DNA of 41,039 nucleotides from a phage. How positions within the stretch are numbered: position 1 is the first letter of the stretch; each line of letters starts with the position of its first letter. The stretch lies in sequence record NC_093712.1; one strand, 5' to 3'. This document shows, piece after piece, positions 1 to 41,039 of the stretch. The notes under the pieces were generated by a model. That model was not told the DNA's origin, made no database searches, and saw only the letters and a program-made list of their open reading frames with translations. Made by a program: the position numbers and the translations under genes.

Positions 1-121
1 CGTCTTCATCTTTAAGCGCGTCGAAGTCGTCGGTGACATCAGTATCATCGCCAATCTCGCCCAGGTAGACGCGCACCGGCACGCCGTCCGGGATACGGTT
101 AACGACAAACTCCATCGGCAT
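1..121 (-). CDS. tail assembly protein, lambda gpI-like (N-terminal 40 codons only; continues past window start)
   Basis: Manual translation of minus strand from ATG at 121..119 gives MPMEFVVNRIPDGVPVRVYLGEIGDDTDVTDDFDALKDED with no stop to position 1; sits directly downstream of K-like gene as in lambda M-L-K-I-J order. Confidence 0.35.
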   Translation of the reverse strand, partial: MPMEFVVNRIPDGVPVRVYLGEIGDDTDVTDDFDALKDED

Positions 122-177
122 CCCGACGTGTTTTGTACGGTCGAAAGCTCCATCAGCGTTTCGCGTGTAGTGCAGGA

Positions 178-543
178 TTATCGCCAAAATTCAATCTCCG
201 TGTACGTGTCTCTGAGGTCCGCCAGCCTGTCAAGCCGTACCTGACGTGAGGCAAGCTCGCAATGGCTGACCATCCCGTCGAAGTAAACTCCTGCGTGCCA
301 CACGATACGACCCCCACGGCGATACCCCATAAGCACCGCACAGAAGTTTTCAGGCTTATCAATTTTCGTAAGCCCTTTTGTGTTGCGGTGGCCTTCGTCA
401 AACGCTTCGTTAATTGCCTTCGGGCTTGTAACGTCGAACGCCGGAGTATCTAGCCCGGCATCCGCGCGGACAATGCGCACGTGATGCCAGCAATTGCGCT
501 TGCGAAAGTCGTAAGGTATGCCCGTGTAGTCGTTAATATTCAT
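178..543 (-). CDS. tail assembly protein K-like (NlpC/P60-type peptidase fold)
   Basis: 121 aa; Cys...His...His spacing (RNCWHH, IVWHAGVYFDGMVSHC) typical of NlpC/P60 domain of lambda gpK; ATGA overlap with upstream gene. Confidence 0.65.
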   Translation of the reverse strand: MNINDYTGIPYDFRKRNCWHHVRIVRADAGLDTPAFDVTSPKAINEAFDEGHRNTKGLTKIDKPENFCAVLMGYRRGGRIVWHAGVYFDGMVSHCELASRQVRLDRLADLRDTYTEIEFWR

Positions 544-1055
544 GTGGTCAACAGGCCGCGTAATAACGGTATCTCTTTAGGTGTCATCAGTATACCAGTG
601 CTTCGTTGGTTCAGCATAGGCGTACCAACATCCGCAGAAAACTCGCCTTTCTCCTGGTTGATGGCCTGTAACTCGTACACGACGGGGCCGTCAGCCGGGT
701 AAGACAGGTCGGTGCTGACGTAACGGCGGAATACGAACTTCGGCAACTCAGTATTGCTCATCGGGATTTTATCCATCTCATCGTCCAGTTGATTGAGAAT
801 ATCCGGTAAAGTAAACGTCGTCGTCTGGTCCATATCACTATTGTTAGCGGCCCCCGACGCCTCCATCGGGGTTGGCTCAAACGTGATAGTTTCGCCTGTC
901 TCCAGTGTTGCCGTAAGTTCCTGTAGCCCGCGCACAAGATAGTACGTCTTTGATAGCAACGGGTGGCTGATTTGCAACGTGATGTAGTCCATCTCGCCGT
1001 CCGGGTTAGACGCCAGTTTACGGCGATAGGATGCTTCTACTGATTCCTGGCTCAT
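540..1055 (-). CDS. minor tail protein (gpL position)
   Basis: ORF in conserved position between M-like and K-like genes; ATG at 1055 forms ATGA overlap with stop of upstream gene (track start 1070 is a TTG). Confidence 0.55.
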   Translation of the reverse strand: MSQESVEASYRRKLASNPDGEMDYITLQISHPLLSKTYYLVRGLQELTATLETGETITFEPTPMEASGAANNSDMDQTTTFTLPDILNQLDDEMDKIPMSNTELPKFVFRRYVSTDLSYPADGPVVYELQAINQEKGEFSADVGTPMLNQRSTGILMTPKEIPLLRGLLTT

Positions 1056-1552
1056 TGCATCGGGTCCCAAATTCGTGGAAACGTTGATTGTGCAGTTCCG
1101 TAGGCTTTAAGGAAACACCCCAGCCCGTCACCATAGCAACCGTACAAATCAGGCAGATTGTTAATCAGGCACTGGTTCTCAAGATCCTGGAACGGTGATT
1201 TCTCAGCGGTTGCCGTGAAGGTAATTGTCCAGTTAATCCCGTCTTCGGTAGACTCGGCGATGGTTGACGTGATTGTTACCTGGTAGTCCTCGATACCCAT
1301 GCCGAAGTCGTGCGCCATCCAGAAACTTGACGCACCGCCGTCTACTTTTTCGAGAAACGACAGAAACGCCTGCCGCCCAAGCGCTGATGTAATCAGGGTT
1401 ACGCTTATCGGGAACACGTCGTAATACGTGTCGCGCCCCTGACGTACACCGCCACCAGCTAAATCAACACTCCAGACGTTGTTACGTCTGGTCATTGAGT
1501 AGCCTTTCGATACCACCGGCTTAAGGCTACGTGGGAAATATAAGTCGCTCAT
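1052..1552 (-). CDS. minor tail protein (gpM / distal tail position)
   Basis: 166-aa ORF immediately downstream of tape measure gene, start overlaps TMP stop. Confidence 0.55.
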   Translation of the reverse strand: MSDLYFPRSLKPVVSKGYSMTRRNNVWSVDLAGGGVRQGRDTYYDVFPISVTLITSALGRQAFLSFLEKVDGGASSFWMAHDFGMGIEDYQVTITSTIAESTEDGINWTITFTATAEKSPFQDLENQCLINNLPDLYGCYGDGLGCFLKAYGTAQSTFPRIWDPMQ

Positions 1553-3864
1553 TATTTGAACCCCGGCGCGTTTCTTGTGGCCTTGCGGGCCTTGCTAATC
1601 TTACTGTTGCTGTTCTGCAAAGAGGCCGCCACTTGCTCTTCAATGATGATACGCAAACGGCCTTCATCATCTTGTTCAGTGGATACGTTGCCAATCTGAG
1701 AACTCGTGTTGTTTACGATGGTAACATTAGACGGTCCGGAAGAAGACCCGTTTTGCCCCATAATTTCTTTCATCTGCTGCGCGGTGCGAACACGCGATGC
1801 CCCCGCGGGCATGATAACCTCAGGTTTACCACGTTCGGCGATGGTGGAAGCCTGCCCCGCGGATAACTGACCGCCCTGTTCACGCGCAGATCTGATAGCG
1901 GAAATCTGCGCCATACCCGCCCCAACGGCAGCGGCGGCGGCTACAGGTGCCAGGAACGGACCGACTACAGGGATAGCTGCCGTGGACTTGTACGCCTCAA
2001 TAGCTGCGGTGTATGTGGCTATAGTGGCCTGTACGATAGCGAATGCCTTATACGCACCAGAAGCCTCGCCCAAAGCCGAACCGATGTTTGAGGCCATGTT
2101 ACCAAAGGCGGTTGCCGTCGCGTCGGCGCGTTTCGTGGCGTACTGCTCGTTGATGGCATTAAGCGCGGCCTGGTACTGCTTCTCGCTAATCAGACCCTGT
2201 TCGCGGTACTTATCTGCGACAGCCAGTTTCTGCTGTTCCTGGATGTCGAGAAGCTCAAGCTCGGCGGCGTTCTGCCCCATAATCTGGGCCATGAAGTCAT
2301 CGCCTTTCTGCTGCTTTTCCTGCTGCTCTTTTCTTTTCTTATCCAGTTCTTCCTGTCTGGCCTGCTCGGCTGTGAGCATAATTTGAGTTTTGGCATCTTC
2401 ATACTGCTGCTGGCTTATCGTCCCAGCGCGGTTGAACTCTTCAAGTTTCGCCAGTTTCTGCTCTTCTGCTGCCGTGATACGAGAAATTTCGTCTCCAGTA
2501 GTGCGGTCGACAGTAGCCAGGAAATCTTCCGCCGCTTTTTTCTGCCGTGCGGCTGCAGTTTCTTCGCGTTTGGCTTGTGCCGCCAGACGTTTCTCGTTAG
2601 ATTTAGCCTCGCGGTCCGCCTTCTCTTTCTCGGTCTTGTCAATGCGGGCGATGTCTTGCTGCGCTTCCGCGTCACGGGCGGCATTATACGCGGCTATCTG
2701 TTCTTTGGTGACAGCTTCACGTTTAGCAAACGCCTGCTTATCAAGTTCAGCTTGCGCCCGGATGCGCTCACGGTCGCTTAAGATGGCGATTTGCTGGTTC
2801 TTAACGATAGCTTCGTTCTGTTCCTGGAATCTCTGCGTGGTTGAGTTGACGTTACGACCAAGATTCTTTTGGGCCTCTGCCGCCGCGTTTGCTGACTTCT
2901 CTGCGTTTTCCAGTGCCGTGGCGTTCTTGTTGGCATTATCGGTGAGGCGGATAAGCTCCGGGTTCAACTGTTTTGTGTTACCCAGCCAGTCGGTAAACAC
3001 ATCGGCGATGCGGCGGGCATTCTCCGCGGTTGGCTCTTTGTTAAACGCGCTCTGCGCCGCTATCATCTCCAGCGCCTGGTCACGGTTAACCCCGAACTTA
3101 CTGCTAAGCTCCGCGATATTCTGCGCCAGCATGTTGACGCCTACGATGTTACCCTCGTAAGTGCCGCCTAGTTTTTCTAACGTGTCGCCTACATCCGCAC
3201 CCTTAGAGACCAGTGCATCGTACTGGCTAATCGCCGACGCCGTGGAGGCTTTCCACGTTTCCCATGATTCTGCGTCCTCACGAACAGCTTTAGCTGTTTG
3301 CTGCGCGATAAGGTCCGCGTTAGCCTTAGCCAGAGCAAGCTGAGTCTCTGCCGCTTCTCGGCTTATTTGGGTAAGCTGGATGAGGCCGTCTGTCAGTTCA
3401 AGAGAGCCGGACGCCGTTTGCTGGAAGGTGTCTTTTAACTGTTTCTGCGCGGCTTCGAGGTCTTTTGAACTCCCTTCCGCCTCTGTTAGCGATTTGTACA
3501 GGACGCCGCCGATTGCGGACGCGAGGGCAATTACCGCTCCCAGTACGGCGCCCCCCGGGCCGAAGGCACCCGCAAGCTGCGAACCTTGCTGACCGATTGC
3601 TACGAATGCGGACGTACCGGACTGCAACTGGACAACCATGTCCTGCACCTGGAAGCCCACCTGCCCGGCGGCGTTACGGAACTTAGCGAAACCGTCAGAG
3701 GCCGCTTTAGAGGTAGCTGTGTTAACCTTATTAACATCCGGGGTCAGCTTGTTTACCGCGGTATCTGCACGGTCTGCGGACGACGCCATAGCGTCAAGCT
3801 GTTTGGCGGCTACGTCAGCGCCTTCTGTTTTTACTCTGGCAATTAGGGAAGCCGTATCAGCCAT
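1552..3864 (-). CDS. tail tape measure protein
   Basis: ~770 aa, Ala/Gln/Glu/Lys-rich coiled-coil-like composition, Gly/Ala-rich hydrophobic segment near C-terminus, located after tail chaperone genes; ATG at 3864 preceded by GAGGG (track start 3879 is TTG). Confidence 0.85.
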   Translation of the reverse strand: MADTASLIARVKTEGADVAAKQLDAMASSADRADTAVNKLTPDVNKVNTATSKAASDGFAKFRNAAGQVGFQVQDMVVQLQSGTSAFVAIGQQGSQLAGAFGPGGAVLGAVIALASAIGGVLYKSLTEAEGSSKDLEAAQKQLKDTFQQTASGSLELTDGLIQLTQISREAAETQLALAKANADLIAQQTAKAVREDAESWETWKASTASAISQYDALVSKGADVGDTLEKLGGTYEGNIVGVNMLAQNIAELSSKFGVNRDQALEMIAAQSAFNKEPTAENARRIADVFTDWLGNTKQLNPELIRLTDNANKNATALENAEKSANAAAEAQKNLGRNVNSTTQRFQEQNEAIVKNQQIAILSDRERIRAQAELDKQAFAKREAVTKEQIAAYNAARDAEAQQDIARIDKTEKEKADREAKSNEKRLAAQAKREETAAARQKKAAEDFLATVDRTTGDEISRITAAEEQKLAKLEEFNRAGTISQQQYEDAKTQIMLTAEQARQEELDKKRKEQQEKQQKGDDFMAQIMGQNAAELELLDIQEQQKLAVADKYREQGLISEKQYQAALNAINEQYATKRADATATAFGNMASNIGSALGEASGAYKAFAIVQATIATYTAAIEAYKSTAAIPVVGPFLAPVAAAAAVGAGMAQISAIRSAREQGGQLSAGQASTIAERGKPEVIMPAGASRVRTAQQMKEIMGQNGSSSGPSNVTIVNNTSSQIGNVSTEQDDEGRLRIIIEEQVAASLQNSNSKISKARKATRNAPGFK

Positions 3865-4237
3865 CTTCTCTGCCCTCAAATATTCCGTCTAAGCCCATGA
3901 TAACCTCGGCTTCGAACAAACTTATGCCGTAACCGGCGACATCACGAAACGCTACCAAATCATGCCATTTGAGCGCATCGCGCGGGATTATAACGATAGT
4001 ATCATCTGTTTCGCGCTGTAGGAATTTAATGGCACGGTATTTCTCGAACACGTCGATAAGAGAAACGGGGCATTCTGGCCCCGTCGTTTCTTTCATCTGC
4101 GGTTCTTTAATCACGCCCATTGCAATCAAAGCCGCCTGGTGCCCCGCCGCGATGTCGTCGAATTGCTTACGCTTGTGACGGTCAACAAAGCACCATTGCG
4201 CAAATTCATACAGCGCTTTTACTTTTCCGAGAGTTTC
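3857..4237 (-). CDS. tail assembly chaperone, -1 frame extension (T part of a G/GT-like pair)
   Basis: Frame -1 relative to 4219..4635 is open from 4237; overlaps end of G-like ORF at GGAAAAGTAA; classic position between major tail and tape measure genes. Confidence 0.45.
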   Translation of the reverse strand, partial: ETLGKVKALYEFAQWCFVDRHKRKQFDDIAAGHQAALIAMGVIKEPQMKETTGPECPVSLIDVFEKYRAIKFLQRETDDTIVIIPRDALKWHDLVAFRDVAGYGISLFEAEVIMGLDGIFEGREDG

Positions 4238-4635
4238 TCACGACTGTCGGTGTGATGCTTAACTACGGCCTCCGCCAGCCCACTGTACTGGTCGAACAGG
4301 TTAGCCAGCGCCTCTTTGCTGAACGGTTCGTCGAATGACCAACCGGTGACGATTTCCACGGCAAGCTGCTTGTTCAGGTCCATCACCCGCCAGCCCTTCT
4401 CATCGTTATAGCGCGCCCAGTTATTCAGTGCCTCACACTCTTTATCTAATGGTGCAAGTTCTTCCGTAAGGCGTCGAATTGCCGTTGTGTAGGCGCGGCC
4501 TGCGCGAACGCCAGCATCACAATCTGGGCCAATGACCTGCAACCATTCACCGGAGTCTTTACCACTCGGCAGAAGGATAGGCATTTTAGTGCCTACAGCA
4601 TGGCGGTCAGCAAAATAAAAATCAGAAAGTTTCAT
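4219..4635 (-). CDS. tail assembly chaperone (gpG-like)
   Basis: 138-aa ORF upstream of tape measure, RBS AAAGGA before ATG; overlapping -1 frame ORF downstream. Confidence 0.6.
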   Translation of the reverse strand: MKLSDFYFADRHAVGTKMPILLPSGKDSGEWLQVIGPDCDAGVRAGRAYTTAIRRLTEELAPLDKECEALNNWARYNDEKGWRVMDLNKQLAVEIVTGWSFDEPFSKEALANLFDQYSGLAEAVVKHHTDSREKLSEK

Positions 4636-4742
4636 TCTTTAGTCCTTTGGTTAAGAGGTTACAGGTTAAGGTTGACGCGCCAGACGGGAACCACCCGCTT
4701 TTCGTGTGCGACACTAGGCGCAAACTTATTCTAGCACACTAC

Positions 4743-4772
4743 TTGCACACCCCAATATAATAGGGTACTATT
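4743..4772 (+). promoter_or_regulatory. sigma70-like promoter (TTGCAC-17-TACTAT) with operator AATAG-N4-CTATT at 4759-4772; drives plus-strand accessory island
   Basis: Motif CTTGCACACCCCAAyATAATAGGrTACTATTCAC also found upstream of genes at 24188..24153 and 22701..22667 (minus strand); followed by RBS GAGGAA and ATG at 4800. Confidence 0.5.
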
Positions 4773-4799
4773 CACCTGTAACTTACTGAGGAAATAATT

Positions 4800-5126
4800 A
4801 TGCGTAAATTAGTGTTAGCTCTTGGTTTTATGTCTTTTGCTACTTTTGGGTCTCCGTGTGAACAGGTGTTTAGTGAATCCGTTCTTATGACTTCTGGTGT
4901 GCTTGATAGAGCCGACCCTACTATTGTAAAGGCATTTAAGGACTCTACCGTTCGCGAGTGTGAGGCAGCCGTAGAGGTTGGTAAATCGGGCCTGCCTCCG
5001 CAAGCCGTAACATACACGGTAATACGTTCTGTAGAGAAAAACGGAGACGCGTTTTACAGCCTACTGACCGCCACCCGCCTGCAAATGGTAATGACTGGGT
5101 GGGCAATAGGCGCAGAAAGTAAATAG
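4800..5126 (+). CDS. small secreted or membrane-anchored protein (N-terminal signal peptide); possible superinfection-exclusion type protein
   Basis: 108 aa, hydrophobic N-terminus MRKLVLALGFMSFATFGSPC; first gene of opposite-strand island; good RBS. Confidence 0.55.
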   Translation: MRKLVLALGFMSFATFGSPCEQVFSESVLMTSGVLDRADPTIVKAFKDSTVRECEAAVEVGKSGLPPQAVTYTVIRSVEKNGDAFYSLLTATRLQMVMTGWAIGAESK

Positions 5127-5191
5127 TCGCCTTTATTTAAAGGAATGCACTGTGGTTAAATAGGACAAATCCTAAACACGAGGAAGTAAGC

Positions 5192-6322
5192 ATGGCCCAG
5201 AAGAAAATAACCGACGAACAGTTACAGGAAGAATTGAACGCCGGGATGAAGAATGTAGACATCGCCCGTAAATACGGCATCTCAGACCGCGTTATTCGTA
5301 TCCGTAAAGCGAAGCTGGCTAAGAAAGGTGTAGGCCACGGGCGCGATGTTAGCCACCTTGTACCGGACGGCTACAAGATTAAAGGAACGTCGTCACTTGT
5401 GGACGAGTTCGGCAACACTAAGTTGCAATGGGTTAAGACTGACACTGATGCCGAACGGCAAGTTGAATTGATGAAAGCCGTGATTGAAGGCATGAAGTCA
5501 GAGATTACGCCAGTTGCGCCTGTTAAAGCGACTCGGGCCAAACGTGACGACAAGCTGCTCAATCTTTACACTGTATCTGATTTCCATCTCGGTATGCTGG
5601 CCTGGGCCGACGAGAGCGGCGACGACTGGGATATGAAGATTGCGGAAGACCTGTTCTCCCGTTGGTTTGATGCCGCGTTTCAGAAAGCGCCTGACGCCGG
5701 AACAGGAGTTATTAACCTGCTGGGCGACCTTGCGCACTTCGATAGTCTGGACGCCGTTACCCCCGCAAGTGGTCATGTTCTTGATGCGGACACGCGCTAT
5801 CAGAAACTGGTACGCTACATGATTCGTATGGTACGTCGTGTTGTCGATATGGCCCTCGCTAAGCATAAAACTGTTCGCTTGCTTATCGTGCAAGGGAACC
5901 ACGACGAAAGCGGAATGATTTGGTTAGCTGAGATGTTCAGCACGCTATATGACAATGAGCCGCGTGTGTTCGTCGATACGTCTCCAGATGTTTACAAGAT
6001 GGTGCAACACGGCAAAACGACATTGTTCTTTCACCACGGGCATAAAGCACGCTTCGACGCTATCGAACCGGTTATGGTTGCCAAGTTCCGCAAAGCGTTC
6101 GGCGAGAGCGTTTATAGCTACGCCCACGTGGGTCACCTGCACCACCAAAAGATTGTAGAAAGCCGTAACATGATTGTTGAGCAACACCGCACTCTCGCGG
6201 CTAAAGATGCATATGCCTCCCGCGGTGGGTGGATGTCGGGCCGCAGTGCAAATGTAATTACTTATAGCGCCGAATATGGTGAGGTCGCACGTTTAACTAT
6301 TTCACCGGAGATGCTGGGATGA
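5192..6322 (+). CDS. calcineurin-like metallophosphoesterase with N-terminal helix-turn-helix
   Basis: Motifs SDFHLG, GDLAHFD, GNHDE, GHLHH in correct order for binuclear metallophosphoesterase; N-terminal NVDIARKYGISDRVIRIRK resembles HTH. Confidence 0.7.
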   Translation: MAQKKITDEQLQEELNAGMKNVDIARKYGISDRVIRIRKAKLAKKGVGHGRDVSHLVPDGYKIKGTSSLVDEFGNTKLQWVKTDTDAERQVELMKAVIEGMKSEITPVAPVKATRAKRDDKLLNLYTVSDFHLGMLAWADESGDDWDMKIAEDLFSRWFDAAFQKAPDAGTGVINLLGDLAHFDSLDAVTPASGHVLDADTRYQKLVRYMIRMVRRVVDMALAKHKTVRLLIVQGNHDESGMIWLAEMFSTLYDNEPRVFVDTSPDVYKMVQHGKTTLFFHHGHKARFDAIEPVMVAKFRKAFGESVYSYAHVGHLHHQKIVESRNMIVEQHRTLAAKDAYASRGGWMSGRSANVITYSAEYGEVARLTISPEMLG

Positions 6323-6807
6323 AAGATATTGTGATTTTCGATTTAGATGGAACACTGGCGGATGGTACTCATCGTTTACATCTGCTGCCGAAAGATAACT
6401 ACGGCGAAACCTGGGCGTGGAAGCCTTTTAACATGGCCTGTAAAGATGATGCGCCGATATATGACAACATTCACTTGTGCAACACACTGTGGCATACCGG
6501 GATGATCGTAATCATCCTTACCGGGCGCAGTGATGATGCTGAGGATGAGACTCGTAAATGGTTGCGAGAAAATAACGTTAAGTTTGACACGCTGATAATG
6601 CGCAGCAAACACGACAACAGAAAAGACATCGTAATTAAAGAAGAGGTGTTGCGTGCTATTGGGCCGGAGAGAATCTTGTGTGCATTCGACGACTCTCCAG
6701 CGGTAATAAAGCATTTCCGCGGACTCGGTATAACCACTCACGCGGTTACTGAATACGACTGTAAAGGGAACTCTACTCACTTAAAACCACACGGGAGCGA
6801 TAAATAA
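6319..6807 (+). CDS. HAD-superfamily phosphatase, T4 Pnkp 3'-phosphatase-domain-like
   Basis: DxDGT motif (VIFDLDGTLADG), ILTGRSDD, TRKWL, RKDIVIKEE and FDDSPAVI align by eye with the T4 polynucleotide kinase-phosphatase C-terminal domain; ATGA coupling to upstream gene. Confidence 0.7.
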   Translation: MKDIVIFDLDGTLADGTHRLHLLPKDNYGETWAWKPFNMACKDDAPIYDNIHLCNTLWHTGMIVIILTGRSDDAEDETRKWLRENNVKFDTLIMRSKHDNRKDIVIKEEVLRAIGPERILCAFDDSPAVIKHFRGLGITTHAVTEYDCKGNSTHLKPHGSDK

Positions 6808-7361
6808 TGGCTAAGGTAATTATTCTTAATGGTCCTGCTGGTTGCGGGAAAGACACTCTTGCTATGGCGTTGGTAGAAATGGGCTTTGCAAAAGGAACTG
6901 CCAGTTTCAAGAATCCGATGTTCAATATTGCTATGGCTGCGTTAGGCCAGGATGCTTACCGCGAGTTTCTCGACGGCTACGACGACCGGGCGCGGAAAGA
7001 AAAGCCAGAGGGTTTCCTTAACGGGTTGTCTCGGCGTCAGTTCATGATTGCCATTTCCGAGCAATTCATTAAACCGGTATTCGGTGATGATTATTTCGGT
7101 AAGTATCTTGCCGGAAACTTGCCCGACGGCGACGAAGTTTTTGTGGTGTCTGATGGCGGGTTCGCCAGCGAAGTAGCCCCTATCGTTGCCGCAGGGCATG
7201 ATGTGAGAATCGTCCGCTTGCACAGAGACGGCCATACGTTTGAAGGGGACAGCCGCGGTTACCTGTACGATATTGATGGTGTAAAAGATTATGACACCCA
7301 CATCATACCGGGTTACGTTAAATCGAACGCTATAGGTATTGCTTTAATATTAGGTTTGTAA
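6807..7361 (+). CDS. P-loop nucleotide kinase, T4 gp1 dNMP kinase-like
   Basis: Walker A GPAGCGKDT; further blocks (AMAALG, RRQFMIAIS, VVSDGGF, DVRIVRLHRDG) resemble T4 deoxynucleoside monophosphate kinase as recalled. Confidence 0.65.
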   Translation: MAKVIILNGPAGCGKDTLAMALVEMGFAKGTASFKNPMFNIAMAALGQDAYREFLDGYDDRARKEKPEGFLNGLSRRQFMIAISEQFIKPVFGDDYFGKYLAGNLPDGDEVFVVSDGGFASEVAPIVAAGHDVRIVRLHRDGHTFEGDSRGYLYDIDGVKDYDTHIIPGYVKSNAIGIALILGL

Positions 7362-7363
7362 GA

Positions 7364-7390
7364 AAAAGGCCCCGAAAGGGGCCTTAGTTT
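7364..7390. terminator. bidirectional rho-independent terminator
   Basis: AGGCCCC-GAAA-GGGGCCT hairpin flanked by A-run upstream and T-rich downstream; lies between convergent kinase and major tail genes. Confidence 0.75.
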
Positions 7391-8556
7391 TATGCGTAGG
7401 TGATGCGCTGAATAACAATAGACGACTGGTACTGGTTACCAGTAGCCTGGCCTTCGATGGACTGAGTGATTGACTCAGGCCCGCCAATCTCAGGTGTAAC
7501 CGCGGTAAGTTCTGCACGTTTCAAGCTGAAAGACATAGCCCCGTTTACCCCCGCCAGAATAGAGTTAATCTCCACCTGCTGCTCGTTGATAAACTTCTGA
7601 ATCATCGCCATGTCGTACAGCTTACCGGAGATGGAGAAGGTGTTAGCTGCTCGGCTACGCTCCACAAACGCTACGTTAGTGTTGCCGAGTTCGAACTGTG
7701 CGGACGCGCTGTTGTCGTTGGTGATGGTCAGGCTGTCGCAACGCAACGGCGTAGAACCGTCGAACACAGAAACATCGACCGAGGAGAATGGCTCGTTACC
7801 AAACGTAACAGAGGAGAAATCAGAACCAGACGGCTGCGTGGTGAGAATCTCCTGACTGCGACCGATGAACGGGAAGCTGCCAGTTACCATAGCGTTAACA
7901 GCCTGTTCGATGGTAAAACCAGAAACTTCCACGCCTTTGGTTAGTGTGTACGCGTCAGTCCCGCCGCACTGGCCTTTGTACCAGGTGAGAATAGAGAACG
8001 TCTTGCACTGGCTTCCCGTTTCCAGTTTATCCCCTGTCTTAGCGGCGGTAGTTACTGTCTCTGTGGTCAGGGTATGCTGGATACCTGCCCCGGTCACTAC
8101 CAGCGCCTCTACTGCAGTTACGATAAACGGTTTTGCGTTGTCACCGGTTAAGTCGGTAAACGCAATCAGGTCGCCCACTTCAACGCCGTCAGAAATAAAG
8201 CTACCTTCGGCACGGGTAAAGGTCTTGCCTGCAGGCGCGACGGTAATTGATAGCCCGGTCAGAGAACTACCGGATCGCCATGTAGAGCCTAAAGCACCCG
8301 CCAGCCAGTCGTCCTGGCTTTTCGAGCTAAGCTCAATAGCGTATTCTCCGCTAACCTGCTTGTTACCGGTGCGGATTGACGTAGTTTCACGGCTGCCGTC
8401 CAGTTCGTTGGAGGTCAGCGTGTCGCGGGTAATGGCAGGAACGCCACCTGTGTTACGCAATGGCGACCAGACCGGGTTAGTCGGTGTTACGCCCGGGGTA
8501 GTTTCTGCCACATAGAATTGCGCAGTATTCGCGCCCTTAAAAGGAGTTGTAGCCAT
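7390..8556 (-). CDS. major tail protein
   Basis: 388 aa, Thr/Ser/Gly-rich beta-type composition, position between tail terminator-like genes and chaperones; RBS AAGAGG before ATG at 8556 (track start 8562 is GTG). Confidence 0.65.
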   Translation of the reverse strand: MATTPFKGANTAQFYVAETTPGVTPTNPVWSPLRNTGGVPAITRDTLTSNELDGSRETTSIRTGNKQVSGEYAIELSSKSQDDWLAGALGSTWRSGSSLTGLSITVAPAGKTFTRAEGSFISDGVEVGDLIAFTDLTGDNAKPFIVTAVEALVVTGAGIQHTLTTETVTTAAKTGDKLETGSQCKTFSILTWYKGQCGGTDAYTLTKGVEVSGFTIEQAVNAMVTGSFPFIGRSQEILTTQPSGSDFSSVTFGNEPFSSVDVSVFDGSTPLRCDSLTITNDNSASAQFELGNTNVAFVERSRAANTFSISGKLYDMAMIQKFINEQQVEINSILAGVNGAMSFSLKRAELTAVTPEIGGPESITQSIEGQATGNQYQSSIVIQRITYA

Positions 8557-8558
8557 AT

Positions 8559-8975
8559 TCACAGCCTCTTGGTGAATGCAATAAAGTTAATTGACAATGG
8601 TCGTTTGGCCCATCCGTTTTCTACAATCAGCGGCCCCAGGCTAACCTCACTCACAACGGCGCAGATGTCGTTACGTGAAAATGACTTACCTGCTTTAAAC
8701 GCCGTGTTAAGTAAGTCTGCCATTTTATTGATCGGCGCGCTACCTTTCACCGATGCGTAGTTAATGTCGACCTGATAAACACCCGCGCGTTGTTCCGTGA
8801 AGAACAAATCTGCTTGCTCCGTATCCGCCAGCAACATGTAACTTGCCAGATACGGCGTATCGGTTGACGTCGGCGCGTCTATGTTTTCAAGCGCGACCTT
8901 AATGCCGTTGGTGGTTCCGAAGGCTACCAGCGGCACATCGAACGCTTTCGTTAAGTCCTCAAAGTAGCCCATCAT
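8559..8975 (-). CDS. tail terminator / tail completion protein (positional call)
   Basis: 138-aa ORF directly upstream of major tail gene, ATGA-coupled. Confidence 0.45.
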   Translation of the reverse strand: MMGYFEDLTKAFDVPLVAFGTTNGIKVALENIDAPTSTDTPYLASYMLLADTEQADLFFTEQRAGVYQVDINYASVKGSAPINKMADLLNTAFKAGKSFSRNDICAVVSEVSLGPLIVENGWAKRPLSINFIAFTKRL

Positions 8976-9367
8976 TTCACCTTGTTGGCTTCTTCGTTAA
9001 TGAGTTGCTGGAAACGCGATATATTAGTTCTTACCATACCTTGTGGCGCCTGTTGCGACCAGCCATACTCCAGCCGTTGTGCATACGGCAGATTATTTGT
9101 CAGCGTGAACTCGCGCCAGTCTGTGGCTTTAAGCACGAAACTTGTAGCGTTTCCGGTTGCCGTGTTTCCTGATTTATCCGTAGCGTCTGTAATTCCGGAA
9201 GCGGGAGTGCCGCCAGACGCCATCCAGTTCATACGAAAGCGACCTGTATCTACCGGACTTGCCTTTATGATAGCGGAAAACAGTTTGATAGACACCTGAC
9301 GCATCACCTTCTCGGGGTTCTTCTTCGCCTTTTCCACGAACTTAGAGACATCAAGCGCGAAACTCAT
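8972..9367 (-). CDS. neck / tail-completion protein, HK97 gp10-like
   Basis: 131 aa with VDTGRFRMNW motif reminiscent of HK97 gp10 family (recalled). Confidence 0.5.
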   Translation of the reverse strand: MSFALDVSKFVEKAKKNPEKVMRQVSIKLFSAIIKASPVDTGRFRMNWMASGGTPASGITDATDKSGNTATGNATSFVLKATDWREFTLTNNLPYAQRLEYGWSQQAPQGMVRTNISRFQQLINEEANKVK

Positions 9368-9723
9368 TTTCTCACCTGAATAAAATACGCCACGACATCA
9401 TCGTTAACCATCTTCTTCTCGATAGCTACGACAGACCATTGCTCGCCGCCGAATTGTACCTTGTCTTCCATTTTTGGCACGACACTGCAATCCGCTTTAA
9501 CAACCATGTCGCCAGCCTGAATCGTCGTACCATTAACCAGTCCCACGTTAACCGGAACCGGAACGGCCTTCAACGGCAGCACTTCATCGTCAGACCATAC
9601 GTACTCACCGAGAACTTCATCCCACACTTTCGATCCAGCACGAACCAGAGATACCGTGCTCCCGAATTTGGTTAGCAGTCGTGTACCAACGCCTTGCATA
9701 CGTTTACTGAAAGCAGTGCTCAT
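9364..9723 (-). CDS. head closure / head-tail joining protein (positional call)
   Basis: ORF in connector region; ATG at 9723 is ATGA-coupled to upstream stop (track start 9777 overlaps upstream gene). Confidence 0.4.
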   Translation of the reverse strand: MSTAFSKRMQGVGTRLLTKFGSTVSLVRAGSKVWDEVLGEYVWSDDEVLPLKAVPVPVNVGLVNGTTIQAGDMVVKADCSVVPKMEDKVQFGGEQWSVVAIEKKMVNDDVVAYFIQVRK

Positions 9724-10337
9724 CTGGCGGCCTCCAGTCTCGAAATAACCAGTAGCGCGGACGGTGCTGTGCCCCATGCGGTTACGGTAGCGACTTGTGG
9801 GTACACGCCGCCGAAGTTAGTTCCGGCGCTATCCCGCATAATCTGTATAGCCAGCGTCTGACCGGCAGCAGGGTTAACAACTACACGCGATTCGATCGGG
9901 ATTGTTACGTCGGCGCTTACCAGTTTAGTTGCCGCGGGAGAACCGTACTGAGCACCATTAAGAAGAATGCGCGATAACAGGATTGACGTTCCGCTAGCGC
10001 CCGTGCGCCCGGCCTGTAACTTGATGCGAACGGCATAGTTTCCGGGGGTGTTGAACGTAACCAGCCCCGCAGCATTAATCATTACCGGGTCGGATGCGCT
10101 ACCCTGAGCAGAGCCGAAAGTTAACTGCAACGCCGTGTCTACTGCGGTAGGCGCTTGGGCTACAGTAGACGCAGCACGGAGAACTTCAACTTCTTTAACG
10201 CCTGGAGTGGCGTAAATAGGAGAGTCCGCCATCTGTGTCATTACTTCGCGTAACTTCGCGGAGGTGATAAGCCCGGTGGTGTTGTCGGGATGATTCGCAC
10301 CGATAAGGGTGAACATCTCTGTTTTAGTTTTCACCAT
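9720..10337 (-). CDS. virion structural protein of head-tail connector region
   Basis: 205-aa ORF, Thr/Ala/Gly-rich, within structural operon. Confidence 0.4.
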   Translation of the reverse strand: MVKTKTEMFTLIGANHPDNTTGLITSAKLREVMTQMADSPIYATPGVKEVEVLRAASTVAQAPTAVDTALQLTFGSAQGSASDPVMINAAGLVTFNTPGNYAVRIKLQAGRTGASGTSILLSRILLNGAQYGSPAATKLVSADVTIPIESRVVVNPAAGQTLAIQIMRDSAGTNFGGVYPQVATVTAWGTAPSALLVISRLEAAR

Positions 10338-10339
10338 TT

Positions 10340-10852
10340 TTAACCCCGGTACACGTTAAACGAGAAGCCATTGTTAAGACCGCCGCACAGTAACGGGCGT
10401 AATGCGTCGTCAGCAGCGGTAATCGCGGTTGTAGCTCCACTGCTGCCGTTGTTGAAGTAGGTTACAGTCACCGCACCCTCGACACGCTCAGTCTGCACGG
10501 AACGACCGTCTGAGTTGGCCCGCACCTCAGTACCTGCACCATATGTAGCGGCAGCGATTACCTGCGCAAGAATCACCTGCTTCGGAATGGTATTGTTAGC
10601 TACCGAGAAGCCATTCAACGTTACCCCAGTGCGGGGGTACGCCAGCGACTGTTCAGCGGATACACGGCTACCGCACATCTGAGGTTCTGCAAGCCCAACA
10701 TAAGTAGCACCGTTGCGCAGGGCCACCTCTGCGGCGGTATCGTCTGCTGGTAACCCAAGACCGTAATTAGCCGCTAACGCGCGGGCGTCGGCCAGACTAA
10801 CGTAACTGTCGGCATCAGGTACTATCGACCCATCTTCCACGATTAGCGGCAT
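10340..10852 (-). CDS. head-tail adaptor (HK97 gp6-like connector protein)
   Basis: 170 aa; N-terminal SYVSLADARALAANYGL resembles head-tail connector family; immediately after capsid gene. Confidence 0.5.
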   Translation of the reverse strand: MPLIVEDGSIVPDADSYVSLADARALAANYGLGLPADDTAAEVALRNGATYVGLAEPQMCGSRVSAEQSLAYPRTGVTLNGFSVANNTIPKQVILAQVIAAATYGAGTEVRANSDGRSVQTERVEGAVTVTYFNNGSSGATTAITAADDALRPLLCGGLNNGFSFNVYRG

Positions 10853-10855
10853 AAA

Positions 10856-11023
10856 TTATTCCTCTGATTTAGCCCGACGCTGGCGGCGCGGTGTCTCTTC
10901 TTTAGCCGATTCTACCACGGTGCCTTCTGGTGCGAAACGAGCATCTACCACACGGAACCCCTGGCGGTTATACTCGCGCTTCTGCTCGATGGTAATCGGC
11001 ATTGGTACATATTTAATTTCCAT
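10856..11023 (-). CDS. small hypothetical protein (55 aa)
   Basis: Manually found ORF MEIKYVPMPITIEQKREYNRQGF..., strong RBS AGGAGA, fills gap between capsid and adaptor genes. Confidence 0.45.
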   Translation of the reverse strand: MEIKYVPMPITIEQKREYNRQGFRVVDARFAPEGTVVESAKEETPRRQRRAKSEE

Positions 11024-11040
11024 TTTAATTTCTCCTAGTA

Positions 11041-11067
11041 AAAAGGGGCCGTAGCCCCTTTGTTTTT
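11041..11067. terminator. bidirectional rho-independent terminator after major capsid gene
   Basis: AAGGGGC-CGTA-GCCCCTT hairpin with TTTGTTTTT on plus and T-run on minus. Confidence 0.7.
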
Positions 11068-11080
11068 ACCACTAACTGTA

Positions 11081-12049
11081 TCACTTGTCCGCGTCGGCGA
11101 TTGCCAGAGTACCGAGGGTGTGTTTGTTCTCGGCAACAGCTTTGTCCCAGTTGGTCGCGGTGAACAGTTCTGCGTCCAGCGGAGATTTACCGCCGTTGGC
11201 GACATCCCAGCTATAGCCTTTCAGTTTCAGGCCGAAGCTGTAATCCGCCTGCCAGGTGGTCTGGATGCGGGTGTTACCGTTGCTGGTATCAATGTTGCTG
11301 ATAATATCAGAAGCATTATCAACGATGATGCCGTTTGCAACTACGGACAGGACCTTAGTCTTGTTCGGAGTACCGGCCTCGTACAGCGCAGGAATGTCAG
11401 AGATTACGTAACGCTTGCCGAGAACATCGACAACCATAACGTTACCGGCAACGAACAGCTGGTTTGCGTTAGTCAGCGCTTTATCTACCAGCGTGTGATA
11501 AGCAGCACCAGTCATGATGTCGGTAATCAGCAGCTGAGACTGGTCGCCGAATTTAGCGTGGCTGTTGTTCAGCACGTTCAGGGACAGACCTACGGTTGTA
11601 GATACGTCGTTAACCAGCGCGGCCTGACCAGATACCGCAGCAACAGCTGCGCCAACAGCGGTGTTGAGCTGGTCCGCTAACAGTGCGTCAGAGAAGCCTT
11701 CGGAAATAGCACGAATCGCGCTTGCCGGGTCTTCGTTAAGCCAAGTCATTTGCGCAGGCTCGAACAGTACCGGTCCGAAGCCGCCAGCGACTTTAACGCC
11801 TACATGCTCGCCCTGAGTCAGCGCGGTAGCTGCCTGAGACTCGATAGCGGCGTAACGGTCAACGCGGCGTTTAGCGGAGGCAATCTGGTTAAAGAAAGAC
11901 TCACGGGAGAAGTCACCGCGCCATGAAGCGGTAGACAGTACAATTGCACCACCGGAGGCTGCGTTAAACTGGTCAGTTTTCTGGCCAAGCAGTTCGATAG
12001 TGGTACCGACGATGTCGTCGTTATAAACCTTCATATCTGACAGAGACAT
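11081..12049 (-). CDS. major capsid protein
   Basis: 322 aa, preceded by scaffold gene and followed by strong terminator; RBS GAGGA. Confidence 0.75.
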   Translation of the reverse strand: MSLSDMKVYNDDIVGTTIELLGQKTDQFNAASGGAIVLSTASWRGDFSRESFFNQIASAKRRVDRYAAIESQAATALTQGEHVGVKVAGGFGPVLFEPAQMTWLNEDPASAIRAISEGFSDALLADQLNTAVGAAVAAVSGQAALVNDVSTTVGLSLNVLNNSHAKFGDQSQLLITDIMTGAAYHTLVDKALTNANQLFVAGNVMVVDVLGKRYVISDIPALYEAGTPNKTKVLSVVANGIIVDNASDIISNIDTSNGNTRIQTTWQADYSFGLKLKGYSWDVANGGKSPLDAELFTATNWDKAVAENKHTLGTLAIADADK

Positions 12050-12055
12050 ATTCTG

Positions 12056-12682
12056 TTATCCTCGTTTGCCGTATTTGGCGTTAAGTTTTTGCTGGATTAC
12101 GTCCGCACCACCGGCCCCGCCAGTAGAATTTTTGTTACCGGAAGCCCCGCCGCCGGTTGCCGCATCTGCTTTAATCAGATGCGAAAATGCTTTGTGCTCA
12201 CGCAGATACTTTTTAAATTGCTCTGCGTCGGTGGTGATGACATTACCGTCTGCACCTGTGAACTTGGTCACAACGTCATCGCCGTCAAATTCGGTCTTGA
12301 CCATCATAGCGATAATATCCGCTGCGCTCTCATCAATCAACATTCCAGACAACTGGCTGATAACTGATTTACGTTCCGCGCCGAGGATACGCTCAGCCAT
12401 TTTGCTAATCTTACCGTCTTTCTCGGCGAGTACTGGCTCATACTGACTGCGCAACGTTTTCTCGAATGCCTCAAGTTCGCCGTTCTGTTTTGCGCGTTCC
12501 TGTTCGGCTTTCAGCTTCGCATCTGCGGCTTCTTTCGCGGCAGCGGCGGCAGCTTTCTTTTCAGACAAGAGTTTCTCGTTGTTAGCTTTAAGACCGGATA
12601 CCAGCGCGTCAACTTCTTCTTTGGTAAACGTGGTCTTAGTCTCTTGTTGTTCGATAGTTTCGTCTTTCACTTCTTCGCTCAT
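12056..12682 (-). CDS. capsid scaffolding protein
   Basis: Highly charged Ala/Lys/Glu-rich helical protein immediately upstream of capsid gene; ATG at 12682 with GGGGA RBS (track start 12733 lacks RBS). Confidence 0.65.
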   Translation of the reverse strand: MSEEVKDETIEQQETKTTFTKEEVDALVSGLKANNEKLLSEKKAAAAAAKEAADAKLKAEQERAKQNGELEAFEKTLRSQYEPVLAEKDGKISKMAERILGAERKSVISQLSGMLIDESAADIIAMMVKTEFDGDDVVTKFTGADGNVITTDAEQFKKYLREHKAFSHLIKADAATGGGASGNKNSTGGAGGADVIQQKLNAKYGKRG

Positions 12683-12761
12683 CAGTATGTCCCCTGGACG
12701 TTGGAATCCGGGCCACCCGGATTTACATGTCAAGAATAAATTATTCCAACATACAAGGCAA

Positions 12762-13025
12762 CTATTCCAGAATATTCCTCACGTAATCCTGCAACATGAA
12801 CACTTTAAGTCTCAGTTGCCGTACACATTCTGCGTTCTGGACGTCAATAGCTAAATCCTCGTCCGCGTCGTTACTTGGCAGTGCCAGTTTGCACGGCGGC
12901 TGCATCATCGTCGTATCCGGGGATGGAATTGGCGTTTGCGACGGCGCGGGACTTGAGCTGCACGCGCTCAGGGTCAAAAGTGCACACGCTGCGGCCAGGC
13001 GTTTTAATGTACTTAACGACTTCAC
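12762..13025 (-). CDS. o-spanin (Rz1-like outer-membrane lipoprotein)
   Basis: 87 aa, signal peptide with lipobox LTLSAC, Pro-rich mature part; starts inside and in a different frame from the i-spanin gene and extends past it (overlapped architecture). Confidence 0.7.
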   Translation of the reverse strand: MKSLSTLKRLAAACALLTLSACSSSPAPSQTPIPSPDTTMMQPPCKLALPSNDADEDLAIDVQNAECVRQLRLKVFMLQDYVRNILE

Positions 13026-13257
13026 GGGTGATCACCTCTGATTTCGTCTTGCCTTCGTTATCGGCGGCTGCGGCCTTTGATTCATCCTGCTGCTGCCGTT
13101 GTGTTTTCTTCGCCAGCTCAGCCTGTGCTTTCTGCTGTTGCCGCGAAACGAGATTAGCGCGACCTTCGTTCCAGCCGCTGCGATACTGATAAATGCCGTG
13201 TGCGTAAGCCAGGATGATGAAACATGTTCCCGCTACGACAGTTGCTTTAAGATTCAT
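12871..13257 (-). CDS. i-spanin (Rz-like inner-membrane spanin)
   Basis: 128 aa, N-terminal TM segment ATVVAGTCFIILAYAHGIY, then coiled-coil QQQKAQAELAKK; embeds the lipoprotein ORF. Confidence 0.7.
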   Translation of the reverse strand: MNLKATVVAGTCFIILAYAHGIYQYRSGWNEGRANLVSRQQQKAQAELAKKTQRQQQDESKAAAADNEGKTKSEVITREVVKYIKTPGRSVCTFDPERVQLKSRAVANANSIPGYDDDAAAVQTGTAK

Positions 13258-13362
13258 GTTTCTCCTTTCTCGATAAGTAAAGCCCCGCCATAAAGCGGGG
13301 CGCTAGTCCTCATCATTTAAACATAGAAACGGCGTAATCTCAGTAAACCAGTTACTTTTTAC

Positions 13363-13522
13363 ACAAGCAATAGAGTATGGCCCTTCCGAACGCGTCAGCG
13401 TAACTACACTCAGGACTTACGTCCCGCTCCGTTACCTGCCCGCGCCGCGGTCGCTTGTTCATACTTCACAAGCTCAGGTGGAGCTTAGCACATTTTCAGT
13501 GAAAAGTCAACTATTCGAATAG
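13363..13522 (-). promoter_or_regulatory. conserved promoter plus structured leader element, copy 1 (TTGACT-17-TGnTAAGCT promoter at 13510..13482, then conserved hairpins)
   Basis: ~145 nt shared with 24338-24482 (blocks TATGGCCCTTCCGAAYGCGTCAGCG, CGGTCGCTTGTTCATACTTCACAAGCTCAGG, GAGCTTA, AAAAGTCAA); no conserved ORF; followed by hairpin GCGCCCCGC/GCGGGGC (13281-13305) before spanin RBS. Confidence 0.5.
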
Positions 13523-13572
13523 TTTATTCCAACATTTACAATTATGTGGAATAACTGGAATAATCACAGGCG

Positions 13573-13606
13573 CTAAAAAGCCCCTTTCGGGGCTTAAGTT
13601 TATTCT
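13573..13606. terminator. rho-independent terminator (bidirectional)
   Basis: AAGCCCC-TTTC-GGGGCTT hairpin with flanking T/A runs; just past stop of gene 13600..14061. Confidence 0.7.
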
Positions 13607-14061
13607 GGCTTCGTAGCCTTCGCAGCTTTACTCACCGCCTCAACTCCAGTGGCATCAGTAACTTTAACGAAGTATTCACCCACCGCGTTAACCGTCAGAG
13701 ACAAAGCCTCTTCCGGGGCGTTTACCACTTCCTTGCCGTCTTTGTACCAGGTCAGAGTATACGGCGCTTTACCTGCCTTAACTTCGACGGTGATGGTGGC
13801 GCTACCGTCGACCAGCTCGGTGTCTTTCGGTTGCACCGAGAAATACACGTCACCTGCATCCGCCAGATACGGAATCTCGTAAAGCATACCCGCCGCGGGC
13901 AACGCAATGCCCGTTTTATCTGCAAACGGCATATCGTCTACAGGGGTACCCAGTACACTTTCGTCCCCAATAGACACCACGTTCTCACCTGAGCCGGACA
14001 CACGAGCAAACTGGACAACACGGCGCGACGGCACATCAGTTACTTTGAAAAAGCCCATCAT
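13600..14061 (-). CDS. Ig-like domain virion protein (possible head decoration or accessory protein)
   Basis: 153 aa; C-terminal TITVEVKAGKAPYTLTWYKDGKEV...YFVKVTDATG resembles bacterial Ig-like (Big) fold; ATGA-coupled to head morphogenesis gene. Confidence 0.5.
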   Translation of the reverse strand: MMGFFKVTDVPSRRVVQFARVSGSGENVVSIGDESVLGTPVDDMPFADKTGIALPAAGMLYEIPYLADAGDVYFSVQPKDTELVDGSATITVEVKAGKAPYTLTWYKDGKEVVNAPEEALSLTVNAVGEYFVKVTDATGVEAVSKAAKATKPE

Positions 14062-15137
14062 TAATCCCCTTTCAGATAATCAGCAACACGTTTATCGAGT
14101 TCCGCCATCTGCTTAAGCGTGAGCGGATTCCCGAAACCATCTACAGATATTACGCGAAACTCTTCCGGCGATATACCGCTGTTACGGAAAATCTTACCGC
14201 GAACAGGGCCGAGGGCCTGGTCCTGGAACCACGCCGGTTGTTGCTTCAGGAACTCGTAGTAAGTGGTGTCTGCGCTTACCTGAGTACCACCATCTGCGCC
14301 TTTAGCCGCTCGTTTTGCGCCCTTATCGAGGAAGTCGAACTCCGAGATAATTACCGGCGCAGTGGTACTTCGGCAATTCGGATGCGCCGGCGGCATCGGC
14401 CCCTTACCGATTTCCCACGTCATCCCGTCCCTGACCCTGCAAATCGTACTGGTACGGCTGTCAAGCGTTGACACCCACTCATATTTCTCGATGATGTCGT
14501 CGTTCTGGCGGTACGTCTCGTTACGGGCTTCGTTGGATACGTGAGACAGCGCAGTGCGGGTTACCGTCGCGGCGTTACGCTCAGAGATGTCCGCCAGCCC
14601 ACCAGCGCCAACAACGTTCTTAACAATCTGCCGTGTTGTCTGACCTTGTACAAAGCCCATCTTAACGCCCGTTACCAGGCGCGCGACCTCCGTTTCACCC
14701 CAGCCAGACATCAGCTTAGTGAAATCAACGGGCTTGTCGCTTAACGATAAGGGCTGAAACTCGGCAGCGGCCCATACCTGTTCCGCGGTAGGTGTAACAA
14801 ATTCTGCGTTAACGTTGGCAGTCAGCGTTTTTACGTTCCACTCAGCCTCATACACGGCCAGTTCCTTAAGGTCTTCTGTCAGCTTTGTTTGCCAGTCACC
14901 AGTAAGTCCCGCCAGTGCTTCTTCAAGGTCCCGTAACAGTTTATTCAGCCGCGCAGTGCTTCGCCCGTCGTCGCCGAATAACAGCACCTGCCGTTTGATT
15001 TCATCCCGCATCTCCTGAATGAACGGTGCGAGGTCTTTCACCTCACCGGATGCGGTGCGTTGCAGCCATATCTGATGGCTGATGAGGGATGTAAGTAAGC
15101 TCATAGTTAAACCCTGTGGTACTAAAGTTAATAGCAT
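14061..15137 (-). CDS. head morphogenesis / minor head protein (SPP1 gp7 / Mu F-like)
   Basis: 358-aa ORF directly after portal gene; start could instead be internal ATG at 15104. Confidence 0.6.
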   Translation of the reverse strand: MLLTLVPQGLTMSLLTSLISHQIWLQRTASGEVKDLAPFIQEMRDEIKRQVLLFGDDGRSTARLNKLLRDLEEALAGLTGDWQTKLTEDLKELAVYEAEWNVKTLTANVNAEFVTPTAEQVWAAAEFQPLSLSDKPVDFTKLMSGWGETEVARLVTGVKMGFVQGQTTRQIVKNVVGAGGLADISERNAATVTRTALSHVSNEARNETYRQNDDIIEKYEWVSTLDSRTSTICRVRDGMTWEIGKGPMPPAHPNCRSTTAPVIISEFDFLDKGAKRAAKGADGGTQVSADTTYYEFLKQQPAWFQDQALGPVRGKIFRNSGISPEEFRVISVDGFGNPLTLKQMAELDKRVADYLKGD

Positions 15138-15145
15138 ACTATAAG

Positions 15146-15163
15146 AAAGCCCCTTTCGGGGCT
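15146..15163 (-). terminator. hairpin terminator between portal and head morphogenesis genes
   Basis: AAAGCCCC-TTTC-GGGGCT followed on minus strand by TTTCTTAT. Confidence 0.5.
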
Positions 15164-15173
15164 ATATGTGAAC

Positions 15174-16667
15174 TTACGGCTGAGTGGTGTCCTGTTGCTG
15201 CGCCGACTGCGGGATATCCCCCGCCACCTGAGTAACAGCACCTAACGGCAGCGGCGCATCCTCGATAGCATTCTGAATGTCCTCGTCTGTCCAGTCAGTT
15301 ACCCCCGCCTTACGCAACGCAGCATAGTAAGCGGTAGCCGGTAACAGGCCCGCGTTAATATCCGCCATCCACTGAGCGCGGTCCTGGGCGGTCATTGGTT
15401 GCAGGAAGAACTCCATGTTCAGTTTGAACTCAATTTCAGTGCCGTCACTAAGCCCAAGCATATCAGCAACCCACTTCAGCGCATCGGTATACGCCATGCT
15501 TACGTTACGTGCAATTGTCGCCATAACGGACGTGTCGGCACCACGTTGCAGGCGTGCCGATTCCGCGGTGATTTGCTGCACCGGGGTAATAAGCTGTGCA
15601 CCAATCTGGATTGCCTGGTTCTCTTTATCCAACATGTTCTGCTTGGCTAGGTTGTTCTCACCGGCCTGGACCAGAAACGCATTGCCGCCGTAACCGATGT
15701 TATGGCCAGAACGTGACCCCATACGCACTCCGTGAGGGTTGGCTTCTTTCCATTGTCCCATGCTCATGTTCTCACCGGGGGCGATGAACAGAGTAGGCTG
15801 GCCTACGACGAAGCTGGACTCCTCATTGTCCGCGCTGTTGCGGAAGTGCCCGATATTAAGTTCAGCCAACGGCAGCAAAGGTGCATCGTCAGGGGTTGAG
15901 TCGTTATTTCCCGCGCCGATGAACGTGAACGGAATCACCCCGACCGGAATATTACCGAGTTTCGGGAATATTTCGATATAGCCACCTTCCATCAGTGCAC
16001 CTTTCTGGTTAAAGCGGTACAGACGCTGGCGATACTGGCCTTCGAAAATATCAAGGACGCGGTATTGCTCGCCGTAGTTGGGGCTGAACTCATCCGCGCC
16101 ATCGGTGTACTCGTATTCCTCACGCAATACAACCATAACCACACGATTAACAGACCCGACGCGCTGGAGACGCCAGTTGATGATGTTCTCTGCGGTGTAG
16201 AAAGCGATTGTTGGGTTTAGTAAACCCTCGTTTTGCTCTGCCATGGTAGCTACTTCTACCGCGGGGGCGTCAACCAGCAAACCACCGCGACCAACAGCAT
16301 CAATCTCATACAGAGTATCCTGTGCGTGCTGCCACAGGCCAACGCCCGACCCGTCACAGTTAGTGGTCAGGTATTCCATCTGAGACGGAATAATCATCTC
16401 GGGGTCTTTGCGCATTACGCTGCCGACCATGCCTGAAAGCGTTCGCTTGGTGAAGTTGTAGCAAATTGCCCCCGCTTCGTATTCAGCCTGACGCTGGCGA
16501 CCGTAAACCGGGTCCGGCTCATTCTTACTGACGTCACGTAGATACGATGTCAGGTCGCCAGAAAGCGCATGTCGCACCTTCTGCCACTTAGGGAAATACT
16601 CTTCGTACTGGCGGTGGCGGGTTTTAACGTTCTGCCCTTGCCCTGCGTTAATGTTTGCGGAAACCAT
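15174..16667 (-). CDS. portal protein
   Basis: 497 aa, position immediately downstream of large terminase; RBS AAGAGGA. Confidence 0.8.
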   Translation of the reverse strand: MVSANINAGQGQNVKTRHRQYEEYFPKWQKVRHALSGDLTSYLRDVSKNEPDPVYGRQRQAEYEAGAICYNFTKRTLSGMVGSVMRKDPEMIIPSQMEYLTTNCDGSGVGLWQHAQDTLYEIDAVGRGGLLVDAPAVEVATMAEQNEGLLNPTIAFYTAENIINWRLQRVGSVNRVVMVVLREEYEYTDGADEFSPNYGEQYRVLDIFEGQYRQRLYRFNQKGALMEGGYIEIFPKLGNIPVGVIPFTFIGAGNNDSTPDDAPLLPLAELNIGHFRNSADNEESSFVVGQPTLFIAPGENMSMGQWKEANPHGVRMGSRSGHNIGYGGNAFLVQAGENNLAKQNMLDKENQAIQIGAQLITPVQQITAESARLQRGADTSVMATIARNVSMAYTDALKWVADMLGLSDGTEIEFKLNMEFFLQPMTAQDRAQWMADINAGLLPATAYYAALRKAGVTDWTDEDIQNAIEDAPLPLGAVTQVAGDIPQSAQQQDTTQP

Positions 16668-16678
16668 TTGTTGTCCTC

Positions 16679-17929
16679 TTAAAGTGCGAAAGTCACCGGG
16701 ATGTTGATTACTGGTTTAACCACCGGCATCTCGTAAACTACAGGATAGCCGAGAGCATCCGCCATATGGTCAATGATGCCGTCTTTAGCTGGCTCTCCGT
16801 TATCGTCGTATGCCTGCTGCTCCAGCGTCTTCGCTATCTCAGGGCATAAGTGGTCGTTAATCCACAGTTTACCTTTTTCCAGTGCGGTATTCACGGCTAA
16901 AACACGGTCTTTAACCGGAGGGTTGGCGGATTTAGCGCGAACATCGAAACCTGCCTGCTGGAGTAACGCAATATCTGAGATTGACGCCGAGTTGGTCTTG
17001 CGGTTCTTGCCGCTGGCGTCCGGGTAAACGACTATGCGGTGGCCCTGCGACCTCCACTTCTCAGTAATTACGCGCACGGTATCCGGTGTATCGAACAGGC
17101 CTTTCAGTTCTGCTACCGCGTGCCAGCCGTCTTTACGTTGCACATACACGGCGCTTGCGTTCTTCGTAACGTTGAAGTCCTGCCCGATGTACAACGTGTC
17201 ACCCGGTTGAATTACCTCTTTGCTGCGGTGCTTACGGCGGTCATATGCGTAATACACGCTGCCGGAGGTAAGGTTGACGAACTCACCATTCAGATACGCG
17301 TTAATCAACTGCGCCGGATAAGTCTCGGTCAGCGAACTAATGTAGTCAGGCGGCAGGAATCGCGCGTTCTCGTGTGTAGAAGCCTGCACCATCGAGTAAC
17401 TCGGCGTCGGGTTCTCTTTGAACTTGGCGTAGACGAACTTGAACCCTTCCGGTGTCGTGGTGACAGAGATGTGGTTAATTACGCCAGGAATAACAAGACG
17501 CATACGGGCCACAATTTTGTTCCACGCCAGTTCAGCTTTCTCGCGGCTCAATACATCCAGCTCATCCACGACTGCCGCAGCGATTTTGAAGCCGACGATA
17601 GAGCCTGGGTTATCCATCGAACGGCAGATAACAGTTCCGAGAACCGTCTTACCGCGAGTAACCACGACTTCTTTGTCGCCAGATTTAACCAGCACATCGA
17701 GGCCGAGCAGGTTAGCGGCTTCCTCAAATGTCGGGTAGAAGATGTCACGGATAGCCGGGTATGTCGGGCCGAAGTAACCCAGGCGCGTACCTGGATGCTT
17801 GAGCATAAACGTAAGCAGGTCAAGGCAGCCAACAAATGTCTTTCCGCTGCCGAAGCCGCCGACATATGCCTTATATTTGTTATCACAATTCAGGAACAGC
17901 GCCTGCGGTGCGGATAGCTGAATACTCAT
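16679..17929 (-). CDS. terminase large subunit
   Basis: 416 aa; Walker A GGFGSGKT near N-terminus, acidic nuclease-type C-terminal half; ATGA-coupled to small subunit. Confidence 0.85.
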   Translation of the reverse strand: MSIQLSAPQALFLNCDNKYKAYVGGFGSGKTFVGCLDLLTFMLKHPGTRLGYFGPTYPAIRDIFYPTFEEAANLLGLDVLVKSGDKEVVVTRGKTVLGTVICRSMDNPGSIVGFKIAAAVVDELDVLSREKAELAWNKIVARMRLVIPGVINHISVTTTPEGFKFVYAKFKENPTPSYSMVQASTHENARFLPPDYISSLTETYPAQLINAYLNGEFVNLTSGSVYYAYDRRKHRSKEVIQPGDTLYIGQDFNVTKNASAVYVQRKDGWHAVAELKGLFDTPDTVRVITEKWRSQGHRIVVYPDASGKNRKTNSASISDIALLQQAGFDVRAKSANPPVKDRVLAVNTALEKGKLWINDHLCPEIAKTLEQQAYDDNGEPAKDGIIDHMADALGYPVVYEMPVVKPVINIPVTFAL

Positions 17930-18471
17930 TCCCCTACCTCACCCATATTCGTTGTTACAATTTTACCTACAGGCTCTGCAACACTAAAAATAATCTCAGT
18001 CGGTGCCGTTTCTTCGGTGGATTCGACTGGTTTCTCTTTACCGAGGCCCAGTTTAGCTGCGGCGAACGTAGCAGAGATGCCCGCGGCCCCTGTCTCAGTG
18101 AAGTACGCCTCTTCCAGTGCCTGTGCTGTCTCGTATGCTTCTGCAAATGCAGGAATCTCGCGCAGCCACAGCTTAATAATCGGGATAGTGACGCCGATGT
18201 GCAGGGCGAAGCGGGCCAGTGACGGAGGTTTATCCTGAATCAGCGGGCGTTCGTCACCCTTAGACGTAGGCACGAGTTCCCACGACGTGCGGTCGAAGAA
18301 CTCGATTAACGCGTCGCAATAGTCCGGGTCCCACAACGCTGCGGAATTACGGGACGATTGATAAAGGCTCTGTTTACCGCGCGGTCGTTTACGGCGGCGG
18401 TTTGCGCTAACAGCTTCTTCATGTGCAGCTTGCACCACCTCTGGCGATGGCTGCTTGAGTTTCAGCTTCAT
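17926..18471 (-). CDS. terminase small subunit
   Basis: ORF immediately upstream of large terminase; ATG at 18471 has AAGGGGA RBS (track start 18510 lacks RBS). Confidence 0.6.
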   Translation of the reverse strand: MKLKLKQPSPEVVQAAHEEAVSANRRRKRPRGKQSLYQSSRNSAALWDPDYCDALIEFFDRTSWELVPTSKGDERPLIQDKPPSLARFALHIGVTIPIIKLWLREIPAFAEAYETAQALEEAYFTETGAAGISATFAAAKLGLGKEKPVESTEETAPTEIIFSVAEPVGKIVTTNMGEVGE

Positions 18472-18562
18472 AGAATCCCCTTGCATATGCGTCTGACCAT
18501 CAGAGCGCACCAGACGCGCCCTACGCGTCTAAAGGGATTATATAAGGTGATTGGGCGGGATG

Positions 18563-18589
18563 TACAGAAAAGCCCTCGGTAGAGGGCTT
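18563..18589 (-). terminator. rho-independent terminator separating early-left operon from packaging genes
   Basis: AAGCCCTC-GGTAG-AGGGCTT hairpin followed on minus strand by TTTTCTGT. Confidence 0.6.
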
Positions 18590-18687
18590 GTATCAGTTGT
18601 ATAGGCCGTGGCGTGGTGCTCTTTTACCGTCGCCGCCGTAATGGTCGTTAGCTACGGGAATGGCCCAGGCGTTAGGGATGATTAGTA

Positions 18688-18849
18688 GTCTCATTTGAAG
18701 AAACCATCCTTGACAAGCTGACGGTATAGTTTAGCTGCGTAACGCTCTGCCTGGCCTTTGCGCCGAAATATTTTCCCATTAACTGAATACTTATTTAACT
18801 CTGGCTCGTACCAAACTTGGTTGTCGATGAACTCCAGAATACTAATCAT
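18688..18849 (-). CDS. hypothetical small protein (53 aa)
   Basis: Manually found; strong RBS GAGGAG, ATGA coupling to upstream gene. Confidence 0.45.
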
Positions 18850-19082
18850 CCCCCACTCTCCTCTTTAGCAATACGTTGCTCAGTTTTAGTGATACCCCGG
18901 CGCGTGAATAACACCGGGCTTGTCTTAACGTGCGTCATCAGACGGTTGTTATAAATTACATGGCGCTCGCAGTTAACGTCTTTGCTGTACTTGGCAATCG
19001 TCATTTCGTTGATGCCGGTTTGTCGGCATGTCTCAGCCATCGCGCCGTATTCTTTAATCAGGTTTGGAATGCTGGTAATCAT
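18846..19082 (-). CDS. hypothetical small protein with possible HTH
   Basis: ATGA-coupled start at 19082 (track ORF extends to 19106); segment TCRQTGINEMTIAKY is HTH-like. Confidence 0.45.
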   Translation of the reverse strand: MITSIPNLIKEYGAMAETCRQTGINEMTIAKYSKDVNCERHVIYNNRLMTHVKTSPVLFTRRGITKTEQRIAKEESGG

Positions 19083-19255
19083 CCTAAGAAATTCCTCGTT
19101 GTCCACATCGCATTCGGATATTTGTTATCGCGGTCCTGCACTACGGCAACCATGTTACCGCGTTGCACCAGGCAAAAGTGCCGTTGTTGCTCGCCGTTGT
19201 AACGACGCCAGATTGCCTCTTCGATTGCTGCGTTGATGTCACTGAACATATTCAT
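19079..19255 (-). CDS. hypothetical small protein (58 aa)
   Basis: Manually found ORF MNMFSDINAAIEEAIWRRYNG..., ATGA-coupled at both ends. Confidence 0.4.
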   Translation of the reverse strand: MNMFSDINAAIEEAIWRRYNGEQQRHFCLVQRGNMVAVVQDRDNKYPNAMWTTRNFLG

Positions 19256-19443
19256 CCCACTATCTCATCACCGAGCCACGCCGTTTCTCGTATATCGTCG
19301 ACCACACAAGCGGCGTGCTCACGGCTAATTGCAAAAATGTAGAAGCTGAACTTCTTCCCGTCGGCGTCGATGTGGTTAACCGAGTATGGTTTCCACAGGA
19401 CGCCATCGATAACTACGGGTTCAGGCGCTTTCATACCCATCAC
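19252..19443 (-). CDS. hypothetical small protein (63 aa)
   Basis: ORF track; member of chain of translationally coupled early genes. Confidence 0.45.
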   Translation of the reverse strand: MMGMKAPEPVVIDGVLWKPYSVNHIDADGKKFSFYIFAISREHAACVVDDIRETAWLGDEIVG

Positions 19444-19618
19444 CCTGGGATTTGTTCAGGTTGAAGCGGTTAATCAGTTCACGGCGTGTCTCATAAAGCG
19501 ACTCCACCATTTGCTCGGCTACCGCGATTTTAGTATTCAGGACGCGCATCACGTGGCTGATGTCTACGCCGCCGTTAACGGCCTCTACCATCATCTTTTC
19601 GTATTCACGGTCGGTCAT
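19421..19618 (-). CDS. hypothetical small protein (65 aa)
   Basis: ATGA-coupled ATG at 19618. Confidence 0.45.
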   Translation of the reverse strand: MTDREYEKMMVEAVNGGVDISHVMRVLNTKIAVAEQMVESLYETRRELINRFNLNKSQGDGYESA

Positions 19619-19770
19619 TTTTTCTCTCCCCACATGCGATTGAGATACTTGTTCTTGTCCAGCCCCGGGAAACTGTTACGTTTCATCAGTTCCTCGCGTG
19701 ACGGGAACGGGACGTGACTTACTTTACGGCCTACTCGTAACGGCTGGCTTACTGGGCCTTGTTCGCTCAT
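19615..19770 (-). CDS. hypothetical small protein (51 aa)
   Basis: Manually found; RBS GGAGAG; ATGA coupling. Confidence 0.4.
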   Translation of the reverse strand: MSEQGPVSQPLRVGRKVSHVPFPSREELMKRNSFPGLDKNKYLNRMWGEKK

Positions 19771-19916
19771 TTCTTCTCTCCTGCATAAGCTGCTTTAAGT
19801 GTCTGCATCGCGGCGAACCAGAACGCGTCCGCTGGAATGCTGTTGCTCAGGTTACTAACGGCGATGCGCGCCATCAGTTGTGCATCTTTGAATGCCTCGG
19901 TATCTGTGATTTTCAT
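19767..19916 (-). CDS. hypothetical small protein (49 aa)
   Basis: Manually found ORF MKITDTEAFKDAQLMARIAV...; first gene after terminator 20001-20033. Confidence 0.35.
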   Translation of the reverse strand: MKITDTEAFKDAQLMARIAVSNLSNSIPADAFWFAAMQTLKAAYAGEKK

Positions 19917-20000
19917 CTTCTCTACTCCGTTCTCGTTGTCGATGGAGTAAATATAATAGGGTCGCAGGTAATAGTCAACTAGTCATTACAGAAAACAGAT

Positions 20001-20033
20001 AAAAAAAAAATCCCGGCTGGGTCAGGGCCGGGA
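20001..20033 (-). terminator. strong rho-independent terminator
   Basis: TCCCGGC-loop-GCCGGGA hairpin followed on minus strand by T10 (A10 at 20001-20010 on plus). Confidence 0.8.
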
Positions 20034-20104
20034 TAAAACTGGAGCGCAGAGGGATGGAACAGGAGGTGATTTAAGTATCGTCGGATTAGTCTCAGGTGTC
20101 AATT

Positions 20105-20137
20105 GGTAAAATAAAACCCGGATTCGCGGTCCGGGTT
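20105..20137 (-). terminator. rho-independent terminator downstream of lysis genes
   Basis: AACCCGGA-TTCGCGG-TCCGGGTT hairpin followed on minus strand by TTATTTTACC. Confidence 0.6.
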
Positions 20138-20265
20138 TCGGCCATAAGCCCCTGAACCCTACGCAGTCTCCACCGCTTGGGCTGCTGCTTCGGGTTTACC
20201 GGGGCTTAGTATGCGGGCACAAGCAGCGTGGGAGTAAGTTTATTAAACTCCTTCGTATTCGTCCA

Positions 20266-20855
20266 TCATTTAACCGCCCTACCGATAGCCTCAGCCTCTT
20301 GCCACGGTTTACCGTCGAACAGCGCCAGACGCCCGGCTGTACGGCGACGCAGGCCAAGTAGTGGTTTGCCGTTCTGGTTGATGAACAGCGCCAGCTTGGC
20401 CCGCAGCGTCGCAGTATCACCGGAACGCAGTGCCTTACCCGTGCCGGTAGTAGCTGCAATCACACCGGCACCAGCGTTATACACCAGGTCGCACATTGCA
20501 CGAACCCCTTCATGAAGGTGGGGGACGGAACGCAGTGCCTACCCGTGCCGGTAGTAGCTGCAATCACACCGGCACCAGCGTTATACACCAGGTCGCACAC
20601 TGCATCGAACTGCGCCTGTGTCAATGAATGGTGTGCTGCCGCATCGACCGCGGCCACGGCCTTAGCCATATCGCGATTCAGTAACAGGAGGCCTTGTCCT
20701 GGGGTGATGGTCTTGCCTGGAGTCACGTCCGGCCCGTAGTGCCCGTACCCAATAGTCAGGTACTTCTCGTTCGGCGTAGCGCGATACGCAGTTCCGCGGA
20801 ATCCCTCGAACGCGGCACAGAAATGCAATCCATTATCTGAAATATTTCGAGACAT
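20266..20855 (-). pseudogene. endolysin (GH24 phage lysozyme) with reading frame interrupted by 105-bp imperfect tandem duplication
   Basis: N-part (20460..20855) has lysozyme motif FEGFRGTAYRATPNEKYLTIGYGHYG; C-part (20266..20496) continues in another frame; both fragments contain CDLVYNAGAGVIAATTGTG encoded by the duplicated DNA. Confidence 0.7.
20421..20599. repeat. imperfect tandem direct repeat (2 copies, period 105 bp) with palindrome CCTTCATGAAGG at junction
   Basis: 20421-20495 and 20526-20599 are identical except a 1-nt indel; similarity extends ~10 nt further; 12-bp perfect palindrome at 20507-20518 between copies. Confidence 0.8.
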
Positions 20856-21105
20856 GCTTATGTCCTCCGTATGACAGCCACGCCTGGCGAATCTGGCGCA
20901 GCGCGACTAATGTGATTAATGTCTCAGGCAGCGTAGGCGACATGCTGCCCTGTAACAGGTGAATACATCCGGCGGCACAGACAATAGCAGTCAGGATATA
21001 GAGCACCCGACCGAACAGCCCGTCGTCCACATGTTCATTATACACGTTGAACAGGGACGAAGCGCCCATTGAAAGCATTGTGACAAACCAGAATAGCTCA
21101 GTCAT
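20833..21105 (-). CDS. small membrane protein of lysis cassette (possible second holin / antiholin)
   Basis: ATG at 21105 with AGGAGGA RBS, 4 nt after holin stop; two hydrophobic segments. Confidence 0.5.
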   Translation of the reverse strand: MTELFWFVTMLSMGASSLFNVYNEHVDDGLFGRVLYILTAIVCAAGCIHLLQGSMSPTLPETLITLVALRQIRQAWLSYGGHKHVSKYFR

Positions 21106-21406
21106 GCGGTCCTCCTGGGCGGGCAATATCGCCGCCCGATACGATGCCGGAAAGGCGGGAATAGATAGGCATCCAGAGAATGGCAATGATGAATCCAAGG
21201 CCAGCTATCTCACGCTCACCGGTAATACCGAACCATTGAGCGGCAAGAGGTGCACCGAAAATAGCACACGCGAAGCCGGTGAGAAGAAATACCAGTCCGT
21301 CAATCGGCCCGGATATAGACTTTTTATGTTGTCTTAGCCCGACCAATCCACCGACCAGTGCGGCAGCGAGAAGCCACCCCGTCACTGTTTCAGTAAATTT
21401 ATCCAA
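21098..21406 (-). CDS. holin
   Basis: 102 aa with three predicted TM segments and charged C-terminus, immediately upstream of endolysin. Confidence 0.6.
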   Translation of the reverse strand: MDKFTETVTGWLLAAALVGGLVGLRQHKKSISGPIDGLVFLLTGFACAIFGAPLAAQWFGITGEREIAGLGFIIAILWMPIYSRLSGIVSGGDIARPGGPHD

Positions 21407-21481
21407 GATGAATCCTCCAGGTGTGTATTAAGTATGCAGTAACTGGAGGATACCACGGGTAGGAATTATCCTAATAACGGT

Positions 21482-21775
21482 TTATTTATGGCGCCAGATG
21501 TATTGTCGTCTCTGTGGTTTCGTCGGAATATCATCGTATCCAAGCGATTTCCAGTAATTAAATAGCCGGTTAGCGATTGCTGCGCGTTCCTGTGTTTTAA
21601 ACTCGCCGAGATTCACGGCCTTCCCGTTCTGGAATCCGCAGGCGCGTACCGCTTTGCGTCTGGCCTGAATCTCGGGGTACAGTGCATTACGGCGGCGCTT
21701 GTGTATACGCGTATTCGCTCTTGGCGACAGCGGCGCAAGGCCGCTTCGTTTCAGGATGTCAGTTGCTAACGACAT
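21482..21775 (-). CDS. hypothetical basic protein (possible nucleic-acid-binding regulator)
   Basis: 97 aa, Arg/Lys-rich, upstream of lysis cassette. Confidence 0.45.
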   Translation of the reverse strand: MSLATDILKRSGLAPLSPRANTRIHKRRRNALYPEIQARRKAVRACGFQNGKAVNLGEFKTQERAAIANRLFNYWKSLGYDDIPTKPQRRQYIWRHK

Positions 21776-21978
21776 TATTTCTCCTGTTTACCAAGTCGCT
21801 TAGGTGAGCAGATAGCGCGTACCTCCGAATCGTTGGGCTTGTCGCCCTGAAACAGGAAGTGCGCGTTCTCTGCGGCGCGTGCCGCTGACTGGCACGCCTC
21901 CATCGAGTAAAACGTTTCTGATGCCGCCAGATGCATCTGACCCGTGGACAGCACCCAGATAAATAAGATGCTGGTCAT
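21775..21978 (-). CDS. small protein with N-terminal hydrophobic segment
   Basis: ATG at 21978 overlaps upstream stop (TGATG); hydrophobic MTSILFIWVLSTG; a competing overlapping ORF 21800..22033 was judged less likely. Confidence 0.4.
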   Translation of the reverse strand: MTSILFIWVLSTGQMHLAASETFYSMEACQSAARAAENAHFLFQGDKPNDSEVRAICSPKRLGKQEK

Positions 21979-22523
21979 CAGAAGTATTCCCCGCACGTTT
22001 TACATACTTTCGTACCGAACGGCGCGGAGCCATCTGTTATTACATAATAGAAACTGTGTTTGCACTCCTGTGTACAGGCTGTAGCCCCATACTCAAGTCC
22101 GTCCCACTCACGCTTGCCGCATTCGCAGCAAAACCGGCTACCGGGCACGTTGTCCTTGCAGCCTTCGGCAATAAACAATCCTGGAGCGATAATCCAATTG
22201 TGGTCATATTCCTGCGTATCTTCTTTTCGGCAACCAGATTGCTCCGAACCGTACGCACCTTTGCGGATAAGTTTGTATGCCTCCACGTCACCAGTAGCCT
22301 TGACCAATGCCAGATGCAACTCCTTAACTTGCCCTGTCAGGTGCGATATGTGCTCAGATTTCTTAATGTTGTCTTCCCGCAACTCCTTAATCTGCGCCGA
22401 CGCATCACGTAACTGATTCTTAAGTGACTGCACCTCATGCGCCAGGTCTTCGCTCCGGCTGTTATTTACCTGCTGCCGTAGCTGGTCGATAAGGTACTCG
22501 AATATTTCGTTTTTAGTGTTCAT
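21978..22523 (-). CDS. coiled-coil protein with C-terminal Cys-rich (zinc-binding-like) domain
   Basis: 181 aa; N-terminal heptad-like region, C-terminal CxxC...CxxC clusters (FCCECGK, VCKTCGEYF). Confidence 0.55.
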   Translation of the reverse strand: MNTKNEIFEYLIDQLRQQVNNSRSEDLAHEVQSLKNQLRDASAQIKELREDNIKKSEHISHLTGQVKELHLALVKATGDVEAYKLIRKGAYGSEQSGCRKEDTQEYDHNWIIAPGLFIAEGCKDNVPGSRFCCECGKREWDGLEYGATACTQECKHSFYYVITDGSAPFGTKVCKTCGEYF

Positions 22524-22641
22524 ATTCTTCGCTCACCCCGTTATAGACGCCGTTGTAGTCCCCGTCGCAGATGAACGGGTAGCGCATATCTTCGTACTCG
22601 TCCTGCAGCTCACCTAAAGTTACTTCGCTATAATCTCTCAT
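22513..22641 (-). CDS. hypothetical small protein (42 aa)
   Basis: Manually found; RBS GAGGAGA; first ORF downstream of promoter at 22701..22667. Confidence 0.3.
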   Translation of the reverse strand: MRDYSEVTLGELQDEYEDMRYPFICDGDYNGVYNGVSEEYEH

Positions 22642-22666
22642 ATTCTGTCTCCTCTCTCGTTCGTGT

Positions 22667-22701
22667 AAATGAATAGTAGCCTATTCTATCTTAGTGTGCA
22701 A
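22667..22701 (-). promoter_or_regulatory. promoter (TTGCAC-17-TACTAT) with operator AATAG-N4-CTATT (22672-22685)
   Basis: Same conserved motif as 4743-4772 and 24153-24188, oriented toward downstream minus-strand genes. Confidence 0.45.
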
Positions 22702-22708
22702 GTAAATT

Positions 22709-22882
22709 TTATTGGTGTGTTATAGAGTCGATGAACGCCAGTAACTCCCTTTCCACTTCTGCTTCTCTTTCTTCAAGCGACCAGGTAGCGAATTCCTCTG
22801 TTGCCGTTGCTAAATCGGTTTTTACGTCAATCATCGTGTCGATTAACGTGATTAGTCGTTCAGCCTGTTCTTTAGTAATCAT
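22709..22882 (-). CDS. hypothetical small acidic protein (57 aa)
   Basis: Manually found ORF MITKEQAERLITLIDTMIDV..., RBS AGGAGA. Confidence 0.4.
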   Translation of the reverse strand: MITKEQAERLITLIDTMIDVKTDLATATEEFATWSLEEREAEVERELLAFIDSITHQ

Positions 22883-23016
22883 TGTTGCATCTCCTGCAAT
22901 AGTCGCTTCGATTGTTGCGTTTGATGAAAGTGTCGCCTTTTGACGACACTAAGTTAAAGCTGTACGCTGCTGTGTAGCAGCGTAAGTCACTCAGTAAAAT
23001 CCCAAACTATTGAACA

Positions 23017-23211
23017 TCACACTTCCGGCGGCTCTGGTAACGGCATCCAGTGCGACGGTTCACATACCCCCTCAACACCATCAATGTAAAAGAATTGAAA
23101 TAGCCCTTTACCTTTATGAAACCCTACCATCTGCTCTTTTGTATCAGAGCAATAAACCAAAACATCTTCATCCTTTGGCATCCGCTCACTGCACTTAATC
23201 CACTCACCCAT
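23017..23211 (-). CDS. DUF551-like small phage protein
   Basis: 64 aa with WIKCSERMP...HWMPLPEPP pattern typical of DUF551 proteins of enterobacterial phages (recalled). Confidence 0.6.
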   Translation of the reverse strand: MGEWIKCSERMPKDEDVLVYCSDTKEQMVGFHKGKGLFQFFYIDGVEGVCEPSHWMPLPEPPEV

Positions 23212-23214
23212 AAA

Positions 23215-23358
23215 TCACCTCTGATTCGCGATAAACAACACACCAGCTTTCCACGCCCGCCACGCGAGACGCGTCTTAACGTTCAGGTACTCTTTCTTCG
23301 AACCCTTGTTAACCGGCAGACCCTCGACTATAGCCCACCGTTCAAATGCTTCTCTCAT
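23215..23358 (-). CDS. hypothetical small protein (47 aa)
   Basis: Manually translated; ATGA-coupled to upstream ORF. Confidence 0.35.
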   Translation of the reverse strand: MREAFERWAIVEGLPVNKGSKKEYLNVKTRLAWRAWKAGVLFIANQR

Positions 23359-23510
23359 ACCAGAACCTCACATTCATCCCGATACACGAACAATAACGAC
23401 CCTTTGTACTCAATCATAAAACCATAATGGTTGCTGCTGAACGCCAGAAAAACATCACCTACCGAGATACCGAAATCTATAAGCCTGCGGTCAGTTATTC
23501 GGATTCTCAT
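23355..23510 (-). CDS. hypothetical small protein (51 aa)
   Basis: Manually translated ORF MRIRITDRRLIDFGISVGDVF...; starts 4 nt after upstream stop. Confidence 0.35.
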   Translation of the reverse strand: MRIRITDRRLIDFGISVGDVFLAFSSNHYGFMIEYKGSLLFVYRDECEVLV

Positions 23511-23513
23511 AGC

Positions 23514-23705
23514 TCAGTCCTCATCATCTTCTAAGTCTGGGTACACTATGAAATCTCCAACCCTCTGCAACTCCGCACCCGCCATAAAATAGCCAAGTGC
23601 TTCGGCTCTTTCGGAATCGGTTTTAAACTCAGACAAAGGATATCTTTCGTAGAACTTGTTAATTAATAACGCCTGGTCAAACTTAGTCGCATCATAATTT
23701 TTCAT
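23514..23705 (-). CDS. hypothetical small acidic protein; G12 homopolymer sits immediately 5' of its ATG (or inside an N-terminal extension to 23798)
   Basis: ATG at 23705 lies 5 nt after the homopolymer, which may serve as SD-like sequence; the longer track ORF (23514..23798) reads through the tract as RGGGVG. Confidence 0.45.
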   Translation of the reverse strand: MKNYDATKFDQALLINKFYERYPLSEFKTDSERAEALGYFMAGAELQRVGDFIVYPDLEDDED

Positions 23706-23710
23706 ACCAA

Positions 23711-23722
23711 CCCCCCCCCCCC
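23711..23722. repeat. homopolymeric tract, C12 on plus strand (G12 in the mRNA sense)
   Basis: Directly visible: ccaa cccccccccccc gcaacgcg. Confidence 0.9.
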
Positions 23723-23754
23723 GCAACGCGCACACCACATGAACGGTTAAAGTA

Positions 23755-23946
23755 TTATTCATGGCAACCTCCCTCGGAGTCGTCGGCGCGAGCATCATGA
23801 TTCGATGCCGTTTGCTCCCGCACTTCTACCATCCTTCCTACCACTGCGGCATAATACACATACCGCTTTATTGCGTAATCTTTATTACTTGTCGTCTCTG
23901 TTATGACCCCGTCGACGTATACGTCGTAAATTAATTCCCCCATCAC
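23755..23946 (-). CDS. hypothetical small protein (63 aa)
   Basis: ORF track; ATGA-type coupling with upstream ORF. Confidence 0.45.
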   Translation of the reverse strand: MMGELIYDVYVDGVITETTSNKDYAIKRYVYYAAVVGRMVEVREQTASNHDARADDSEGGCHE

Positions 23947-24125
23947 TTCGCCCCTTTGAATTTAAAATTGTTGCCGATGAGTTCTAAATTATCGTGACGA
24001 ACATAACCATGTTTCCTCCGTATAAGGCTAAATACGGCGACAACACCATATTCATCCTCGTCTTTGGTAGCTATTACGTGTTGCCGGCTGCGCTTTGTTT
24101 TTGCCAACTGACCATTCTTAAACAT
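23943..24125 (-). CDS. hypothetical small basic protein (60 aa)
   Basis: ATG at 24125 preceded by AGGAG (track start 24134 is GTG); first gene downstream of promoter at 24188..24153. Confidence 0.45.
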   Translation of the reverse strand: MFKNGQLAKTKRSRQHVIATKDEDEYGVVAVFSLIRRKHGYVRHDNLELIGNNFKFKGAK

Positions 24126-24152
24126 AACCCTCACTCCTCTGTCTCGTTTCGA

Positions 24153-24188
24153 TAAGTGAATAGTATCCTATTATGTTGGGGTGTGCAA
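24153..24188 (-). promoter_or_regulatory. early-left promoter (TTGCAC-17-TACTAT) with operator AATAG-N4-CTATT (24159-24172)
   Basis: Conserved motif; -35 at 24188..24183, -10 at 24165..24160; RBS and ATG follow ~30 nt downstream on minus strand. Confidence 0.5.
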
Positions 24189-24337
24189 GAGATTAGTTAC
24201 GTTGCCGTTGTGATTCTTTTGTTTAATGGGGTAGCGAGCGAAACGAACGTGGTGCCGGAGGCACCAAGAGTGAGTGAGTGAGCTTGCGGTTCTGACCTAC
24301 GGCAAATCAATAACTTAGATATTTAGGCGGGGAATTA

Positions 24338-24482
24338 TAATAGACTATGGCCCTTCCGAATGCGTCAGCGAGGCTCACTCCACACGTCGAGACGTGCTCG
24401 TTTCGCCTGCCGCGCACCGCGGTCGCTTGTTCATACTTCACAAGCTCAGGACGAGCTTACCATATTTCTCAGTAAAAGTCAA
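24338..24482 (-). promoter_or_regulatory. conserved promoter plus structured leader element, copy 2 (TTGACT-17-TGnTAAGCT at 24482..24454)
   Basis: Near-identical blocks to 13363-13522; hairpin CACGTC-GA-GACGTG (24373-24386) replaces GGAC-TTAC-GTCC of copy 1 at the same relative position; perfect TATAAT on plus strand at 24336-24341 is an alternative reading. Confidence 0.5.
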
Positions 24483-24589
24483 TACCAGTAGCATCTTTTG
24501 CATCTTAGTAACTTTGTGTGGTGTTTTGGTTGCTTTTACATTCCCGCTATCCTATACTCGGTTCCACCAAACAAACAGGAGATATGAAA

Positions 24590-24772
24590 ATGCCGCATTA
24601 CATGACACAGAATGAAGTAGCTGAACGTATCGGGGTGACACGTCAGACAATTAATAACTGGCTGCGCAGTGGTAAATTCCCGGATTGCTGTATTAAGGTT
24701 ATGGGTCGCCGTTTACCGGGAACATTCGACCGTAATAAAGTTGAAGCATGGATTAAGGAGAACGTGAAATGA
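24590..24772 (+). CDS. small HTH DNA-binding protein (AlpA/excisionase-like HTH)
   Basis: ATG at 24590 with AGGAG RBS (track ORF starts upstream at 24518); MTQNEVAERIGVTRQTINNWLRSGKFP is a typical HTH_17-type motif. Confidence 0.6.
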   Translation: MPHYMTQNEVAERIGVTRQTINNWLRSGKFPDCCIKVMGRRLPGTFDRNKVEAWIKENVK

Positions 24773-24981
24773 TTGGGCGTATGGGTTGTTACTTTGAAAA
24801 CGGTAAAGTTAAATACTGGTTTAAGTTTGCGTCAGAAATTACTGACAGCGGATTCTATGCAGAAATATGTAAGCCTAATCATTTGTCGGAACCGACGCGC
24901 ATTATTAAGATGCCAGTAGATGTGTTAAGTAAATGCCGTTTCTATGATTCCGAGCGCGCGTGGTTTTCTGGTTGTAAATAA
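24769..24981 (+). CDS. hypothetical protein (70 aa)
   Basis: ATGA-coupled to upstream HTH gene. Confidence 0.5.
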   Translation: MIGRMGCYFENGKVKYWFKFASEITDSGFYAEICKPNHLSEPTRIIKMPVDVLSKCRFYDSERAWFSGCK

Positions 24982-25049
24982 AAGAAACCCCAACGCCAGA
25001 ACGTCGGGGTTGAAGCACAAATCATCAAAGTAAGCCCAAGGATTATACA

Positions 25050-25178
25050 ATGACAAAGTTAATAGTTCCACAGCTACGCCGCCAGAAACACGGCGCTGAT
25101 TTCTTCGCACCAGTAAAGATGAACCGCGCAATGCGCCGTATGCAGGAAGCCTTAGAACGTGCGGAGAAAAAGAAATGA
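25050..25178 (+). CDS. hypothetical small basic protein (42 aa)
   Basis: Manually found; stop overlaps primase start (ATGA). Confidence 0.35.
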   Translation: MTKLIVPQLRRQKHGADFFAPVKMNRAMRRMQEALERAEKKK

Positions 25179-27436
25179 ATATTGTTTTTGCGACGCTGCG
25201 TAACACATTCGATAAAAACCCTGTAGCGCGTGAAATGCCACTGGAGCAGTTTGTGGAGTATGTCTGCGATACATCGAAGCGTTTATCCGTGGATCCGTCG
25301 TGGTCTAAGGAAGAGTACGACGCTGCCAAGATTAAGCAGAAAGCTATCGCGCCTGTTGGGGGTCGCCGTAAAAACGCTATCCTTGAAGACAGTGTGGTTA
25401 AGTTCGACTTCGACCATCTCAACCGTACTCAGTACCGCTACCTGACACGCAAATTCAAGAACGCGACGTTCTTCAACATTCTGCACACAACGGCATCGCA
25501 TCAGCATGCGTGTAAAAACGGGGATTACGCATTCCGCGTTCTGGTTCCAGCTCGCACGCCGTTTAACTCTAACGACGCGTGGATGGTGCAACGTGCTATT
25601 TGTGCCGAGTTAGAAATAGATGAATCGCTGCGCGACCACTGCACGGAAGACGGCAACCGCCTCATCTACCTGCCACATAAAGAGTCTAAGATAACGGTTA
25701 CAGAAGGGCGTGTTATCCGTGCGGAGCGGTACATCAAGAAAGCCGAAGAGATGGGGCTGCGTAAACGCGAGGCTAAGACACTTGCCGCCGATGAGCACGG
25801 GCTTAACGCAGATATAGCTCATTTCTGCGAAGCCGAGCTGGGCCTTGACGCTTTATCTTCCGGCCGAGGGTATGAAGTGCCATGCCCTAATGAACATCTG
25901 CATACAGGCAAAGGCTCCACCAGCATCATGCTTGACGGTAAAGAGGTGCGCTTCGTGTGCCAGCACACAAACAACGGCGCTTGTACCGAGCTTAACCGTC
26001 GGCAACATTTGGCCTTGCGTATGTGCGGCCTGCCCGACGAGCTTAACGTAGACAAGCAACCTATCAGTATTAACAGCATTCGTGCGGCTTTGCCTGACTT
26101 ACCGGACGAAGAGATTGAAGAACTGCACCGCACAGAGAACGAGGAGCCTGTAACTTGTACGCTTGAAGACCTCGAAGACGAGCCGGAAGTAGAAAAAGAA
26201 CCTGCTTACCCCGTAGTAGACGGCCTTATGCAGACCAACGAATCGTTCTACATTTGCGCAAAGTCCCACACTGGTAAGTCAACATTTAGTATGGCGATTG
26301 ATGCTGCTATCGCCGCCGAAAAAAGATATGCGTTCGGTGGTGCTGAGGTCGCAGAAGGTTGTGCATTTATCTTCGCGGGCGAAGGTGCGCAGTCGTTCGA
26401 GAGTCATAAAAAATCTTTGCAGATTGCACTTGGCGATAGCCTCGACCGCTTACACATTATCGATTGTGTTGCAGATGGGTGTAACCTCCTCGACGAAGCA
26501 TGGCGTCGCCAGGCGGTGAGAATGATGCGCCGTGTTGCCGGTGAAGAGAAAATTGTAAAGGTTACGTTTGATACTCTACAAACTTGCATACCGGGCTTCG
26601 ACGAGAACGACAACCGGTCTATGAAAGAAGCAGCGCAGGCGCTTAACGAAATAGCATCGACGCTTAACGCCGCGGTAGGTGCAATGGTGCACCCGACTAA
26701 AAACATCGACGAAACCGTACCATCCGAGAACGGCATGATGCCGAAAGGTGGTAGTGATTTTCACAACTCCATCGATAACGGGATGTTTCTGCATAAACCG
26801 GACAACGATAACAACTTAGAGATAAACCTGTACCACATAAAGAACCGAAACGGAGAACGGCAGAAAGCCAGAGGATTCGTAATACAGAAGATTCAGATAG
26901 CGGAACCACCAGAAAAGAAAGAACCAACTCACAACTTCATGGGTCTTCCAGAAGGGTACAGTAGTGACGATGTGCGCGATTTTGACGCGGGAAATCCGCA
27001 TATTGATGTCTTTGTCAACTTCAACGCCTTCTCTGTCTTCGTGAAGAAAGTAGAAGGTATGACCGACGAACAGAAGGAAGCCGTTAAAGAAAAGGTAGGC
27101 CAGTTCGAGAAACTGGATTCCAAAGAGGCTACGGTTATTTACGCATTGGGTAAATTGCAGGAGCAGGGTGACGACAAGCGCGGGTTTTCTATGTCCGCTA
27201 TCGTCAAAGCGGCGAAAGAAGATAGTTACGGCGTACCGATTAACGCTAATAACGACCTTCGAAAGAAACTGGAAGAGATGCATGAGGCCGGGATTATCGT
27301 CTCGGGTCTGGATAACAACAACAGGCCCATACCTAAGCAGTACCGGCTGCCGTGGGGCATAAACGACAACAAGATTCCGAAGACGATATACGAACCGAAT
27401 GAGATGCTGATAGTGACCGAGGAAGATTTGGAATAG
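25175..27436 (+). CDS. replication protein: primase-like N-terminal region with zinc-binding motif fused to P-loop NTPase (helicase-like) domain
   Basis: 753 aa; CPNEHLHTGKG...CQHTNNGAC zinc-finger-like; Walker A AKSHTGKST and Walker B-like hydrophobic-D segment. Confidence 0.6.
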   Translation: MNIVFATLRNTFDKNPVAREMPLEQFVEYVCDTSKRLSVDPSWSKEEYDAAKIKQKAIAPVGGRRKNAILEDSVVKFDFDHLNRTQYRYLTRKFKNATFFNILHTTASHQHACKNGDYAFRVLVPARTPFNSNDAWMVQRAICAELEIDESLRDHCTEDGNRLIYLPHKESKITVTEGRVIRAERYIKKAEEMGLRKREAKTLAADEHGLNADIAHFCEAELGLDALSSGRGYEVPCPNEHLHTGKGSTSIMLDGKEVRFVCQHTNNGACTELNRRQHLALRMCGLPDELNVDKQPISINSIRAALPDLPDEEIEELHRTENEEPVTCTLEDLEDEPEVEKEPAYPVVDGLMQTNESFYICAKSHTGKSTFSMAIDAAIAAEKRYAFGGAEVAEGCAFIFAGEGAQSFESHKKSLQIALGDSLDRLHIIDCVADGCNLLDEAWRRQAVRMMRRVAGEEKIVKVTFDTLQTCIPGFDENDNRSMKEAAQALNEIASTLNAAVGAMVHPTKNIDETVPSENGMMPKGGSDFHNSIDNGMFLHKPDNDNNLEINLYHIKNRNGERQKARGFVIQKIQIAEPPEKKEPTHNFMGLPEGYSSDDVRDFDAGNPHIDVFVNFNAFSVFVKKVEGMTDEQKEAVKEKVGQFEKLDSKEATVIYALGKLQEQGDDKRGFSMSAIVKAAKEDSYGVPINANNDLRKKLEEMHEAGIIVSGLDNNNRPIPKQYRLPWGINDNKIPKTIYEPNEMLIVTEEDLE

Positions 27437-27445
27437 GCAAAAAGA

Positions 27446-27464
27446 AAGGGGCGTTAAGCCCCTT
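27446..27464. terminator. bidirectional hairpin terminator between convergent primase and XRE genes
   Basis: AAGGGGC-GTTAA-GCCCCTT; the XRE stop codon lies in the loop. Confidence 0.6.
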
Positions 27465-27669
27465 CACCTAGCGCCAGCCACTTGGCGTCTACTTCCAGCA
27501 CTTCCGCCAGTTTAAACAGCGTTGCCGGGCGGACGTCCTGAGTTACACCGAGCGCAAGCTGGTTAATCGCGCCCTGGGAAACGCCGGTCAGGACAGCCAG
27601 ACGGCGCTGGGAGATGCCGAGTTCTTTACGGCGTTGTTCTACGCGGATGCCTAGTTCAGATGGTTGCAT
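27454..27669 (-). CDS. XRE/Cro-CI family HTH transcriptional repressor
   Basis: 71 aa; RKELGISQRRLAVLTGVSQGAINQLALG is a canonical XRE-type HTH; divergently placed beside operator-bearing promoters; RBS TAAGGAG. Confidence 0.75.
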   Translation of the reverse strand: MQPSELGIRVEQRRKELGISQRRLAVLTGVSQGAINQLALGVTQDVRPATLFKLAEVLEVDAKWLALGEGA

Positions 27670-27689
27670 GTTAATTACTCCTTAGTCAG

Positions 27690-27762
27690 TTGATATGTGA
27701 ATAGTACCATATTAATTATTTTAGAAAAGCCCATTGACAAGTGAATAGTTCGCTATTATAGT
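27690..27762 (+). promoter_or_regulatory. tandem early-right promoters (TTGATA-17-TAATTA and TTGACA-17-TATAGT), each with operator AATAG-N4-(C/A)TATT in the spacer; overlaps divergent -10 TATAAT for the XRE gene
   Basis: Operators at 27700-27713 and 27744-27757; minus-strand TATAAT at 27760..27755. Confidence 0.55.
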
Positions 27763-27793
27763 TAGCCCATACCAAACGAGAGGAGAGAAACAA

Positions 27794-28258
27794 ATGTTAG
27801 AGAAATTCTTAGTATTACTGGAACGTTTCGTAGTTGCGCATGAACTGATTGCCGCGAACAGTGCGAAACAAGTTGTTCAGGTTGCCGAAACTGCAACAAT
27901 AGAGCCTACTGTTGTGAAAGAAGTAACGAAAGAAATCCCGGTCGAAGGTGAAGACATCGTCGACACTAAACCGGCAGAAGAAGAGAAGCCGAAACGCAAG
28001 CCGCGTAAAGCTAAAGCAGAGGAACCGACGCCAGAGCCGGAAGAAGAGGTAGATTACGGGTCTCTTCGTGATCAGATTCAGGCTATCGACGATGCAATTA
28101 ACGAAGGTCCGAGTGATGCCGCGTGTGACGATTCTGATGAACTGCTGGAAGAGTTCACCGGCAAGAAGATGAAGATTGCCGCGATTAAAGACGAAGACTT
28201 GGCGGAATACCTGGAACGCCTGACGGCAATCAAGAACAAGTATTTCGAAGAAGAATAA
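27794..28258 (+). CDS. highly acidic, low-complexity early protein (function unknown)
   Basis: 154 aa; Glu/Asp/Pro/Lys-rich central region and acidic C-terminus; first gene of early-right operon. Confidence 0.6.
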   Translation: MLEKFLVLLERFVVAHELIAANSAKQVVQVAETATIEPTVVKEVTKEIPVEGEDIVDTKPAEEEKPKRKPRKAKAEEPTPEPEEEVDYGSLRDQIQAIDDAINEGPSDAACDDSDELLEEFTGKKMKIAAIKDEDLAEYLERLTAIKNKYFEEE

Positions 28259-28301
28259 CTATCCTGCGGCCTTCGGGCCGCTTTAACTGAGGGGCGGAAT
28301 T

Positions 28302-28580
28302 ATGATTTACCAACTCTACCGCGCCGTAGACAGGCGGGATAACACAGAGGCGCTATGGCTATTGCGTGCGCCGTCCGGTGCGCACCAGATGGAAGAGATG
28401 GCGTACTTAGGCAAAGTGCCGCGGCCTAAAGATATAGGCCGTCACGTGTCGCAGATTAAACGCACGACTTTCGCCAAGCCTGACTTTTATGTCTTCGAGT
28501 CGATGTACGGCTGGGCCTTACATTGTGACCACAAGACCAGACATTTAATCGACCAGTGGGAGAACAGGGTATGTTTGTGA
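28302..28580 (+). CDS. hypothetical protein (92 aa)
   Basis: ORF track; RBS GAGGGG. Confidence 0.5.
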   Translation: MIYQLYRAVDRRDNTEALWLLRAPSGAHQMEEMAYLGKVPRPKDIGRHVSQIKRTTFAKPDFYVFESMYGWALHCDHKTRHLIDQWENRVCL

Positions 28581-28711
28581 TTATGTATCAAATCGGTGAG
28601 GAAGAGTACGAACACAGTAGATACCTTACATCCGCAGAGGCCGAGAATATGATACACGAACTTGACGCTGACAGTTTCGACTACGCATGGATTGAGGAGA
28701 GTGAGGAGTGA
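28571..28711 (+). CDS. hypothetical small acidic protein (46 aa)
   Basis: Manually found ORF MFVIMYQIGEEEYEHSRYLTSAEAENMIHELDADSFDYAWIEESEE. Confidence 0.3.
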   Translation: MFVIMYQIGEEEYEHSRYLTSAEAENMIHELDADSFDYAWIEESEE

Positions 28712-28862
28712 CGAACCGTAAAGCCCGTTTTCTGTTTGTTAAACGCCATCAGCCTTTTCGCGTAAGCAACTCGACTTGGCTGATTATATTCAACCGTAGC
28801 GGCGACACGTGCACCTACAAACGCAAAACGCGTAAAGTTAAATGGGGTGGGAGTTTAAGAGC

Positions 28863-30146
28863 ATGAAACTAAAAGAACGTGGCGGCAATAACGATGTGCA
28901 CGCCCTGCTGTCGCCGTCTGGGGCTAAAAAGTGGCTAAGTTGCGCCGCATCGCTGGCCTGTGAAAAAGATATTCCTAACACGTCAGGTAAAGCTGCTGTA
29001 TTAGGCACAGCTATGCACACAATAGCTGAGGTCCATCTCAACGCCTATATCCGCGGAACTGCGTTGCCGCTAGAGCGTGAAGTCGGTGCTTACGTGCTGG
29101 ATGAGGGTAAAGGCCAGATTAAGGCGCTAATCAGCCCGATGAAAGGCGCGGTACTGATTACGGCGGACATGATTGAGCAGGTGCAAAAGTATACCGACTA
29201 CTGCAAAGCGATTATTGATGTAGCGACTTACGCCAAGCTGGAAATGCGTATCAATCTTACACAGATTCTACACCCCGGGTACAAAGTACCCGTTGAAGGT
29301 GAAGAAGGTGAAGAAGGCGAGGAAGATGATTTAGAGACGTTCGGAACGGCTGACCTTGTTGCCGTTCAGGAACTGGCTAACACCGACGAGTACATGCTCA
29401 TTATTGGCGACCTTAAAACGGGTCGGCATCGTGTCGAAGCGAAAGAAAACAAGCAGCTTATGCTTTACGCTCTCGGTGTTTATCGCAGACTCAAGAGACG
29501 TTATAACATCACCGTGGTCCGTCTGGTTATCTTCCAGCCGTACGCGGGCGGTGCGTCGGAGTGGGACATCTCGGTTGAGGGACTTGAACTGTTCGCTAAG
29601 TTCGCACAGAAACGGGCGCTGTTGGCCCTTGATGCCTATTTCCGCGGTAAGAAGAACCTGAAAGCGTCGGACTTCAAGCCATCGGCCGATGGTTGCCAGT
29701 GGTGCCGGTTCTCTGAACAATGCGCCGCGCGTACAAAGACGGTTAATTCTGTACTGGCGGAAGAACTTGAAGACGACTTTGCGCTGGAACTGACACCAGA
29801 GCAACTCGTAGCTGAGTATGAGAAGTTGCCGTTGTTGCGCCAGCACATCGACAAGGTTGAAAAAGCTATGGCCGCCGCGCTGCATTCCGGTAAGAAAGTG
29901 CCTGGGTACAAACTGGTCGAGGGACGTCCTGGCAATCGTGCGTGGAAAGACGCGGAGAAAGTAACAGAACTCTACGGCGACAAGCTGACTAAAGAAGTGC
30001 TCATGTCACCTACCGAAGCTGTTAAAGTCATACCGGAAGAAGAACTGAAAGACTTCATTACCCGTAAGCCGGGCGCACCATGTGTCGCAACGGCAGACGA
30101 CAAACGTCCTGAGTGGAATCAGGTAACAGAGGAGGATTTAGAATGA
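28863..30146 (+). CDS. PD-(D/E)XK nuclease, DUF2800 / Cas4-RecB-like exonuclease
   Basis: N-terminal HALLSPSGAKKWLSCAAS, D...IGDLKTG catalytic-type motif, C-terminal Cys cluster CQWCRFSEQC; ATG at 28863 has GGGAG RBS (track start 28842). Confidence 0.65.
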   Translation: MKLKERGGNNDVHALLSPSGAKKWLSCAASLACEKDIPNTSGKAAVLGTAMHTIAEVHLNAYIRGTALPLEREVGAYVLDEGKGQIKALISPMKGAVLITADMIEQVQKYTDYCKAIIDVATYAKLEMRINLTQILHPGYKVPVEGEEGEEGEEDDLETFGTADLVAVQELANTDEYMLIIGDLKTGRHRVEAKENKQLMLYALGVYRRLKRRYNITVVRLVIFQPYAGGASEWDISVEGLELFAKFAQKRALLALDAYFRGKKNLKASDFKPSADGCQWCRFSEQCAARTKTVNSVLAEELEDDFALELTPEQLVAEYEKLPLLRQHIDKVEKAMAAALHSGKKVPGYKLVEGRPGNRAWKDAEKVTELYGDKLTKEVLMSPTEAVKVIPEEELKDFITRKPGAPCVATADDKRPEWNQVTEEDLE

Positions 30147-30298
30147 GTACGATTCAGGAATTACATAAAAGCTACTTACAACAACACCGAAACGGCGCCA
30201 AGCTGGGCAGGAGCAAAACAATATACCGGGTATTCAGGATGGTAATTAGGGATGAGTCGGCTAAAATTATACGTATGACAAAAGAAACGTTTAAATAA
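30143..30298 (+). CDS. hypothetical small basic protein (51 aa)
   Basis: ATGA-coupled ATG at 30143 (track ORF starts at 30113). Confidence 0.4.
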   Translation: MSTIQELHKSYLQQHRNGAKLGRSKTIYRVFRMVIRDESAKIIRMTKETFK

Positions 30299-30301
30299 AG
30301 T

Positions 30302-30330
30302 GTTGACACCTGAATAGTAAGCTATTATAG
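30302..30330 (+). promoter_or_regulatory. promoter TTGACA-17-TATAGT with operator AATAG-N4-CTATT (30312-30325)
   Basis: Perfect -35, operator in spacer; upstream of SSB-like gene. Confidence 0.55.
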
Positions 30331-30386
30331 TTCTAATCACTGGCCGGGCAGCTTCCCCGGAGTAAACTTAAAAGCGAGAAATCACG

Positions 30387-31013
30387 ATGGGTATTAAACT
30401 GAATCTGCGTAAAGTAAACACTGCATGGGTTAACGTATTCGAACGCGAAAAAGACCGTGAAAACGATGACGGCTCGATCACTAAAGGCCAGTACAGCGCG
30501 ACTATCATCTTGCCGTCTGACCATGCTCAAATCGATGCGCTCTACGACACTGTTTACGCTGTAGTTGAAGAAGCGTTAGGCGCAGCCGCCGCAGAGAAGT
30601 GGATGAAGTCCAACTACGGCGAAGGAAAGCACATGGATAAATGCGCGATTAAAGACATTGCCGAGCGTGACAATCCGTTTGAAGACTTCCCGGAGGGCTT
30701 CTACTTCAAAGCGAAGGCACAGAAGCAGCCGCTGATTGTAACCTCTAAAAAAGGTGAGACTCAGGTAGAGCAGGACTTCAACGTAGACGGCGAACAGATT
30801 GAAGGTGAACAAGTTTACAGCGGCTGCGTCGCTAACGTAAGCGTCGAAATCTGGTTCAGCCAGAAATATAAAGTTCTCGGGGTTAACCTGCTGGCGATTA
30901 AATACGTAGGCGAAGGTAAAGCGTTCGGTGGTTCTAAAGTCGCCGCAAGCGTCAACGACCTGGAAGACGACGAAGAAGATGAAGCACCGCGCCGCGAGCG
31001 TCGTCGCCGCTAA
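30387..31013 (+). CDS. ssDNA-binding protein, DUF2815-like
   Basis: 208 aa with acidic C-terminal tail DLEDDEEDE then RRERRRR; adjacent to DUF2800 nuclease as in many phage replication modules. Confidence 0.55.
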   Translation: MGIKLNLRKVNTAWVNVFEREKDRENDDGSITKGQYSATIILPSDHAQIDALYDTVYAVVEEALGAAAAEKWMKSNYGEGKHMDKCAIKDIAERDNPFEDFPEGFYFKAKAQKQPLIVTSKKGETQVEQDFNVDGEQIEGEQVYSGCVANVSVEIWFSQKYKVLGVNLLAIKYVGEGKAFGGSKVAASVNDLEDDEEDEAPRRERRRR

Positions 31014-31032
31014 TATCTGAATCAATTTAACT

Positions 31033-31056
31033 AAGGCCCTTCATTGGGCCTTTTTA
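31033..31056 (+). terminator. rho-independent terminator between SSB and DNA polymerase genes
   Basis: AAGGCCC-TTCATT-GGGCCTT followed by TTTTTACT. Confidence 0.65.
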
Positions 31057-31072
31057 CTAAGGGTCGAAAATA

Positions 31073-33253
31073 ATGAGTTACCTGTTCTTAGACTTTGAAA
31101 CATTCTCCGAAGCCGATTTAAAGAAATTCGGCTCCTATGCTTACGCCGAACACCCGACTACCGAAGTGCTTATCTGTACCTATGCTTTTGACGACGAGCC
31201 TGTACGGGTATGGGATTGCACAGACGGCAGCGACATGCCGGGGGATTTGCACCGCGCACTGCGCCGCCTGGTGAAGCCAAACAGTCGCATTAAGATGGTG
31301 TGGCACAACGGCTCAATGTTCGACAGGCTCATAATGAAGCATTGCTGGGACTTTGATATTCCGGTAAGCAACACCATTGATACGATGATTTGGGCGTTTC
31401 GTCACGCGCTGCCGGGTTCTCTTGATGCGCTGTGTGAAGTGCTTGGCGTGTCCGCAGACAACGCGAAAGACAAACGAGGCAAAGCGCTTATTCAGCGTTT
31501 TTCTAAACCGACACCGAAGAACTACAAAATCCGCCGCTACACTGCTGAAACGCACCCGGATGAGTGGGCGCTGTTCATCAAGTACGCCGTTAGCGACATC
31601 ACCGCGATGCGTGAAGTGTTCCATAAGCTGCCACGTTGGGGCAACTCCGAGTTCGAAGACCGTGTGCTGGAACTGGACCAGTTAATCAACGACCGCGGGT
31701 TTAAGGTTGACGTTGCACTGGCGGAAGCCGCGATTGAAGCCGTGGAGAAACACAAAGCGCAGTTACAGGAAGAAGCCCAACGTAAATACGGCGGCTCGCT
31801 TACCGGAAAGGACTTCCTTCCTATTCTGCGTGAACTCGCACCGGCGCACCGTATTCACAACGCACAGAAGTCAACGCTTAACGACCTGCTCGCTGACGAC
31901 GATTTACCGGACGACGCCAGCGCGATTATCGAGATGCGACTCGGGGCCGCGTCTACCGCGTCAACTAAATATAACCCGCTGTTGTTGGGCCGCTCTTCTG
32001 ACGACCGCCGTCGCGGTTGCATACAATATGGTGGAGCTAAGCGTACGTTACGGTTTGCAGGTAAAGGCTTCCAGCCGCAGAACCTCGCACGCGGGTACTA
32101 TCACGATGATGAACTGGATAAAGGAATTTCTGCGTTACTTAAGGGCCGCGCTCATCGTCGATTTGACGTAGCCAAGCTAACGGCATCTACCGTTCGTAGC
32201 TGCATCATACCGGAAACTGGACATAAGTTTGTCGTTGCCGATTACTCTAACGTCGAAGGCCGCGGGCTTGCGTGGCTGGCGGGGGAAGAAACCGCGCTAG
32301 ATACGTTCCGTGCCGGACTGGATATTTACTGCGTAACCGCGGGTAAGATGTTCGGTATGGAGCCGGATTACATTAAGAAAGAACGTAAAGACTTACGCCA
32401 GATTGGTAAGGCATGCGAACTGGGACTTGGCTACGCGGGTGGTGTCGGCGCATTCGTACAGTTCGCCAAGAACCTCGGCCTTGACCTTGTTGATATGGCA
32501 AGAACAATGGACGGGACTTTCCCCGACCACATCTGGGCCGCTACCGCGCGTGGGTATGAGTGGGCGCGTATTCAGGAAGCCAAGAGACCGCCACGTCCCG
32601 GTGAAAAAGATGACCGACCATCATATATTCTGGACAAGAAAGTGTGGCGTACCTGCGACGCTATCAAGCGTATGTGGCGCGAGTCTCATCCTGAAACAGT
32701 AGCTTTCTGGCGAGATATTGAAGACGCAGCTATGGCGGCTATCCGCAATCCAGGTAAAGAGTTCACTGCAGGTCCGCGCGGCGTTAAGTTTTCGCGTAAC
32801 GTAGAGACAGACAACAACGGCAACAAAGTCGCCGGTTGGTGGTTGCGTATGACGTTGCCGTCTGGTCGAGTTATGTCATACCCTGGCGTCGGGTTAAGCG
32901 TGTCGAAAGAGACAGACGAAGACGGGAAGGTGTCTACCAACGTGCGCATCAAGTACCAGGGCGAAAACCAGTTAACCCGTCAGTGGGGCTTCCAGTACAC
33001 CTACTCTGGTAAACTGGTGGAAAACTGCACTCAGGCGCTGTGCCGTGATTTGTTGGCTAATGCACTGCTGAACGTCGAAGCAAACGGCTACCCGATTGTG
33101 CTTCATGTTCACGATGAGATTATCTGCGAGACACCAGATTTACCAGAATACAATGTCGCAGAACTGGAACGATTGATGTGCGAATTACCAGAGTGGGCCG
33201 AGGGGTTCCCTCTTGTAGCAGAAGGCGCGGAGATGAAGCGTTATGCCAAGTAA
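31073..33253 (+). CDS. family A DNA polymerase with N-terminal 3'-5' exonuclease domain
   Basis: Exo I motif LDFETFS; polymerase motif A VVADYSNVEGRGLAWL, motif B RQIGKACELGLGYAGG, motif C LHVHDEI. Confidence 0.85.
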   Translation: MSYLFLDFETFSEADLKKFGSYAYAEHPTTEVLICTYAFDDEPVRVWDCTDGSDMPGDLHRALRRLVKPNSRIKMVWHNGSMFDRLIMKHCWDFDIPVSNTIDTMIWAFRHALPGSLDALCEVLGVSADNAKDKRGKALIQRFSKPTPKNYKIRRYTAETHPDEWALFIKYAVSDITAMREVFHKLPRWGNSEFEDRVLELDQLINDRGFKVDVALAEAAIEAVEKHKAQLQEEAQRKYGGSLTGKDFLPILRELAPAHRIHNAQKSTLNDLLADDDLPDDASAIIEMRLGAASTASTKYNPLLLGRSSDDRRRGCIQYGGAKRTLRFAGKGFQPQNLARGYYHDDELDKGISALLKGRAHRRFDVAKLTASTVRSCIIPETGHKFVVADYSNVEGRGLAWLAGEETALDTFRAGLDIYCVTAGKMFGMEPDYIKKERKDLRQIGKACELGLGYAGGVGAFVQFAKNLGLDLVDMARTMDGTFPDHIWAATARGYEWARIQEAKRPPRPGEKDDRPSYILDKKVWRTCDAIKRMWRESHPETVAFWRDIEDAAMAAIRNPGKEFTAGPRGVKFSRNVETDNNGNKVAGWWLRMTLPSGRVMSYPGVGLSVSKETDEDGKVSTNVRIKYQGENQLTRQWGFQYTYSGKLVENCTQALCRDLLANALLNVEANGYPIVLHVHDEIICETPDLPEYNVAELERLMCELPEWAEGFPLVAEGAEMKRYAK

Positions 33254-33374
33254 ACTGATTATCGCGGTACTGGCGGGATTTGCTGCCGGTGTCTACTGTC
33301 ACGAGGGTCAATACGGCATGATGGTTGCCATATTGGGCATGTTCATCGCAATTTATCTGTGGGTGCTGGAATGA
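33243..33374 (+). CDS. small membrane protein (43 aa)
   Basis: Manually found; single hydrophobic helix; start overlaps polymerase stop. Confidence 0.35.
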   Translation: MPSKLIIAVLAGFAAGVYCHEGQYGMMVAILGMFIAIYLWVLE

Positions 33375-33484
33375 AAATCTACTGGTTTTATGAAGAAGAC
33401 TGTCGAATCTGTCCGCGCTGCGGTATTGAACATACGAAACGTGAGGGGTGTGTATTACGACAATGTTTGTATTGCGGACGATAG
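33371..33484 (+). CDS. small zinc-ribbon protein (37 aa)
   Basis: Manually found; CRICPRCG...CLYCG two CxxC pairs; ATGA coupling. Confidence 0.35.
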   Translation: MKIYWFYEEDCRICPRCGIEHTKREGCVLRQCLYCGR

Positions 33485-33609
33485 TAACCATGCTAGCGCT
33501 GTTTCTAGGCGCGGGAATAGCTGCGATGTTCTGTTACGGCCTGTTCTTTAAGTTTGTTGGCGTTGCCGTTCTAGGCGGGGCTTTCCTTACTTGGATTCTG
33601 CGCTCATGA
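33463..33609 (+). CDS. small membrane protein (48 aa, two hydrophobic segments)
   Basis: Manually found; overlaps neighbours. Confidence 0.3.
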   Translation: MFVLRTIVTMLALFLGAGIAAMFCYGLFFKFVGVAVLGGAFLTWILRS

Positions 33610-33890
33610 CACCGGAAGGCAAAATACAGAAATACGCAAAAGAGCGATTCGAGGCCATCGGCGGCCTCGTTCGTAAGCTCTCCTACGAGGGGCGCTCCGG
33701 CGCTCCCGACCTGCTGGTAATTCTCCCCGGCGGCATAGTCTGGTTCGTCGAGGTGAAGAAAGACGAAAACACGAAGCCGGACCCGCACCAGATACGTGAG
33801 CACGAGCGGATGCGTAAACGTGGTGCGAATGTTTTTGTCGTTGGTTCGTTTAAACAGGTTGACGACCTAATAGCGAGCTATTATAGTTAA
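33606..33890 (+). CDS. VRR-NUC domain nuclease
   Basis: PD-(D/E)XK-type signature GAPDLLVIL...VWFVEVKK; ATG at 33606 is ATGA-coupled (track start 33591 is TTG). Confidence 0.7.
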   Translation: MTPEGKIQKYAKERFEAIGGLVRKLSYEGRSGAPDLLVILPGGIVWFVEVKKDENTKPDPHQIREHERMRKRGANVFVVGSFKQVDDLIASYYS

Positions 33891-33920
33891 TCACACACCA
33901 ACAATATAAGGAATTGAGAA

Positions 33921-34115
33921 ATGAAACACGAATATGACCGCAAACCAGCACGTGACATCGTACCTGGCGATATGATTTTCAACGTTAAGACCCGCCACCC
34001 TGTTGCCGTTGATACGGTGTTCGTCGAGTCGAACGGTAAACTGGTTATCGAAGATGTAACGGGCAACGTTACCGCGTTCGGGCGTAAAGAGCTGGTACTC
34101 TACGTTAAGGATTGA
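33921..34115 (+). CDS. hypothetical protein (64 aa)
   Basis: ORF track; RBS AAGGAA. Confidence 0.5.
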   Translation: MKHEYDRKPARDIVPGDMIFNVKTRHPVAVDTVFVESNGKLVIEDVTGNVTAFGRKELVLYVKD

Positions 34116-34117
34116 GC

Positions 34118-35542
34118 ATGTCTAAATTTATCCGTCGAGAGTACCAGAAGCTCATGACTTCGTTCATGTTGCAACACCCTCGCTGTAATATCTGGTGCGG
34201 CATGGGAGGGGGTAAAACCTCCTCTACTATGTGGGTGCTCAATCGACTGTTCCGTAATGGGCAACTTAATGACGACGACCGAGTGTTAATTCTGGCCCCT
34301 TTACGTGTTGCGTCCGGTACGTGGCCCGCAGAACAAGAGAAATGGAACTTCCCTTGTCTGCGTGTCGTCGATGCGACCGGTTCAGAGAAGCGCCGCATCG
34401 CGGCGCTGGAGTCAGATGCTAACGTGGTGTGTACCAACTACGAAGTTATCGAGTGGCTGATTGACTACTACGGCAAAGACGACTGGCCTTTTACGGTTAT
34501 CGTTGCAGATGAGAGTACGAAACTGAAGTCATTCCGTAGCCGTTCTGGTGGTAGCAAGCGGGCAAAGGCGCTCAGCAAAGTGGCGTTCGGTAAAGTTAAG
34601 CGTTTCATCAATCTGACGGGCACACCGTCGCCTAACGGCCTCAAAGACCTGTGGGGCCAGAACTGGTTTATCGACGCTGGCGAGCGCCTCGGTTCATCGT
34701 ACACTGCGTTCACCGACCGCTGGTTCAACTCTGTGCAAAAAGGTAAGTCGGTGATGGCGCGGGAGTATCATGCGCGTCCTGGTGCAGATAATGAGATCCA
34801 CCAGAAGATGAAGGACATTAGTCTCACGATTGACGCCGCTGAGTGGTTCGGTTGTGAAGCGCCTATTATAGTGCCGGTTGAAATCGACCTGCCGAAGAAG
34901 GCGCGTCAGGCGTACATCGATATGGAGGAGAAGTTATTCGCGGAACTGGAGAGCGGAGAAGTTGAAGCGGCTAACGCGGCGGCGAAGACGTCAAAGTGTT
35001 TGCAGATTGCCTCCGGTGCCGTATATGTGTCGGGGCCAGACGGTGAGGCAACCAAAGACTGGGAGAAAGTACACGATACGAAACTGGACGCGCTTGAGTC
35101 GATTGTTGAGGAGCTACAGGGCGCACCGTTACTTGTGGCTTATCAGTTCAAGCACGAACTGGAGCGCATCCTTAAGCGATTTCCGCAGGCTCAGGCGTTT
35201 GCCAAAGGAGCTAAGGGCAATAAACAGATGGAAGCGTGGAATAGAGGCGAAATAGAGATTTTGTGCGTGCATCCTGCGTCAGCAGGCCATGGTTTGAATT
35301 TACAGGACGGCGGACATCATCTGGCGTTTATTTCGCAAGGGTGGAACCTTGAGCACTATTTGCAGGTTGTTGAGCGTATAGGGCCTGTACGCCAGAAGCA
35401 GGCAGGCCACGAGCGCCCGGTGTTCCTCTATCACATCGTTGCTAAAGACACGCTGGACGAGGTTGTTGCCTCGCGCACTGACGAGAAGAAATCGGTACAG
35501 GAAGAGTTGCTTAACTACATGAAGAGACGAGGTAAGAAATGA
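34118..35542 (+). CDS. SNF2/DEAD-like superfamily 2 helicase
   Basis: Walker A GMGGGKTS, DEAD-like VIVADEST, C-terminal helicase-type motifs; ATG at 34118. Confidence 0.75.
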   Translation: MSKFIRREYQKLMTSFMLQHPRCNIWCGMGGGKTSSTMWVLNRLFRNGQLNDDDRVLILAPLRVASGTWPAEQEKWNFPCLRVVDATGSEKRRIAALESDANVVCTNYEVIEWLIDYYGKDDWPFTVIVADESTKLKSFRSRSGGSKRAKALSKVAFGKVKRFINLTGTPSPNGLKDLWGQNWFIDAGERLGSSYTAFTDRWFNSVQKGKSVMAREYHARPGADNEIHQKMKDISLTIDAAEWFGCEAPIIVPVEIDLPKKARQAYIDMEEKLFAELESGEVEAANAAAKTSKCLQIASGAVYVSGPDGEATKDWEKVHDTKLDALESIVEELQGAPLLVAYQFKHELERILKRFPQAQAFAKGAKGNKQMEAWNRGEIEILCVHPASAGHGLNLQDGGHHLAFISQGWNLEHYLQVVERIGPVRQKQAGHERPVFLYHIVAKDTLDEVVASRTDEKKSVQEELLNYMKRRGKK

Positions 35543-35676
35543 ACATCCTAGCCCCGATTCCGGCATTGCAAAAACGTATCAAGGAACTCGAAGAGGAGGT
35601 TCTACGACTACGACAACAGAGGGATGCCGCTAATGCACAACTGGCGTTTGTACTGGAGAAGCTATCAGAAGAGTAG
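35539..35676 (+). CDS. hypothetical small coiled-coil protein (45 aa)
   Basis: Manually found; ATGA-coupled to helicase stop. Confidence 0.35.
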   Translation: MNILAPIPALQKRIKELEEEVLRLRQQRDAANAQLAFVLEKLSEE

Positions 35677-35680
35677 AGAA

Positions 35681-35710
35681 AAGGCCCCGTTTGGGGCCTT
35701 AGTTTTATTT
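35681..35710. terminator. bidirectional rho-independent terminator between convergent replication operon and tailspike gene
   Basis: AAGGCCCC-GTTT-GGGGCCTT with T-runs on both strands. Confidence 0.75.
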
Positions 35711-38659
35711 ATCTTCTAGTGCTGCCAGCCTCTTCTCGAACTCGCGCATCTTCTTACGCTGATAGGCAATCTCTATGAAGAACATCTGGTCCGCCCTAAC
35801 CCCCCATCTGCCGCCGGGAGGGGATACTTGTACAGTCTGGCCATCTTCATCAATATCATACGCAGCTTCAATTGAGTCGTAGCACAAGAAAGCATATTTA
35901 CACTCGGTAGAATCTTTCTCCATAAGCCCATGGTTGACCAAGATGTCTCGCACATCTTGGGCTATCACACCGAAGTGTATCCTTGCAGTGTCACCCTTGA
36001 TTGCTAGGCTTTCAAGCCACTTAAAAGATATTACATGTATATCCTCCCATGCGGTAAGGAGTTGTCCCTCAATTTCCTCTTTGTTCGTCTTAAGTGTACC
36101 ATCAGACGTGTTTATCGTACCGGTGGCCGCGTACACCGTAGTCCACCTATTACCTGCCGAACCTAAAGACACTTTCGAGTCTAAGTAAGGAAGAAAATTG
36201 TTGTATGAGTAGAAGCCTCCTGACGCATACATAATAGCCCTGTTAGGCTTTGCATGGTTTGCCCCGTACAGTTGCAGCAACGCACCATCGGAACTGGATG
36301 CACCATCACCACCGCTAACTATCAGTCTTTGACCCGATGGGGTTTTAGTGGGGACTGTTTTTGAAATCAGCCCGTAATCACCATCAAACCGTGCGCGCAC
36401 GGCAGACTGTTGTGTACCATCGTATTCCAGCCCCGTTACATGCAGGGAGTACACGCTTACATCATTGTCAAACGTTAAAGGTGCTTCTACATGGCGTACA
36501 CCATCTACCCCCATGGCGACAGGTATTGTACGGTTAGGAGTTGCTCCGTATTTGAAATCACGTGATACGTACGGGTGGTCTTCAATCTTTATCCGGTAGC
36601 TATATAAGTCAGCCGGATGCCCATCATGTTTGTACCATAACCTCGCACTGTTATCCCCTATGCTCCAGGGAGAGAAGAAGTCTTCCCCACCAAAGATATA
36701 GTACAACCAGCCATCTTTAACACAGACCGAGCCGACGCCGACAGCAGTGTTAACGATATGACCCTGGTATATTTGGTCGGTAATATTAAACCACTGAACA
36801 TCATCTAAAGATGAAGGCCAGGACGACACATTAACTTTGCACATAAAGGTCCTCGGATACGAACCTTCATAGCGGCTGTCCTGCTCGCCACCTTCCCACT
36901 CACCAAAGGCACGTTCTGTACCAAAGATGTATAGATAGTCACCTACTTTAGCGAACGGAAGATTGGAGTGATGTACATTGTCCGGAAATCGCAAGTAGCT
37001 CCAGTTTTGCCCAGAATCGGTGCTCATCGCCAGTGTAGAGCCAGGGGAAGTAGGTAATGTGCCGCGTGTGGTAAGGTATAACACACCACCATAACTTTTC
37101 ACGCACGGCTCAGAAGCGTTGTCAGCGTATGCCTGAGCGACAGTGCGACGAACGAATACGCCAGGATTGTCATACACGTTACTAAAATACAAGACACCGA
37201 GACGCCTAGGGGACACATCGCCGTTGTGATAGCCGACAGCGATAGTGTAGTTAACATCATCTATAACCGCAAAACTATGTGTCTCCGTGACACACAAATC
37301 AGCGTTAGTGGAGTATGCTACCCCAGGCAATTCGGTAATTTCCCACGGGCTGTCCCAGAATCGCGTTGCGAAGTTCCAGGTAACACCCGCATTGTTTATG
37401 GTGGAACTCGCCGGGCTTGAGAGCGTAACAGTGAACGTATTTCGGTTAATTATAGACGAAACCGTCATATTACCCGATACGCCAGTTGCCGATGTATTAG
37501 AGAAGTTAACCGCATCTCCTGCTTTTAGGCCATGATTTTCTATGACAATGGTAGCAGTAGTGGAGCCAGAACTAATAGTTATTCCGCCGGTTGGGTGTCT
37601 AAAATACGGCATTGGGCGTGACCAAAGTTCTGCCTTCTTCATCCGCATATTAGATAAGTAGCGGGTTTCTATAACGGCATATAATCGGTTGCCGCACGTA
37701 CCCATGCTCATGCAGTGGTAGTTAACTCTGTCCGTAGAAACACTAGCATTATAGTCAGCATGGATTGGAGTCAACCATTCAGGCATTGACCAAGTCTGCC
37801 CGTCGTCTCCAGAGCGAACCCAAGCTACATGTAAGTTTTGAACACCATGTCGTTCGCCCGCCATAAACGGGGCGTAAATAACATGGTCGTAGACGAAAGT
37901 TTTATCCTGCGTCCATGCGTTGTAGAACGGGGTATCCGTCACCTTAGTTAGTGAGCCGTTAAAGAAGCCATCAGCTACATAAGTAAGCGGTTGCCCGGCT
38001 ACGCGCTCGTAAACGAATGCAGCATTCTTAAATTTACTAATGTCAGGTAATTGGGAAACTTTATAAGTCAAACCCCTGCCGTCTATAATCCAATTGTTGA
38101 GGGAAGCTGCTAATACATTAAAAATAGATTGAGTATCATCAGTTACGCCGTCGCCCACGGCGCCCCATGCGCGCGGGTCGTATTCGTCCTTCCATCGCGC
38201 CACATGTAAATCTGGGTACAGAATTGCACCGTTTACATCAGATATTTGCTGCCGCAGTATGACCGACCCGACAGGCTGCCACGCCCCATCTGCCACGCCA
38301 CCGGTGGACTGCGGAGAAGATGACGCTGGGATAATTTTTGGTAGAGCACCCAACCAATAGTACCAATCCCCGTCACCGCCAGAGGACGACGGCCACAAAA
38401 CTGCGGTGTTTCGGTCGTTAGCGGATAGTGTACCGCCTGACGTGAAATCAAAATCTGCCAGTTTAAAACCAGCATCACGCAACACGGCAGGTAACGTCTT
38501 CTGGGTCTGTCCAGTAACCTGATTTGTCGCGTAATCAATATCGGCACCACCGGCGACACCGCCGGATTTGCCAGTGATAACCTCGGCCTCGAAAATCTGA
38601 TGTTTCTTGGCGGTTTGTAAATCCGCCAGGCTTAAAACGTCACCGCATCCGCTTGACAT
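35705..38659 (-). CDS. tailspike: sialidase-fold depolymerase (endosialidase-like) with C-terminal intramolecular chaperone domain
   Basis: 984 aa; two Asp-boxes SGDDGQTW and STDSGQNW; C-terminal TINTSDGTLKTNKEEI...FKWLE resembles the self-cleaving chaperone domain of K1-phage endosialidases and T5 L-shaped fibre (recalled). Confidence 0.6.
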   Translation of the reverse strand: MSSGCGDVLSLADLQTAKKHQIFEAEVITGKSGGVAGGADIDYATNQVTGQTQKTLPAVLRDAGFKLADFDFTSGGTLSANDRNTAVLWPSSSGGDGDWYYWLGALPKIIPASSSPQSTGGVADGAWQPVGSVILRQQISDVNGAILYPDLHVARWKDEYDPRAWGAVGDGVTDDTQSIFNVLAASLNNWIIDGRGLTYKVSQLPDISKFKNAAFVYERVAGQPLTYVADGFFNGSLTKVTDTPFYNAWTQDKTFVYDHVIYAPFMAGERHGVQNLHVAWVRSGDDGQTWSMPEWLTPIHADYNASVSTDRVNYHCMSMGTCGNRLYAVIETRYLSNMRMKKAELWSRPMPYFRHPTGGITISSGSTTATIVIENHGLKAGDAVNFSNTSATGVSGNMTVSSIINRNTFTVTLSSPASSTINNAGVTWNFATRFWDSPWEITELPGVAYSTNADLCVTETHSFAVIDDVNYTIAVGYHNGDVSPRRLGVLYFSNVYDNPGVFVRRTVAQAYADNASEPCVKSYGGVLYLTTRGTLPTSPGSTLAMSTDSGQNWSYLRFPDNVHHSNLPFAKVGDYLYIFGTERAFGEWEGGEQDSRYEGSYPRTFMCKVNVSSWPSSLDDVQWFNITDQIYQGHIVNTAVGVGSVCVKDGWLYYIFGGEDFFSPWSIGDNSARLWYKHDGHPADLYSYRIKIEDHPYVSRDFKYGATPNRTIPVAMGVDGVRHVEAPLTFDNDVSVYSLHVTGLEYDGTQQSAVRARFDGDYGLISKTVPTKTPSGQRLIVSGGDGASSSDGALLQLYGANHAKPNRAIMYASGGFYSYNNFLPYLDSKVSLGSAGNRWTTVYAATGTINTSDGTLKTNKEEIEGQLLTAWEDIHVISFKWLESLAIKGDTARIHFGVIAQDVRDILVNHGLMEKDSTECKYAFLCYDSIEAAYDIDEDGQTVQVSPPGGRWGVRADQMFFIEIAYQRKKMREFEKRLAALEDK

Positions 38660-38671
38660 ATAGAGTCCTCT

Positions 38672-41038
38672 TTAATTAAAACCATTGCTGAATCCGTCGG
38701 AGAAACCGCTGCCGTATGGCGCGACGCCGTCGTATTTGTAGAATCCGTCGTCATAGTTGTAGCCCGTAATCTTGACCGTGCGGTCGTCGCCAGGGTCGAT
38801 TGATGAAACAACTATCTTCTGAGCATTATGCCTTGCTTCGTTGCCGAATGAAAACTCAGTTTTTAGTGCGCTATTCCCTGTGTAGATTGCTTCCTCTGGG
38901 GCAGAAAGCATAATCACTTCGCGGTCGTGGCTTCCTTTGATAACAGAGATACTCTGCACAGAGCCGTCGCGCTTCTTAAGAATGATGGAGTGGTCGTCCC
39001 CGGGAGTAAACGTAACAGGCTGTGACAGCGTCAGCGTAAGCCCGTTAACGGCAACAACATAACCATCTTGCGGGGCGATGCGGGAGCCTTTAACTACGCT
39101 GATTACACCGCCGGGTGTAGCGAGAGCGCCTTCTTCTGTAGCTTCGAACTCTACGACAACTTTACTTAACGCATTGCGCTGATAGCGACGCCGCGCCAGC
39201 CAGTACGCCTGCTGATAGTTACGCACGCCTTTCGATTCGTACTCCTCCGTGTTTGCGCCGAGTTCTTCCGGGATATAAATAGCTTCCTGTACGTTAGTAT
39301 CCGGGTCAATGTACGAGAACGACAGGCTATCGTAGGTCGTAGAATCATTAAACGTGCGGGTCCATTTCTCTGTACCAGTAGTTTTGCTGCGGTGAGTGAA
39401 CACCATCTCGGGCCCTGCAACCGGGCGGTCGAAGCGCAACATAATATCCGCGCCTTTACGGTACGCGGTACAGAACACGGCTTCGGCTATAGTCTGAACG
39501 ATGTCCTGCATCGTGGTGTCGTAATCGTCGAACGTGTAGCAGAACTGACCTGCTAATTCGCTGCCAAAATAGGACTCAATTTCTTCTTGCACGGCAAGCA
39601 ACTTATCCATGTTTGCCGTCGTCAGTTCCAGATTACCCACCACCGGGTCGCGAGCCAGTCTGATTAGCGACTGCACCGCTTGAGTGTTCGGTGTCATTAC
39701 GCTATCAAATACGCCGTTACCTAGATATTTGTAGCACATCTCGGTTGCAATCATGCGCAGTTCCGGGTTGTCTATACTGGCTGCACGCGGCGTCTGTTTA
39801 CGGGCGCAATGCACCGTTGTCCTATTGCCGTAGTGAGGGGTGGTGTCAAGTGATTGCCCGTACAGGTTGATGAATGTTATTTCGTCACTTACCGTTCCGC
39901 CGTAATCCTTATCGAAATTCGTTATACGGCGCATACGGGCGCGGAAGCGCGATGCTGTCGGTAACTGCCCGTAAATAGACGTACCGACGTAATCCGTGCT
40001 ATTACCAGTAATCGTAGCCCGTACCGTGTAAATGTCGCTCAACGGGTTACGCTGAGAGTCAATCATCTGGTACTGGAGTTCTACCGTTACGCTGGTGCGA
40101 TTATAGCCGCCGTCATATTTGTAGAGGCCGTTTTGCCCTGCAACGTTAGCAAGCACACGGTCAACTTCCCCGCGCACCATGTAATACCAGTCGGTCAGGG
40201 ATACGTCATAGGTGTTGTTCGGGCCGATAAACGTATCTGAACGCTCTGTTAGCGTGTACGTCTGCCCGCTAGTCAACGCGGCCCAGTTAGACGCCCCGTT
40301 TACGGCTAATCTTACTTCGAAGTCGTCAACGTATAAAACTTCAAACGAGCCGTTCAGGTTAGTGACATCAGCAACGTCAAAGTTGCTCAACACCGCGACA
40401 TCACCGACGCTAAGAAACTCAGAAAAAGCAGAGTCGCCGGACGGGTCATAAATGTAGCCGGTGTTTGAAATACGTTTGGCTGTGCCGTCGGCGCTTGGGT
40501 TAGCCCCGATGTCGTTTGGCGCTTTCAGTACAATACCGTCAACGTCGTCGTTGGAGTATGTCACATAGAGTTTCTGGTCAATGACGTCGCCGATTTGTAG
40601 TTGCGGCGATGCGGTGTTGTTCGGTGACGTGTACGGTGCATATACAGCAACAGAGGAACCGGTGATGTCGCTTATCAGGGTATCGCCTTCCGTGACGCCA
40701 TCAGACTCGATATGCAGATGCCCGCGCCCGGCATCATAGTACGAATACTCCAGCAAAGCACCCGTGGAGTTGAACGCCTTATACGTCTGCATCAGGTCGT
40801 TAGGGATTGTCTGCACAGTCCCGCAGATGTCATAAGAGCGCCCATAGGGGCGCGGCTTGTTGGAGCGGTCTGTGAGACTGTTATTAGGCGATGTTGTCCG
40901 GTTGTTAGTCGCTGTGTAGTTGGCGTTTGCGGACATGTTCAACCCAAACAACTTAGCGATTGGCTTAAGGATAAAACCAAACACCTTACTAACCGCACCG
41001 AGCGCCCCGCTACCCGCACCCTCAATAATGTGGTACAT
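38672..41038 (-). CDS. central tail fibre / host specificity protein, lambda gpJ-like (reading frame reaches window edge; N-terminus may lie outside)
   Basis: 788 aa in window; segment SRFRARMRRITNF resembles conserved FNIRMRRMT region of lambda J; directly upstream of tailspike. Confidence 0.6.
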   Translation of the reverse strand: MYHIIEGAGSGALGAVSKVFGFILKPIAKLFGLNMSANANYTATNNRTTSPNNSLTDRSNKPRPYGRSYDICGTVQTIPNDLMQTYKAFNSTGALLEYSYYDAGRGHLHIESDGVTEGDTLISDITGSSVAVYAPYTSPNNTASPQLQIGDVIDQKLYVTYSNDDVDGIVLKAPNDIGANPSADGTAKRISNTGYIYDPSGDSAFSEFLSVGDVAVLSNFDVADVTNLNGSFEVLYVDDFEVRLAVNGASNWAALTSGQTYTLTERSDTFIGPNNTYDVSLTDWYYMVRGEVDRVLANVAGQNGLYKYDGGYNRTSVTVELQYQMIDSQRNPLSDIYTVRATITGNSTDYVGTSIYGQLPTASRFRARMRRITNFDKDYGGTVSDEITFINLYGQSLDTTPHYGNRTTVHCARKQTPRAASIDNPELRMIATEMCYKYLGNGVFDSVMTPNTQAVQSLIRLARDPVVGNLELTTANMDKLLAVQEEIESYFGSELAGQFCYTFDDYDTTMQDIVQTIAEAVFCTAYRKGADIMLRFDRPVAGPEMVFTHRSKTTGTEKWTRTFNDSTTYDSLSFSYIDPDTNVQEAIYIPEELGANTEEYESKGVRNYQQAYWLARRRYQRNALSKVVVEFEATEEGALATPGGVISVVKGSRIAPQDGYVVAVNGLTLTLSQPVTFTPGDDHSIILKKRDGSVQSISVIKGSHDREVIMLSAPEEAIYTGNSALKTEFSFGNEARHNAQKIVVSSIDPGDDRTVKITGYNYDDGFYKYDGVAPYGSGFSDGFSNGFN

Positions 41039-41039
41039 A

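What the first reader, a model, noticed from the sequence alone, without database searches (positions are those of the whole stretch)
4219..4240. Probable programmed -1 frameshift joining the two tail assembly chaperone ORFs
The G-like ORF ends with GAA AAG TAA (mRNA sense) and the -1 frame is open from 4237 through 3857, overlapping the tape measure start. Slippage of the Lys-tRNA from AAG to AAA at the stop codon would make a GT-like fusion of about 259 aa, the conserved arrangement in long-tailed phages.
Basis: inference. Interest (0 to 1): 0.35.

Follow-up and report, generated by a model that had tools for sequence, protein, structure and literature searches.

The report
Tail chaperone frameshift with RNA stem
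The two small genes ahead of this phage's tail tape-measure gene are almost certainly joined by a programmed backward slip of the ribosome, an ordinary arrangement already annotated in its closest relative. The slip site, however, is an unusual four-base one followed by a conserved long-range RNA stem that I found described in no paper I could search.

Summary
On the minus strand, the 138-aa G-like ORF (4635..4219) ends GAA AAG TAA. The -1 frame is open only from 4237 and runs to 3857. A slip of tRNA-Lys from AAG to AAA gives a 259-aa fusion.

The window is a Kagunavirus (K1G/K1H-like) genome. GenBank and RefSeq K1H already carry this fusion with the same junction, and PHROG 15027 models it. 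The frameshift itself is therefore known and ordinary.

What I add:
- There is no canonical heptamer. About 80 distinct homologues share G-N-A_AAG-UAR.
- Synonymous sites are frozen only at the junction codons (AAG, GTA, GCG, CTG).
- The invariant GCGCUGU box starts 5 nt after AAG. It is the 5' arm of a long-range helix (window 4216..4202 with 4027..4013).
- The helix is supported by compensatory changes, and it is the only structure RNAalifold predicts.
- In other lineages the 3' arm lies about 70 nt closer, or both arms have changed together.

Best model: an IS3-like A_AAG tetramer shift stimulated by this helix, with the stop codon inside the spacer. No experiment exists. Interest is modest.

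The parts
4219..4635 (-). G-like tail assembly chaperone ORF, 138 aa, ATG 4635..4633, stop TAA 4221..4219
   Evidence: Pfam PF08748 Phage_TAC_4, 35.9 bits. PHROG 15027 positions 1-138, E = 2.6e-65.
4238..4240 (-). TGA that closes the -1 frame upstream. It limits the possible shift site to 4237..4222.
4222..4227 (-). Shift site G-A-A_AAG. The A_AAG tetramer is 4225..4222, where tRNA-Lys re-pairs from AAG to AAA. G4227 is invariant in homologues, while 4226 varies (A/U/C/G).
   Evidence: Invariant columns G10, A12-G15 of A1 and A3.
4217..4221 (-). 5-nt spacer UAAAA between AAG and the helix. It contains the 0-frame stop (4221..4219), which is always UAA or UAG in homologues and never UGA.
4202..4216 (-). 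5' arm of the long-range helix: GCGCUGUA (4216..4209), unpaired U4208, GAAUUU (4207..4202). It encodes T residues A-L-Y-E-F, with synonymous sites frozen.
4013..4027 (-). 3' arm of the long-range helix: AAAUUC (4027..4022), unpaired C4021, UACAGCGC (4020..4013). It encodes T residues K-F-L-Q-R.
3857..4222 (-). T segment in the -1 frame: 121 codons from GTA 4222..4220 to the stop TGA 3859..3857. It is expressed only as the C-terminal part of the 259-aa G-T fusion; nt 4222 is read twice.
   Evidence: Pfam PF23812 Phage_TAC_18, 63.6 bits. PHROG 15027 positions 139-259. Coding signature.
1552..3864 (-). Tape measure protein gene, ATG 3864..3862. It overlaps the end of T by 8 nt.
   Evidence: Annotated as the tape measure in K1H and Bas73.

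Best explanation
This is the tail assembly chaperone (G/GT) recoding cassette of a Kagunavirus.

Shown from sequence and comparison:
- Most ribosomes translating G terminate at UAA (4221..4219) and make the 138-aa chaperone.
- The -1 frame continues from 4222 to 3857. Read through from G, it gives a 259-aa G-T fusion whose T domain has no translational start of its own.
- The signal has three conserved parts. The first is the tetramer A_AAG, preceded by an invariant G two bases upstream. The second is a 5-nt spacer that always contains the 0-frame stop UAR. The third is a helix whose 5' arm, GCGCUGUA-U-GAAUUU (4216..4202), pairs with AAAUUC-C-UACAGCGC (4027..4013). That makes 14 bp closing a folded domain of about 170 nt.

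Inferred:
- A few per cent of ribosomes slip back one base on A_AAG (4225..4222). The host's only tRNA-Lys (anticodon mnm5s2UUU) re-pairs from AAG to AAA. The next codon read is GUA.
- The helix sits at the ribosome's mRNA entrance when AAG is in the A site and hinders translocation, as in IS3, IS911 and dnaX.
- The adjacent stop may add a pause. It may also let non-shifted ribosomes leave without unfolding the long-range structure.
- By analogy with lambda, the G part binds the tape measure and the T part recruits the tube protein. A low GT:G ratio would be set by the shift efficiency.
For: Identity:
- The window is 92-94% identical to Kagunavirus K1H and G AB-2017.
- RefSeq K1H has a joined 259-aa CDS here. 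Its exact sequence, with junction LSEK|VKALYEF, is ADA82316.1 / YP_009168853.1.
- PHROG 15027 (259 positions) covers G and T end to end. Pfam TAC_4 and TAC_18 both match.
- The tube and terminator genes lie upstream.

The T frame is translated without its own start:
- The first ATG/GTG/TTG in the T frame falls at codon 5, 11, 13, 32, 35, 48, 58 or 95, depending on lineage.
- Yet T codons 6-31 differ at positions 1/2/3 by 0.29/0.29/0.60. Mean identity is 0.605, as high as in G.

The shift site:
- All 44 homologues found by protein search down to 44% identity end G in NNA AAG TAR. The preceding codon is GAA, GUA, GCA or GGA.
- Four relatives at 29-35% identity instead carry U_UUU_UUC or A_AAU_UUU inside the overlap.
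- The window has no tRNA gene.

Constraint at the nucleotide level:
- In 19 non-redundant sequences, every invariant degenerate amino-acid column varies synonymously except four. These are K138 AAG, V139 GTA, A141 GCG and L142 CTG, each 19/19.

The helix in the window:
- There is an 8-bp perfect complement.
- The MFE fold of 4003..4227 contains the 8+6 bp helix. Energy is -81.3 kcal/mol, z = -4.09, and 0 of 200 shuffles fold as well.

The helix in group A (42 distinct sequences, alignment A1):
- 84.5% of cells are paired, against 21-48% when the partner is slid. 0 of 500 shuffles reach the covariation score.
- Compensatory changes occur at three pairs. One lineage changes three adjacent pairs at once.
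- RNAalifold predicts only this helix across 243 columns.

The helix in groups B and C (A3):
- The 3' arm is at T codons 43-46, where the amino acids vary but CAGCGC does not.
- In Shashou- and wksl3-like phages both arms changed together: GCGUUGCU with AGCAACGC, and GCGUUGUUUC with GAAACAACGC.
- Pair 24-147 is CG in 15 sequences, UA in 11 and unpaired in none.

Mechanistic precedent:
- A_AAG is the most shift-prone tetramer in E. coli. It is barely active alone and reaches percent levels with a 3' structure 5-6 nt away (PMC4066793).
- The lambda G:GT ratio of about 30:1 is functionally important (PMC5009743).
Against: - No experimental evidence exists for the fusion protein, the shift efficiency or the RNA structure in this phage group, in anything I could search.
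- There is no canonical X_XXY_YYZ heptamer. One published annotation of a relative states this and leaves T as a separate gene (PMC6776780).
- Other records start T at CTG or TTG.
- Both helix arms lie in coding sequence for conserved residues in group A, so part of their conservation is protein constraint.
- The compensatory events are few and the sequences are related, so the shuffle statistics overstate independence.
- The local 122 nt after the site are not unusually stable (z = -0.87). A stimulator with a loop of 110-190 nt is unusual for bacteria.
- The invariant G at 4227 and the absence of UGA are not explained by the model.
Confidence: 0.8

Rival explanations
1. Same product, different timing. 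The shift is a 'shifty stop' event. tRNA-Lys slips from AAG to AAA while it is in the P site and the ribosome waits for a release factor at UAA/UAG in the A site. The helix plays a secondary role or another role.
For: - The stop is immediately 3' of AAG in every A_AAG-type homologue, about 80 distinct sequences in three groups.
- The Val codon that overlaps the stop is GTA in 19/19, although GTG, GTC and GTT would also encode Val.
- The codon before AAG (GAA/GUA/GCA/GGA) usually cannot re-pair in the -1 frame, so the slip involves one tRNA.
- Shifty stops are an established phenomenon (Weiss et al. 1987, cited in PMC5009743).
Against: - With AAG in the P site, the helix would start only 2 nt after the A-site codon. 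Its first base pairs would already be melted.
- The 5-nt spacing instead matches stimulators that act when the slippery codon is in the A site (IS3 spacing in PMC4066793).
- The stop may be conserved for other reasons: a fixed G C-terminus, or sparing the helix from 0-frame ribosomes.
Confidence: 0.3
2. T is made as a separate protein by independent initiation or termination-reinitiation. The start would be the conserved CTG (TTG in Shashou-like phages) 9 nt after the G stop, or an internal TTG/ATG, as several GenBank records annotate.
For: - Bas73 annotates T from the CTG at the homologue of window 4213.
- Shashou annotates T from the TTG at the same codon, with an RBS feature.
- Gene callers produce 87-aa versions starting at an internal ATG.
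- The [CT]TG codon is invariant.
Against: - CTG is a very poor start codon in E. coli (general knowledge).
- No Shine-Dalgarno sequence lies at a proper distance.
- The codon lies inside the 5' arm of the conserved helix, which would occlude rather than expose it.
- Internal canonical starts are not conserved in position, while the residues upstream of them are conserved and show a coding signature.
- Distant relatives carry canonical slippery heptamers in the overlap.
- In lambda the T domain works only when fused to G (PMC5009743).
Confidence: 0.05
3. The frameshift relies on A_AAG (plus the stop) alone. The conserved long-range helix serves something else, such as mRNA stability, control of tape-measure translation or processing.
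For: - Lambda G/GT needs no known structure (general knowledge).
- The helix closes an unusually large loop.
- The 3' arm sits at two different places, which could suggest a looser requirement.
Against: - The 5' arm starts exactly 5 nt after AAG in all three groups, even where the 3' partner has moved or both arms have changed sequence.
- Tetramers without a stimulator are barely above background in E. coli, 0.147% against 0.112% (PMC4066793).
Confidence: 0.15
4. The frame change is made at the RNA level: RNA polymerase slips on the A run and produces transcripts with one extra A.
For: An A run lies at the site (GAAAAG).
Against: - The run is only 4 A in the window and 3 A in many homologues (GUAAAG, GCAAAG). 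Known slippage-prone runs are much longer (general knowledge).
- An inserted A would give +1 nt, which equals a -1 frame change only by insertion at low-probability short runs.
- The conserved stop and helix would be unexplained.
Confidence: 0.01

Closest known systems
Lambda gpG/gpGT and the conserved tail assembly chaperone frameshift of long-tailed phages (Levin, Hendrix & Casjens 1993; Xu, Hendrix & Duda 2004; summarised in PMC5009743)
   Same: - Two overlapping ORFs lie directly upstream of the tape-measure gene.
- The second ORF is in the -1 frame and has no start of its own.
- The shift is near the end of G and involves tRNA-Lys at AAG.
- The products are a short protein and a fusion about twice as long (138 and 259 aa).
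   Different: - Lambda uses the canonical heptamer G_GGA_AAG with no known RNA stimulator, and its stop is further downstream.
- Here only the tetramer A_AAG is conserved (G_GAA_AAG in the window). The stop is immediately adjacent and a conserved helix follows.
- The tube gene and G are separated by about 2.7 kb of opposite-strand genes.
Escherichia phage K1H ORF19A/ORF19B (GU196278 / NC_027994; ADA82316.1, YP_009168853.1) and PHROG 15027
   Same: Same genus, same gene pair, identical junction sequence GAA AAG TAA AAG CGC TGT ATG. The annotated 259-aa fusion has the junction LSEK|VKALYEF.
   Different: This is annotation only. I found no described signal or experimental test. Other records of the same subfamily annotate two separate genes.
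IS3 orfA-orfB -1 frameshift (A_AAG tetramer plus 3' pseudoknot; Sekine et al. 1994; analysed in PMC4066793)
   Same: - A tetramer A_AAG whose P-site codon cannot re-pair.
- An RNA structure starts about 5 nt downstream.
- Percent-range efficiency is expected.
   Different: - IS3 uses a compact local pseudoknot, and its 0-frame stop lies inside the structure.
- Here the structure is a long-range closing helix, and the stop is in the spacer.
IS911 three-way-junction stimulator, IS3411-type distant loop-loop pseudoknots, and the T7 gene 10 distal element (PMC5009743)
   Same: These are bacterial or phage -1 frameshift stimulators that are larger than a simple hairpin, or that involve sequence 44 to over 200 nt downstream.
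   Different: - Here the distant element is the 3' strand of the basal helix itself, 110-190 nt away.
- Its position differs between sister lineages while the 5' strand stays fixed.

Membership tests
Phage tail assembly chaperone pair G/GT expressed by programmed -1 frameshift | Two ORFs immediately upstream of the tape-measure gene and downstream of the tail tube gene | tested here: met
   G is 4635..4219 and T ends at 3857. The tape measure starts at 3864. The tube gene, 7390..8562, matches PF18906. A + strand block at 4800..7361 intervenes between the tube gene and G.
Phage tail assembly chaperone pair G/GT expressed by programmed -1 frameshift | Second ORF in the -1 frame relative to the first, overlapping its end, without its own conserved start codon | tested here: met
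   The -1 frame is open over 4237..3857. The first canonical start varies from codon 5 to codon 95 among homologues. The coding signature begins at the junction.
Phage tail assembly chaperone pair G/GT expressed by programmed -1 frameshift | Canonical slippery heptamer X_XXY_YYZ in the overlap | tested here: not met
   G_GAA_AAG in the window; GUA, GCA or GGA precede AAG in relatives. Only the tetramer A_AAG is conserved. One contig (L040) has lambda's G_GGA_AAG. Relatives at 29-35% identity do have U_UUU_UUC or A_AAU_UUU.
Phage tail assembly chaperone pair G/GT expressed by programmed -1 frameshift | Sequence membership in tail assembly chaperone families | tested here: met
   PF08748 scores 35.9 bits (cut-off 21.1) and PF23812 scores 63.6 bits (cut-off 27). 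PHROG 15027 is covered end to end. No solved structure is detectable by sequence.
Phage tail assembly chaperone pair G/GT expressed by programmed -1 frameshift | Fusion protein is made at a low ratio and is needed for tail assembly | not testable with these tools
   This needs a Western blot or mass spectrometry, plus genetics.
Tetramer-type bacterial -1 frameshift signal (Z_ZZN plus 3' structure, IS3 type) | [quoted passage not shown] | tested here: met
   A_AAG at 4225..4222 is invariant in about 80 distinct homologous sequences. It heads the tetramer hierarchy in E. coli (PMC4066793).
Tetramer-type bacterial -1 frameshift signal (Z_ZZN plus 3' structure, IS3 type) | RNA structure beginning about 5-7 nt 3' of the motif | tested here: met
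   The helix starts 5 nt after AAG. It is supported by the MFE fold (z = -4.09), by pair counts and covariation and by RNAalifold. Whether it stimulates shifting was not tested.
Tetramer-type bacterial -1 frameshift signal (Z_ZZN plus 3' structure, IS3 type) | The structure is a pseudoknot | not tested
   Only nested helices were examined. The interior of the domain is not conserved in structure.
Shifty stop (P-site slippage beside a stop codon) | Stop codon immediately 3' of the slippery codon | tested here: met
   AAG UAA in the window; AAG UAR in all A_AAG-type homologues, never UGA.
Shifty stop (P-site slippage beside a stop codon) | Shift efficiency depends on the stop codon or on release factor activity | not testable with these tools
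   This needs a reporter with TAA changed to TCA, or variation of RF1 level.
Transcriptional slippage | Long homopolymeric A or T run at the site | tested here: not met
   Four A in the window and three in many homologues.
Rfam frameshift elements | Match to a curated covariance model | tested here: not met
   No Rfam family matches window 3800..4700 at E <= 1.

The most novel reading that the evidence does not exclude
Guernseyvirinae tail chaperone genes use a previously undescribed frameshift cassette with three features. First, a bare A_AAG tetramer. Second, the 0-frame stop placed inside the 5-nt spacer. Third, a long-range helix closing a domain of 110-190 nt as the stimulator.

Placing the stop in the spacer would let the ~95% of ribosomes that do not shift terminate without unfolding the slow-folding long-range structure.

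During evolution the 3' strand of the helix has jumped between two coding positions about 70 nt apart, while the 5' strand and its spacing stayed fixed.
Probability: 0.5. Interest if true: 0.55.

Novelty: new member of a known kind. Interest (0 to 1): 0.38.

Why it matters
For genome annotation. Records of this phage subfamily disagree: joined CDS, two 'chaperone' genes starting at CTG or TTG, or 'hypothetical protein'. One paper states there is no slippery sequence. The conserved signature G-N-A_AAG-UAR-NN-(helix) gives a clear rule for annotating the 259-aa fusion. Kagunavirus and Jerseyvirus phages are widely used as therapeutic and biocontrol candidates.

For recoding biology. If the helix is a stimulator, this is a natural, phylogenetically rich example of a tetramer-type signal in a phage structural gene. 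It has a long-range closing helix, a mobile 3' partner and a stop codon in the spacer. That makes it a convenient system for testing how distant pairing and termination combine to set a fixed low frameshift ratio.

It does not change the general picture of tail assembly.

Tried and rejected
- Local downstream hairpin or pseudoknot. Folding 60-120 nt after the site in 19 lineages gave no common structure, and z = -0.87 in the window. I rejected a local stimulator. The partner appeared only when the search was extended beyond 200 nt.
- Pairing of the box with the HEAAL-coding GCGGCG about 85 nt downstream. It is present in some lineages with two G.U pairs, absent in others, and compatible with chance. 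Not adopted.
- Upstream Shine-Dalgarno-like stimulator, as in dnaX. No conserved purine-rich element lies 8-14 nt upstream.
- Duplex-energy test against synonymous-codon shuffles. Per-sequence values were only weakly significant (0-90 of 200 shuffles as good), because long GC-rich arms find alternatives. The argument therefore rests on positional consistency and covariation.
- The large protein database search with the fusion returned only G-length proteins and no names. It was uninformative, whereas the exact look-up was decisive.
- PDB sequence search: nothing. Rfam: nothing.
- The Jerseyvirinae taxonomy paper (PMID 25663216), cited in the Shashou record for predicted frameshifts, is not held.
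- Termination context (fourth base after the stop). A, C and U all occur, with no clear rule. Dropped.
Full report
**1. What the window is**

The region 1400..9400 is 92-94% identical to Escherichia phages G AB-2017 and K1H, genus Kagunavirus, subfamily Guernseyvirinae. On the minus strand the local gene order is as follows:
- tail terminator, 8975..8559 (PF13554);
- tail tube, 8562..7390 (PF18906);
- a block of + strand genes, 4800..7361;
- the G-like ORF, 4635..4219;
- the T frame;
- the tape-measure gene, 3864..1552.

**2. The observation**

In mRNA sense the G ORF ends ...GAG AAA CUC UCG GAA AAG UAA, with the stop at 4221..4219.
- The -1 frame has UGA at 4240..4238 and is then open to UGA at 3859..3857. 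A shift can therefore only happen within 4237..4222.
- A slip of tRNA-Lys from AAG (4224..4222) to AAA (4225..4223) puts GUA in the A site. The product is ...REKLSEK-VKALYEF..., 138 + 121 = 259 aa.
- The tape-measure ATG is at 3864..3862, not 3865, and overlaps T by 8 nt.
- Only one of 68 mechanical ORFs of at least 100 aa in the window ends in A_AAG plus a stop, and it is this one.

**3. Both halves are tail assembly chaperone sequence, and the fusion is already on record**

- G matches Pfam Phage_TAC_4. The T part matches Phage_TAC_18.
- PHROG 15027, a 259-position profile called tail assembly chaperone, is matched by G over positions 1-138 and by T over 139-259.
- RefSeq K1H annotates a two-piece CDS of 779 nt at the homologous place.
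- I built the K1H fusion for the possible junctions. Only the LSEK|VKALYEF version exists in the public protein collection, as ADA82316.1 / YP_009168853.1, 'tail assembly chaperone [Escherichia phage K1H]'.

The interpretation handed to me is therefore already in GenBank for the nearest relative. Annotation is inconsistent, though:
- Bas73 starts T at a CTG.
- Shashou starts T at a TTG and calls it hypothetical.

**4. T is translated, but not from its own start**

I compared 43 distinct homologues from IMG/VR.
- The first canonical start codon in the T frame lies at codon 5, 11, 13, 32, 35, 48, 58 or 95, depending on lineage.
- The residues from the junction onwards are conserved: KV-x-ALY-x-[FY]-A-x-W....
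- In 19 non-redundant sequences, T codons 6-31 differ at codon positions 1/2/3 by 0.29/0.29/0.60. Mean pairwise identity is 0.605, against 0.615 for the body of G.

This is the signature of a translated segment under purifying selection that begins right at the G stop.

**5. The slip site**

- All 44 homologues down to 44% identity end G with NNA AAG UAR. The preceding codon is GAA, GUA, GCA or, once, GGA.
- These P-site tRNAs mostly cannot re-pair in the -1 frame. The conserved element is therefore the tetramer A_AAG, not a heptamer.
- Four relatives at 29-35% identity keep a -1 extension of about 100 codons. They carry canonical U_UUU_UUC or A_AAU_UUU heptamers 18-50 nt before their stop. 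The arrangement is older than this particular signal, as expected for G/GT.
- In E. coli, A_AAG is the best tetramer. Tetramers are barely above background alone (0.147% against 0.112%), and the six active tetramers reach 0.26-5.6% with a structure about 5 nt downstream, A_AAG ranking highest (PMC4066793).
- The window encodes no tRNA, so the host's tRNA-Lys is used. That E. coli has a single tRNA-Lys with a weak AAG interaction is background knowledge (Tsuchihashi & Brown 1992).

**6. Frozen synonymous sites**

In the 19 non-redundant sequences, every invariant amino-acid column with a degenerate codon varies synonymously except four. These are K138 AAG, V139 GTA, A141 GCG and L142 CTG, each 19/19.

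At the nucleotide level the invariant string is G-N-A-A-A-G-U-A-R-N-N-G-C-G-C-U-G-U. This points to a functional RNA element exactly at the proposed site.

**7. The partner of the invariant box**

- Local folds of 60-120 nt showed nothing shared.
- A search of the window for the box found its perfect reverse complement at 4013..4020, that is UACAGCGC in the mRNA, 189 nt downstream.
- The MFE fold of 4003..4227 pairs GCGCUGUA-U-GAAUUU (4216..4202) with AAAUUC-C-UACAGCGC (4027..4013). Energy is -81.3 kcal/mol against -62.1 +/- 4.7 for shuffles, z = -4.09, 0 of 200.

The same register holds in other lineages, with 8 to 16 contiguous pairs:
- One lineage (L012/L013) has CGCGCUGUUGAAA pairing with UUUCAACAGCGCG. 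Three adjacent pairs are changed on both sides, and the encoded amino acids change on both sides too.
- Others convert U-A to C-G through U.G intermediates.

A pattern scan added 26 more homologous sequences. On 42 distinct group A sequences (A1, no gaps):
- 84.5% of cells pair, against 21-48% when the partner is slid by 1-3 columns;
- no shuffle reaches the covariation score;
- RNAalifold, given no hint, predicts this helix and nothing else in 243 columns.

**8. Other lineages**

Group B (25 of the 38 distinct group B/C sequences; 15 in A3) has no complement at that place.
- It has an invariant CAGCGC at T codons 44-46, in a linker whose amino acids vary (A/T/P-A-R/Q/P).
- This pairs with the same box over 6-10 bp.

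Group C was found from the Shashou protein, independently of any nucleotide pattern. It includes Shashou and a contig of the same length as Salmonella phage wksl3.
- The box itself differs, and the 3' arm differs to match.
- The pairings are GCGUUGCU with AGCAACGC, GCGUUGUUUC with GAAACAACGC, and one G.U variant.

On 26 distinct group B and C sequences (A3), pair 24-147 is C-G in 15, U-A in 11 and unpaired in none. Overall 85% of cells pair against 23-51% slid, and 0 of 500 shuffles reach the covariation score.

In all three groups the helix starts 5 nt after AAG, occasionally 4.

**9. Mechanism**

Shown:
- the reading-frame anatomy;
- the family membership;
- the conservation of tetramer, stop and helix;
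- the covariation.

Inferred:
- The helix acts as the frameshift stimulator. With GAA in the P site and AAG in the A site, its first pair is about 12 nt from the first P-site base. That is the position where IS3, IS911 and dnaX structures act (PMC4066793; PMC5009743).
- The adjacent stop may add a pause, in the 'shifty stop' manner.
- My suggestion: the stop may also let the large majority of ribosomes terminate after melting only the first few pairs, so that a slow-folding long-range structure is not erased by bulk translation.
- The product is the same whichever tRNA position slips.
- By analogy with lambda (PMC5009743), the G part would coat the tape measure and the T part would recruit the tube protein. 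The ratio would be set by the shift efficiency. This step is analogy, not tested here.

**10. Rivals**

- Independent initiation at the conserved [CT]TG is unlikely. CTG is a very weak start, there is no properly spaced Shine-Dalgarno sequence, the codon is buried in the helix, and distant relatives have true heptamers.
- Transcriptional slippage is excluded in practice by runs of only 3-4 A.
- A helix with some other function cannot be excluded. It would not explain the fixed 5-nt spacing through three different arm configurations.

**11. Novelty and limits**

The frameshift itself is a known kind of feature and is already annotated for K1H. The window adds one more member.

I found no description of the tetramer-stop-helix signal:
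- not in the searchable literature;
- no Rfam family matches;
- the one paper that comments says no slippery sequence exists.

Subscription papers, such as Bull et al. 2010 and Anany et al. 2015, could not be read, so prior mention cannot be ruled out.

All evidence is comparative. The sequences are related, the number of independent compensatory events is small (roughly eight), and nothing has been measured.

**12. Unexplained**

- G4227 is invariant while the next base varies freely.
- UGA is never used as the stop, although GUG would keep the valine.
- The reason the 3' arm occupies two alternative positions is unknown.

Noticed in passing
window 9364..9373 (minus strand): The junction reads GTG AGA AAA TGA, with the next ORF's ATG overlapping the stop (ATGA), and the -1 frame is open through it. 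RefSeq K1H joins the two homologous 'tail completion / Neck1' ORFs into one two-piece CDS, implying a second A_AAA-plus-stop -1 shift. Bas73 and Shashou annotate two genes. The 24-nt junction is identical in the window, K1H, Bas73 and Shashou. An SD-like GGTGAG upstream makes ordinary translational coupling the simpler reading.
   Followed up: partly
window 4064..4085 (minus strand): A local hairpin, GACGGGGCC-AGAAU-GCCCCGUU, encodes the conserved G-P-E-C-P motif of T. Gly is GGG and Cys is TGC in nearly all lineages that have the motif (A1, A3). This hints at a second conserved RNA hairpin. It lies inside the long-range loop in group A and just 3' of the helix in groups B and C.
   Followed up: no
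window 4800..7361 (+ strand): The tail gene module is interrupted. Between the tube gene and the chaperone gene lie four opposite-strand genes: a hypothetical protein, a metallophosphoesterase / 'DNA repair exonuclease', a polynucleotide kinase and an ATP-binding protein. The G-T-tape-measure unit must therefore have its own promoter in 4636..4800. A weak sigma-70-like match lies at 4782..4754.
   Followed up: no
window 4227 and 4219..4221: The first base of the codon before AAG is G in every homologue, while its second base takes all four values. The stop is UAA or UAG in about 80 distinct sequences and never UGA, although GUG would still encode the overlapping valine. Neither constraint is explained by the model.
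   Followed up: partly
L006..L011, L002, L172 (public records of relatives): Annotation of this gene pair is inconsistent across GenBank. K1H has a joined CDS. Bas73 and fFiEco02 have two 'tail assembly chaperone' genes with a CTG start. Shashou has a hypothetical protein with a TTG start. Automatic gene calls give 87-aa fragments.
   Followed up: yes
L193 (IMGVR_UViG_638275545_000001): One relative has the G reading frame broken after 37 codons despite 85% protein identity over the whole gene. This may be a sequencing indel or a pseudogene.
   Followed up: no

What the first reader, a model, noticed from the sequence alone, without database searches (positions are those of the whole stretch)
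4743..7390. Opposite-strand island encoding metallophosphoesterase, Pnkp-like phosphatase and dNMP-kinase-like P-loop kinase inside the tail gene cluster
Four plus-strand genes interrupt the otherwise minus-strand tail module between the major tail gene and the tail chaperones, with their own operator-controlled promoter and a bidirectional terminator, which is moron-like. The three enzymes (calcineurin-like metallophosphoesterase with HTH, HAD phosphatase resembling the T4 Pnkp 3'-phosphatase domain, P-loop kinase resembling T4 gp1) together supply 2',3'-cyclic or 3'-phosphate removal and 5'-phosphorylation. That is the end-healing chemistry used to repair tRNA or other RNA cut by host anticodon nucleases, so this may be a counter-defence module lacking its own ligase. 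Nucleotide salvage from degraded host DNA is the alternative.
Basis: partly seen in the sequence, partly recalled or inferred. Interest (0 to 1): 0.75.

Follow-up and report, generated by a model that had tools for sequence, protein, structure and literature searches.

The report
Phage nuclease, 3'-phosphatase, dNMP-kinase island
This is the usual opposite-strand gene island of K1-type coliphages (Kagunavirus): a conserved DNA-binding metallophosphoesterase followed by an optional 3'-phosphatase and a T4 gp1-type nucleotide kinase, which most likely recycles DNA breakdown products into phage DNA precursors and is not an RNA-repair counter-defence.

Summary
Four plus-strand genes (4800-7361) lie between the minus-strand tail-chaperone and tail-tube genes, with a sigma-70-like promoter (4743-4771) and a bidirectional hairpin terminator (7366-7385).

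The RNA end-healing reading is not supported:
- The kinase groups with dNMP kinases, not with Pnkp kinases.
- The metallophosphoesterase is not of the lambda-phosphatase/bacterial Pnkp type.
- The genome encodes no ligase and no tRNA.

The island is modular. The metallophosphoesterase is a core gene of about 2,000 lytic siphoviruses. The phosphatase and kinase form a swappable cassette, present in roughly a fifth of Guernseyvirinae records and always directly downstream of it. The first gene alternates with a superinfection-immunity gene.

The window is about 93% identical to phage K1H, and the cassette has already been noted in T1-like phages. The feature is ordinary, but it gives a testable candidate for the unidentified host-DNA-degrading gene of T1-like phages.

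The parts
4743..4771 (+). Island promoter: -35 TTGCAC (4743-4748), 17-nt spacer, -10 TACTAT (4766-4771)
   Evidence: Pattern search and alignment. The upstream region up to 4775 (from 4514 or 4614, depending on the relative) stays conserved in relatives whose first gene differs. Function is inferred from consensus and conservation only.
4776..5159 (+). Variable slot A, holding g1 here
   Evidence: Similarity to Kagunavirus-like loci L017/L018 breaks at 4775 and resumes at 5160. Those loci carry a 68-aa Imm_superinfect gene instead (PF14373, 3e-12).
4800..5126 (+). g1: 108-aa protein with an N-terminal hydrophobic, signal-peptide-like segment; function unknown
   Evidence: phrog_14165 (unknown function), 1e-55; no Pfam, NCBIfam or PADLOC match. 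GC3 is 0.42 against 0.56-0.62 in core genes.
5192..6322 (+). g2: N-terminal three-helix HTH (about residues 8-44), a beta/alpha linker domain (61-104), and a binuclear metallophosphoesterase domain (119-376)
   Evidence: phrog_704, 2e-167. Invariant D130-x-H132, G178-D179..H182, N236-H237, H282, G314..H317 (H315 in at least 90%) across 37 diverse homologues. AF2 model pLDDT 91. Fold neighbours Mre11, Rv0805, PolD-DP1, GpdQ. Pfam Metallophos matches fall below the gathering scores. The HTH match to GerE/FixJ is only weak.
6323..7357 (+). Variable slot B: the HAD plus kinase cassette
   Evidence: Breakpoints lie exactly at 6322 and 7358 against L015/L017/L018 and Jerseyvirus SGPC, which carry a 76-aa gene (phrog_2452) instead.
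6319..6807 (+). g3: stand-alone HAD phosphatase of the Pnkp 3'-phosphatase type
   Evidence: PF25109 HAD_PNKP at 72.7 bits (cut-off 27.6). phrog_415, 4e-66. Best solved relatives are Pnkp1 (4XRP) and T4 Pnkp (1LTQ/5UJ0). D8xD10xT12, R19, R70, D103, K107 and D124-D125 align with the T4 Pnkp phosphatase domain.
6807..7361 (+). g4: P-loop (GCGKDT) nucleotide kinase of the T4 gp1 type
   Evidence: phrog_139, 1.2e-45 over the whole protein; T4 gp1 hits the same PHROG at 1.8e-65. AF2 model pLDDT 92.6. Best TM-score is to 1DEK (0.62), then phosphomevalonate kinase and adenylate kinases.
7366..7385 (.). Bidirectional intrinsic terminator between g4 and the convergent tail-tube gene
   Evidence: AAGGCCCC-GAAA-GGGGCCTT with T-rich tails on both strands.
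24160..24188 (-). Second copy of the island's promoter block, heading the leftward small-gene region
   Evidence: TTGCACACCCCAACATAATAGGATACTAT; the roughly 35-nt block is near-identical to 4742-4777.
22673..22701 (-). Third member of the promoter family
   Evidence: TTGCACACTAAGATAGAATAGGCTACTAT, a perfect match to TTGCAC-N17-TAYTAT.

Best explanation
The island is a separately transcribed DNA/nucleotide-metabolism unit. Its constant core is an HTH-metallophosphoesterase that acts on DNA as a nuclease or phosphodiesterase. Its optional downstream cassette processes the products: the Pnkp-type HAD removes 3'-phosphates from DNA ends, oligonucleotides or 3'-phosphorylated nucleotides, and the gp1-type kinase converts 5'-dNMPs to dNDPs, which host Ndk takes to dNTPs for phage replication. 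The first gene (g1, or a superinfection-immunity gene in relatives) is an unrelated envelope-directed passenger. What is shown: gene anatomy, family membership of all three enzymes, intact catalytic residues, modular presence and absence, and the conserved order MPE-HAD-kinase. What is inferred: the substrates, host DNA as the target, and the timing of expression.
For: The kinase shares phrog_139 with T4 gp1, and its best structural match is 1DEK. Kinase homologues sit in nucleotide-metabolism contexts elsewhere. In a Demerecviridae phage one lies next to a 5'(3')-deoxyribonucleotidase, thymidylate synthase and ribonucleotide reductase. In an Autographiviridae phage one lies directly after a different metallophosphoesterase, phrog_221. 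A stand-alone HAD homologue lies next to nrdB in a 164-kb phage. The order MPE-HAD-kinase recurs in Kagunavirus, in Webervirus Kp109 at the end of the replication module (41/58/48% identity), and in IMG/VR loci whose MPE is 53% identical. The metallophosphoesterase keeps every catalytic motif, carries a DNA-binding HTH, and its nearest folds are nucleases and phosphodiesterases: Mre11, PolD-DP1, Rv0805. T1 and TLS, which carry all three genes, degrade the host chromosome and reuse its nucleotides, and the responsible genes are unidentified (PMC11447400). In Drexlerviridae this MPE is present in 508 of 522 genomes and is often followed by 'PNK' and dNMP kinase, which the authors ascribe to nucleotide supply (PMC13164509). 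A mycobacteriophage metallophosphoesterase degrades host DNA (PMC12287305). Guernseyvirinae phages are restricted by Ec2ApeA, which is activated by deoxydinucleotides thought to come from host DNA breakdown.
Against: There is no biochemical or genetic data for any of these proteins. Fold similarity of the metallophosphoesterase is generic (TM about 0.4-0.45 over the whole protein), and profile matches to Mre11/SbcD are not significant (E 0.1-0.6). The window kinase has no Pfam DNMK match, only 2 of 34 family members have a weak one, and hhalign against single gp1 or Pnkp sequences aligns only the P-loop. Most phages with the metallophosphoesterase lack the HAD and the kinase (69 of 80 loci lack the HAD and 70 lack the kinase), so the three are not an obligate pathway. 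Why a 3'-phosphatase would be needed for salvage is inferred only. I found no direct evidence that Kagunaviruses degrade host DNA. Dhillonviruses carry the same MPE yet were resistant to ApeA.
Confidence: 0.45

Rival explanations
1. DNA end-processing for the phage's own replication, recombination or repair. The metallophosphoesterase would act as an Mre11/SbcD-like end-resection or hairpin nuclease (the database label is 'DNA repair exonuclease'). The HAD would heal 3'-phosphate nicks so that host polymerase and LigA can act, and the kinase would simply boost dNTP supply.
For: The top fold hits are Mre11. The T4 Pnkp-type phosphatase is a known DNA/RNA 3'-end-healing enzyme, and all its catalytic residues are kept. 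In Webervirus the trio follows the helicase, endonuclease and methyltransferase genes of the replication module.
Against: No Rad50/SbcC-type partner is annotated in K1H, and the genome already has a separate exonuclease, a Holliday-junction resolvase and an SSB-like protein. T5 SbcD (D12) falls in a different PHROG, phrog_100. The sequence match to Mre11/SbcD is not significant.
Confidence: 0.2
2. One reading: an RNA/tRNA end-healing counter-defence. The metallophosphoesterase and HAD would remove 2',3'-cyclic or 3'-phosphates, the kinase would phosphorylate 5'-OH ends, and a host ligase would seal tRNAs cut by anticodon nucleases.
For: The HAD is a true member of the Pnkp phosphatase family, whose T4 prototype heals cleaved tRNA. 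HAD and kinase are adjacent and translationally coupled, like a split Pnkp.
Against: The kinase groups with gp1 dNMP kinases and not with Pnkp kinases. The metallophosphoesterase lacks the lambda-phosphatase/CthPnkp motifs and no such structure is among its top 50 fold matches. There is no ligase, tRNA or Hen1 in the genome. E. coli's RtcB needs 3'-P/5'-OH ends, so healing would block it (my own knowledge). Guernseyvirinae are restricted by the tRNA anticodon nuclease ApeA, although it is not known whether the phages tested carry the cassette.
Confidence: 0.05
3. Anti-defence by removing nucleotide signals. The metallophosphoesterase would hydrolyse cyclic or oligonucleotide second messengers (CBASS, Pycsar, type III CRISPR). 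The HAD and kinase would clear alarm nucleotides that come from DNA breakdown, such as 5'-phosphorylated deoxydinucleotides or m6-dAMP.
For: Rv0805, a cyclic-nucleotide phosphodiesterase, is among the top fold hits. Defence systems triggered by DNA breakdown products are described: ApeA and PUA-Cal-HAD.
Against: An N-terminal HTH points to DNA, not to small molecules. There is no PADLOC match. The metallophosphoesterase is a near-universal core gene placed with replication or lysis genes, not a variable accessory as anti-defence genes usually are. Guernseyvirinae remain sensitive to Ec2ApeA.
Confidence: 0.1

Closest known systems
The same island in Escherichia phages K1H, G AB-2017, K1G/K1ind and ST20 (Kagunavirus, Guernseyvirinae)
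   Same: Same position between the tail chaperones and the tail tube, same strand arrangement and same four or three genes. Nucleotide identity is 92.6-92.8% over the whole 2.9 kb for K1H and G AB-2017.
   Different: K1G/K1ind-type phages carry a superinfection-immunity gene in place of g1 (86% query cover). Some Kagunavirus-like genomes and Jerseyviruses carry a 76-aa gene in place of HAD plus kinase.
'DNA repair exonuclease - PNK - dNMP kinase' run of Drexlerviridae (T1-like phages, e.g. Webervirus Kp109)
   Same: Homologous proteins (MPE 41%, HAD 58%, kinase 48% identity) in the same order. The run is noted in PMC13164509.
   Different: There it lies on the same strand as, and at the end of, the replication module just before the lysis genes, not inverted inside the tail module. 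In other Drexlerviridae (Bas11) the HAD and kinase are separated by small genes and lie away from the MPE.
T4 gp1 deoxynucleoside monophosphate kinase (PDB 1DEK)
   Same: Same PHROG, a GKD-T P-loop, and the best structural match to the g4 model.
   Different: g4 is 184 aa against 241 aa, with 17% identity in the structural alignment. There is no Pfam DNMK match, and substrate range is unknown.
T4 polynucleotide kinase-phosphatase (PseT) and Capnocytophaga Pnkp1
   Same: g3 is homologous to their HAD 3'-phosphatase domain and keeps its catalytic residues.
   Different: g3 has no fused 5'-kinase domain. The adjacent kinase is of a different family, and no partner RNA ligase is present.
Mycobacteriophage A10ZJ24 Gp48 metallophosphoesterase
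   Same: A phage metallophosphoesterase with the five motifs, shown to damage host genomic DNA (PMC12287305).
   Different: I did not test homology beyond superfamily level. The paper does not mention an HTH domain. This is a functional analogy only.

Membership tests
HAD_PNKP (3'-phosphatase domain of polynucleotide kinase-phosphatase), for g3 | Match to Pfam PF25109 above its gathering score | tested here: met
   72.7 bits against a cut-off of 27.6, E 4e-20, covering 3-145 of 162 residues.
HAD_PNKP, for g3 | DxDxT nucleophile motif and the Arg/Asp/Lys/Asp-Asp residues of the T4 Pnkp phosphatase site | tested here: met
   D8, D10, T12, R19, R70, D103, K107 and D124-D125 are invariant in the alignment with the T4 Pnkp C-terminal domain. 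The mapping to T4 residue numbers is from memory.
HAD_PNKP, for g3 | Fusion to a 5'-kinase domain, as in T4 Pnkp | tested here: not met
   g3 is 162 aa with the HAD domain only, and its homologues are 160-264 aa.
HAD_PNKP, for g3 | 3'-phosphatase activity on DNA or RNA ends or on 3'-nucleotides | not testable with these tools
   Needs an enzyme assay.
T4 gp1-type dNMP kinase, for g4 | Same profile family as T4 gp1 over the whole length | tested here: met
   g4 hits phrog_139 at 1.2e-45 (profile positions 82-243). T4 gp1, whose sequence I verified as 100% identical to X03016, hits it at 1.8e-65 (positions 83-261).
T4 gp1-type dNMP kinase, for g4 | Structural similarity to 1DEK greater than to other P-loop kinases | tested here: inconclusive
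T4 gp1-type dNMP kinase, for g4 | Match to Pfam DNMK (PF21448) | tested here: not met
   No match for the window protein, and only 2 of 34 family members match weakly (0.0038).
Pnkp-type polynucleotide 5'-kinase, for g4 | Profile or fold match to the T4 Pnkp kinase domain beyond the P-loop | tested here: not met
   T4 Pnkp hits phrog_505/2071 and g4 does not. The AAA_33 match covers residues 4-25 only. 1LTQ is absent from the top 50 fold hits.
Calcineurin-like binuclear metallophosphoesterase, for g2 | Five motifs DxH / GD / GNH(D/E) / H / GHxH | tested here: met
   All are invariant in 37 homologues of 33-50% identity, and the AF2 model matches many MPE structures at E down to 3e-8. The Pfam scores are below gathering (22.8 against 27, and 18.8 against 21.5).
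Lambda-phosphatase / bacterial Pnkp (CthPnkp) end-healing phosphoesterase, for g2 | Motif II GDxxDRG and motif III GNHE (from my knowledge of the family) | tested here: not met
   g2 has LGDLAHFD and GNHD. No such structure is in the top 50 fold hits.
Mre11/SbcD nuclease, for g2 | Significant sequence or fold similarity, plus a Rad50/SbcC partner | tested here: inconclusive
   Mre11 tops the fold list (2.7e-8, TMq 0.44), but the profile E-values are 0.1-0.6. No SbcC/Rad50 gene is annotated. T5 SbcD is in another PHROG.
RNA repair system (Pnkp plus RNA ligase, with or without Hen1) | A ligase, and a polynucleotide 5'-kinase | tested here: not met
   There is no ligase-sized unassigned ORF and none is annotated. 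The kinase is of the gp1 type.
Moron (independently transcribed accessory insert) | Own promoter and terminator, and variable presence among close relatives | tested here: inconclusive
   A promoter-like site and a terminator are present. g1 and the HAD-kinase cassette are variable and lower in GC3. The central metallophosphoesterase is a conserved core gene.

The most novel reading that the evidence does not exclude
The HTH-metallophosphoesterase is the long-unidentified nuclease that T1-like, Dhillon-like and Guernsey-like siphoviruses use to destroy the host chromosome. The HAD plus gp1-type kinase cassette is an add-on with two roles: it turns the debris into dNDPs, and it removes the breakdown nucleotides (3'-phosphorylated or 5'-phosphorylated mono- and dinucleotides, methylated dNMPs) that defence systems such as ApeA or PUA-Cal-HAD use as alarm signals.
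Probability: 0.1. Interest if true: 0.65.

Novelty: already known. Interest (0 to 1): 0.28.

Why it matters
The island itself is a standard, already deposited and annotated feature of Kagunaviruses, and its gene trio is common in T1-like phages. Two things have some value. First, the RNA-repair idea can be set aside on family-level evidence. Second, the analysis separates a near-universal core gene (the HTH-metallophosphoesterase, found in about 2,000 phage records) from a mobile phosphatase-kinase cassette. That core gene is a concrete, easily testable candidate for the host-chromosome-degrading function of T1-like phages, whose gene a 2024 re-annotation of phage TLS says is still unidentified. 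Host-DNA breakdown products are now known triggers of several defence systems, so knowing which phage gene makes them would be useful.

Tried and rejected
- hhalign of the kinase family against single T4 gp1 and T4 Pnkp sequences aligned only the P-loop in both cases, so it was uninformative.
- A Pfam scan of all 34 kinase-family members gave only generic P-loop matches.
- Profile searches of the kinase and metallophosphoesterase families against PDB sequences gave only P-loop hits or non-significant hits.
- I looked for the characterised T5 dNMP kinase in T5 30-86 kb and did not find it there, so I make no claim about T5 Dnk.
- The search for related loci with the 37-sequence alignment failed; it worked with 8 sequences.
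- The Kagunavirus K1B4 transcriptome paper is too coarse to time the island, and its supplements held nothing usable.
- PADLOC gave no hits.
- hhalign found no specific similarity between g3 and the NT5C-like nucleotidase that sits beside the kinase homologue in a T5-like phage.
- I considered thymidine-hypermodification kinases and NAD-reconstitution pathways. I dropped both from my own knowledge, because the partner enzymes are not annotated in the genome.
Full report
**What is there.** The window is a Kagunavirus genome (Guernseyvirinae). Region 4600-7500 is 92.6-92.8% identical over its whole length to Escherichia phages K1H and G AB-2017.

Four ORFs lie on the plus strand: g1 at 4800-5126, g2 at 5192-6322, g3 at 6319-6807 and g4 at 6807-7361. 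On the minus strand they are flanked by:
- the tail assembly chaperones at 4219-4635 and 3857-4129;
- the tape measure gene;
- the tail tube gene at 7390-8562.

GC skew flips sign across the island. g2, g3 and g4 overlap at their junctions (ATGA, and TAATG), so they form one operon. A GC-rich hairpin at 7366-7385 has T-rich tails on both strands and lies between the convergent g4 and tail-tube genes.

**Promoter.** TACTAT follows after 17 nt.
- The block CTTGCACACCCCAA(T/C)ATAATAGG(G/A)TACTATTCAC recurs at 24160-24188 on the minus strand.
- A third site with the same hexamers and spacing lies at 22673-22701 on the minus strand.
- That makes three perfect matches where 0.3 are expected by chance.
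- The upstream region ending at 4775 stays conserved in relatives whose first island gene is different.

So the island has its own promoter, and that promoter belongs to a small phage promoter family that also heads the leftward small-gene and lysis region. Whether the conserved spacer is an operator cannot be decided from sequence.

**The three enzymes.**

g3 is a stand-alone HAD phosphatase of the Pnkp type.
- It matches Pfam HAD_PNKP at 72.7 bits against a cut-off of 27.6.
- Its best solved relatives are Pnkp1 and T4 Pnkp.
- Every catalytic position aligns with the T4 phosphatase domain.

g4 has a GCGKDT P-loop and models confidently (pLDDT 92.6).
- It hits phrog_139 over its full length (1.2e-45).
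- T4 gp1, whose sequence I verified against X03016, hits the same PHROG.
- T4 Pnkp hits phrog_505/415 and not phrog_139.
- 1DEK (T4 gp1) gives the highest TM-score to the model, and 1LTQ (T4 Pnkp) is not among the top 50 matches.
- Pfam and hhalign against single sequences see only the P-loop.
- The family assignment therefore rests on the PHROG profile and the fold.

g2 has an N-terminal three-helix HTH, a small linker domain and a metallophosphoesterase domain. All five motifs are invariant across 37 homologues of 33-50% identity.
- Motif II is GDLAHFD and motif III is GNHD. To my knowledge that is not the GDxxDRG/GNHE signature of lambda phosphatase and the bacterial Pnkp phosphoesterase.
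- Its fold neighbours are Mre11, Rv0805, PolD-DP1 and GpdQ.
- Among viral models the neighbours are MPE proteins labelled as the DNA polymerase II small subunit.

These resemblances put g2 on the phosphodiesterase/nuclease side of the superfamily. They do not identify its substrate.

**Modularity.** The metallophosphoesterase is found in 2,041 phage records: Guernseyvirinae, Dhillonvirus, Drexlerviridae, and Vibrio, Roseobacter and other siphoviruses.

I examined 80 IMG/VR loci that carry it at 46-98% identity.
- Only 11 have the HAD, and 10 have a kinase hit.
- All 11 HAD genes lie directly downstream of the MPE.
- Nine of the kinase hits follow the HAD, giving the order MPE-HAD-kinase. The tenth is a weak hit upstream in L061.
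- Three Kagunavirus-like loci with 96-97% identical MPE, and the Jerseyvirus SGPC, carry a 76-aa gene (phrog_2452) instead. The breakpoints fall exactly at the MPE stop codon (6322) and at the terminator (7358).

By identity bands, about 52-56 records carry the HAD or kinase at 80% identity or more, against about 291 for the MPE. That is roughly a fifth of Guernseyvirinae records.

The first gene is also swappable: g1 alternates with an Imm_superinfect gene, and the variable stretch is 4776-5159. g1, g3 and g4 have lower GC3 (0.42-0.50) than the MPE (0.565) and the core genes (0.56-0.62).

The island is therefore a conserved core gene with two moron-like slots, not an indivisible three-enzyme pathway.

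**Context elsewhere.**
- In Webervirus Kp109 the same three genes, in the same order, end the replication module, after the helicase, endonuclease and methyltransferase genes and before the lysis genes.
- In Dhillonvirus the MPE stands alone between the lysis genes and the terminase.
- In the T1-like phage Bas11 the HAD and kinase both lie among small genes of unknown function, but apart from each other.
- Kinase homologues lie next to a 5'(3')-deoxyribonucleotidase, thymidylate synthase and ribonucleotide reductase in a Demerecviridae phage.
- A kinase homologue lies directly after a different metallophosphoesterase in an Autographiviridae phage.
- A stand-alone HAD homologue lies beside nrdB in a 164-kb phage.

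These contexts point to DNA and nucleotide metabolism.

**Literature.**
- A 2026 paper on T1-like phages reports the 'DNA repair exonuclease' in 508 of 522 Drexlerviridae. It is often followed by 'polynucleotide kinase' and dNMP kinase, and the authors suggest a role in nucleotide supply (PMC13164509).
- A 2024 re-annotation of phage TLS states that T1 and TLS degrade the host genome and reuse its nucleotides, and that the genes responsible are not identified (PMC11447400).
- A mycobacteriophage metallophosphoesterase was shown to damage host DNA (PMC12287305).
- A 2026 preprint reports that Guernseyvirinae are restricted by Ec2ApeA. This is a tRNA anticodon nuclease activated by 5'-phosphorylated deoxydinucleotides thought to arise from host DNA breakdown.

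I found no experimental work on the Kagunavirus genes themselves.

**Mechanism.** The best-supported reading has four steps.
1. The HTH-metallophosphoesterase cuts DNA, most plausibly host DNA.
2. Where the cassette is present, the Pnkp-type HAD removes 3'-phosphates from ends or from 3'-phosphorylated nucleotides.
3. The gp1-type kinase phosphorylates 5'-dNMPs.
4. The host takes the dNDPs to dNTPs for phage replication.

I put this at about 0.45. The individual assignments are firmer than the joined pathway.

The main rival is DNA end-processing for the phage's own replication or repair (0.2). Signal-nucleotide clearance is possible but unsupported (0.1).

- the kinase family is wrong;
- the MPE subtype is wrong;
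- there is no ligase or tRNA;
- healed ends would not suit the host's RtcB ligase (my own knowledge).

**Verdict.** The feature is real, correctly described and already known at the annotation level. Interest is low to moderate. The useful residue is a testable candidate gene for host-chromosome degradation in a large group of lytic siphoviruses.

Noticed in passing
window 22673-22701 (-) and 24160-24188 (-): Two further copies of the island's promoter pattern (TTGCAC-N17-TACTAT with a shared AATAGGNTACTAT). They head the leftward low-GC small-gene region and the genes leading into the lysis cassette. Together with the island promoter they form a three-member promoter family with a conserved spacer that could be a regulator binding site.
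   Followed up: partly
window 7366-7385 and 4754-4782 (-): The strong bidirectional terminator lies directly after the tail-tube gene. Minus-strand transcription must therefore read through it and 2.6 kb of antisense island, or restart, to reach the chaperone and tape-measure genes. A weak minus-strand promoter-like site (GTTACA-17-TATATT) lies just upstream of the chaperone gene. This may set the ratio of tube to chaperone and tape-measure expression.
   Followed up: no
L015 7128-7358, L017 7128-7358, L018 7318-7548; L008 4134-4364: The 76-aa protein that replaces the HAD-kinase cassette in some Kagunaviruses and in Jerseyviruses matches phrog_2452 (unknown function). It aligns to the C-terminal 70 residues of several 180-250-aa phage protein families, one of them labelled ATPase.
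   Followed up: partly
L018 7128-7328: One Kagunavirus-like genome has an extra 66-aa gene, with no family match, between the metallophosphoesterase and the 76-aa gene. Slot B therefore accepts further cargo.
   Followed up: no
window 22000-25000: A low-GC stretch (0.445-0.467) with very strong negative GC skew (down to -0.34) and many small ORFs lies at the divergence point between the leftward and rightward (replication) transcription units. It is largely unannotated in K1H.
   Followed up: no
L090 3672-4163 (Klebsiella phage Kp109): By position between the MPE and the kinase, the 163-aa gene labelled 'DNA repair exonuclease' is probably the HAD phosphatase, so the label looks like an annotation carry-over error. 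I did not scan it directly.
   Followed up: no
window 4658-4669 and 4771-4782: A 12-nt inverted repeat (GTTACAGGTTAA / TTCACCTGTAAC, 92% complementary) brackets the intergenic region that holds the island promoter. It may be chance.
   Followed up: no

What the first reader, a model, noticed from the sequence alone, without database searches (positions are those of the whole stretch)
12700..13565. Short repeated motifs flanking the spanin locus (TTATTCCAACAT, tandem TGGAATAA, palindrome CTATTCGAATAG)
TTATTCCAACAT occurs at 12741-12752 and 13525-13536, its reverse complement TGGAATAA occurs in tandem at 13547-13554 and 13556-13563, and a perfect 12-bp palindrome CTATTCGAATAG (13511-13522) abuts the -35 of the leader promoter; an 8-bp perfect hairpin AATCCGGG/CCCGGATT (12704-12722) lies in the spanin-scaffold intercistronic region. 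These look like clustered protein-binding sites (activator, IHF-like factor or replication or packaging protein) and an mRNA processing or stability hairpin.
Basis: seen in the sequence. Interest (0 to 1): 0.4.

Follow-up and report, generated by a model that had tools for sequence, protein, structure and literature searches.

The report
Paired GGAATA operator arrays, late promoters
The short repeats are real and highly conserved: they form two matching clusters of GGAATA protein-binding half-sites, which probably control the phage's late (lysis and capsid) promoters, and the nearby hairpin is a conserved RNA stem-loop at the start of the capsid-gene message; the protein that binds the clusters is unknown.

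Summary
The window is a K1H-like Kagunavirus (Guernseyvirinae) with all local genes on the minus strand. They are copies of one hexamer, GGAATA/TATTCC, arranged as the same module twice: two direct hexamers, a 15-17 bp gap, then the palindrome GGAATA-N3-TATTC.

- Array A (13511-13562) lies upstream of the -35 of a sigma-70 promoter for a roughly 200-nt structured spanin leader.
- Array B (12734-12778) brackets the -35 and covers the -10 of a weak promoter-like site (TTGCCT-17-TATTCT) just upstream of the scaffold and capsid genes.
- No other such cluster occurs in the genome.
- The palindrome occurs exactly twice, 756-824 bp apart, in five genomes; the Cornellvirus genome has the pair 664 bp apart plus a third copy. 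The module is nearly invariant across four lineages.
- In a Hafnia phage, A is flipped. In Cornellvirus, A sits inside the o-spanin gene.
- The hairpin (12705-12723) covaries strongly and starts 9-11 nt after the -10 in every lineage.

Best reading: paired operator arrays for an unidentified regulator, with B at the promoter and A auxiliary, plus a 5'-proximal mRNA stem-loop. IHF, DnaA-box, origin and pac readings are not supported. This is a real, undescribed but conventional kind of element.

The parts
13557..13562 (-).
   Evidence: Conserved in nearly all relatives with an intact upstream region.
13548..13553 (-). Array A, distal half-site 2 (TATTCC), 9 bp from half-site 1
13517..13530 (-).
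   Evidence: One of only two GAATA-N3-TATTC palindromes in the genome. Conserved in Kaguna-, Jersey- and Hafnia-type phages.
13511..13522 (.). Perfect palindrome CTATTCGAATAG overlapping the previous site and abutting the -35; Kagunavirus-specific
   Evidence: It is replaced by TTTATTCAAAAAG in the Jersey type.
13482..13510 (-). Leader promoter: -35 TTGACT (13505-13510), 17-bp spacer, extended -10 TGcTAAGCT (13482-13490); predicted start near 13475
   Evidence: The core is conserved in relatives. A second copy of the promoter is at 24454-24482. A promoter is annotated at the equivalent place in phage PVP-SE2.
13275..13475 (-). Roughly 200-nt structured spanin leader ending in the terminator-like hairpin 13282-13301
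13535..13564 (+). Plus-strand promoter-like site embedded in array A (TTTACA-18-TGgAATAAT), facing the bidirectional terminator at 13578-13595
   Evidence: Kept in the Jersey type, degenerate in relatives with an inserted divergent gene, and absent in Hafnia.
12773..12778 (-). Array B, distal half-site 1 (GGAATA; within the o-spanin codons R-N-I)
   Evidence: Invariant at synonymous sites in 43 sequences. Absent in Cornellvirus and Hafnia.
12763..12768 (-). Array B, distal half-site 2 (GGAATA; overlaps the o-spanin stop codon TAG at 12762-12764), abutting the -35
   Evidence: Present in all four lineages.
12756..12761 (-). Candidate -35 TTGCCT of the scaffold-capsid promoter P_B, in the gap of array B
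   Evidence: TTGCCT is invariant in Kaguna, Jersey and Cornell; Hafnia has TTGCTT.
12734..12747 (-). Array B, proximal palindrome GGAATA-att-TATTC. Its right half plus T (12733-12738, TATTCT) is the candidate -10 of P_B.
12705..12723 (-). RNA stem-loop AAUCCGGG-ugg-CCCGGAUU, starting 9 nt after the -10 (about +4 of the predicted transcript)
12690..12695 (-). Ribosome-binding site AGGGGA of the scaffold gene (ATG at 12680-12682)

Best explanation
The motifs are half-sites (GGAATA) of one composite DNA-binding module that occurs twice, 783 bp apart in this window. Each copy has two direct hexamers one helical turn apart, a 15-17 bp gap, and the palindrome GGAATA-N3-TATTC. The four hexamers therefore lie roughly on one face of the helix.

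Array B is the primary site. Its gap holds the -35 (TTGCCT) and its palindrome covers the spacer and -10 (TATTCT) of a weak sigma-70 promoter that starts the scaffold/major-capsid transcript. That transcript begins with a conserved stem-loop, which most likely protects the 5' end from decay.

Array A lies just upstream of the -35 of the leader promoter that drives the spanin genes. Its orientation and exact position are not fixed in relatives, so it acts as a second, auxiliary site.

A sequence-specific, probably multimeric DNA-binding protein occupies both arrays and sets the timing or level of transcription from these two internal late promoters. I lean towards operator-type control, meaning occupancy of the P_B core promoter, possibly helped by A-B looping over the spanin genes, and possibly with a lambda OR-like opposite effect on the adjacent leader promoter.

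Shown: the anatomy, the enrichment, the conservation and the RNA covariation. Inferred: protein binding, the P_B start site, the sign of regulation and the looping. The binder is unidentified. A NinH-like protein is the best-conserved phage candidate, and a conserved host factor is equally possible.
For: - Enrichment. Clusters of the pentamer occur only at A and B in the window and in five other complete genomes, apart from four weak 3-pentamer clusters (window 22641; Shemara 7650, 35084, 38203). GAATA-N3-TATTC (about 0.04 expected per genome) occurs exactly twice in the window, K1H, Bas76, Jersey and Hafnia TS33, spaced 783, 783, 783, 756 and 824 bp. In Shemara the pair is 664 bp apart, with one extra copy.
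- Footprint. In 46 (A) and 43 (B) distinct sequences the hexamers, TTGCCT and TATTCT are invariant or nearly so, while the spacers vary. B is more conserved than the adjoining o-spanin coding sequence, including at synonymous sites.
- Distribution. The A-plus-leader block is found in 180 plus 269 phage records, and B in 483 records. BLAST homology to relatives that carry an inserted gene upstream starts exactly at the first hexamer.
- Same architecture in A and B: start-to-start spacings of 9, 23, 9 bp and 10, 21, 9 bp.
- B is a promoter. In Cornellvirus a terminator and a reverse-oriented gene separate the spanins from B, so the scaffold operon must start inside B. TTGC(C/T)T-17-TATTCT is kept in all four lineages.
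- A is position- and orientation-independent. It is flipped in Hafnia TS33. In Cornellvirus it is absent from the leader promoter but present inside the start of o-spanin.
- Hairpin. 98.8% of cells are paired, 5 of 8 pairs change on both sides, and 0 of 500 shuffles reach the observed covariation score, cells paired or count of double-changed pairs. It sits 9-11 nt after the -10 in every lineage.
- A second copy of the leader promoter (24454-24482) lacks the hexamers, so they are not part of the core promoter.
Against: - No binding protein has been identified and there are no experimental data.
- P_B matches only 8 of 12 consensus positions and is not called by the promoter scan. Its start site is not mapped.
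- An overlapping alternative promoter reading (TGgAATAAT extended -10) cannot be excluded.
- The positions of the hexamers relative to the two promoters differ. At B they overlap the -10 and flank the -35. At A they lie at about -36 to -87. A single simple mechanism is therefore not evident and the sign of regulation is a guess.
- The phage-encoded HTH proteins have diverged or are missing in lineages that keep the motif. XRE is 35-48% identical. HTH_17 was not detected in Hafnia or Cornellvirus.
- The Cornellvirus 'A' lies in coding sequence and is supported by only two sequences.
Confidence: 0.55

Rival explanations
1. The hexamers are independent upstream activator sites, or architectural (Fis/NinH-like bending) sites. 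They stimulate each late promoter separately, with no repression and no A-B cooperation.
For: - Both core promoters deviate from consensus (-10 TAAGCT; P_B 8 of 12), as is typical of activator-dependent late promoters.
- Hexamers lie at about -36 to -87 of the leader promoter and at -36 to -51 of P_B.
- A NinH-like gene is the last gene before terS, which is a Q/ogr-like position, and is 62-69% identical in all lineages.
- Lambda NinH binds and bends a 15-bp pseudo-palindrome (PMC7166090).
Against: - At B the palindrome covers the spacer and -10, where activators do not normally sit.
- A is flipped in Hafnia and displaced into a coding region in Cornellvirus, so it has no fixed register with a promoter.
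- The copy of the leader promoter without hexamers has an equally good core.
- The conserved core is G-N11-C, not the G-N13-C of NinH and Fis.
- The residue equivalent to NinH Arg30 is Glu.
Confidence: 0.2
2. No dedicated protein binds. The conserved blocks are promoter elements themselves (extended -10-like TGGAATAAT, -10-like TATTCT, AT-rich UP-like or curved DNA). They are kept unusually similar because they serve as homologous linkers for exchange of the spanin cassette.
For: - Several hexamers read as -10-like sequences (TGgAATAAT, TGgAATAGT, TATTCT). The scan calls a plus-strand promoter inside A.
- The spanins are mosaic: 62-98% amino-acid identity between flanks that are 94-100% conserved.
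Against: - What is invariant is GGAATA, not the -10-critical last T. Examples are TGGAATAAC, TGGAATAAA and, in Hafnia, AATAAG and AATAAA.
- The same four-hexamer geometry recurs in both orientations and inside a coding region.
- Recombination linkers do not explain the invariance of the hexamers against variable spacers.
Confidence: 0.12
3. The arrays are iterons of a replication origin, or terminase (pac) recognition sites, like the repeated-box pac sites of SPP1 and P1 or the ori/crr of P4.
For: - Two clusters of short repeats in both orientations, in helical phase, AT-rich and a few hundred bp apart, resemble such sites (from general knowledge).
- The phage has a P4-alpha-like primase-helicase and packages by headful (from general knowledge and the annotation).
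Against: - Primase-helicase is only 27-29% identical, and TerS 25-34% identical, between lineages that keep the motif unchanged.
- There are no DnaA boxes and no IHF site.
- B coincides base for base with promoter hexamers and a 5' RNA stem-loop.
- The location is in the middle of the late operon, far from terS and the replication genes.
Confidence: 0.07
4. The repeats act at the RNA level, for example as GGA motifs for CsrA or as a long-range helix GUUGGAAU/AUUCCAAC around the hairpin.
For: Region B is transcribed on the gene strand and contains four GGA motifs plus an 8-nt complement flanking the hairpin.
Against: - Array A lies upstream of its promoter and has hexamers in both orientations.
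- The long-range complement is lost in the Jersey, Cornell and Hafnia types, while the hexamers stay.
Confidence: 0.03

Closest known systems
Primary plus auxiliary operators with DNA looping (lac O1/O2/O3, gal OE/OI, deo O1/O2/O3, lambda OL-OR)
   Same: There are two clusters of the same recognition sequence. One overlaps a core promoter. The other lies a few hundred bp away, with no fixed orientation or exact position but always within about 0.65-0.82 kb.
   Different: No repressor has been identified and looping has not been shown. The virus is virulent with no lysogeny switch. The half-sites mix direct and inverted orientation.
Phage phi29 p4 sites and the lambda OR switch (one regulator repressing one promoter while activating a neighbouring one)
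   Same: Multiple sites for a small regulator lie around closely spaced early/late or divergent promoters. In many relatives array A lies between two divergent promoters.
   Different: The sequence, spacing and protein family are unrelated, and the direction of regulation here is unknown.
Direct- or inverted-repeat arrays bound by small phage/plasmid regulators (P2 Cox boxes, 186 Apl sites, omega-repressor heptads)
   Same: Short 6-9 bp units are repeated about one helical turn apart, in either orientation, near promoters.
   Different: The HTH_17 (excisionase-like) gene of this phage was not detected in the lineages (Hafnia, Cornellvirus) that keep the motif. No ribbon-helix-helix protein was recognised.
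5'-terminal stabilising stem-loops of E. coli mRNAs (ompA type)
   Same: A GC-rich 8-bp hairpin lies within a few nucleotides of the predicted 5' end of a very highly expressed message. Its structure, not its sequence, is conserved.
   Different: The 5' end is predicted, not mapped. The effect on half-life has not been tested.
Published Kagunavirus 'phage promoter' motif tgAATAGTa-ccTATTat-T (PHIRE; PMC9825357)
   Same: It shares the GAATA core and is promoter-associated in the same genomes.
   Different: It is a different element. It is a spacer palindrome of the strong early-type promoters (7 copies here) with different half-site spacing. It differs between genera, whereas the GGAATA module does not.

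Membership tests
Sigma-70 promoter (leader promoter, 13482-13510, minus strand) | -35 hexamer, 16-18 bp spacer, and a -10 hexamer with A at position 2 and T at position 6, or an extended -10 TG | tested here: met
   TTGACT-17-TG-c-TAAGCT. The core is conserved across genera as TGnTA(A/C)GCT or TAACCT. A second copy is at 24454-24482. A promoter is annotated at this position in PVP-SE2.
Sigma-70 promoter (P_B, 12733-12761, minus strand) | -35 and -10 hexamers at 17 bp, a match above the scan threshold, and a mapped start site | tested here: inconclusive
   TTGCCT-17-TATTCT matches 8 of 12 positions, below the scan's 9 of 12. It is nevertheless invariant in four lineages, and it is the only candidate start for the scaffold operon in Cornellvirus. 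The start site cannot be mapped with these tools.
Intrinsic terminator (hairpin 12705-12723) | A GC-rich stem-loop followed by a run of U | tested here: not met
   The stem is present, but it is followed by CCAACGUCC on the gene strand. It is not listed by the terminator scan.
5'-terminal mRNA-stabilising stem-loop | A stable hairpin within a few nt of the 5' end, conserved as a structure | tested here: inconclusive
   The structure is strongly supported: 5 of 8 pairs covary and 98.8% of cells are paired. The hairpin lies 9-11 nt after the -10 in all lineages. The 5' end and half-life cannot be tested here.
IHF binding site | Consensus WATCAANNNNTTR | tested here: not met
   There is a single match in the window, at 24305, and none in A or B.
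Replication origin (DnaA boxes / iterons of the initiator) | DnaA boxes TTWTNCACA, and iterons that co-vary with the initiator protein | tested here: not met
   There are no DnaA boxes in A or B. The motif is invariant while primase-helicase is only 27-29% identical between lineages.
Q / AlpA-type antiterminator loading site | A binding element embedded between the -35 and -10 of the late promoter, with an intrinsic terminator downstream | tested here: not met
   The hexamers lie upstream of the -35 of the leader promoter, whereas the AlpA element lies between -35 and -10 (PMC7969949). A terminator-like hairpin does follow the leader.
Fis / NinH-type site | A 15-bp pseudo-palindrome G-N13-C with an AT-rich core | tested here: inconclusive
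   Some copies (GGAATAattTATTCC in Hafnia A) fit G-N13-C. The conserved core, however, is GAATA-N3-TATTC, which is G-N11-C. The family motif is taken from PMC7166090.
Primary plus auxiliary operator pair (looping repressors) | The same recognition sequence at a promoter and at a distal site, with the distal site independent of orientation and position, and a multimeric bridging protein | tested here: inconclusive
   The first two features are met. The protein and the loop cannot be tested with these tools.
Kagunavirus PHIRE motif tgAATAGTa-ccTATTat-T | A palindrome GAATAG-N4-CTATTA lying in the spacer of a TTGACA...TATAGT promoter | tested here: not met
   The copies of that motif are at 24149, 27690, 27734, 30303 and 33859, plus minus-strand copies. 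A and B have different spacing and context.

The most novel reading that the evidence does not exclude
The two arrays are a paired, loop-forming switch that times late gene expression in a virulent phage. They would be bound either by the conserved NinH-like Fis mimic, which would give the NinH family its first defined regulatory target, or by a low-copy host regulator. In the host case, replicating phage DNA would titrate the regulator, so that capsid-gene transcription is coupled to genome copy number.
Probability: 0.15. Interest if true: 0.6.

Novelty: new member of a known kind. Interest (0 to 1): 0.42.

Why it matters
Guernseyvirinae (the Jersey, K1 and Kaguna phages) are among the most frequently isolated Salmonella and E. 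coli phages and are widely proposed for therapy and biocontrol. Their transcription programme is nevertheless essentially unknown. Published genome papers list only PHIRE 'phage promoters', which one paper (PMC9825357) attributes to a phage-encoded RNA polymerase; no RNA polymerase gene is annotated in the relatives examined.

This analysis defines a nearly invariant cis-regulatory module present in about 480 sequenced genomes. It locates the probable promoter and 5' stabiliser of the capsid operon. It also gives concrete baits (arrays A and B) for identifying the late-gene regulator. Finally, the element marks the boundaries of a mosaic spanin cassette.

Tried and rejected
- Rfam search, at gathering threshold over the whole window and at E-value 10 or below over 13200-13620: nothing credible.
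- tRNA scan: none. A 'tRNA-Ser' annotated in phage celemicas lies on the other strand over the Hoc terminator and is not reproduced by ARAGORN.
- BLAST of the leader and of array B against 5,426 E. coli genomes: no match.
- Exact scan of IMG/VR for GGAATAATTTATTC: it returned mostly unrelated AT-rich chance matches and was uninformative.
- IHF and DnaA consensus searches: absent from both arrays.
- The idea that the hexamers are the same operator as the early-promoter spacer palindrome (GAATAG-N4-CTATTA): rejected. The spacing differs, and the early palindrome changes between genera (ATATTAC...TAATAT in Cornellvirus) while GGAATA does not.
- AlpA/Q-type loading site: rejected on position.
- RcsB box (RGA-N4-TCY): it fits only AGGAATATTCT of Kaguna/Jersey array B, which is missing in Cornellvirus and Hafnia (consensus from memory).
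- Sigma-54, sigma-E, ArgR, IclR, Fur and NanR resemblances: considered from memory. None fits the spacing or sequence, and none was tested.
- Mini-ORF AUG-UUG-GAA-UAA: it is not conserved in the Jersey type.
- Long-range RNA helix GUUGGAAU/AUUCCAAC: it is not conserved.
- Two literature searches were unproductive.
Full report
**Context.** The window is a Kagunavirus of the Guernseyvirinae, 95-96% identical to phages K1H and UTI89UKE1 over this region. In the region of interest every gene is on the minus strand. In order of transcription they are:
- portal;
- head morphogenesis;
- Hoc-like decoration protein (13600-14061);
- a terminator (13578-13595);
- a 342-bp intergenic region;
- i-spanin (12871-13257) with the overlapping o-spanin (12762-13025);
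- a 79-bp intergenic region;
- scaffold (ATG at 12682) and major capsid protein.

**Observation.** All the motifs exist.
- TGGAATAA is at 13547-13554 and 13556-13563.
- CTATTCGAATAG is at 13511-13522.
- The hairpin arms are at 12705-12712 and 12716-12723 (one base off).
- The 8-mer TTATTCCA occurs four times in 41 kb, against 0.95 expected and with no shuffle reaching four. All four copies lie within 823 bp.
- The hexamer alone is at background frequency, but its clustering is not. GAATA/TATTC forms two clusters of five within 60 bp, both here. In 300 simulated genomes the maximum was four, reached six times.

**Anatomy.** On the gene strand, region A reads: TATTCC-agt-TATTCC, then 17 nt, then GGAATA-aac-TATTC overlapping CTATTCGAATAG, then TTGACT, then 17 nt, then TG-c-TAAGCT.

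Region B reads: GGAATA-ttct-GGAATA-g-TTGCCT-tgtatgtt-GGAATA-att-TATTCT, then 9 nt, then the hairpin, then AGGGGA, then ATG (scaffold).

Start-to-start spacings are 9, 23, 9 bp in A and 10, 21, 9 bp in B. The hexamers thus lie on roughly one face of the helix.

**Conservation.**
- 48 IMG/VR loci fetched with the spanin protein keep the TATTCC, TATTCC, GGAATA arrangement, including those whose spanin is only 62-66% identical.
- Column-wise, the hexamers, TTGCCT, TATTCT and the leader promoter elements are invariant or nearly so, while the spacers vary.
- B is more conserved than the o-spanin coding sequence it overlaps. The last codons R-N-I-L-E-stop are invariant at synonymous sites in 43 distinct sequences.
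- In GenBank phages the A-plus-leader block is found in 180 (Kaguna-type) plus 269 (Jersey-type) records, and B in 483 records.
- Homology to relatives that carry an inserted divergent gene upstream of A begins exactly at the first hexamer.
- The 12-mer identity between A and B, and the CTATTCGAATAG palindrome, are Kagunavirus-specific. The Jersey type keeps only the hexamers.

**More distant lineages are the most informative**.
- In six complete genomes (window, K1H, Bas76, Jersey, Hafnia TS33, Cornellvirus Shemara), clusters of four or more pentamers within 60 bp occur only at these two places. Weaker 3-pentamer clusters occur at 22641 in the window and, in Shemara, at B, at the displaced A copy (7650), at 35084 and at 38203.
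- GAATA-N3-TATTC, with about 0.04 expected per genome, occurs exactly twice in five of them, 756-824 bp apart. Shemara has the pair 664 bp apart plus one further copy.
- In Hafnia TS33 the whole A module is inverted relative to the leader promoter: palindrome, 17 nt, then GGAATA-aaa-GGAATA, then -35.
- In Cornellvirus the leader promoter has no hexamers, but GAATA-aat-TATTCC-N17-GGAATA sits inside the first codons of o-spanin. That stretch is identical between two phages that differ at 18% of positions across the spanins.
- A is therefore tied to being within about 0.65-0.82 kb upstream of B, not to a fixed register with a promoter.
- B, by contrast, is always immediately upstream of the scaffold gene. 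In Cornellvirus a terminator and a reverse-oriented gene lie between the spanins and B, so the scaffold-capsid operon must be transcribed from within B.
- The only promoter-like sequence there is TTGC(C/T)T-17-TATTCT, which is conserved in all four lineages. It matches only 8 of 12 positions and is not called by the scan. A weak match is what one expects of a regulated late promoter, but its start site remains a prediction.

**Hairpin.**
- Ten distinct versions were found across the lineages: AAUCCGGG/CCCGGAUU, AAUCCGGG/CCCGGGUU, ACACCGGG/CCCGGUGU, AGCCGGG/CCCGGCU and GAGUGGGG/CCCUACUC, with variable loop bases.
- They give 98.8% paired cells and five of eight pairs with changes on both sides. 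No shuffle reaches the observed values for the covariation score, cells paired or the number of double-changed pairs (57 of 500 reach the count of further pair types). Slid controls collapse.
- The U.G wobbles are compatible only with RNA of the gene strand.
- The hairpin has no U-run, so it is not a terminator.
- It starts 9-11 nt after the TATTCT hexamer in every lineage, which is about +2 to +5 of the predicted transcript.
- From established knowledge of E. coli mRNA decay (5'-terminal stem-loops such as that of ompA impede RNase E/RppH-dependent decay), the most likely role is stabilisation of the very abundant scaffold-capsid message. This step is inferred.

**What binds.** Nothing can be shown here.
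- The early-type promoters of this phage carry a different palindrome in their spacer, TGAATAGT-N3-CTATTAT, with seven copies. This was published as a PHIRE 'phage promoter' motif for a Kagunavirus (PMC9825357). Its half-site spacing differs and it changes between genera, so it is a separate operator. It is probably the target of the XRE-type repressor, whose own upstream region carries it.
- The XRE protein is only 35-48% identical between lineages.
- The HTH_17 (excisionase-like) protein was not detected in Hafnia or Cornellvirus.
- TerS (25-34% identical) and primase-helicase (27-29%) are very divergent.
- The only small DNA-binding candidate conserved in all lineages (62-69%) is a NinH-like protein encoded just before terS (Pfam sub-threshold, E = 2.8e-5).
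- Lambda NinH is a Fis-like dimer that prefers a 15-bp G-N13-C site (PMC7166090). Here, however, the conserved core is G-N11-C, and the residue equivalent to the essential Arg30 is Glu. The assignment is therefore weak.
- The invariance of the motif across phages of Escherichia, Salmonella, Hafnia and Raoultella is equally compatible with a conserved host factor. No E. coli regulator that I could recall fits.
- IHF and DnaA consensus sequences are absent.

**Mechanism.**
- At B, hexamers lie at about -51/-46, -41/-36, -20/-15 and -11/-6. They flank the -35 and cover the -10, which is an operator-like layout.
- At A, they lie at about -87 to -36 of the leader promoter. In Kaguna and Jersey types they also enclose a plus-strand promoter-like site (TTTACA-18-TGgAATAAT) that faces a terminator.
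- The leader promoter has a paralogue at 24454-24482 with an equally good core but no hexamers, so the hexamers are a regulatory add-on.
- A's independence of position and orientation, and its constant pairing with B, resemble auxiliary operators of looping regulators.
- I therefore favour paired operator arrays that control the two internal late promoters. The sign of regulation and the looping are explicitly inferred. A purely activating role is the main rival.

**Novelty.** The module is not described in the papers I could search. One record annotates a promoter at the equivalent of the leader promoter. In kind it is conventional: promoter-associated binding-site arrays plus a 5' stem-loop. 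It is real, widespread and unassigned, so it is of moderate interest.

Noticed in passing
window 13275-13475 (minus strand) and 24340-24482 (minus strand): The roughly 200-nt spanin leader is a conserved structured RNA. It has a P1 hairpin and a long hairpin closed by CCGCGGYGC/GCRYUCGG (one covarying pair, UA in 7 sequences and CG in 6). Its apical stem shows compensatory changes (GGGAC/GUCC, GGUGC/GCAC, CACGUC/GACGUG) and carries GNRA-type loops. A terminator-like hairpin follows. A paralogous copy, including the promoter, sits at the head of the early rightward operon. Only some Kagunaviruses have two copies. Cornellvirus has a differently sequenced two-hairpin leader (z = -5.45). Rfam has no match. 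It could be a promoter-coupled element such as a put-like antiterminator RNA, a stabiliser or an sRNA.
   Followed up: partly
window 4742-4775, 22670-22704, 24149-24189, 27690-27763, 30303-30332, 33859-33888: A family of strong sigma-70 promoters has a palindrome in the spacer (TTGACA-NN-TGAATAGT-NNN-CTATTATAGT). It reads as a -10 on either strand. It matches the PHIRE motif that PMC9825357 attributed to a phage RNA polymerase; no RNA polymerase gene is annotated in the relatives examined. It is probably the operator of the XRE repressor at 27454-27669.
   Followed up: partly
window 13352-13462 (minus strand): A 36-aa ORF lies inside the leader, and relatives annotate a 'hypothetical protein' here. 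The ORF is not conserved: it is truncated in the second leader copy, and its ATG is deleted in the Jersey type. It is probably not a gene.
   Followed up: partly
relatives L002, L003, L005 etc., upstream of array A; window 13565-13599: Most relatives carry a small divergent gene with its own early-type promoter, inserted between the Hoc-like gene and array A. This window lacks it and has only the Hoc terminator. Array A then lies between two divergent promoters.
   Followed up: partly
window 12762-13257 compared with its flanks: The spanin cassette is mosaic. Its protein identity to relatives ranges from 62 to 98%, while the flanking A-plus-leader and B blocks stay 94-100% identical. For example, SETP13 (L048) has a Kaguna-type leader with a Jersey-like spanin. 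The conserved arrays may double as recombination linkers.
   Followed up: partly
window 27421-27435: A third, weaker hexamer pair, GGAAGA-ttt-GGAATA (one mismatch to the direct-repeat unit), lies at the stop codon of the primase-helicase gene. As in o-spanin, the gene ends with L-E-stop encoded as YTG GAA TAG.
   Followed up: no
window 18846-19106 (minus strand): A NinH-like (Fis-mimic) gene lies immediately upstream of terS and is conserved at 62-69% in all four lineages. Thr32, Lys35 and Tyr36 of lambda NinH are kept, but Arg30 is Glu.
   Followed up: partly
window 20436-20500 and 20540-20604: A 65-nt direct repeat, 98% identical, with copies 104 bp apart, lies in the lysis-gene region.
   Followed up: no
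L060 (Shemara) 35084-35110: Cornellvirus has a third GAATA-aag-TATTC palindrome with an adjacent TATTC, inside a small gene next to the divergent XRE regulator gene.
   Followed up: no
window 24584-24772 (plus strand): An HTH_17 / excisionase-like gene is present in a virulent phage, divergent from the second leader promoter. It is annotated 'excisionase and transcriptional regulator' in relatives and was not detected in Hafnia TS33 or Shemara.
   Followed up: partly

What the first reader, a model, noticed from the sequence alone, without database searches (positions are those of the whole stretch)
12762..13257. Spanin pair in overlapped architecture located in the capsid module, far from holin and endolysin
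The Rz-like i-spanin and the Rz1-like lipoprotein with lipobox LTLSAC overlap in different frames between the Ig-like virion protein gene and the scaffold gene, about 8 kb from the holin-endolysin cassette (20266-21406). A split lysis cassette, with the spanins preceded by one copy of the conserved leader element, suggests separate regulation of the final lysis step.
Basis: partly seen in the sequence, partly recalled or inferred. Interest (0 to 1): 0.45.

Follow-up and report, generated by a model that had tools for sequence, protein, structure and literature searches.

The report
Known Kagunavirus spanin gene pair
These two overlapping genes are the already catalogued outer-membrane-disrupting "spanin" pair of a K1H/K1G-like E. 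coli phage, sitting in the place where the whole phage group keeps them, so the finding is correct but ordinary.

Summary
On the minus strand, 12871-13257 encodes a 128-aa protein with an N-terminal membrane helix. In the +1 frame, 12762-13025 (GTG start) encodes an 87-aa lipoprotein precursor with lipobox LSAC (Cys22). The two genes overlap by 155 nt.

The window is a Kagunavirus (Guernseyvirinae), about 95-96% identical to phages K1H, G AB-2017 and UTI89UKE1. GenBank and RefSeq K1H annotate the same two genes, at the same place, as spanins. Kongari et al. 2018 list K1G and K1H in the "Jersey" overlapped spanin family, with a 155-bp overlap and conserved Cys45 and Cys67, all of which match here.

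The position between the Hoc-like and scaffold genes, far from holin and endolysin, is conserved in Jerseyvirus, Dhillonvirus and Serratia relatives and has been reported in genome papers. So this is already known.

The "leader element" is also real: a sigma-70-type promoter, a 115-nt structured RNA with compensatory base changes, and a terminator-like hairpin. No Rfam family matches it. The operon it heads runs on into the scaffold and capsid genes. A second copy heads the operon that contains holin and endolysin. This argues against spanin-specific "separate regulation". The leader RNA is the only possibly new item.

The parts
12871..13257 (-). i-spanin (Rz-like) gene: 128 aa, with an N-terminal transmembrane helix around residues 5-23, a helical polyQ-rich periplasmic domain, and a periplasmic Cys92.
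   Evidence: ORF. Hydrophobicity and Cys positions. phrog_2536 'Rz-like spanin', E 2.6e-56 over the full length. It differs from K1H gp06 at 3 of 128 residues. AF2 single-sequence model gives helix 3-64 at pLDDT 75-88.
12762..13025 (-). o-spanin (Rz1-like) gene: GTG start, 87-aa precursor, signal peptide with lipobox LSAC (Cys22), Ser at +2, and a 66-aa Pro-rich mature part with Cys45 and Cys67.
   Evidence: ORF. Lipobox patterns. phrog_5672, E 7.4e-30, and phrog_1267, E 6.1e-20. Identical to the K1H gp07 translation. Cys45/Cys67 and the 155-bp overlap are as described for the Jersey family.
12871..13025 (-). 155-nt stretch read in two frames (i-spanin C-terminus and o-spanin signal peptide/N-terminus). 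This is the 'overlapped' architecture.
   Evidence: Coordinates and frame offset. The same 155-bp overlap is reported for phage Jersey.
13482..13510 (-). Sigma-70-type promoter-like site, TTGACT-17 nt-TAAGCT with TGn before the -10. GGAATAAACTATTCGAATAG half-site repeats abut it at 13511-13531.
   Evidence: Read from the sequence. It is conserved in all element copies. Palindrome searches. Function is inferred, not shown.
13368..13481 (-). Structured 5' leader RNA (copy 1), about 115 nt: hairpin P1, a long irregular helix, and an apical hairpin of variable sequence.
   Evidence: Repeat. RNAalifold consensus. Covariance model hit of 137.9 bits. Pair counts: 96.5% paired against 88.2% in shuffles, covariation score 0.237 against 0.096, 0 of 500 shuffles as high. 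No Rfam match.
13282..13301 (-). GC-rich terminator-like hairpin, GCCCCGC-TTTATG-GCGGGGC followed by TTTACTTAT. It ends 24 nt before the i-spanin ATG.
   Evidence: Top-listed terminator-like site in the 1-20000 scan. Termination itself was not tested.
13578..13595 (.). Palindromic GC hairpin right after the Hoc-like gene stop. It is a likely, borderline terminator closing the terminase-portal-Hoc transcription unit.
   Evidence: (D4). An equivalent hairpin is present in Jersey.
24338..24482 (-). Second copy of the promoter (-35 at 24477-24482, -10 at 24454-24459) and leader RNA (24338-24453). It lies at the head of the minus-strand operon that leads to holins, endolysin and terminase. Its own hairpin is at 24250-24266.
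   Evidence: 119.6 bits. It has the same position in Golestan, AV104 and SHAK7858.
20266..21406 (-). Holin (21098..21406), second holin (20833..21105/21198) and endolysin (20266..20855). In this window the endolysin is split by a 104-nt insertion.
   Evidence: phrog_2359, phrog_2508, and PF00959/phrog_7. Insertion.

Best explanation
The two ORFs are the two-component spanin of a Kagunavirus (K1H/K1G-like E. coli siphophage). They belong to the published 'Jersey' family of overlapped spanins.

Mechanism, inferred from the Rz/Rz1 paradigm and not tested here: the 128-aa i-spanin is anchored in the inner membrane by its N-terminal helix and extends a helical domain into the periplasm. The 87-aa precursor is lipidated at Cys22, cleaved, and sorted to the inner leaflet of the outer membrane (Ser at +2). 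The two C-termini bind across the periplasm, and the complexes are stabilised by disulfides (Cys92; Cys45 and Cys67). Once the holins have triggered and the endolysin has removed the peptidoglycan mesh, the complexes fuse the inner and outer membranes and release the progeny.

The genes sit at the conserved position of the group, between the Hoc-like decoration gene and the scaffold gene. They are the first genes behind a sigma-70-type promoter and a structured leader. They are most likely co-transcribed with the scaffold, capsid and tail genes, so they are made late and wait for the endolysin rather than being timed separately.
For: ORFs, frames, transmembrane segment, lipobox, Ser at +2, Pro-rich mature domain and Cys positions.

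Full-length match of the i-spanin to phrog_2536 (E 2.6e-56), and of the o-spanin to phrog_5672 and phrog_1267, all named 'Rz-like spanin'.

95-96% nucleotide identity to Kagunavirus genomes. K1H RefSeq and GenBank annotate the same genes as spanins in the same place. The o-spanin translation is identical to K1H's, and the i-spanin differs at 3 of 128 residues.

Kongari et al. 2018 list K1G, K1H and Jersey as one overlapped spanin family with a 155-bp overlap and constant Cys45/Cys67.

The lipobox Cys is kept in the +1 frame in Jersey, Dhillonvirus and Serratia relatives, despite divergent signal peptides.

Synteny head-morphogenesis - (Hoc-like) - spanins - scaffold - capsid, also in the more distant Jersey, Dhillonvirus and Serratia relatives.

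Published genome papers place the spanins at ORF7/8 or gp9/10 and the holins and endolysin at ORF66-68 or gp63-65.

No other lipoprotein-plus-TMD candidate exists in the window, and none lies next to the endolysin.

AF2 gives a long N-terminal helix, residues 3-64.
Against: I found no experimental test of this spanin family (complementation, lipidation or localisation) in the papers read. The function therefore rests on sequence features and family assignment.

Pfam gives only a sub-threshold hit (DUF2514, 16.9 bits against a cut-off of 26). NCBIfam gives nothing for the i-spanin.

The transmembrane call is a hydropathy heuristic (1.59), not a dedicated predictor.

The C-terminal half of the AF2 model has low confidence.

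Co-transcription with the capsid genes is inferred from the absence of terminator-like sites. It has not been measured.
Confidence: 0.93

Rival explanations
1. Only the 128-aa gene is real. The 87-codon ORF in the +1 frame is a chance open frame with a fortuitous lipobox.
For: Several GenBank records do not call the full ORF and annotate only a 47-48-aa product from an internal ATG. It uses a GTG start. Other lipobox-like strings occur by chance elsewhere in the window.
Against: The frame stays open with a signal peptide and lipobox Cys in relatives whose i-spanin is only 40-65% identical, while the signal sequence itself diverges. The non-overlapping C-terminal part is highly conserved as protein, 80-98% identical in hundreds of records. 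A GAGGTG Shine-Dalgarno-like sequence precedes the GTG. The SpaninDB curators list K1G and K1H among the o-spanins of the Jersey family.
Confidence: 0.02
2. The pair is not a lysis function, or not only one. It is a membrane-associated head-assembly or DNA-packaging accessory, which would explain its fixed place inside the head module.
For: Its position between the head morphogenesis/Hoc-like genes and the scaffold gene is conserved across Guernseyvirinae, Dhillonvirus and Serratia phages. No functional test of this family was found.
Against: Every defining sequence feature of two-component spanins is present. The genome has no other spanin candidate, although its host is Gram-negative and it has a canonical holin/endolysin set. 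Unlinked spanin genes have a proven precedent in T4 pseT.3/pseT.2.
Confidence: 0.03
3. The spanins form a separately regulated lysis unit, and the leader element sets the timing of the last lysis step independently of holin and endolysin.
For: A terminator-like hairpin follows the Hoc-like gene. A promoter-like site, a conserved structured leader and a second terminator-like hairpin lie immediately before the i-spanin. This unit is more conserved (96.5-99.2% nt) than the flanking Hoc-like gene (84-97%) and the i-spanin-only segment (90-94%), though no more than the scaffold gene (96.8-99.8%), in 7 related loci.
Against: No terminator-like site separates the o-spanin from the scaffold and capsid genes, so the unit is not spanin-specific. 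A copy of the same element heads the operon that contains holin and endolysin. Spanin action is gated by peptidoglycan removal, so no independent timing is needed (established knowledge; PMC6139136).
Confidence: 0.1

Closest known systems
Jersey-family overlapped spanins (SpaninDB, Kongari et al. 2018, PMC6139136), e.g. phage K1H gp06/gp07 (YP_009168838/YP_009168839) and Jersey gp09/gp10
   Same: Same genes. The o-spanin is identical to K1H's, and the i-spanin differs from K1H's at 3 of 128 residues. Shared features: 155-nt overlap, +1 frame, Cys45/Cys67, polyQ helices, and the same position between the Hoc-like and scaffold genes.
   Different: Three substitutions in the i-spanin relative to K1H. 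Nothing structural differs.
Lambda Rz/Rz1
   Same: Same two-component design: a type II inner-membrane protein plus a small Pro-rich outer-membrane lipoprotein encoded in the +1 frame of the same DNA, with periplasmic Cys residues for disulfides (for the paradigm; here).
   Different: In lambda, Rz1 is wholly embedded in Rz, and the pair is the last part of the S-R-Rz lysis cassette. Here the o-spanin runs past the i-spanin stop, and the pair lies 7-8 kb from the holins and endolysin. No lambda-specific sequence family matched.
Phage T4 PseT.3/PseT.2
   Same: A proven two-component spanin whose genes are not near the holin (t) or endolysin (e). This is the precedent for a split set of lysis genes.
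   Different: The T4 genes are of the 'separated' (non-overlapping) type and belong to an unrelated sequence family.
Phage P2 LysB/LysC
   Same: Listed in the overlapped class of two-component spanins.
   Different: It is a different sequence family. From my own knowledge of P2, its spanin genes lie within the lysis cassette.
HK022 put RNAs and the lambda PR'-6S RNA-tR' unit (analogues for the leader only)
   Same: Promoter-proximal structured RNA present in two similar copies on the same strand. It consists of two stem-loop units and has hairpin or terminator-like sites downstream.
   Different: No sequence or Rfam relationship was found. The element is 115 nt against about 70 nt for put. Antitermination was not tested. 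The downstream hairpins lack a clear U-tract in the Jersey copy and the third variant class.

Membership tests
Two-component spanin (Rz/Rz1 class) | i-spanin: a small protein with a single N-terminal transmembrane domain (type II topology) | tested here: met
   Residues 5-23 have a Kyte-Doolittle mean of 1.59, with Lys4 on the N side. A hydrophobic N-terminus is conserved in Jersey, PaulFeyerabend and Smarc3. This is a hydropathy heuristic only.
Two-component spanin (Rz/Rz1 class) | i-spanin periplasmic domain that is largely alpha-helical or coiled-coil and charged | tested here: inconclusive
   The AF2 single-sequence model gives helices 3-64 (pLDDT 75-88) and 69-79. The C-terminal half is below 50. 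Kongari et al. predict two helices with a beta-containing linker for this family.
Two-component spanin (Rz/Rz1 class) | o-spanin: a signal peptidase II signal with a lipobox Cys, no Asp at +2, and a short Pro-rich mature domain | tested here: met
   MKSLSTLKRLAAACALLTLSAC|SSSP. It matches the PS51257-like rule and a stricter pattern. The mature part is 66 aa with 8 Pro. The lipobox is conserved in distant relatives.
Two-component spanin (Rz/Rz1 class) | o-spanin gene embedded in, overlapping, or directly following the i-spanin gene | tested here: met
   +1 frame, 155-nt overlap, extending 109 nt past the i-spanin stop. This is the overlapped type.
Two-component spanin (Rz/Rz1 class) | Periplasmic cysteines available for intermolecular disulfide bonds | tested here: met
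   i-spanin Cys92; o-spanin Cys45 and Cys67. These are the positions reported as constant in the family.
Two-component spanin (Rz/Rz1 class) | i- and o-spanin bind through their C-termini and are required for outer-membrane disruption (complementation of lambda Rz/Rz1 amber mutants) | not testable with these tools
   This needs genetics or biochemistry. No experimental test of the Jersey family was found in the papers read.
Jersey spanin family (at least 40% identity over at least 40% of the length, Kongari et al. 2018) | Sequence identity to listed members (Jersey, K1G, K1H and others) for both proteins | tested here: met
   The i-spanin is 97.7% identical to ULINTec2 and 65% to Jersey. Compared with K1H, it differs at 3 of 128 residues and the o-spanin is identical. 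The o-spanin C-terminal two-thirds are 80-98% identical in Jerseyvirus records.
Lambda-type contiguous lysis cassette (holin-endolysin-spanin) | Spanin genes adjacent to the holin and endolysin genes | tested here: not met
   The spanins are at 12762-13257 and the holins/endolysin at 20266-21406. The terminase, portal, head-morphogenesis and Hoc-like genes lie between them.
put-like processive antiterminator RNA (for the leader only) | A nascent RNA that makes RNA polymerase read through downstream terminators, dependent on the beta' zinc-binding domain | not testable with these tools
   Only the anatomy is analogous: two copies, a promoter-proximal position, two stem-loop units, and hairpins downstream. 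No homology was detected.

The most novel reading that the evidence does not exclude
The spanins themselves are not new, but the element in front of them may be. The 115-nt structured leader RNA (13368-13481, with a second copy at 24338-24453 and a diverged orthologue upstream of the i-spanin in phage Jersey) could be an undescribed cis-acting phage RNA. By analogy with the HK022 put RNAs, it could make host RNA polymerase resistant to the hairpin terminators that punctuate the long late operon (13282-13301, 13578-13595, 15148-15163). If so, it would switch on the spanin/capsid/tail genes, and in phages with the second copy also the holin/endolysin/terminase genes, without any Q- or N-like protein. 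That it is a functional structured RNA absent from Rfam is well supported. The probability given below is for the antitermination mechanism.
Probability: 0.15. Interest if true: 0.55.

Novelty: already known. Interest (0 to 1): 0.12.

Why it matters
As a spanin finding it adds nothing new. The genes, their overlapped architecture and their odd position are already annotated in GenBank and RefSeq (K1H, 2010 onwards), catalogued in the spanin database paper (2018), and mentioned in several genome reports.

Its practical value is as an annotation check. Many related records truncate the o-spanin at an internal ATG and lose the lipobox. The GTG start used here and in K1H is the one that gives a functional lipoprotein.

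The only part that could matter scientifically is the conserved promoter-leader-hairpin unit upstream. It is a covarying RNA structure with no Rfam family, and it is more conserved than the Hoc-like and i-spanin genes that flank it. It deserves its own evaluation as a candidate regulator of late transcription in Guernseyvirinae.

Tried and rejected
Rfam at gathering threshold on the whole window found nothing. Rfam at E<=10 on both leader regions gave only chance-level hits.

Pfam gave only a sub-threshold DUF2514 hit for the i-spanin and nothing for the o-spanin. NCBIfam gave nothing meaningful.

I considered that the conserved element is the 36-aa ORF 13352..13462, which some records annotate as a hypothetical protein. 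I rejected this for three reasons. Copy 2 has a 2-nt indel that ends the frame after 19 codons. The AV104-type variant lacks the ATG. Conservation continues out of frame.

I looked for a third leader copy with the covariance model and filters off. There is none. The model found no copy in the Dhillonvirus or Serratia loci at E<=1.

I looked for another spanin candidate, either a unimolecular spanin or an o-spanin next to the endolysin. There is none. The other lipobox-like strings lie in alternative or antisense frames of known genes, or inside a holin TMD.

The genome-contig scan, and about half of the metagenome scan with the degenerate pattern, returned chance matches from unrelated bacteria. 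I filtered these out with nhmmer.

The one transcriptomics paper on a Kagunavirus (PMC12645636) does not report spanin, holin or endolysin kinetics by name.

A possible internal promoter between the o-spanin and the scaffold gene (TTGACA at about 12726-12731) has no acceptable -10 hexamer, so I did not count it.

Full report
**What is there.** On the minus strand, 12871..13257 is an ATG-initiated ORF of 128 aa. In the +1 frame, 12762..13025 is a GTG-initiated ORF of 87 aa. The second ORF starts at nt 233 of the first and runs 109 nt beyond its stop, so the two share 155 nt.

The 128-aa protein has its most hydrophobic 19-residue window at residues 5-23 (ATVVAGTCFIILAYAHGIY). It also has a Gln/Lys/Ala-rich region and a single periplasmic Cys at position 92.

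The 87-aa protein begins MKSLSTLKRLAAACALLTLSAC|SSSP. This satisfies a PROSITE PS51257-like lipobox rule and a stricter lipoprotein-signal pattern. It has Ser, not Asp, after the lipidated Cys22. It leaves a 66-aa mature domain with 8 prolines, and Cys at precursor positions 45 and 67. Both starts have Shine-Dalgarno-like sequences (AAGGAG and GAGGTG).

**Identity of the genome and the genes.** The 2.2 kb around the finding is 95-96.5% identical to Kagunavirus genomes of the Guernseyvirinae: UTI89UKE1, G AB-2017, K1H and others, 198 matching records in all.

K1H (GU196278 / NC_027994) annotates exactly these two genes as 'putative spanin' or 'Rz-like spanin; overlapping gene'. They lie between the Hoc-like decoration gene and the head scaffolding gene. 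The o-spanin translation is identical to K1H's, and the i-spanin differs at 3 of 128 residues.

PHROGs places the i-spanin in phrog_2536 (E 2.6e-56, full length) and the o-spanin in phrog_5672 and phrog_1267, all labelled Rz-like spanin. Pfam and NCBIfam add nothing above threshold. A single-sequence AF2 model gives a confident helix over residues 3-64 and an unreliable C-terminal half.

**Already in the literature.** Kongari et al. 2018 (PMC6139136) list Jersey, K1G, K1H, K1ind1-3, SETP3 and others as the 'Jersey' family in the overlapped class. They state that the Jersey genes overlap by 155 bp, that the i-spanins have polyQ stretches, and that o-spanin Cys45 and Cys67 are constant. All of these features are seen here.

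The Golestan genome paper places the spanins at ORF7/8 and the holins and endolysin at ORF66-68. The SeF1 (Jerseyvirus) paper lists gp9/gp10 (phrog_2536, phrog_5672) against gp63-65. The separation from the holin-endolysin genes is therefore also documented. T4 pseT.3/pseT.2 is the classical precedent for unlinked spanin genes.

**More than chance, and conserved.** tblastn finds homologues of each protein in about 660 phage records.

The gene order portal - head morphogenesis - (Hoc-like) - i/o-spanin - scaffold - major capsid holds in several groups: Jersey, the Dhillonvirus PaulFeyerabend, Serratia phage Smarc3 and Bas74.

In all of them the +1 frame stays open. It starts with a signal peptide ending in a lipobox Cys (LSAC, or LNGC in Jersey), although the signal sequences are dissimilar. 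That is the signature of selection on a real lipoprotein.

A scan of every start codon in the window for lipoprotein signals finds no other candidate paired with a membrane-protein gene, and none beside the endolysin. This is therefore the phage's only spanin candidate.

**Surroundings.** Holin (21098..21406, phrog_2359), a second holin (20833..21105/21198, phrog_2508) and a T4-lysozyme-type endolysin (20266..20855, PF00959) lie 7.0-8.1 kb away on the same strand. The small genes, terminase, portal, head-morphogenesis and Hoc-like genes lie between them and the spanins.

**The 'leader element'.** The 343-nt gap between the Hoc-like stop (13600) and the i-spanin ATG (13257) reads as follows on the coding strand.

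- A palindromic GC hairpin (13578-13595).
- Operator-like half-sites GGAATAAACTATTCGAATAG (13511-13531).
- A promoter-like TTGACT-17-TAAGCT (13482-13510).
- A 114-nt conserved segment (13368-13481).
- About 65 nt of less conserved sequence.
- A strong terminator-like hairpin (13282-13301).
- The ribosome-binding site.

The promoter plus conserved segment recurs once, at 24338-24482 on the same strand. The 31-nt core is identical in both copies, against 0 matches expected by chance. A covariance-model search with filters off finds no third copy.

Across 180 phage records the copy upstream of the spanins is 95-99% identical. In 7 loci where every segment could be compared, it was more conserved (96.5-99.2%) than the neighbouring Hoc-like gene (84-97%) and the i-spanin-only segment (90-94%). 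It was not more conserved than the scaffold gene (96.8-99.8%). The second copy is present in only a subset of records and is more variable.

Five sequence variants were recovered from GenBank, IMG/VR and metagenomes. They keep the same fold through compensatory changes. One pair of the long helix occurs as C-G, U-A and A-U. The apical hairpin has entirely different sequences in the different variants (GGAC/GUCC, GUGC/GCAC, CACG/CGUG, GUGCC/GGCAC).

On a model-based alignment, 96.5% of cells pair, against 88.2% in shuffles and 29-45% with slid partners. The covariation score is 0.237 against 0.096, and 0 of 500 shuffles reach it. This alignment was fitted to the model, which leans the counts towards the structure.

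The same model finds a diverged copy in phage Jersey (40.5 bits, E 6e-9). It sits at the same place, between the Hoc-like gene and the i-spanin, with its own promoter-like site and downstream hairpin.

The 36-aa ORF inside the element is not conserved. No Rfam family matches. The element is therefore a real, structured, apparently undescribed 5' leader RNA.

The spanins are indeed the first genes behind a promoter and leader. However, no terminator-like site separates them from the scaffold and capsid genes. The second copy of the same element stands in the divergent control region, at the head of the operon that runs through the small genes into the holins, endolysin and terminase.

The simplest reading is that the element belongs to late or long-operon transcription in general, and that the spanins are simply made together with the structural proteins. 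This is sufficient, because spanins are inert until the peptidoglycan is degraded (established spanin biology; PMC6139136). Spanin-specific 'separate regulation' is neither needed nor indicated.

How the leader works is unknown. The options are a plain 5' UTR, an attenuator, a roughly 200-nt sRNA ending at the hairpin, or a put-like processive antiterminator (for the put paradigm). The put-like reading is attractive because hairpin terminators punctuate the operon at 15148-15163, 13578-13595 and 13282-13301. It is weakened because the downstream hairpins in Jersey and in the third variant class lack U-tracts.

**Verdict.** The spanin identification is right. The arrangement is the conserved and already published state of Guernseyvirinae and their relatives. 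The regulatory inference is not supported as stated. Novelty: already known. Interest: low. The leader RNA is the one by-product worth a separate look.

Noticed in passing
window 20266-20855 (repeat copies 20436-20500 and 20540-20604): The endolysin gene carries a 104-nt insertion: a partial tandem duplication of about 80 nt with a degraded junction. It is absent from the related records listed and splits the gene into 131-aa and 76-aa ORFs. Without the insertion the gene would be 486 nt. It is either an assembly artefact or a defective allele.
   Followed up: partly
window 13368-13481 and 24338-24453 (minus strand); L003 (phage Jersey) 2802-2901: A 115-nt structured leader RNA directly downstream of a TTGACT-17-TAAGCT promoter-like site. 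It has compensatory base changes across five sequence variants and no Rfam family. The copy upstream of the i-spanin is 95-99% identical across 180 phage records, and a diverged orthologue occupies the same position in Jersey.
   Followed up: partly
window 4759-4773, 22671-22686, 24158-24172, 27743-27757, 30312-30326; also 13511-13531, 12734-12748, 10849-10863: An operator-like palindrome GAATAG-N4-CTATT lies inside sigma-70-type promoters (6 matches at 5 sites, 0.07 expected). Related half-sites (GGAATAA-N2-TATTC, CTATTCGAATAG) abut the -35 of the spanin-operon promoter and also lie between the o-spanin stop and the scaffold start. This suggests that one phage DNA-binding protein acts on both early and late promoters.
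   Followed up: partly
L002 (G AB-2017) 2763-2909; L006 (Bas74) 5838-5981: Several GenBank records annotate the o-spanin as a 47-48-aa product from an internal ATG, which loses the signal peptide and lipobox. The 47-position profile phrog_5672 mirrors this truncation. The upstream GTG start, as in K1H, restores the lipoprotein.
   Followed up: yes
window 15148-15163 (minus strand): A terminator-like hairpin, AGCCCCGAAAGGGGCT followed by TTCTTAT, lies between the portal and head-morphogenesis genes, inside what looks like a single long operon.
   Followed up: no
window 12707-12731 (minus strand): A TTGACA hexamer followed by a perfect hairpin AATCCGGG-TGG-CCCGGATT lies in the 79-nt gap between the o-spanin stop and the scaffold ATG. 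It has no usable -10 hexamer and no U-tract. It may be an RNA processing or translational element for the scaffold gene.
   Followed up: no
L138 (JAEWLW010000073.1, 'MAG: Bacillota bacterium') and L042 (OR594183.1 SHAK7858): A 6.2-kb contig binned into a Bacillota MAG carries the Kagunavirus leader element, so it is probably phage contamination of the bin. The SHAK7858 record is filed under Autographiviridae/Kayfunavirus, although this region matches the Kagunavirus leader and gene layout.
   Followed up: no

What the first reader, a model, noticed from the sequence alone, without database searches (positions are those of the whole stretch)
13363..13522. Duplicated promoter-plus-structured-leader element, copy 1, upstream of spanin and capsid genes
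A ~145-nt noncoding sequence occurs twice (here and at 24338-24482) with long identical blocks, yet one internal hairpin differs in sequence while keeping pairing (GGAC-TTAC-GTCC at 13413-13424 versus CACGTC-GA-GACGTG at 24373-24386), which suggests selection on RNA structure. On the minus strand each copy begins with a conserved extended -10 promoter (TTGACT-17-TGnTAAGCT) and is followed by a GC hairpin before the next gene; here GCGCCCCGC/GCGGGGC plus a T-rich run sits 25 nt before the i-spanin RBS. No conserved peptide is encoded. Both copies sit ahead of operons containing lysis or morphogenesis genes. Layout resembles lambdoid PR'-qut-tR' units or HK022 put-type cis-acting antitermination RNAs, but could be a small RNA.
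Basis: partly seen in the sequence, partly recalled or inferred. Interest (0 to 1): 0.8.

Follow-up and report, generated by a model that had tools for sequence, protein, structure and literature searches.

The report
Conserved structured leader RNA, Guernseyvirinae operons
Two long operons of this E. coli phage, one carrying lysis and DNA-packaging genes and the other capsid and tail genes, each begin with the same ~112-nt folded RNA leader, an undescribed RNA family found only in this phage subfamily that most likely lets RNA polymerase read through the stop signals that follow it, although that function has not been tested.

Summary
The window is a Kagunavirus (Guernseyvirinae). A ~112-nt element occurs exactly twice, both on the minus strand (13476-13365 and 24448-24335), each just downstream of a TTGACT-17-TGnTAAGCT promoter.

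It folds into a 5'-terminal hairpin plus a long irregular hairpin. The base of that hairpin is near-invariant: CCG, a bulged C, two tandem G.U pairs, then N:N'. A conserved AAGGGCC..UCUAUUG tail follows.

Across 39 distinct homologues, 95% of pair cells are standard pairs and 16 of 29 pairs show changes on both sides. One pair appears as C:G, U:A and A:U. The G.U pairs place the structure on the minus-strand RNA.

The leader is 96-100% identical between E. coli and Salmonella phages whose flanking genes are 60-90% identical. Every variant is followed 50-95 nt later by a GC hairpin of unrelated sequence. Strong terminator hairpins lie inside the operons. The copy-2 leader continues into 200 nt of C-rich untranslated RNA.

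There is no match to Rfam, tRNA models, boxA, HK022 put or E. coli genomes.

The best reading (about 0.4) is a cis-acting antitermination leader that works like put but is not a put homologue. The main rivals are a protein-dependent nut-like site, an mRNA stabiliser and a short trans-acting RNA. It is a new RNA family whose function is inferred, not shown.

The parts
13511..13563 (-). Upstream repeat array of the copy-1 promoter. TTATTCC occurs twice (13563-13557 and 13554-13548), followed by GGAATA-n3-TATTC (13530-13517) and GAATAG (13516-13511). It is a putative regulator-binding region and is absent from copy 2.
   Evidence: Sequence. The same array is present in Jerseyvirus and Cornellvirus. 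That a regulator binds here is inferred.
13482..13510 (-). Predicted sigma-70 promoter of copy 1: -35 TTGACT (13510-13505), 17-nt spacer, extended -10 TGcTAAGCT (13490-13482). The predicted start is near 13475/13474.
   Evidence: invariant in about 30 Kagunavirus contigs. The Jerseyvirus equivalent is TAGACT-17-TGnTACGCT. It was not listed by the consensus scan because the -10 core matches only 3 of 6 positions.
13365..13476 (-). Leader RNA element, copy 1. It comprises H1 (13473-13453), the long irregular hairpin H2 (13450-13386) with its apical hairpin (13426-13411), and the conserved single-stranded tail AAGGGCC (13385-13379) and UCUAUUG (13374-13368).
   Evidence: Covariance-model hit of 138.9 bits; covariation; minimum-free-energy fold; conservation peak of 96-100%.
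13282..13301 (-). GC-rich hairpin with a UUUACUUAUC tail, 64 nt after the element and 14 nt before the spanin ribosome-binding site. It is terminator-like.
   Evidence: Compensatory changes in homologues (GCCCUGC/GCAGGGC in L004, GCCCGAC/GUCGGGC in L036).
13255..13267 (-). Shine-Dalgarno AAGGAG and ATG of the first gene of the copy-1 operon (Rz-like spanin, 12871-13257). Scaffold (12056-12733) and major capsid (11081-12049) genes follow.
24454..24482 (-). Predicted sigma-70 promoter of copy 2: -35 TTGACT (24482-24477), 17-nt spacer, TGgTAAGCT (24462-24454). The predicted start is near 24447/24446.
24335..24448 (-). Leader RNA element, copy 2. It has the same H1, the same H2 base and tail, and a different apical region.
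   Evidence: Covariance-model hit of 100.9 bits; the minimum-free-energy fold gives H1 plus H2 directly, z = -2.15; covariation.
24135..24334 (-). Remainder of the copy-2 5' untranslated region: 200 nt that are C-rich and G-poor, resembling a Rho-loading (rut) site. It includes the GC hairpin GGUGCC-UCC-GGCACC (24266-24250).
   Evidence: Composition is C 27-38% and G 9-22% in 78-nt windows. Hairpin. Other Kagunaviruses carry non-homologous hairpins at the same place.
24149..24178 (+). Divergent promoter of the repeated D1 motif family (see the full report), lying inside the copy-2 5' untranslated region. Its transcripts would run antisense through the copy-2 element toward the helix-turn-helix gene at 24584-24772.
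   Evidence: D1 family. The site is conserved in all copy-2 variants. That it acts as a promoter is inferred.
11042..11061 (-). Strong intrinsic-terminator hairpin (AAAGGGGC-UAC-GCCCCUUU followed by UUUUAC) inside the copy-1 operon, directly after the major capsid gene and upstream of nine further head and tail genes.
15148..15163 (-). Terminator-like hairpin (AGCCCC-GAAA-GGGGCU followed by UUCUUAUAGU) inside the copy-2 operon, after the portal gene.
13578..13595 (-). [quoted passage not shown]
   Evidence: (D4).
7366..7385 (-). [quoted passage not shown]
   Evidence: (D4).

Best explanation
The element is a cis-acting structured leader RNA. It is transcribed as the first ~112 nt of two long minus-strand operons: copy 2 covers small genes, lysis genes, terminase, portal and head genes, and copy 1 covers spanin, scaffold, capsid, connector and tail tube genes.

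Proposed mechanism. As it leaves RNA polymerase, the 5'-terminal hairpin H1 and the long hairpin H2 fold. The H2 base (3 G-C pairs, a bulged C, two tandem G.U pairs) and the AAGGGCC tail then stay associated with the polymerase that made them. This could happen with the RNA alone, as for HK022 put, or with host elongation factors. The association would make that elongation complex resistant to pausing and termination.

Consequence. Polymerases that started at the cognate promoter would pass three kinds of barrier: the GC hairpin 50-95 nt downstream, the C-rich Rho-prone untranslated stretch of copy 2, and the strong terminators inside the operons (after the portal and capsid genes). Stray read-in transcription would be stopped.

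Shown: the duplication, the fold and its covariation, the strand, the extreme conservation, the layout of promoter, element, hairpin and genes, and the internal terminator-like hairpins. Inferred: the transcription start, that the hairpins terminate, and any contact with polymerase.
For: (1) Position. Both copies start 5-7 nt after a conserved -35/extended -10 promoter and head operons of about 6 and 10.5 kb.

(2) Real RNA structure on the minus strand. 95.1% of 1087 pair cells are standard pairs, against 83.2% in shuffles and 30-39% when partners are slid. 16 of 29 pairs change on both sides (109 cells, 0/500 shuffles). Pair 45:116 occurs as CG 20, UA 15 and AU 3. The tandem G.U pairs are near-invariant. 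The result also holds on a plain MAFFT alignment.

(3) The core is retained when the apical 45 nt are missing (phage SLMP1) or replaced (Jerseyvirus type). This is what is expected of a site read by a conserved partner.

(4) The non-coding leader is 96-100% identical between this E. coli phage and Salmonella Jerseyviruses S102 and ER1, while flanking genes are 60-90% identical.

(5) Every variant is followed by a GC hairpin whose sequence is not homologous between variants, and two of these hairpins show compensatory changes.

(6) Strong terminator hairpins lie inside the operons, after the capsid gene (11061-11042) and after the portal gene (15163-15148).

(7) After the copy-2 element come 200 untranslated nt with C/G = 1.9. 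This resembles a Rho-loading site, and put suppresses both Rho-dependent and intrinsic termination (PMC9378689).

(8) No Q-like or N-like protein is annotated in an HHpred-annotated sister genome or found among the ten window proteins tested, two of which were also compared with solved structures.

(9) The parallels with putL and putR are two copies at two operons, a start at the very 5' end of the transcript, and two stem-loops with bulges and wobble pairs.
Against: There is no experiment, and even the transcription start is predicted.

The element is not alignable to put.

The downstream hairpins have short or interrupted U tracts (UUUACUUAU, UUAGCGUAU, ACGUUCGUUUCG). They may be weak terminators, pause sites or stability elements.

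Thermodynamic z-scores of the element alone are unremarkable: -1.2 and -2.2, with -0.4 to -3.8 in relatives.

Jerseyviruses carry the element at only one of the two operons and Cornellvirus has only a diverged leader. It is therefore not indispensable for the lysis/packaging operon.

A constitutive antiterminator followed by a terminator has no obvious regulatory value beyond insulation.
Confidence: 0.4

Rival explanations
1. A nut-like or attenuator site that needs a protein. A phage-encoded RNA-binding protein (or a host one) recognises the conserved H2 base and tail. Only then does polymerase pass the downstream hairpin, so the unit acts as a timing switch between early and late expression and is not a constitutive licence.
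For: The layout is the same as for the best explanation. A terminator placed after the element makes more regulatory sense if read-through is conditional. The copy-1 promoter also carries a conserved upstream repeat array that suggests regulated late expression. Many small proteins of unknown function are encoded early in the copy-2 operon.
Against: No boxA lies in or next to the element within 2 mismatches. No N-like, Q-like, BglG-like or other antiterminator family was detected among tested or annotated proteins. The invariant core is identical in phages of two host genera whose proteins have diverged. The variable apical region, where specificity loops such as boxB sit, is dispensable in SLMP1.
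Confidence: 0.2
2. A 5' untranslated-region stabiliser or expression enhancer. The 5'-terminal hairpin H1 blocks 5'-end-dependent RNase E/RppH attack. The Shine-Dalgarno-like GGAAGGG tail may bind 30S subunits, as the STAB-SD element does in Bacillus (from my own knowledge). The result would be long-lived, abundant mRNA for highly expressed structural genes.
For: H1 sits within 1-2 nt of the predicted 5' end in all variants and keeps its pairing while changing sequence completely: GCUUGU/ACAAGC versus UACGCU/AGCGUA. The tail contains AAGG. Copy 1 precedes the scaffold and capsid genes, which need the highest expression.
Against: A simple hairpin would be enough for stabilisation. This idea does not explain the near-invariant bulged-C and tandem-G.U helix, the 100% sequence conservation, or the positionally conserved downstream GC hairpin with non-homologous sequences. 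Copy 2 precedes small early-type genes and not abundant structural proteins.
Confidence: 0.2
3. The functional product is a short trans-acting RNA. Most transcripts would end at the downstream hairpin, giving an RNA of about 195-200 nt (compare lambda 6S RNA from PR'-tR'). That RNA would act in trans, for example as a decoy for a host protein or as an antisense partner of the early plus-strand transcript that crosses copy 2.
For: In both copies the distance from predicted start to hairpin is similar, about 175-195 nt. The whole 222-nt copy-1 leader is conserved and folds better than shuffles, z = -3.5. A plus-strand promoter of the D1 motif family inside the copy-2 leader would make a complementary RNA.
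Against: The hairpins are weak terminators by sequence. The operons behind them have no other recognisable promoter, so read-through must be substantial. No complementarity target was identified, and there is no match in E. coli genomes. Copy 1 has no antisense partner.
Confidence: 0.1
4. No RNA-level function. The repeat would be a recombination relic or a DNA-level site, such as a protein-binding or packaging signal, and the apparent structure would be incidental.
For: The two copies could have arisen by duplication of a promoter module. Kagunavirus genomes are mosaic.
Against: Compensatory double changes occur in 16 of 29 pairs. The near-invariant G.U pairs would be A.C mismatches on the other strand. 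The apical hairpin has been replaced by unrelated sequences that still pair. The leader is a conservation peak relative to the coding flanks.
Confidence: 0.03

Closest known systems
HK022 putL/putR (polymerase-utilisation RNAs; King et al. 1996 from my own knowledge; cryo-EM structure in PMC9378689)
   Same: A cis-acting RNA at the start of phage operons. Two copies per genome at two operons. putL begins at +1-3 of the transcript, as this element is predicted to. Both have two stem-loops with bulges and wobble or non-canonical pairs. No dedicated antiterminator protein is recognisable in either phage. Terminators lie downstream in both.
   Different: There is no sequence or covariance-model similarity: the model finds no hit in the HK022 genome at E<=10. 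This element is 112 nt long (minimal natural form about 60 nt) against about 70 nt for put. No equivalent of the stem I triple helix is evident. The host phage is a virulent siphovirus of the Guernseyvirinae and not a temperate lambdoid. Function is untested.
Lambdoid late unit PR'-qut-6S RNA-tR' with Q protein
   Same: A promoter, a ~200-nt untranslated leader, a hairpin, and then lysis and morphogenesis genes. The distance from start to hairpin is about 175-195 nt, against 194 nt for lambda 6S RNA (from my own knowledge).
   Different: No Q gene was found. Q acts through a DNA site and a sigma-dependent pause, not through a folded RNA. The -10-like repeat after the promoter (TGAGCT or TACGCT) lacks the critical A in Kagunavirus and is absent in Cornellvirus.
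Lambda nut and rrn leader antitermination sites (boxA with a boxB hairpin, plus Nus factors)
   Same: A hairpin followed by a conserved single-stranded U-rich segment (UCUAUUG) in an operon leader.
   Different: The boxA consensus GCUCUUUAA is not matched within 2 mismatches in either leader. No N-like protein was found.
EAR RNA of Bacillus eps operons and other RNA or LoaP-type processive antitermination leaders
   Same: A structured leader element at the head of a very long operon, proposed to confer terminator read-through.
   Different: No Rfam family, EAR included, matches at the gathering threshold or at E<=10. The host clade and the fold are different.

Membership tests
HK022 put RNA | Alignable sequence and secondary structure shared with putL/putR | tested here: not met
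   putL was recovered from the HK022 genome using the primers given in PMC9378689. Model R1 gives no hit in the whole HK022 genome at E<=10. No similarity is visible by eye beyond GC-rich runs.
HK022 put RNA | Two stem-loops transcribed immediately downstream of an operon promoter (putL starts at +1-3) | tested here: met
   H1 and H2 begin 1-3 nt after the predicted start in both copies. The start itself is predicted, not mapped.
HK022 put RNA | Binds the zinc-binding domain of the RNA polymerase beta' subunit and suppresses pausing and termination without protein factors | not testable with these tools
   This needs in vitro transcription, rpoC zinc-binding-domain mutants or structural work.
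HK022 put RNA | Terminators downstream that must be read through to express the operon | tested here: inconclusive
   Terminator-like hairpins lie at 13301-13282, 24266-24250, 11061-11042 and 15163-15148. The leader-proximal ones have weak U tracts, and termination was not measured.
Lambdoid PR'-qut-tR' / Q antitermination | A Q-family antiterminator gene | tested here: not met
   None appears in the HHpred-based annotation of sister phage fKuEco01. No Q or antitermination family was found among the 10 window proteins scanned with Pfam and PHROGs. Two candidate proteins have no relative among solved structures. Not every ORF was scanned.
Lambdoid PR'-qut-tR' / Q antitermination | A -10-like element close to the promoter that induces a sigma-70-dependent pause | tested here: inconclusive
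   A second hexamer follows the -10: TGAGCT in Kagunavirus and TACGCT in Jerseyvirus. The Kagunavirus form lacks the A at position 2. The hexamer doubles as the 5' arm of H1 and is absent in Cornellvirus.
nut / rrn boxA-dependent antitermination | boxA sequence (GCUCUUUAA-like) next to a hairpin | tested here: not met
   No match within 2 mismatches inside 13258-13476 or 24135-24448 on the minus strand. Window-wide matches equal chance (113 found against 117 expected).
Any Rfam 15 family (riboswitches, ribozymes, small RNAs, EAR and others) | Covariance-model score at or above the gathering threshold | tested here: not met
   There were 0 hits in the whole window at the gathering threshold. 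Only sub-threshold noise was found at E<=10 around copy 1.
tRNA / tmRNA-like element | ARAGORN detection | tested here: not met
   0 genes in the window.
Intrinsic (Rho-independent) terminator, for the downstream hairpins | A GC-rich stem-loop followed directly by a U tract | tested here: inconclusive
   The stems are strong and are maintained by compensatory or wholesale replacement. The U tracts are short or interrupted, except in phage ST20 (UUUAGUU) and at the internal site 11061-11042 (UUUUUAC).

The most novel reading that the evidence does not exclude
The element is a second, structurally unrelated class of RNA-only processive antiterminator. It would be a nascent leader RNA that binds E. 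coli or Salmonella RNA polymerase by itself and licenses only promoter-cognate transcription of late operons. It would have evolved independently of put, in virulent siphoviruses, and would be present in more than 400 sequenced Guernseyvirinae genomes.
Probability: 0.22. Interest if true: 0.85.

Novelty: new variant of a known kind. Interest (0 to 1): 0.66.

Why it matters
RNA elements that reprogram bacterial RNA polymerase on their own are very rare. The known examples are put and EAR, and put has been a key model for how the RNA exit channel and the beta' zinc-binding domain control pausing.

A second, unrelated fold doing the same job on the same enzyme would allow a direct comparison of solutions and would be a compact, portable anti-termination part for synthetic operons.

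Even if the function turns out to be different (a protein-dependent switch, a stabiliser or a decoy RNA), this is an unannotated, covariation-supported RNA family. It sits at the control point of capsid, tail and lysis gene expression in Kagunavirus and Jerseyvirus phages, which are widely isolated for E. coli K1 and Salmonella therapy and biocontrol. Current annotations either leave it blank or call spurious 'hypothetical proteins' across it.

Tried and rejected
- Rfam at gathering and E-value thresholds found nothing. Rfam has no put model, so this is uninformative about put.
- ARAGORN found no tRNA or tmRNA.
- boxA search found no match in the leaders.
- Model R1 against the HK022 genome found no hit.
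- blastn against 5,426 complete E. coli genomes found no match, so the element is neither host-derived nor in E. coli prophages.
- Distant relatives were sought by core-pattern scans of IMG/VR, metagenomes and the GTDB species-representative genome collection. Only Guernseyvirinae sequences were true hits, and all other matches were chance or coding. The metagenome scan was saturated by chance matches in GC-rich DNA and was largely wasted.
- A pseudoknot between the H1 loop (AGUAUG) and the tail (CAUACU) was rejected. It pairs perfectly in copy 1, but the tail varies (CAUAG, CAUAA, CAAAG, CGUAG) without compensation, and Jerseyvirus H1 has a 3-nt loop.
- A closing helix making a three-way junction (copy-2 minimum-free-energy fold) was rejected. 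It uses bases upstream of the predicted start and is not conserved in copy 1.
- A riboswitch-style antiterminator pairing between the element and the downstream hairpin was rejected. Only 5-bp complementarities exist, they are not shared by the two copies, and about 65 nt separate the parts.
- A leader peptide was rejected because of 1-nt indels among near-identical copies.
- An RNase III site is unlikely to be the general role, since SLMP1 retains only an 8-bp H2.
- The Cornellvirus leader and the Jerseyvirus leader at the copy-2 position share short motif echoes (CAUUCGGGAG, CGGAAGGGUC; CGCGUUAAGGCUUAC). They fail the model, and I do not count them as members.

Full report
**What the window is.** blastn of both copies against GenBank phages finds 180 records at E<=1e-5. 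A shorter query at a looser threshold finds 202. All are Kagunavirus or Jerseyvirus siphoviruses of E. coli and Salmonella (subfamily Guernseyvirinae). The HHpred-annotated sister genome fKuEco01 gives the gene map. One strand carries replication genes. The other, the minus strand of the window, carries two long operons.
- The copy-2 operon runs from about 24134 down to 13600. It holds some 25 small genes, holins, endolysin, terminase, portal, head morphogenesis and decoration genes, and ends at a terminator (13595-13578).
- The copy-1 operon runs from 13257 down to about 7390. It holds the Rz-like spanin, scaffold, major capsid, connector and tail tube genes, and ends at a bidirectional terminator (7385-7366).
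- PHROGs and Pfam confirm the spanin, scaffold, capsid, Hoc-like decoration protein and lysozyme.

**Check of the observation.** The repeat is real and far beyond chance.
- There are identical blocks of 70 and 32 nt.
- A covariance model (R1) finds exactly two hits in 41 kb: 13476-13365 (138.9 bits) and 24448-24335 (100.9 bits), both on the minus strand.
- Each hit lies 5-7 nt after TTGACT-17-TGnTAAGCT. The -10 core matches the consensus at only 3 of 6 positions, so the generic scanner missed it. The -35, the spacing and the TG motif are invariant in about 30 Kagunavirus contigs. Jerseyviruses have TAGACT-17-TGnTACGCT.
- The promoter and the start site (about 13475 and 24447) remain predictions.

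**Anatomy.** The RNA has four parts.
- H1 is a hairpin at the extreme 5' end: GCUUGU-9 nt-ACAAGC in Kagunavirus and UACGCU-UUC-AGCGUA in Jerseyvirus.
- H2 is a long irregular hairpin. Its base is nearly invariant: CCG, a bulged C, two G.U pairs, an N:N' pair, then G-C and C-G.
- The apical half of H2 varies in sequence. It has a different sequence in Jerseyvirus and is absent in Salmonella phage SLMP1, whose H2 is an 8-bp hairpin.
- A conserved single-stranded tail, AAGG(G/C)CC...UCUAUUG, follows.

**Covariation.**
- On a model-guided alignment of 46 hits (39 distinct), 95.1% of 1087 pair cells are standard pairs. The figures are 83.2% in column shuffles and 30-39% when partners are slid.
- 16 of 29 pairs show changes on both sides (109 cells; 0 of 500 shuffles reach this).
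- Pair 45:116 occurs as C:G (20), U:A (15) and A:U (3).
- H1 is fully swapped between genera, and the apical hairpin has five or more sequence versions.
- That alignment leans toward the model. I therefore repeated the count on the plain MAFFT alignment of 22 Kagunavirus sequences. It gave 93.9% paired against 87.9% in shuffles, 32 double-change cells (0/500), and a covariation score of 0.173 against 0.074.
- The near-invariant G.U pairs and other wobble pairs would be A.C mismatches on the complementary strand. The structure therefore belongs to the minus-strand RNA.
- Folding energies of the element alone are not exceptional, with z from -0.4 to -3.8. The evidence is evolutionary and not thermodynamic. 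The whole 222-nt copy-1 leader has z = -3.5.
- One-nucleotide indels among near-identical copies (119, 120 and 121 nt) exclude a conserved peptide.

**Distribution.**
- The Kagunavirus-type element matched 202 GenBank phage records, 180 of them over at least 80% of the query.
- The Jerseyvirus-type element matched 397 records, 268 over at least 80%.
- Some Jerseyviruses (S102, the ER series) carry the Kagunavirus type.
- The copy upstream of the spanin, scaffold and capsid genes is present in every Kagunavirus and Jerseyvirus genome examined. The second copy is present in many Kagunaviruses. Jerseyvirus MET_P1 has a different structured leader at that position.
- Cornellvirus SP-031 has a diverged leader at the spanin site that fails the model.
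- No copy was found outside Guernseyvirinae. This covers IMG/VR, a metagenome scan (saturated by chance hits), 100,044 species-representative genomes (only two mis-binned or contaminant contigs) and 5,426 E. coli genomes.

**Conservation.** I compared the window with Salmonella Jerseyviruses S102 and ER1. The leader (13500-13250) is 94-100% identical in 50-nt windows, and 96-100% against S102. The flanking decoration-protein and spanin genes are 58-92% identical, and blastn segments over the wider region are 71-86% identical. A non-coding stretch that is better conserved than its coding neighbours across two host genera points to a very conserved partner.

**Context that bears on mechanism.**
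- Every variant of the element is followed 50-95 nt later by a GC-rich hairpin. The hairpin sequences are not homologous between variants: GCCCCGC/GCGGGGC, GGUGCC/GGCACC, GGGUGGGC/GCCCACCC, GGGCAGGC/GCCUGCCC, GCCCGGC/GCCGGGC. Two of them show compensatory substitutions. Structure at that position is therefore selected. Their U tracts are short, so termination is plausible but not demonstrated.
- Strong terminator hairpins lie inside the operons, directly after the major capsid gene (11061-11042, with a UUUUUAC tail) and after the portal gene (15163-15148). Many essential genes lie beyond them.
- After the copy-2 element the transcript runs for 200 nt with no supported gene. This stretch has C 27-38% and G 9-22% (C/G = 1.9), the composition of a Rho-loading site.
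- No Q-like, N-like or other antiterminator protein is annotated or detected. There is no boxA.

**Most likely mechanism.** I propose a cis-acting leader RNA that renders the polymerase that made it resistant to pausing and termination, in the manner of HK022 put. put is a two-stem-loop RNA of about 70 nt, present at two operons. putL starts at +1-3, binds the beta' zinc-binding domain without protein factors, and suppresses both intrinsic and Rho-dependent termination (PMC9378689). The fit is by position, architecture, duplication, downstream terminators and absence of a protein factor. I put it at 0.4. Only the anatomy is shown. Polymerase binding and read-through are inferred.

**Membership.** The element is not a put homologue. 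putL recovered from the HK022 genome shows no similarity, and R1 has no hit in HK022. 'Works like put' and 'is a put' are therefore kept apart.

**Rivals.**
- A protein-dependent nut-like or attenuator switch (0.2). It explains why a hairpin follows the element. It lacks boxA, a candidate protein, and any need for the variable apex.
- A 5'-end stabiliser or expression enhancer (0.2). The 5'-terminal hairpin and the AAGG tail fit. The invariant bulge and G.U helix and the downstream hairpin are unexplained.
- A ~195-nt trans-acting RNA ending at the hairpin (0.1).
- An incidental or DNA-level repeat (0.03), which the covariation contradicts.

**Novelty.** No Rfam family matches. No paper found in the searched library mentions the element. 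The genome papers I found describe only the AATAG/CTATT promoter-like motif, referred to here as the D1 family (PMC9825357). A Kagunavirus time-course RNA-seq study does not address leaders (PMC12645636). Annotations leave the region blank or place spurious hypothetical ORFs on it. It is a new RNA family. If the proposed role is right, it is a new structural solution within a known kind of system, processive antitermination by a leader RNA.

Noticed in passing
window 24149-24178, 27690-27719, 27734-27763, 30303-30332, 33859-33888 (+) and 4782-4754 (-): A second repeated promoter-like family, which I call D1: TTGACA-agtGAATAGTtcgCTATTATAGTT, with the palindrome AATAG-n4-CTATT spanning the spacer and -10. 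There are five copies on the replication strand and a sixth on the minus strand directly upstream of the tail-chaperone and tape-measure operon. PMC9825357 reports the motif (tgAATAGTa-ccTATTat-T) as 'phage RNA polymerase promoters', although these phages encode no RNA polymerase. It looks more like sigma-70 promoters with a built-in operator.
   Followed up: partly
window 13563-13511 (minus strand): The copy-1 promoter, but not the copy-2 promoter, is preceded by TTATTCC twice, then GGAATA-n3-TATTC, then GAATAG abutting the -35. ACTATTCGAATAGT forms a perfect 14-bp palindrome. The TTATTCC and GGAATA-n3-TATTC array is conserved in Kagunavirus, Jerseyvirus and Cornellvirus. This suggests an activator-dependent late promoter for the capsid operon.
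   Followed up: partly
window 24135-24590: Face-to-face promoters. The plus-strand D1-type promoter at 24149-24178 lies inside the 5' untranslated region of the copy-2 operon. Its transcript toward the helix-turn-helix gene (24584-24772) would be fully antisense to the copy-2 leader and would run across the copy-2 promoter. This gives scope for transcriptional interference or antisense control between the early transcript and the lysis/packaging operon.
   Followed up: no
window 20436-20643: A 104-bp tandem duplication (65-nt cores at 20436-20500 and 20540-20604, 98% identical) lies inside the endolysin gene. It splits the gene into ORFs 20460-20855 (131 aa, Phage_lysozyme residues 15-102) and 20266-20496 (76 aa), which share the peptide CDLVYNAGAGVIAATTGTG. 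It is either an assembly artefact or a disrupted endolysin.
   Followed up: partly
L134 12460-12760 (Salmonella phage MET_P1_001_43) and IMG/VR loci L324-L342: At the position of copy 2, Jerseyviruses have a different conserved leader. It runs TTGACA-17-TGTAAGTT, then a 5' hairpin GUAAC-UUCAA-GUUAC, then a long hairpin CUUAGCG...CGCGUUAAG with a covarying apex (GGGUCCGC/GCGGAUAC versus GGUUCCGC/GCGGAAAC), a tail GCUUAC, and later a GC hairpin. Its architecture echoes the Kagunavirus element, but model R1 does not detect it.
   Followed up: partly
L323 25440-25720 (Cornellvirus FSL SP-031): The leader upstream of the spanin gene is diverged. It contains the echoes CAUUCGGGAG and CGGAAGGGUC. It also contains the hairpin GGUGCCUCCGGCAC, which is identical in sequence to the hairpin downstream of copy 2 in the window (24266-24250).
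   Followed up: no
L035 6905-6971 (Salmonella phage SLMP1): This is a natural minimal form of the element. The apical ~45 nt of H2 are missing, leaving H1, an 8-bp H2 base (CCGCGGUGC-GGAC-GCAUUCGG) and the tail. It comes from a single genome, so an assembly error cannot be excluded. If real, it defines the functional core at about 60 nt.
   Followed up: partly
window 7364-7393, 13575-13604, 35679-35708: The three operon-end terminators share one sequence family, AAAAGGCCCC-nnnn-GGGGCCTTAGTTTTAT (D4). They are palindromic and hence potentially bidirectional.
   Followed up: no
window 21978-22523 (-) and 21482-21775 (-): Two conserved proteins of unknown function sit just upstream of the holins. 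One is 181 aa, with an N-terminal coiled coil and a C-terminal Cys-rich region (CCECG...CTQEC...CKTCG). The other is 97 aa and Arg/Lys-rich (HKRRRN...ARRKAVR). Neither matches Pfam or solved structures. They are candidates for the missing late regulator.
   Followed up: partly
L312 (MAG labelled Bacillota) and L313 (Taishania pollutisoli scaffold, 738 bp): Genome records labelled as bacteria carry the Guernseyvirinae leader, at 99.5 and 40.2 bits. The most likely cause is phage contigs mis-binned into, or contaminating, those assemblies.
   Followed up: no
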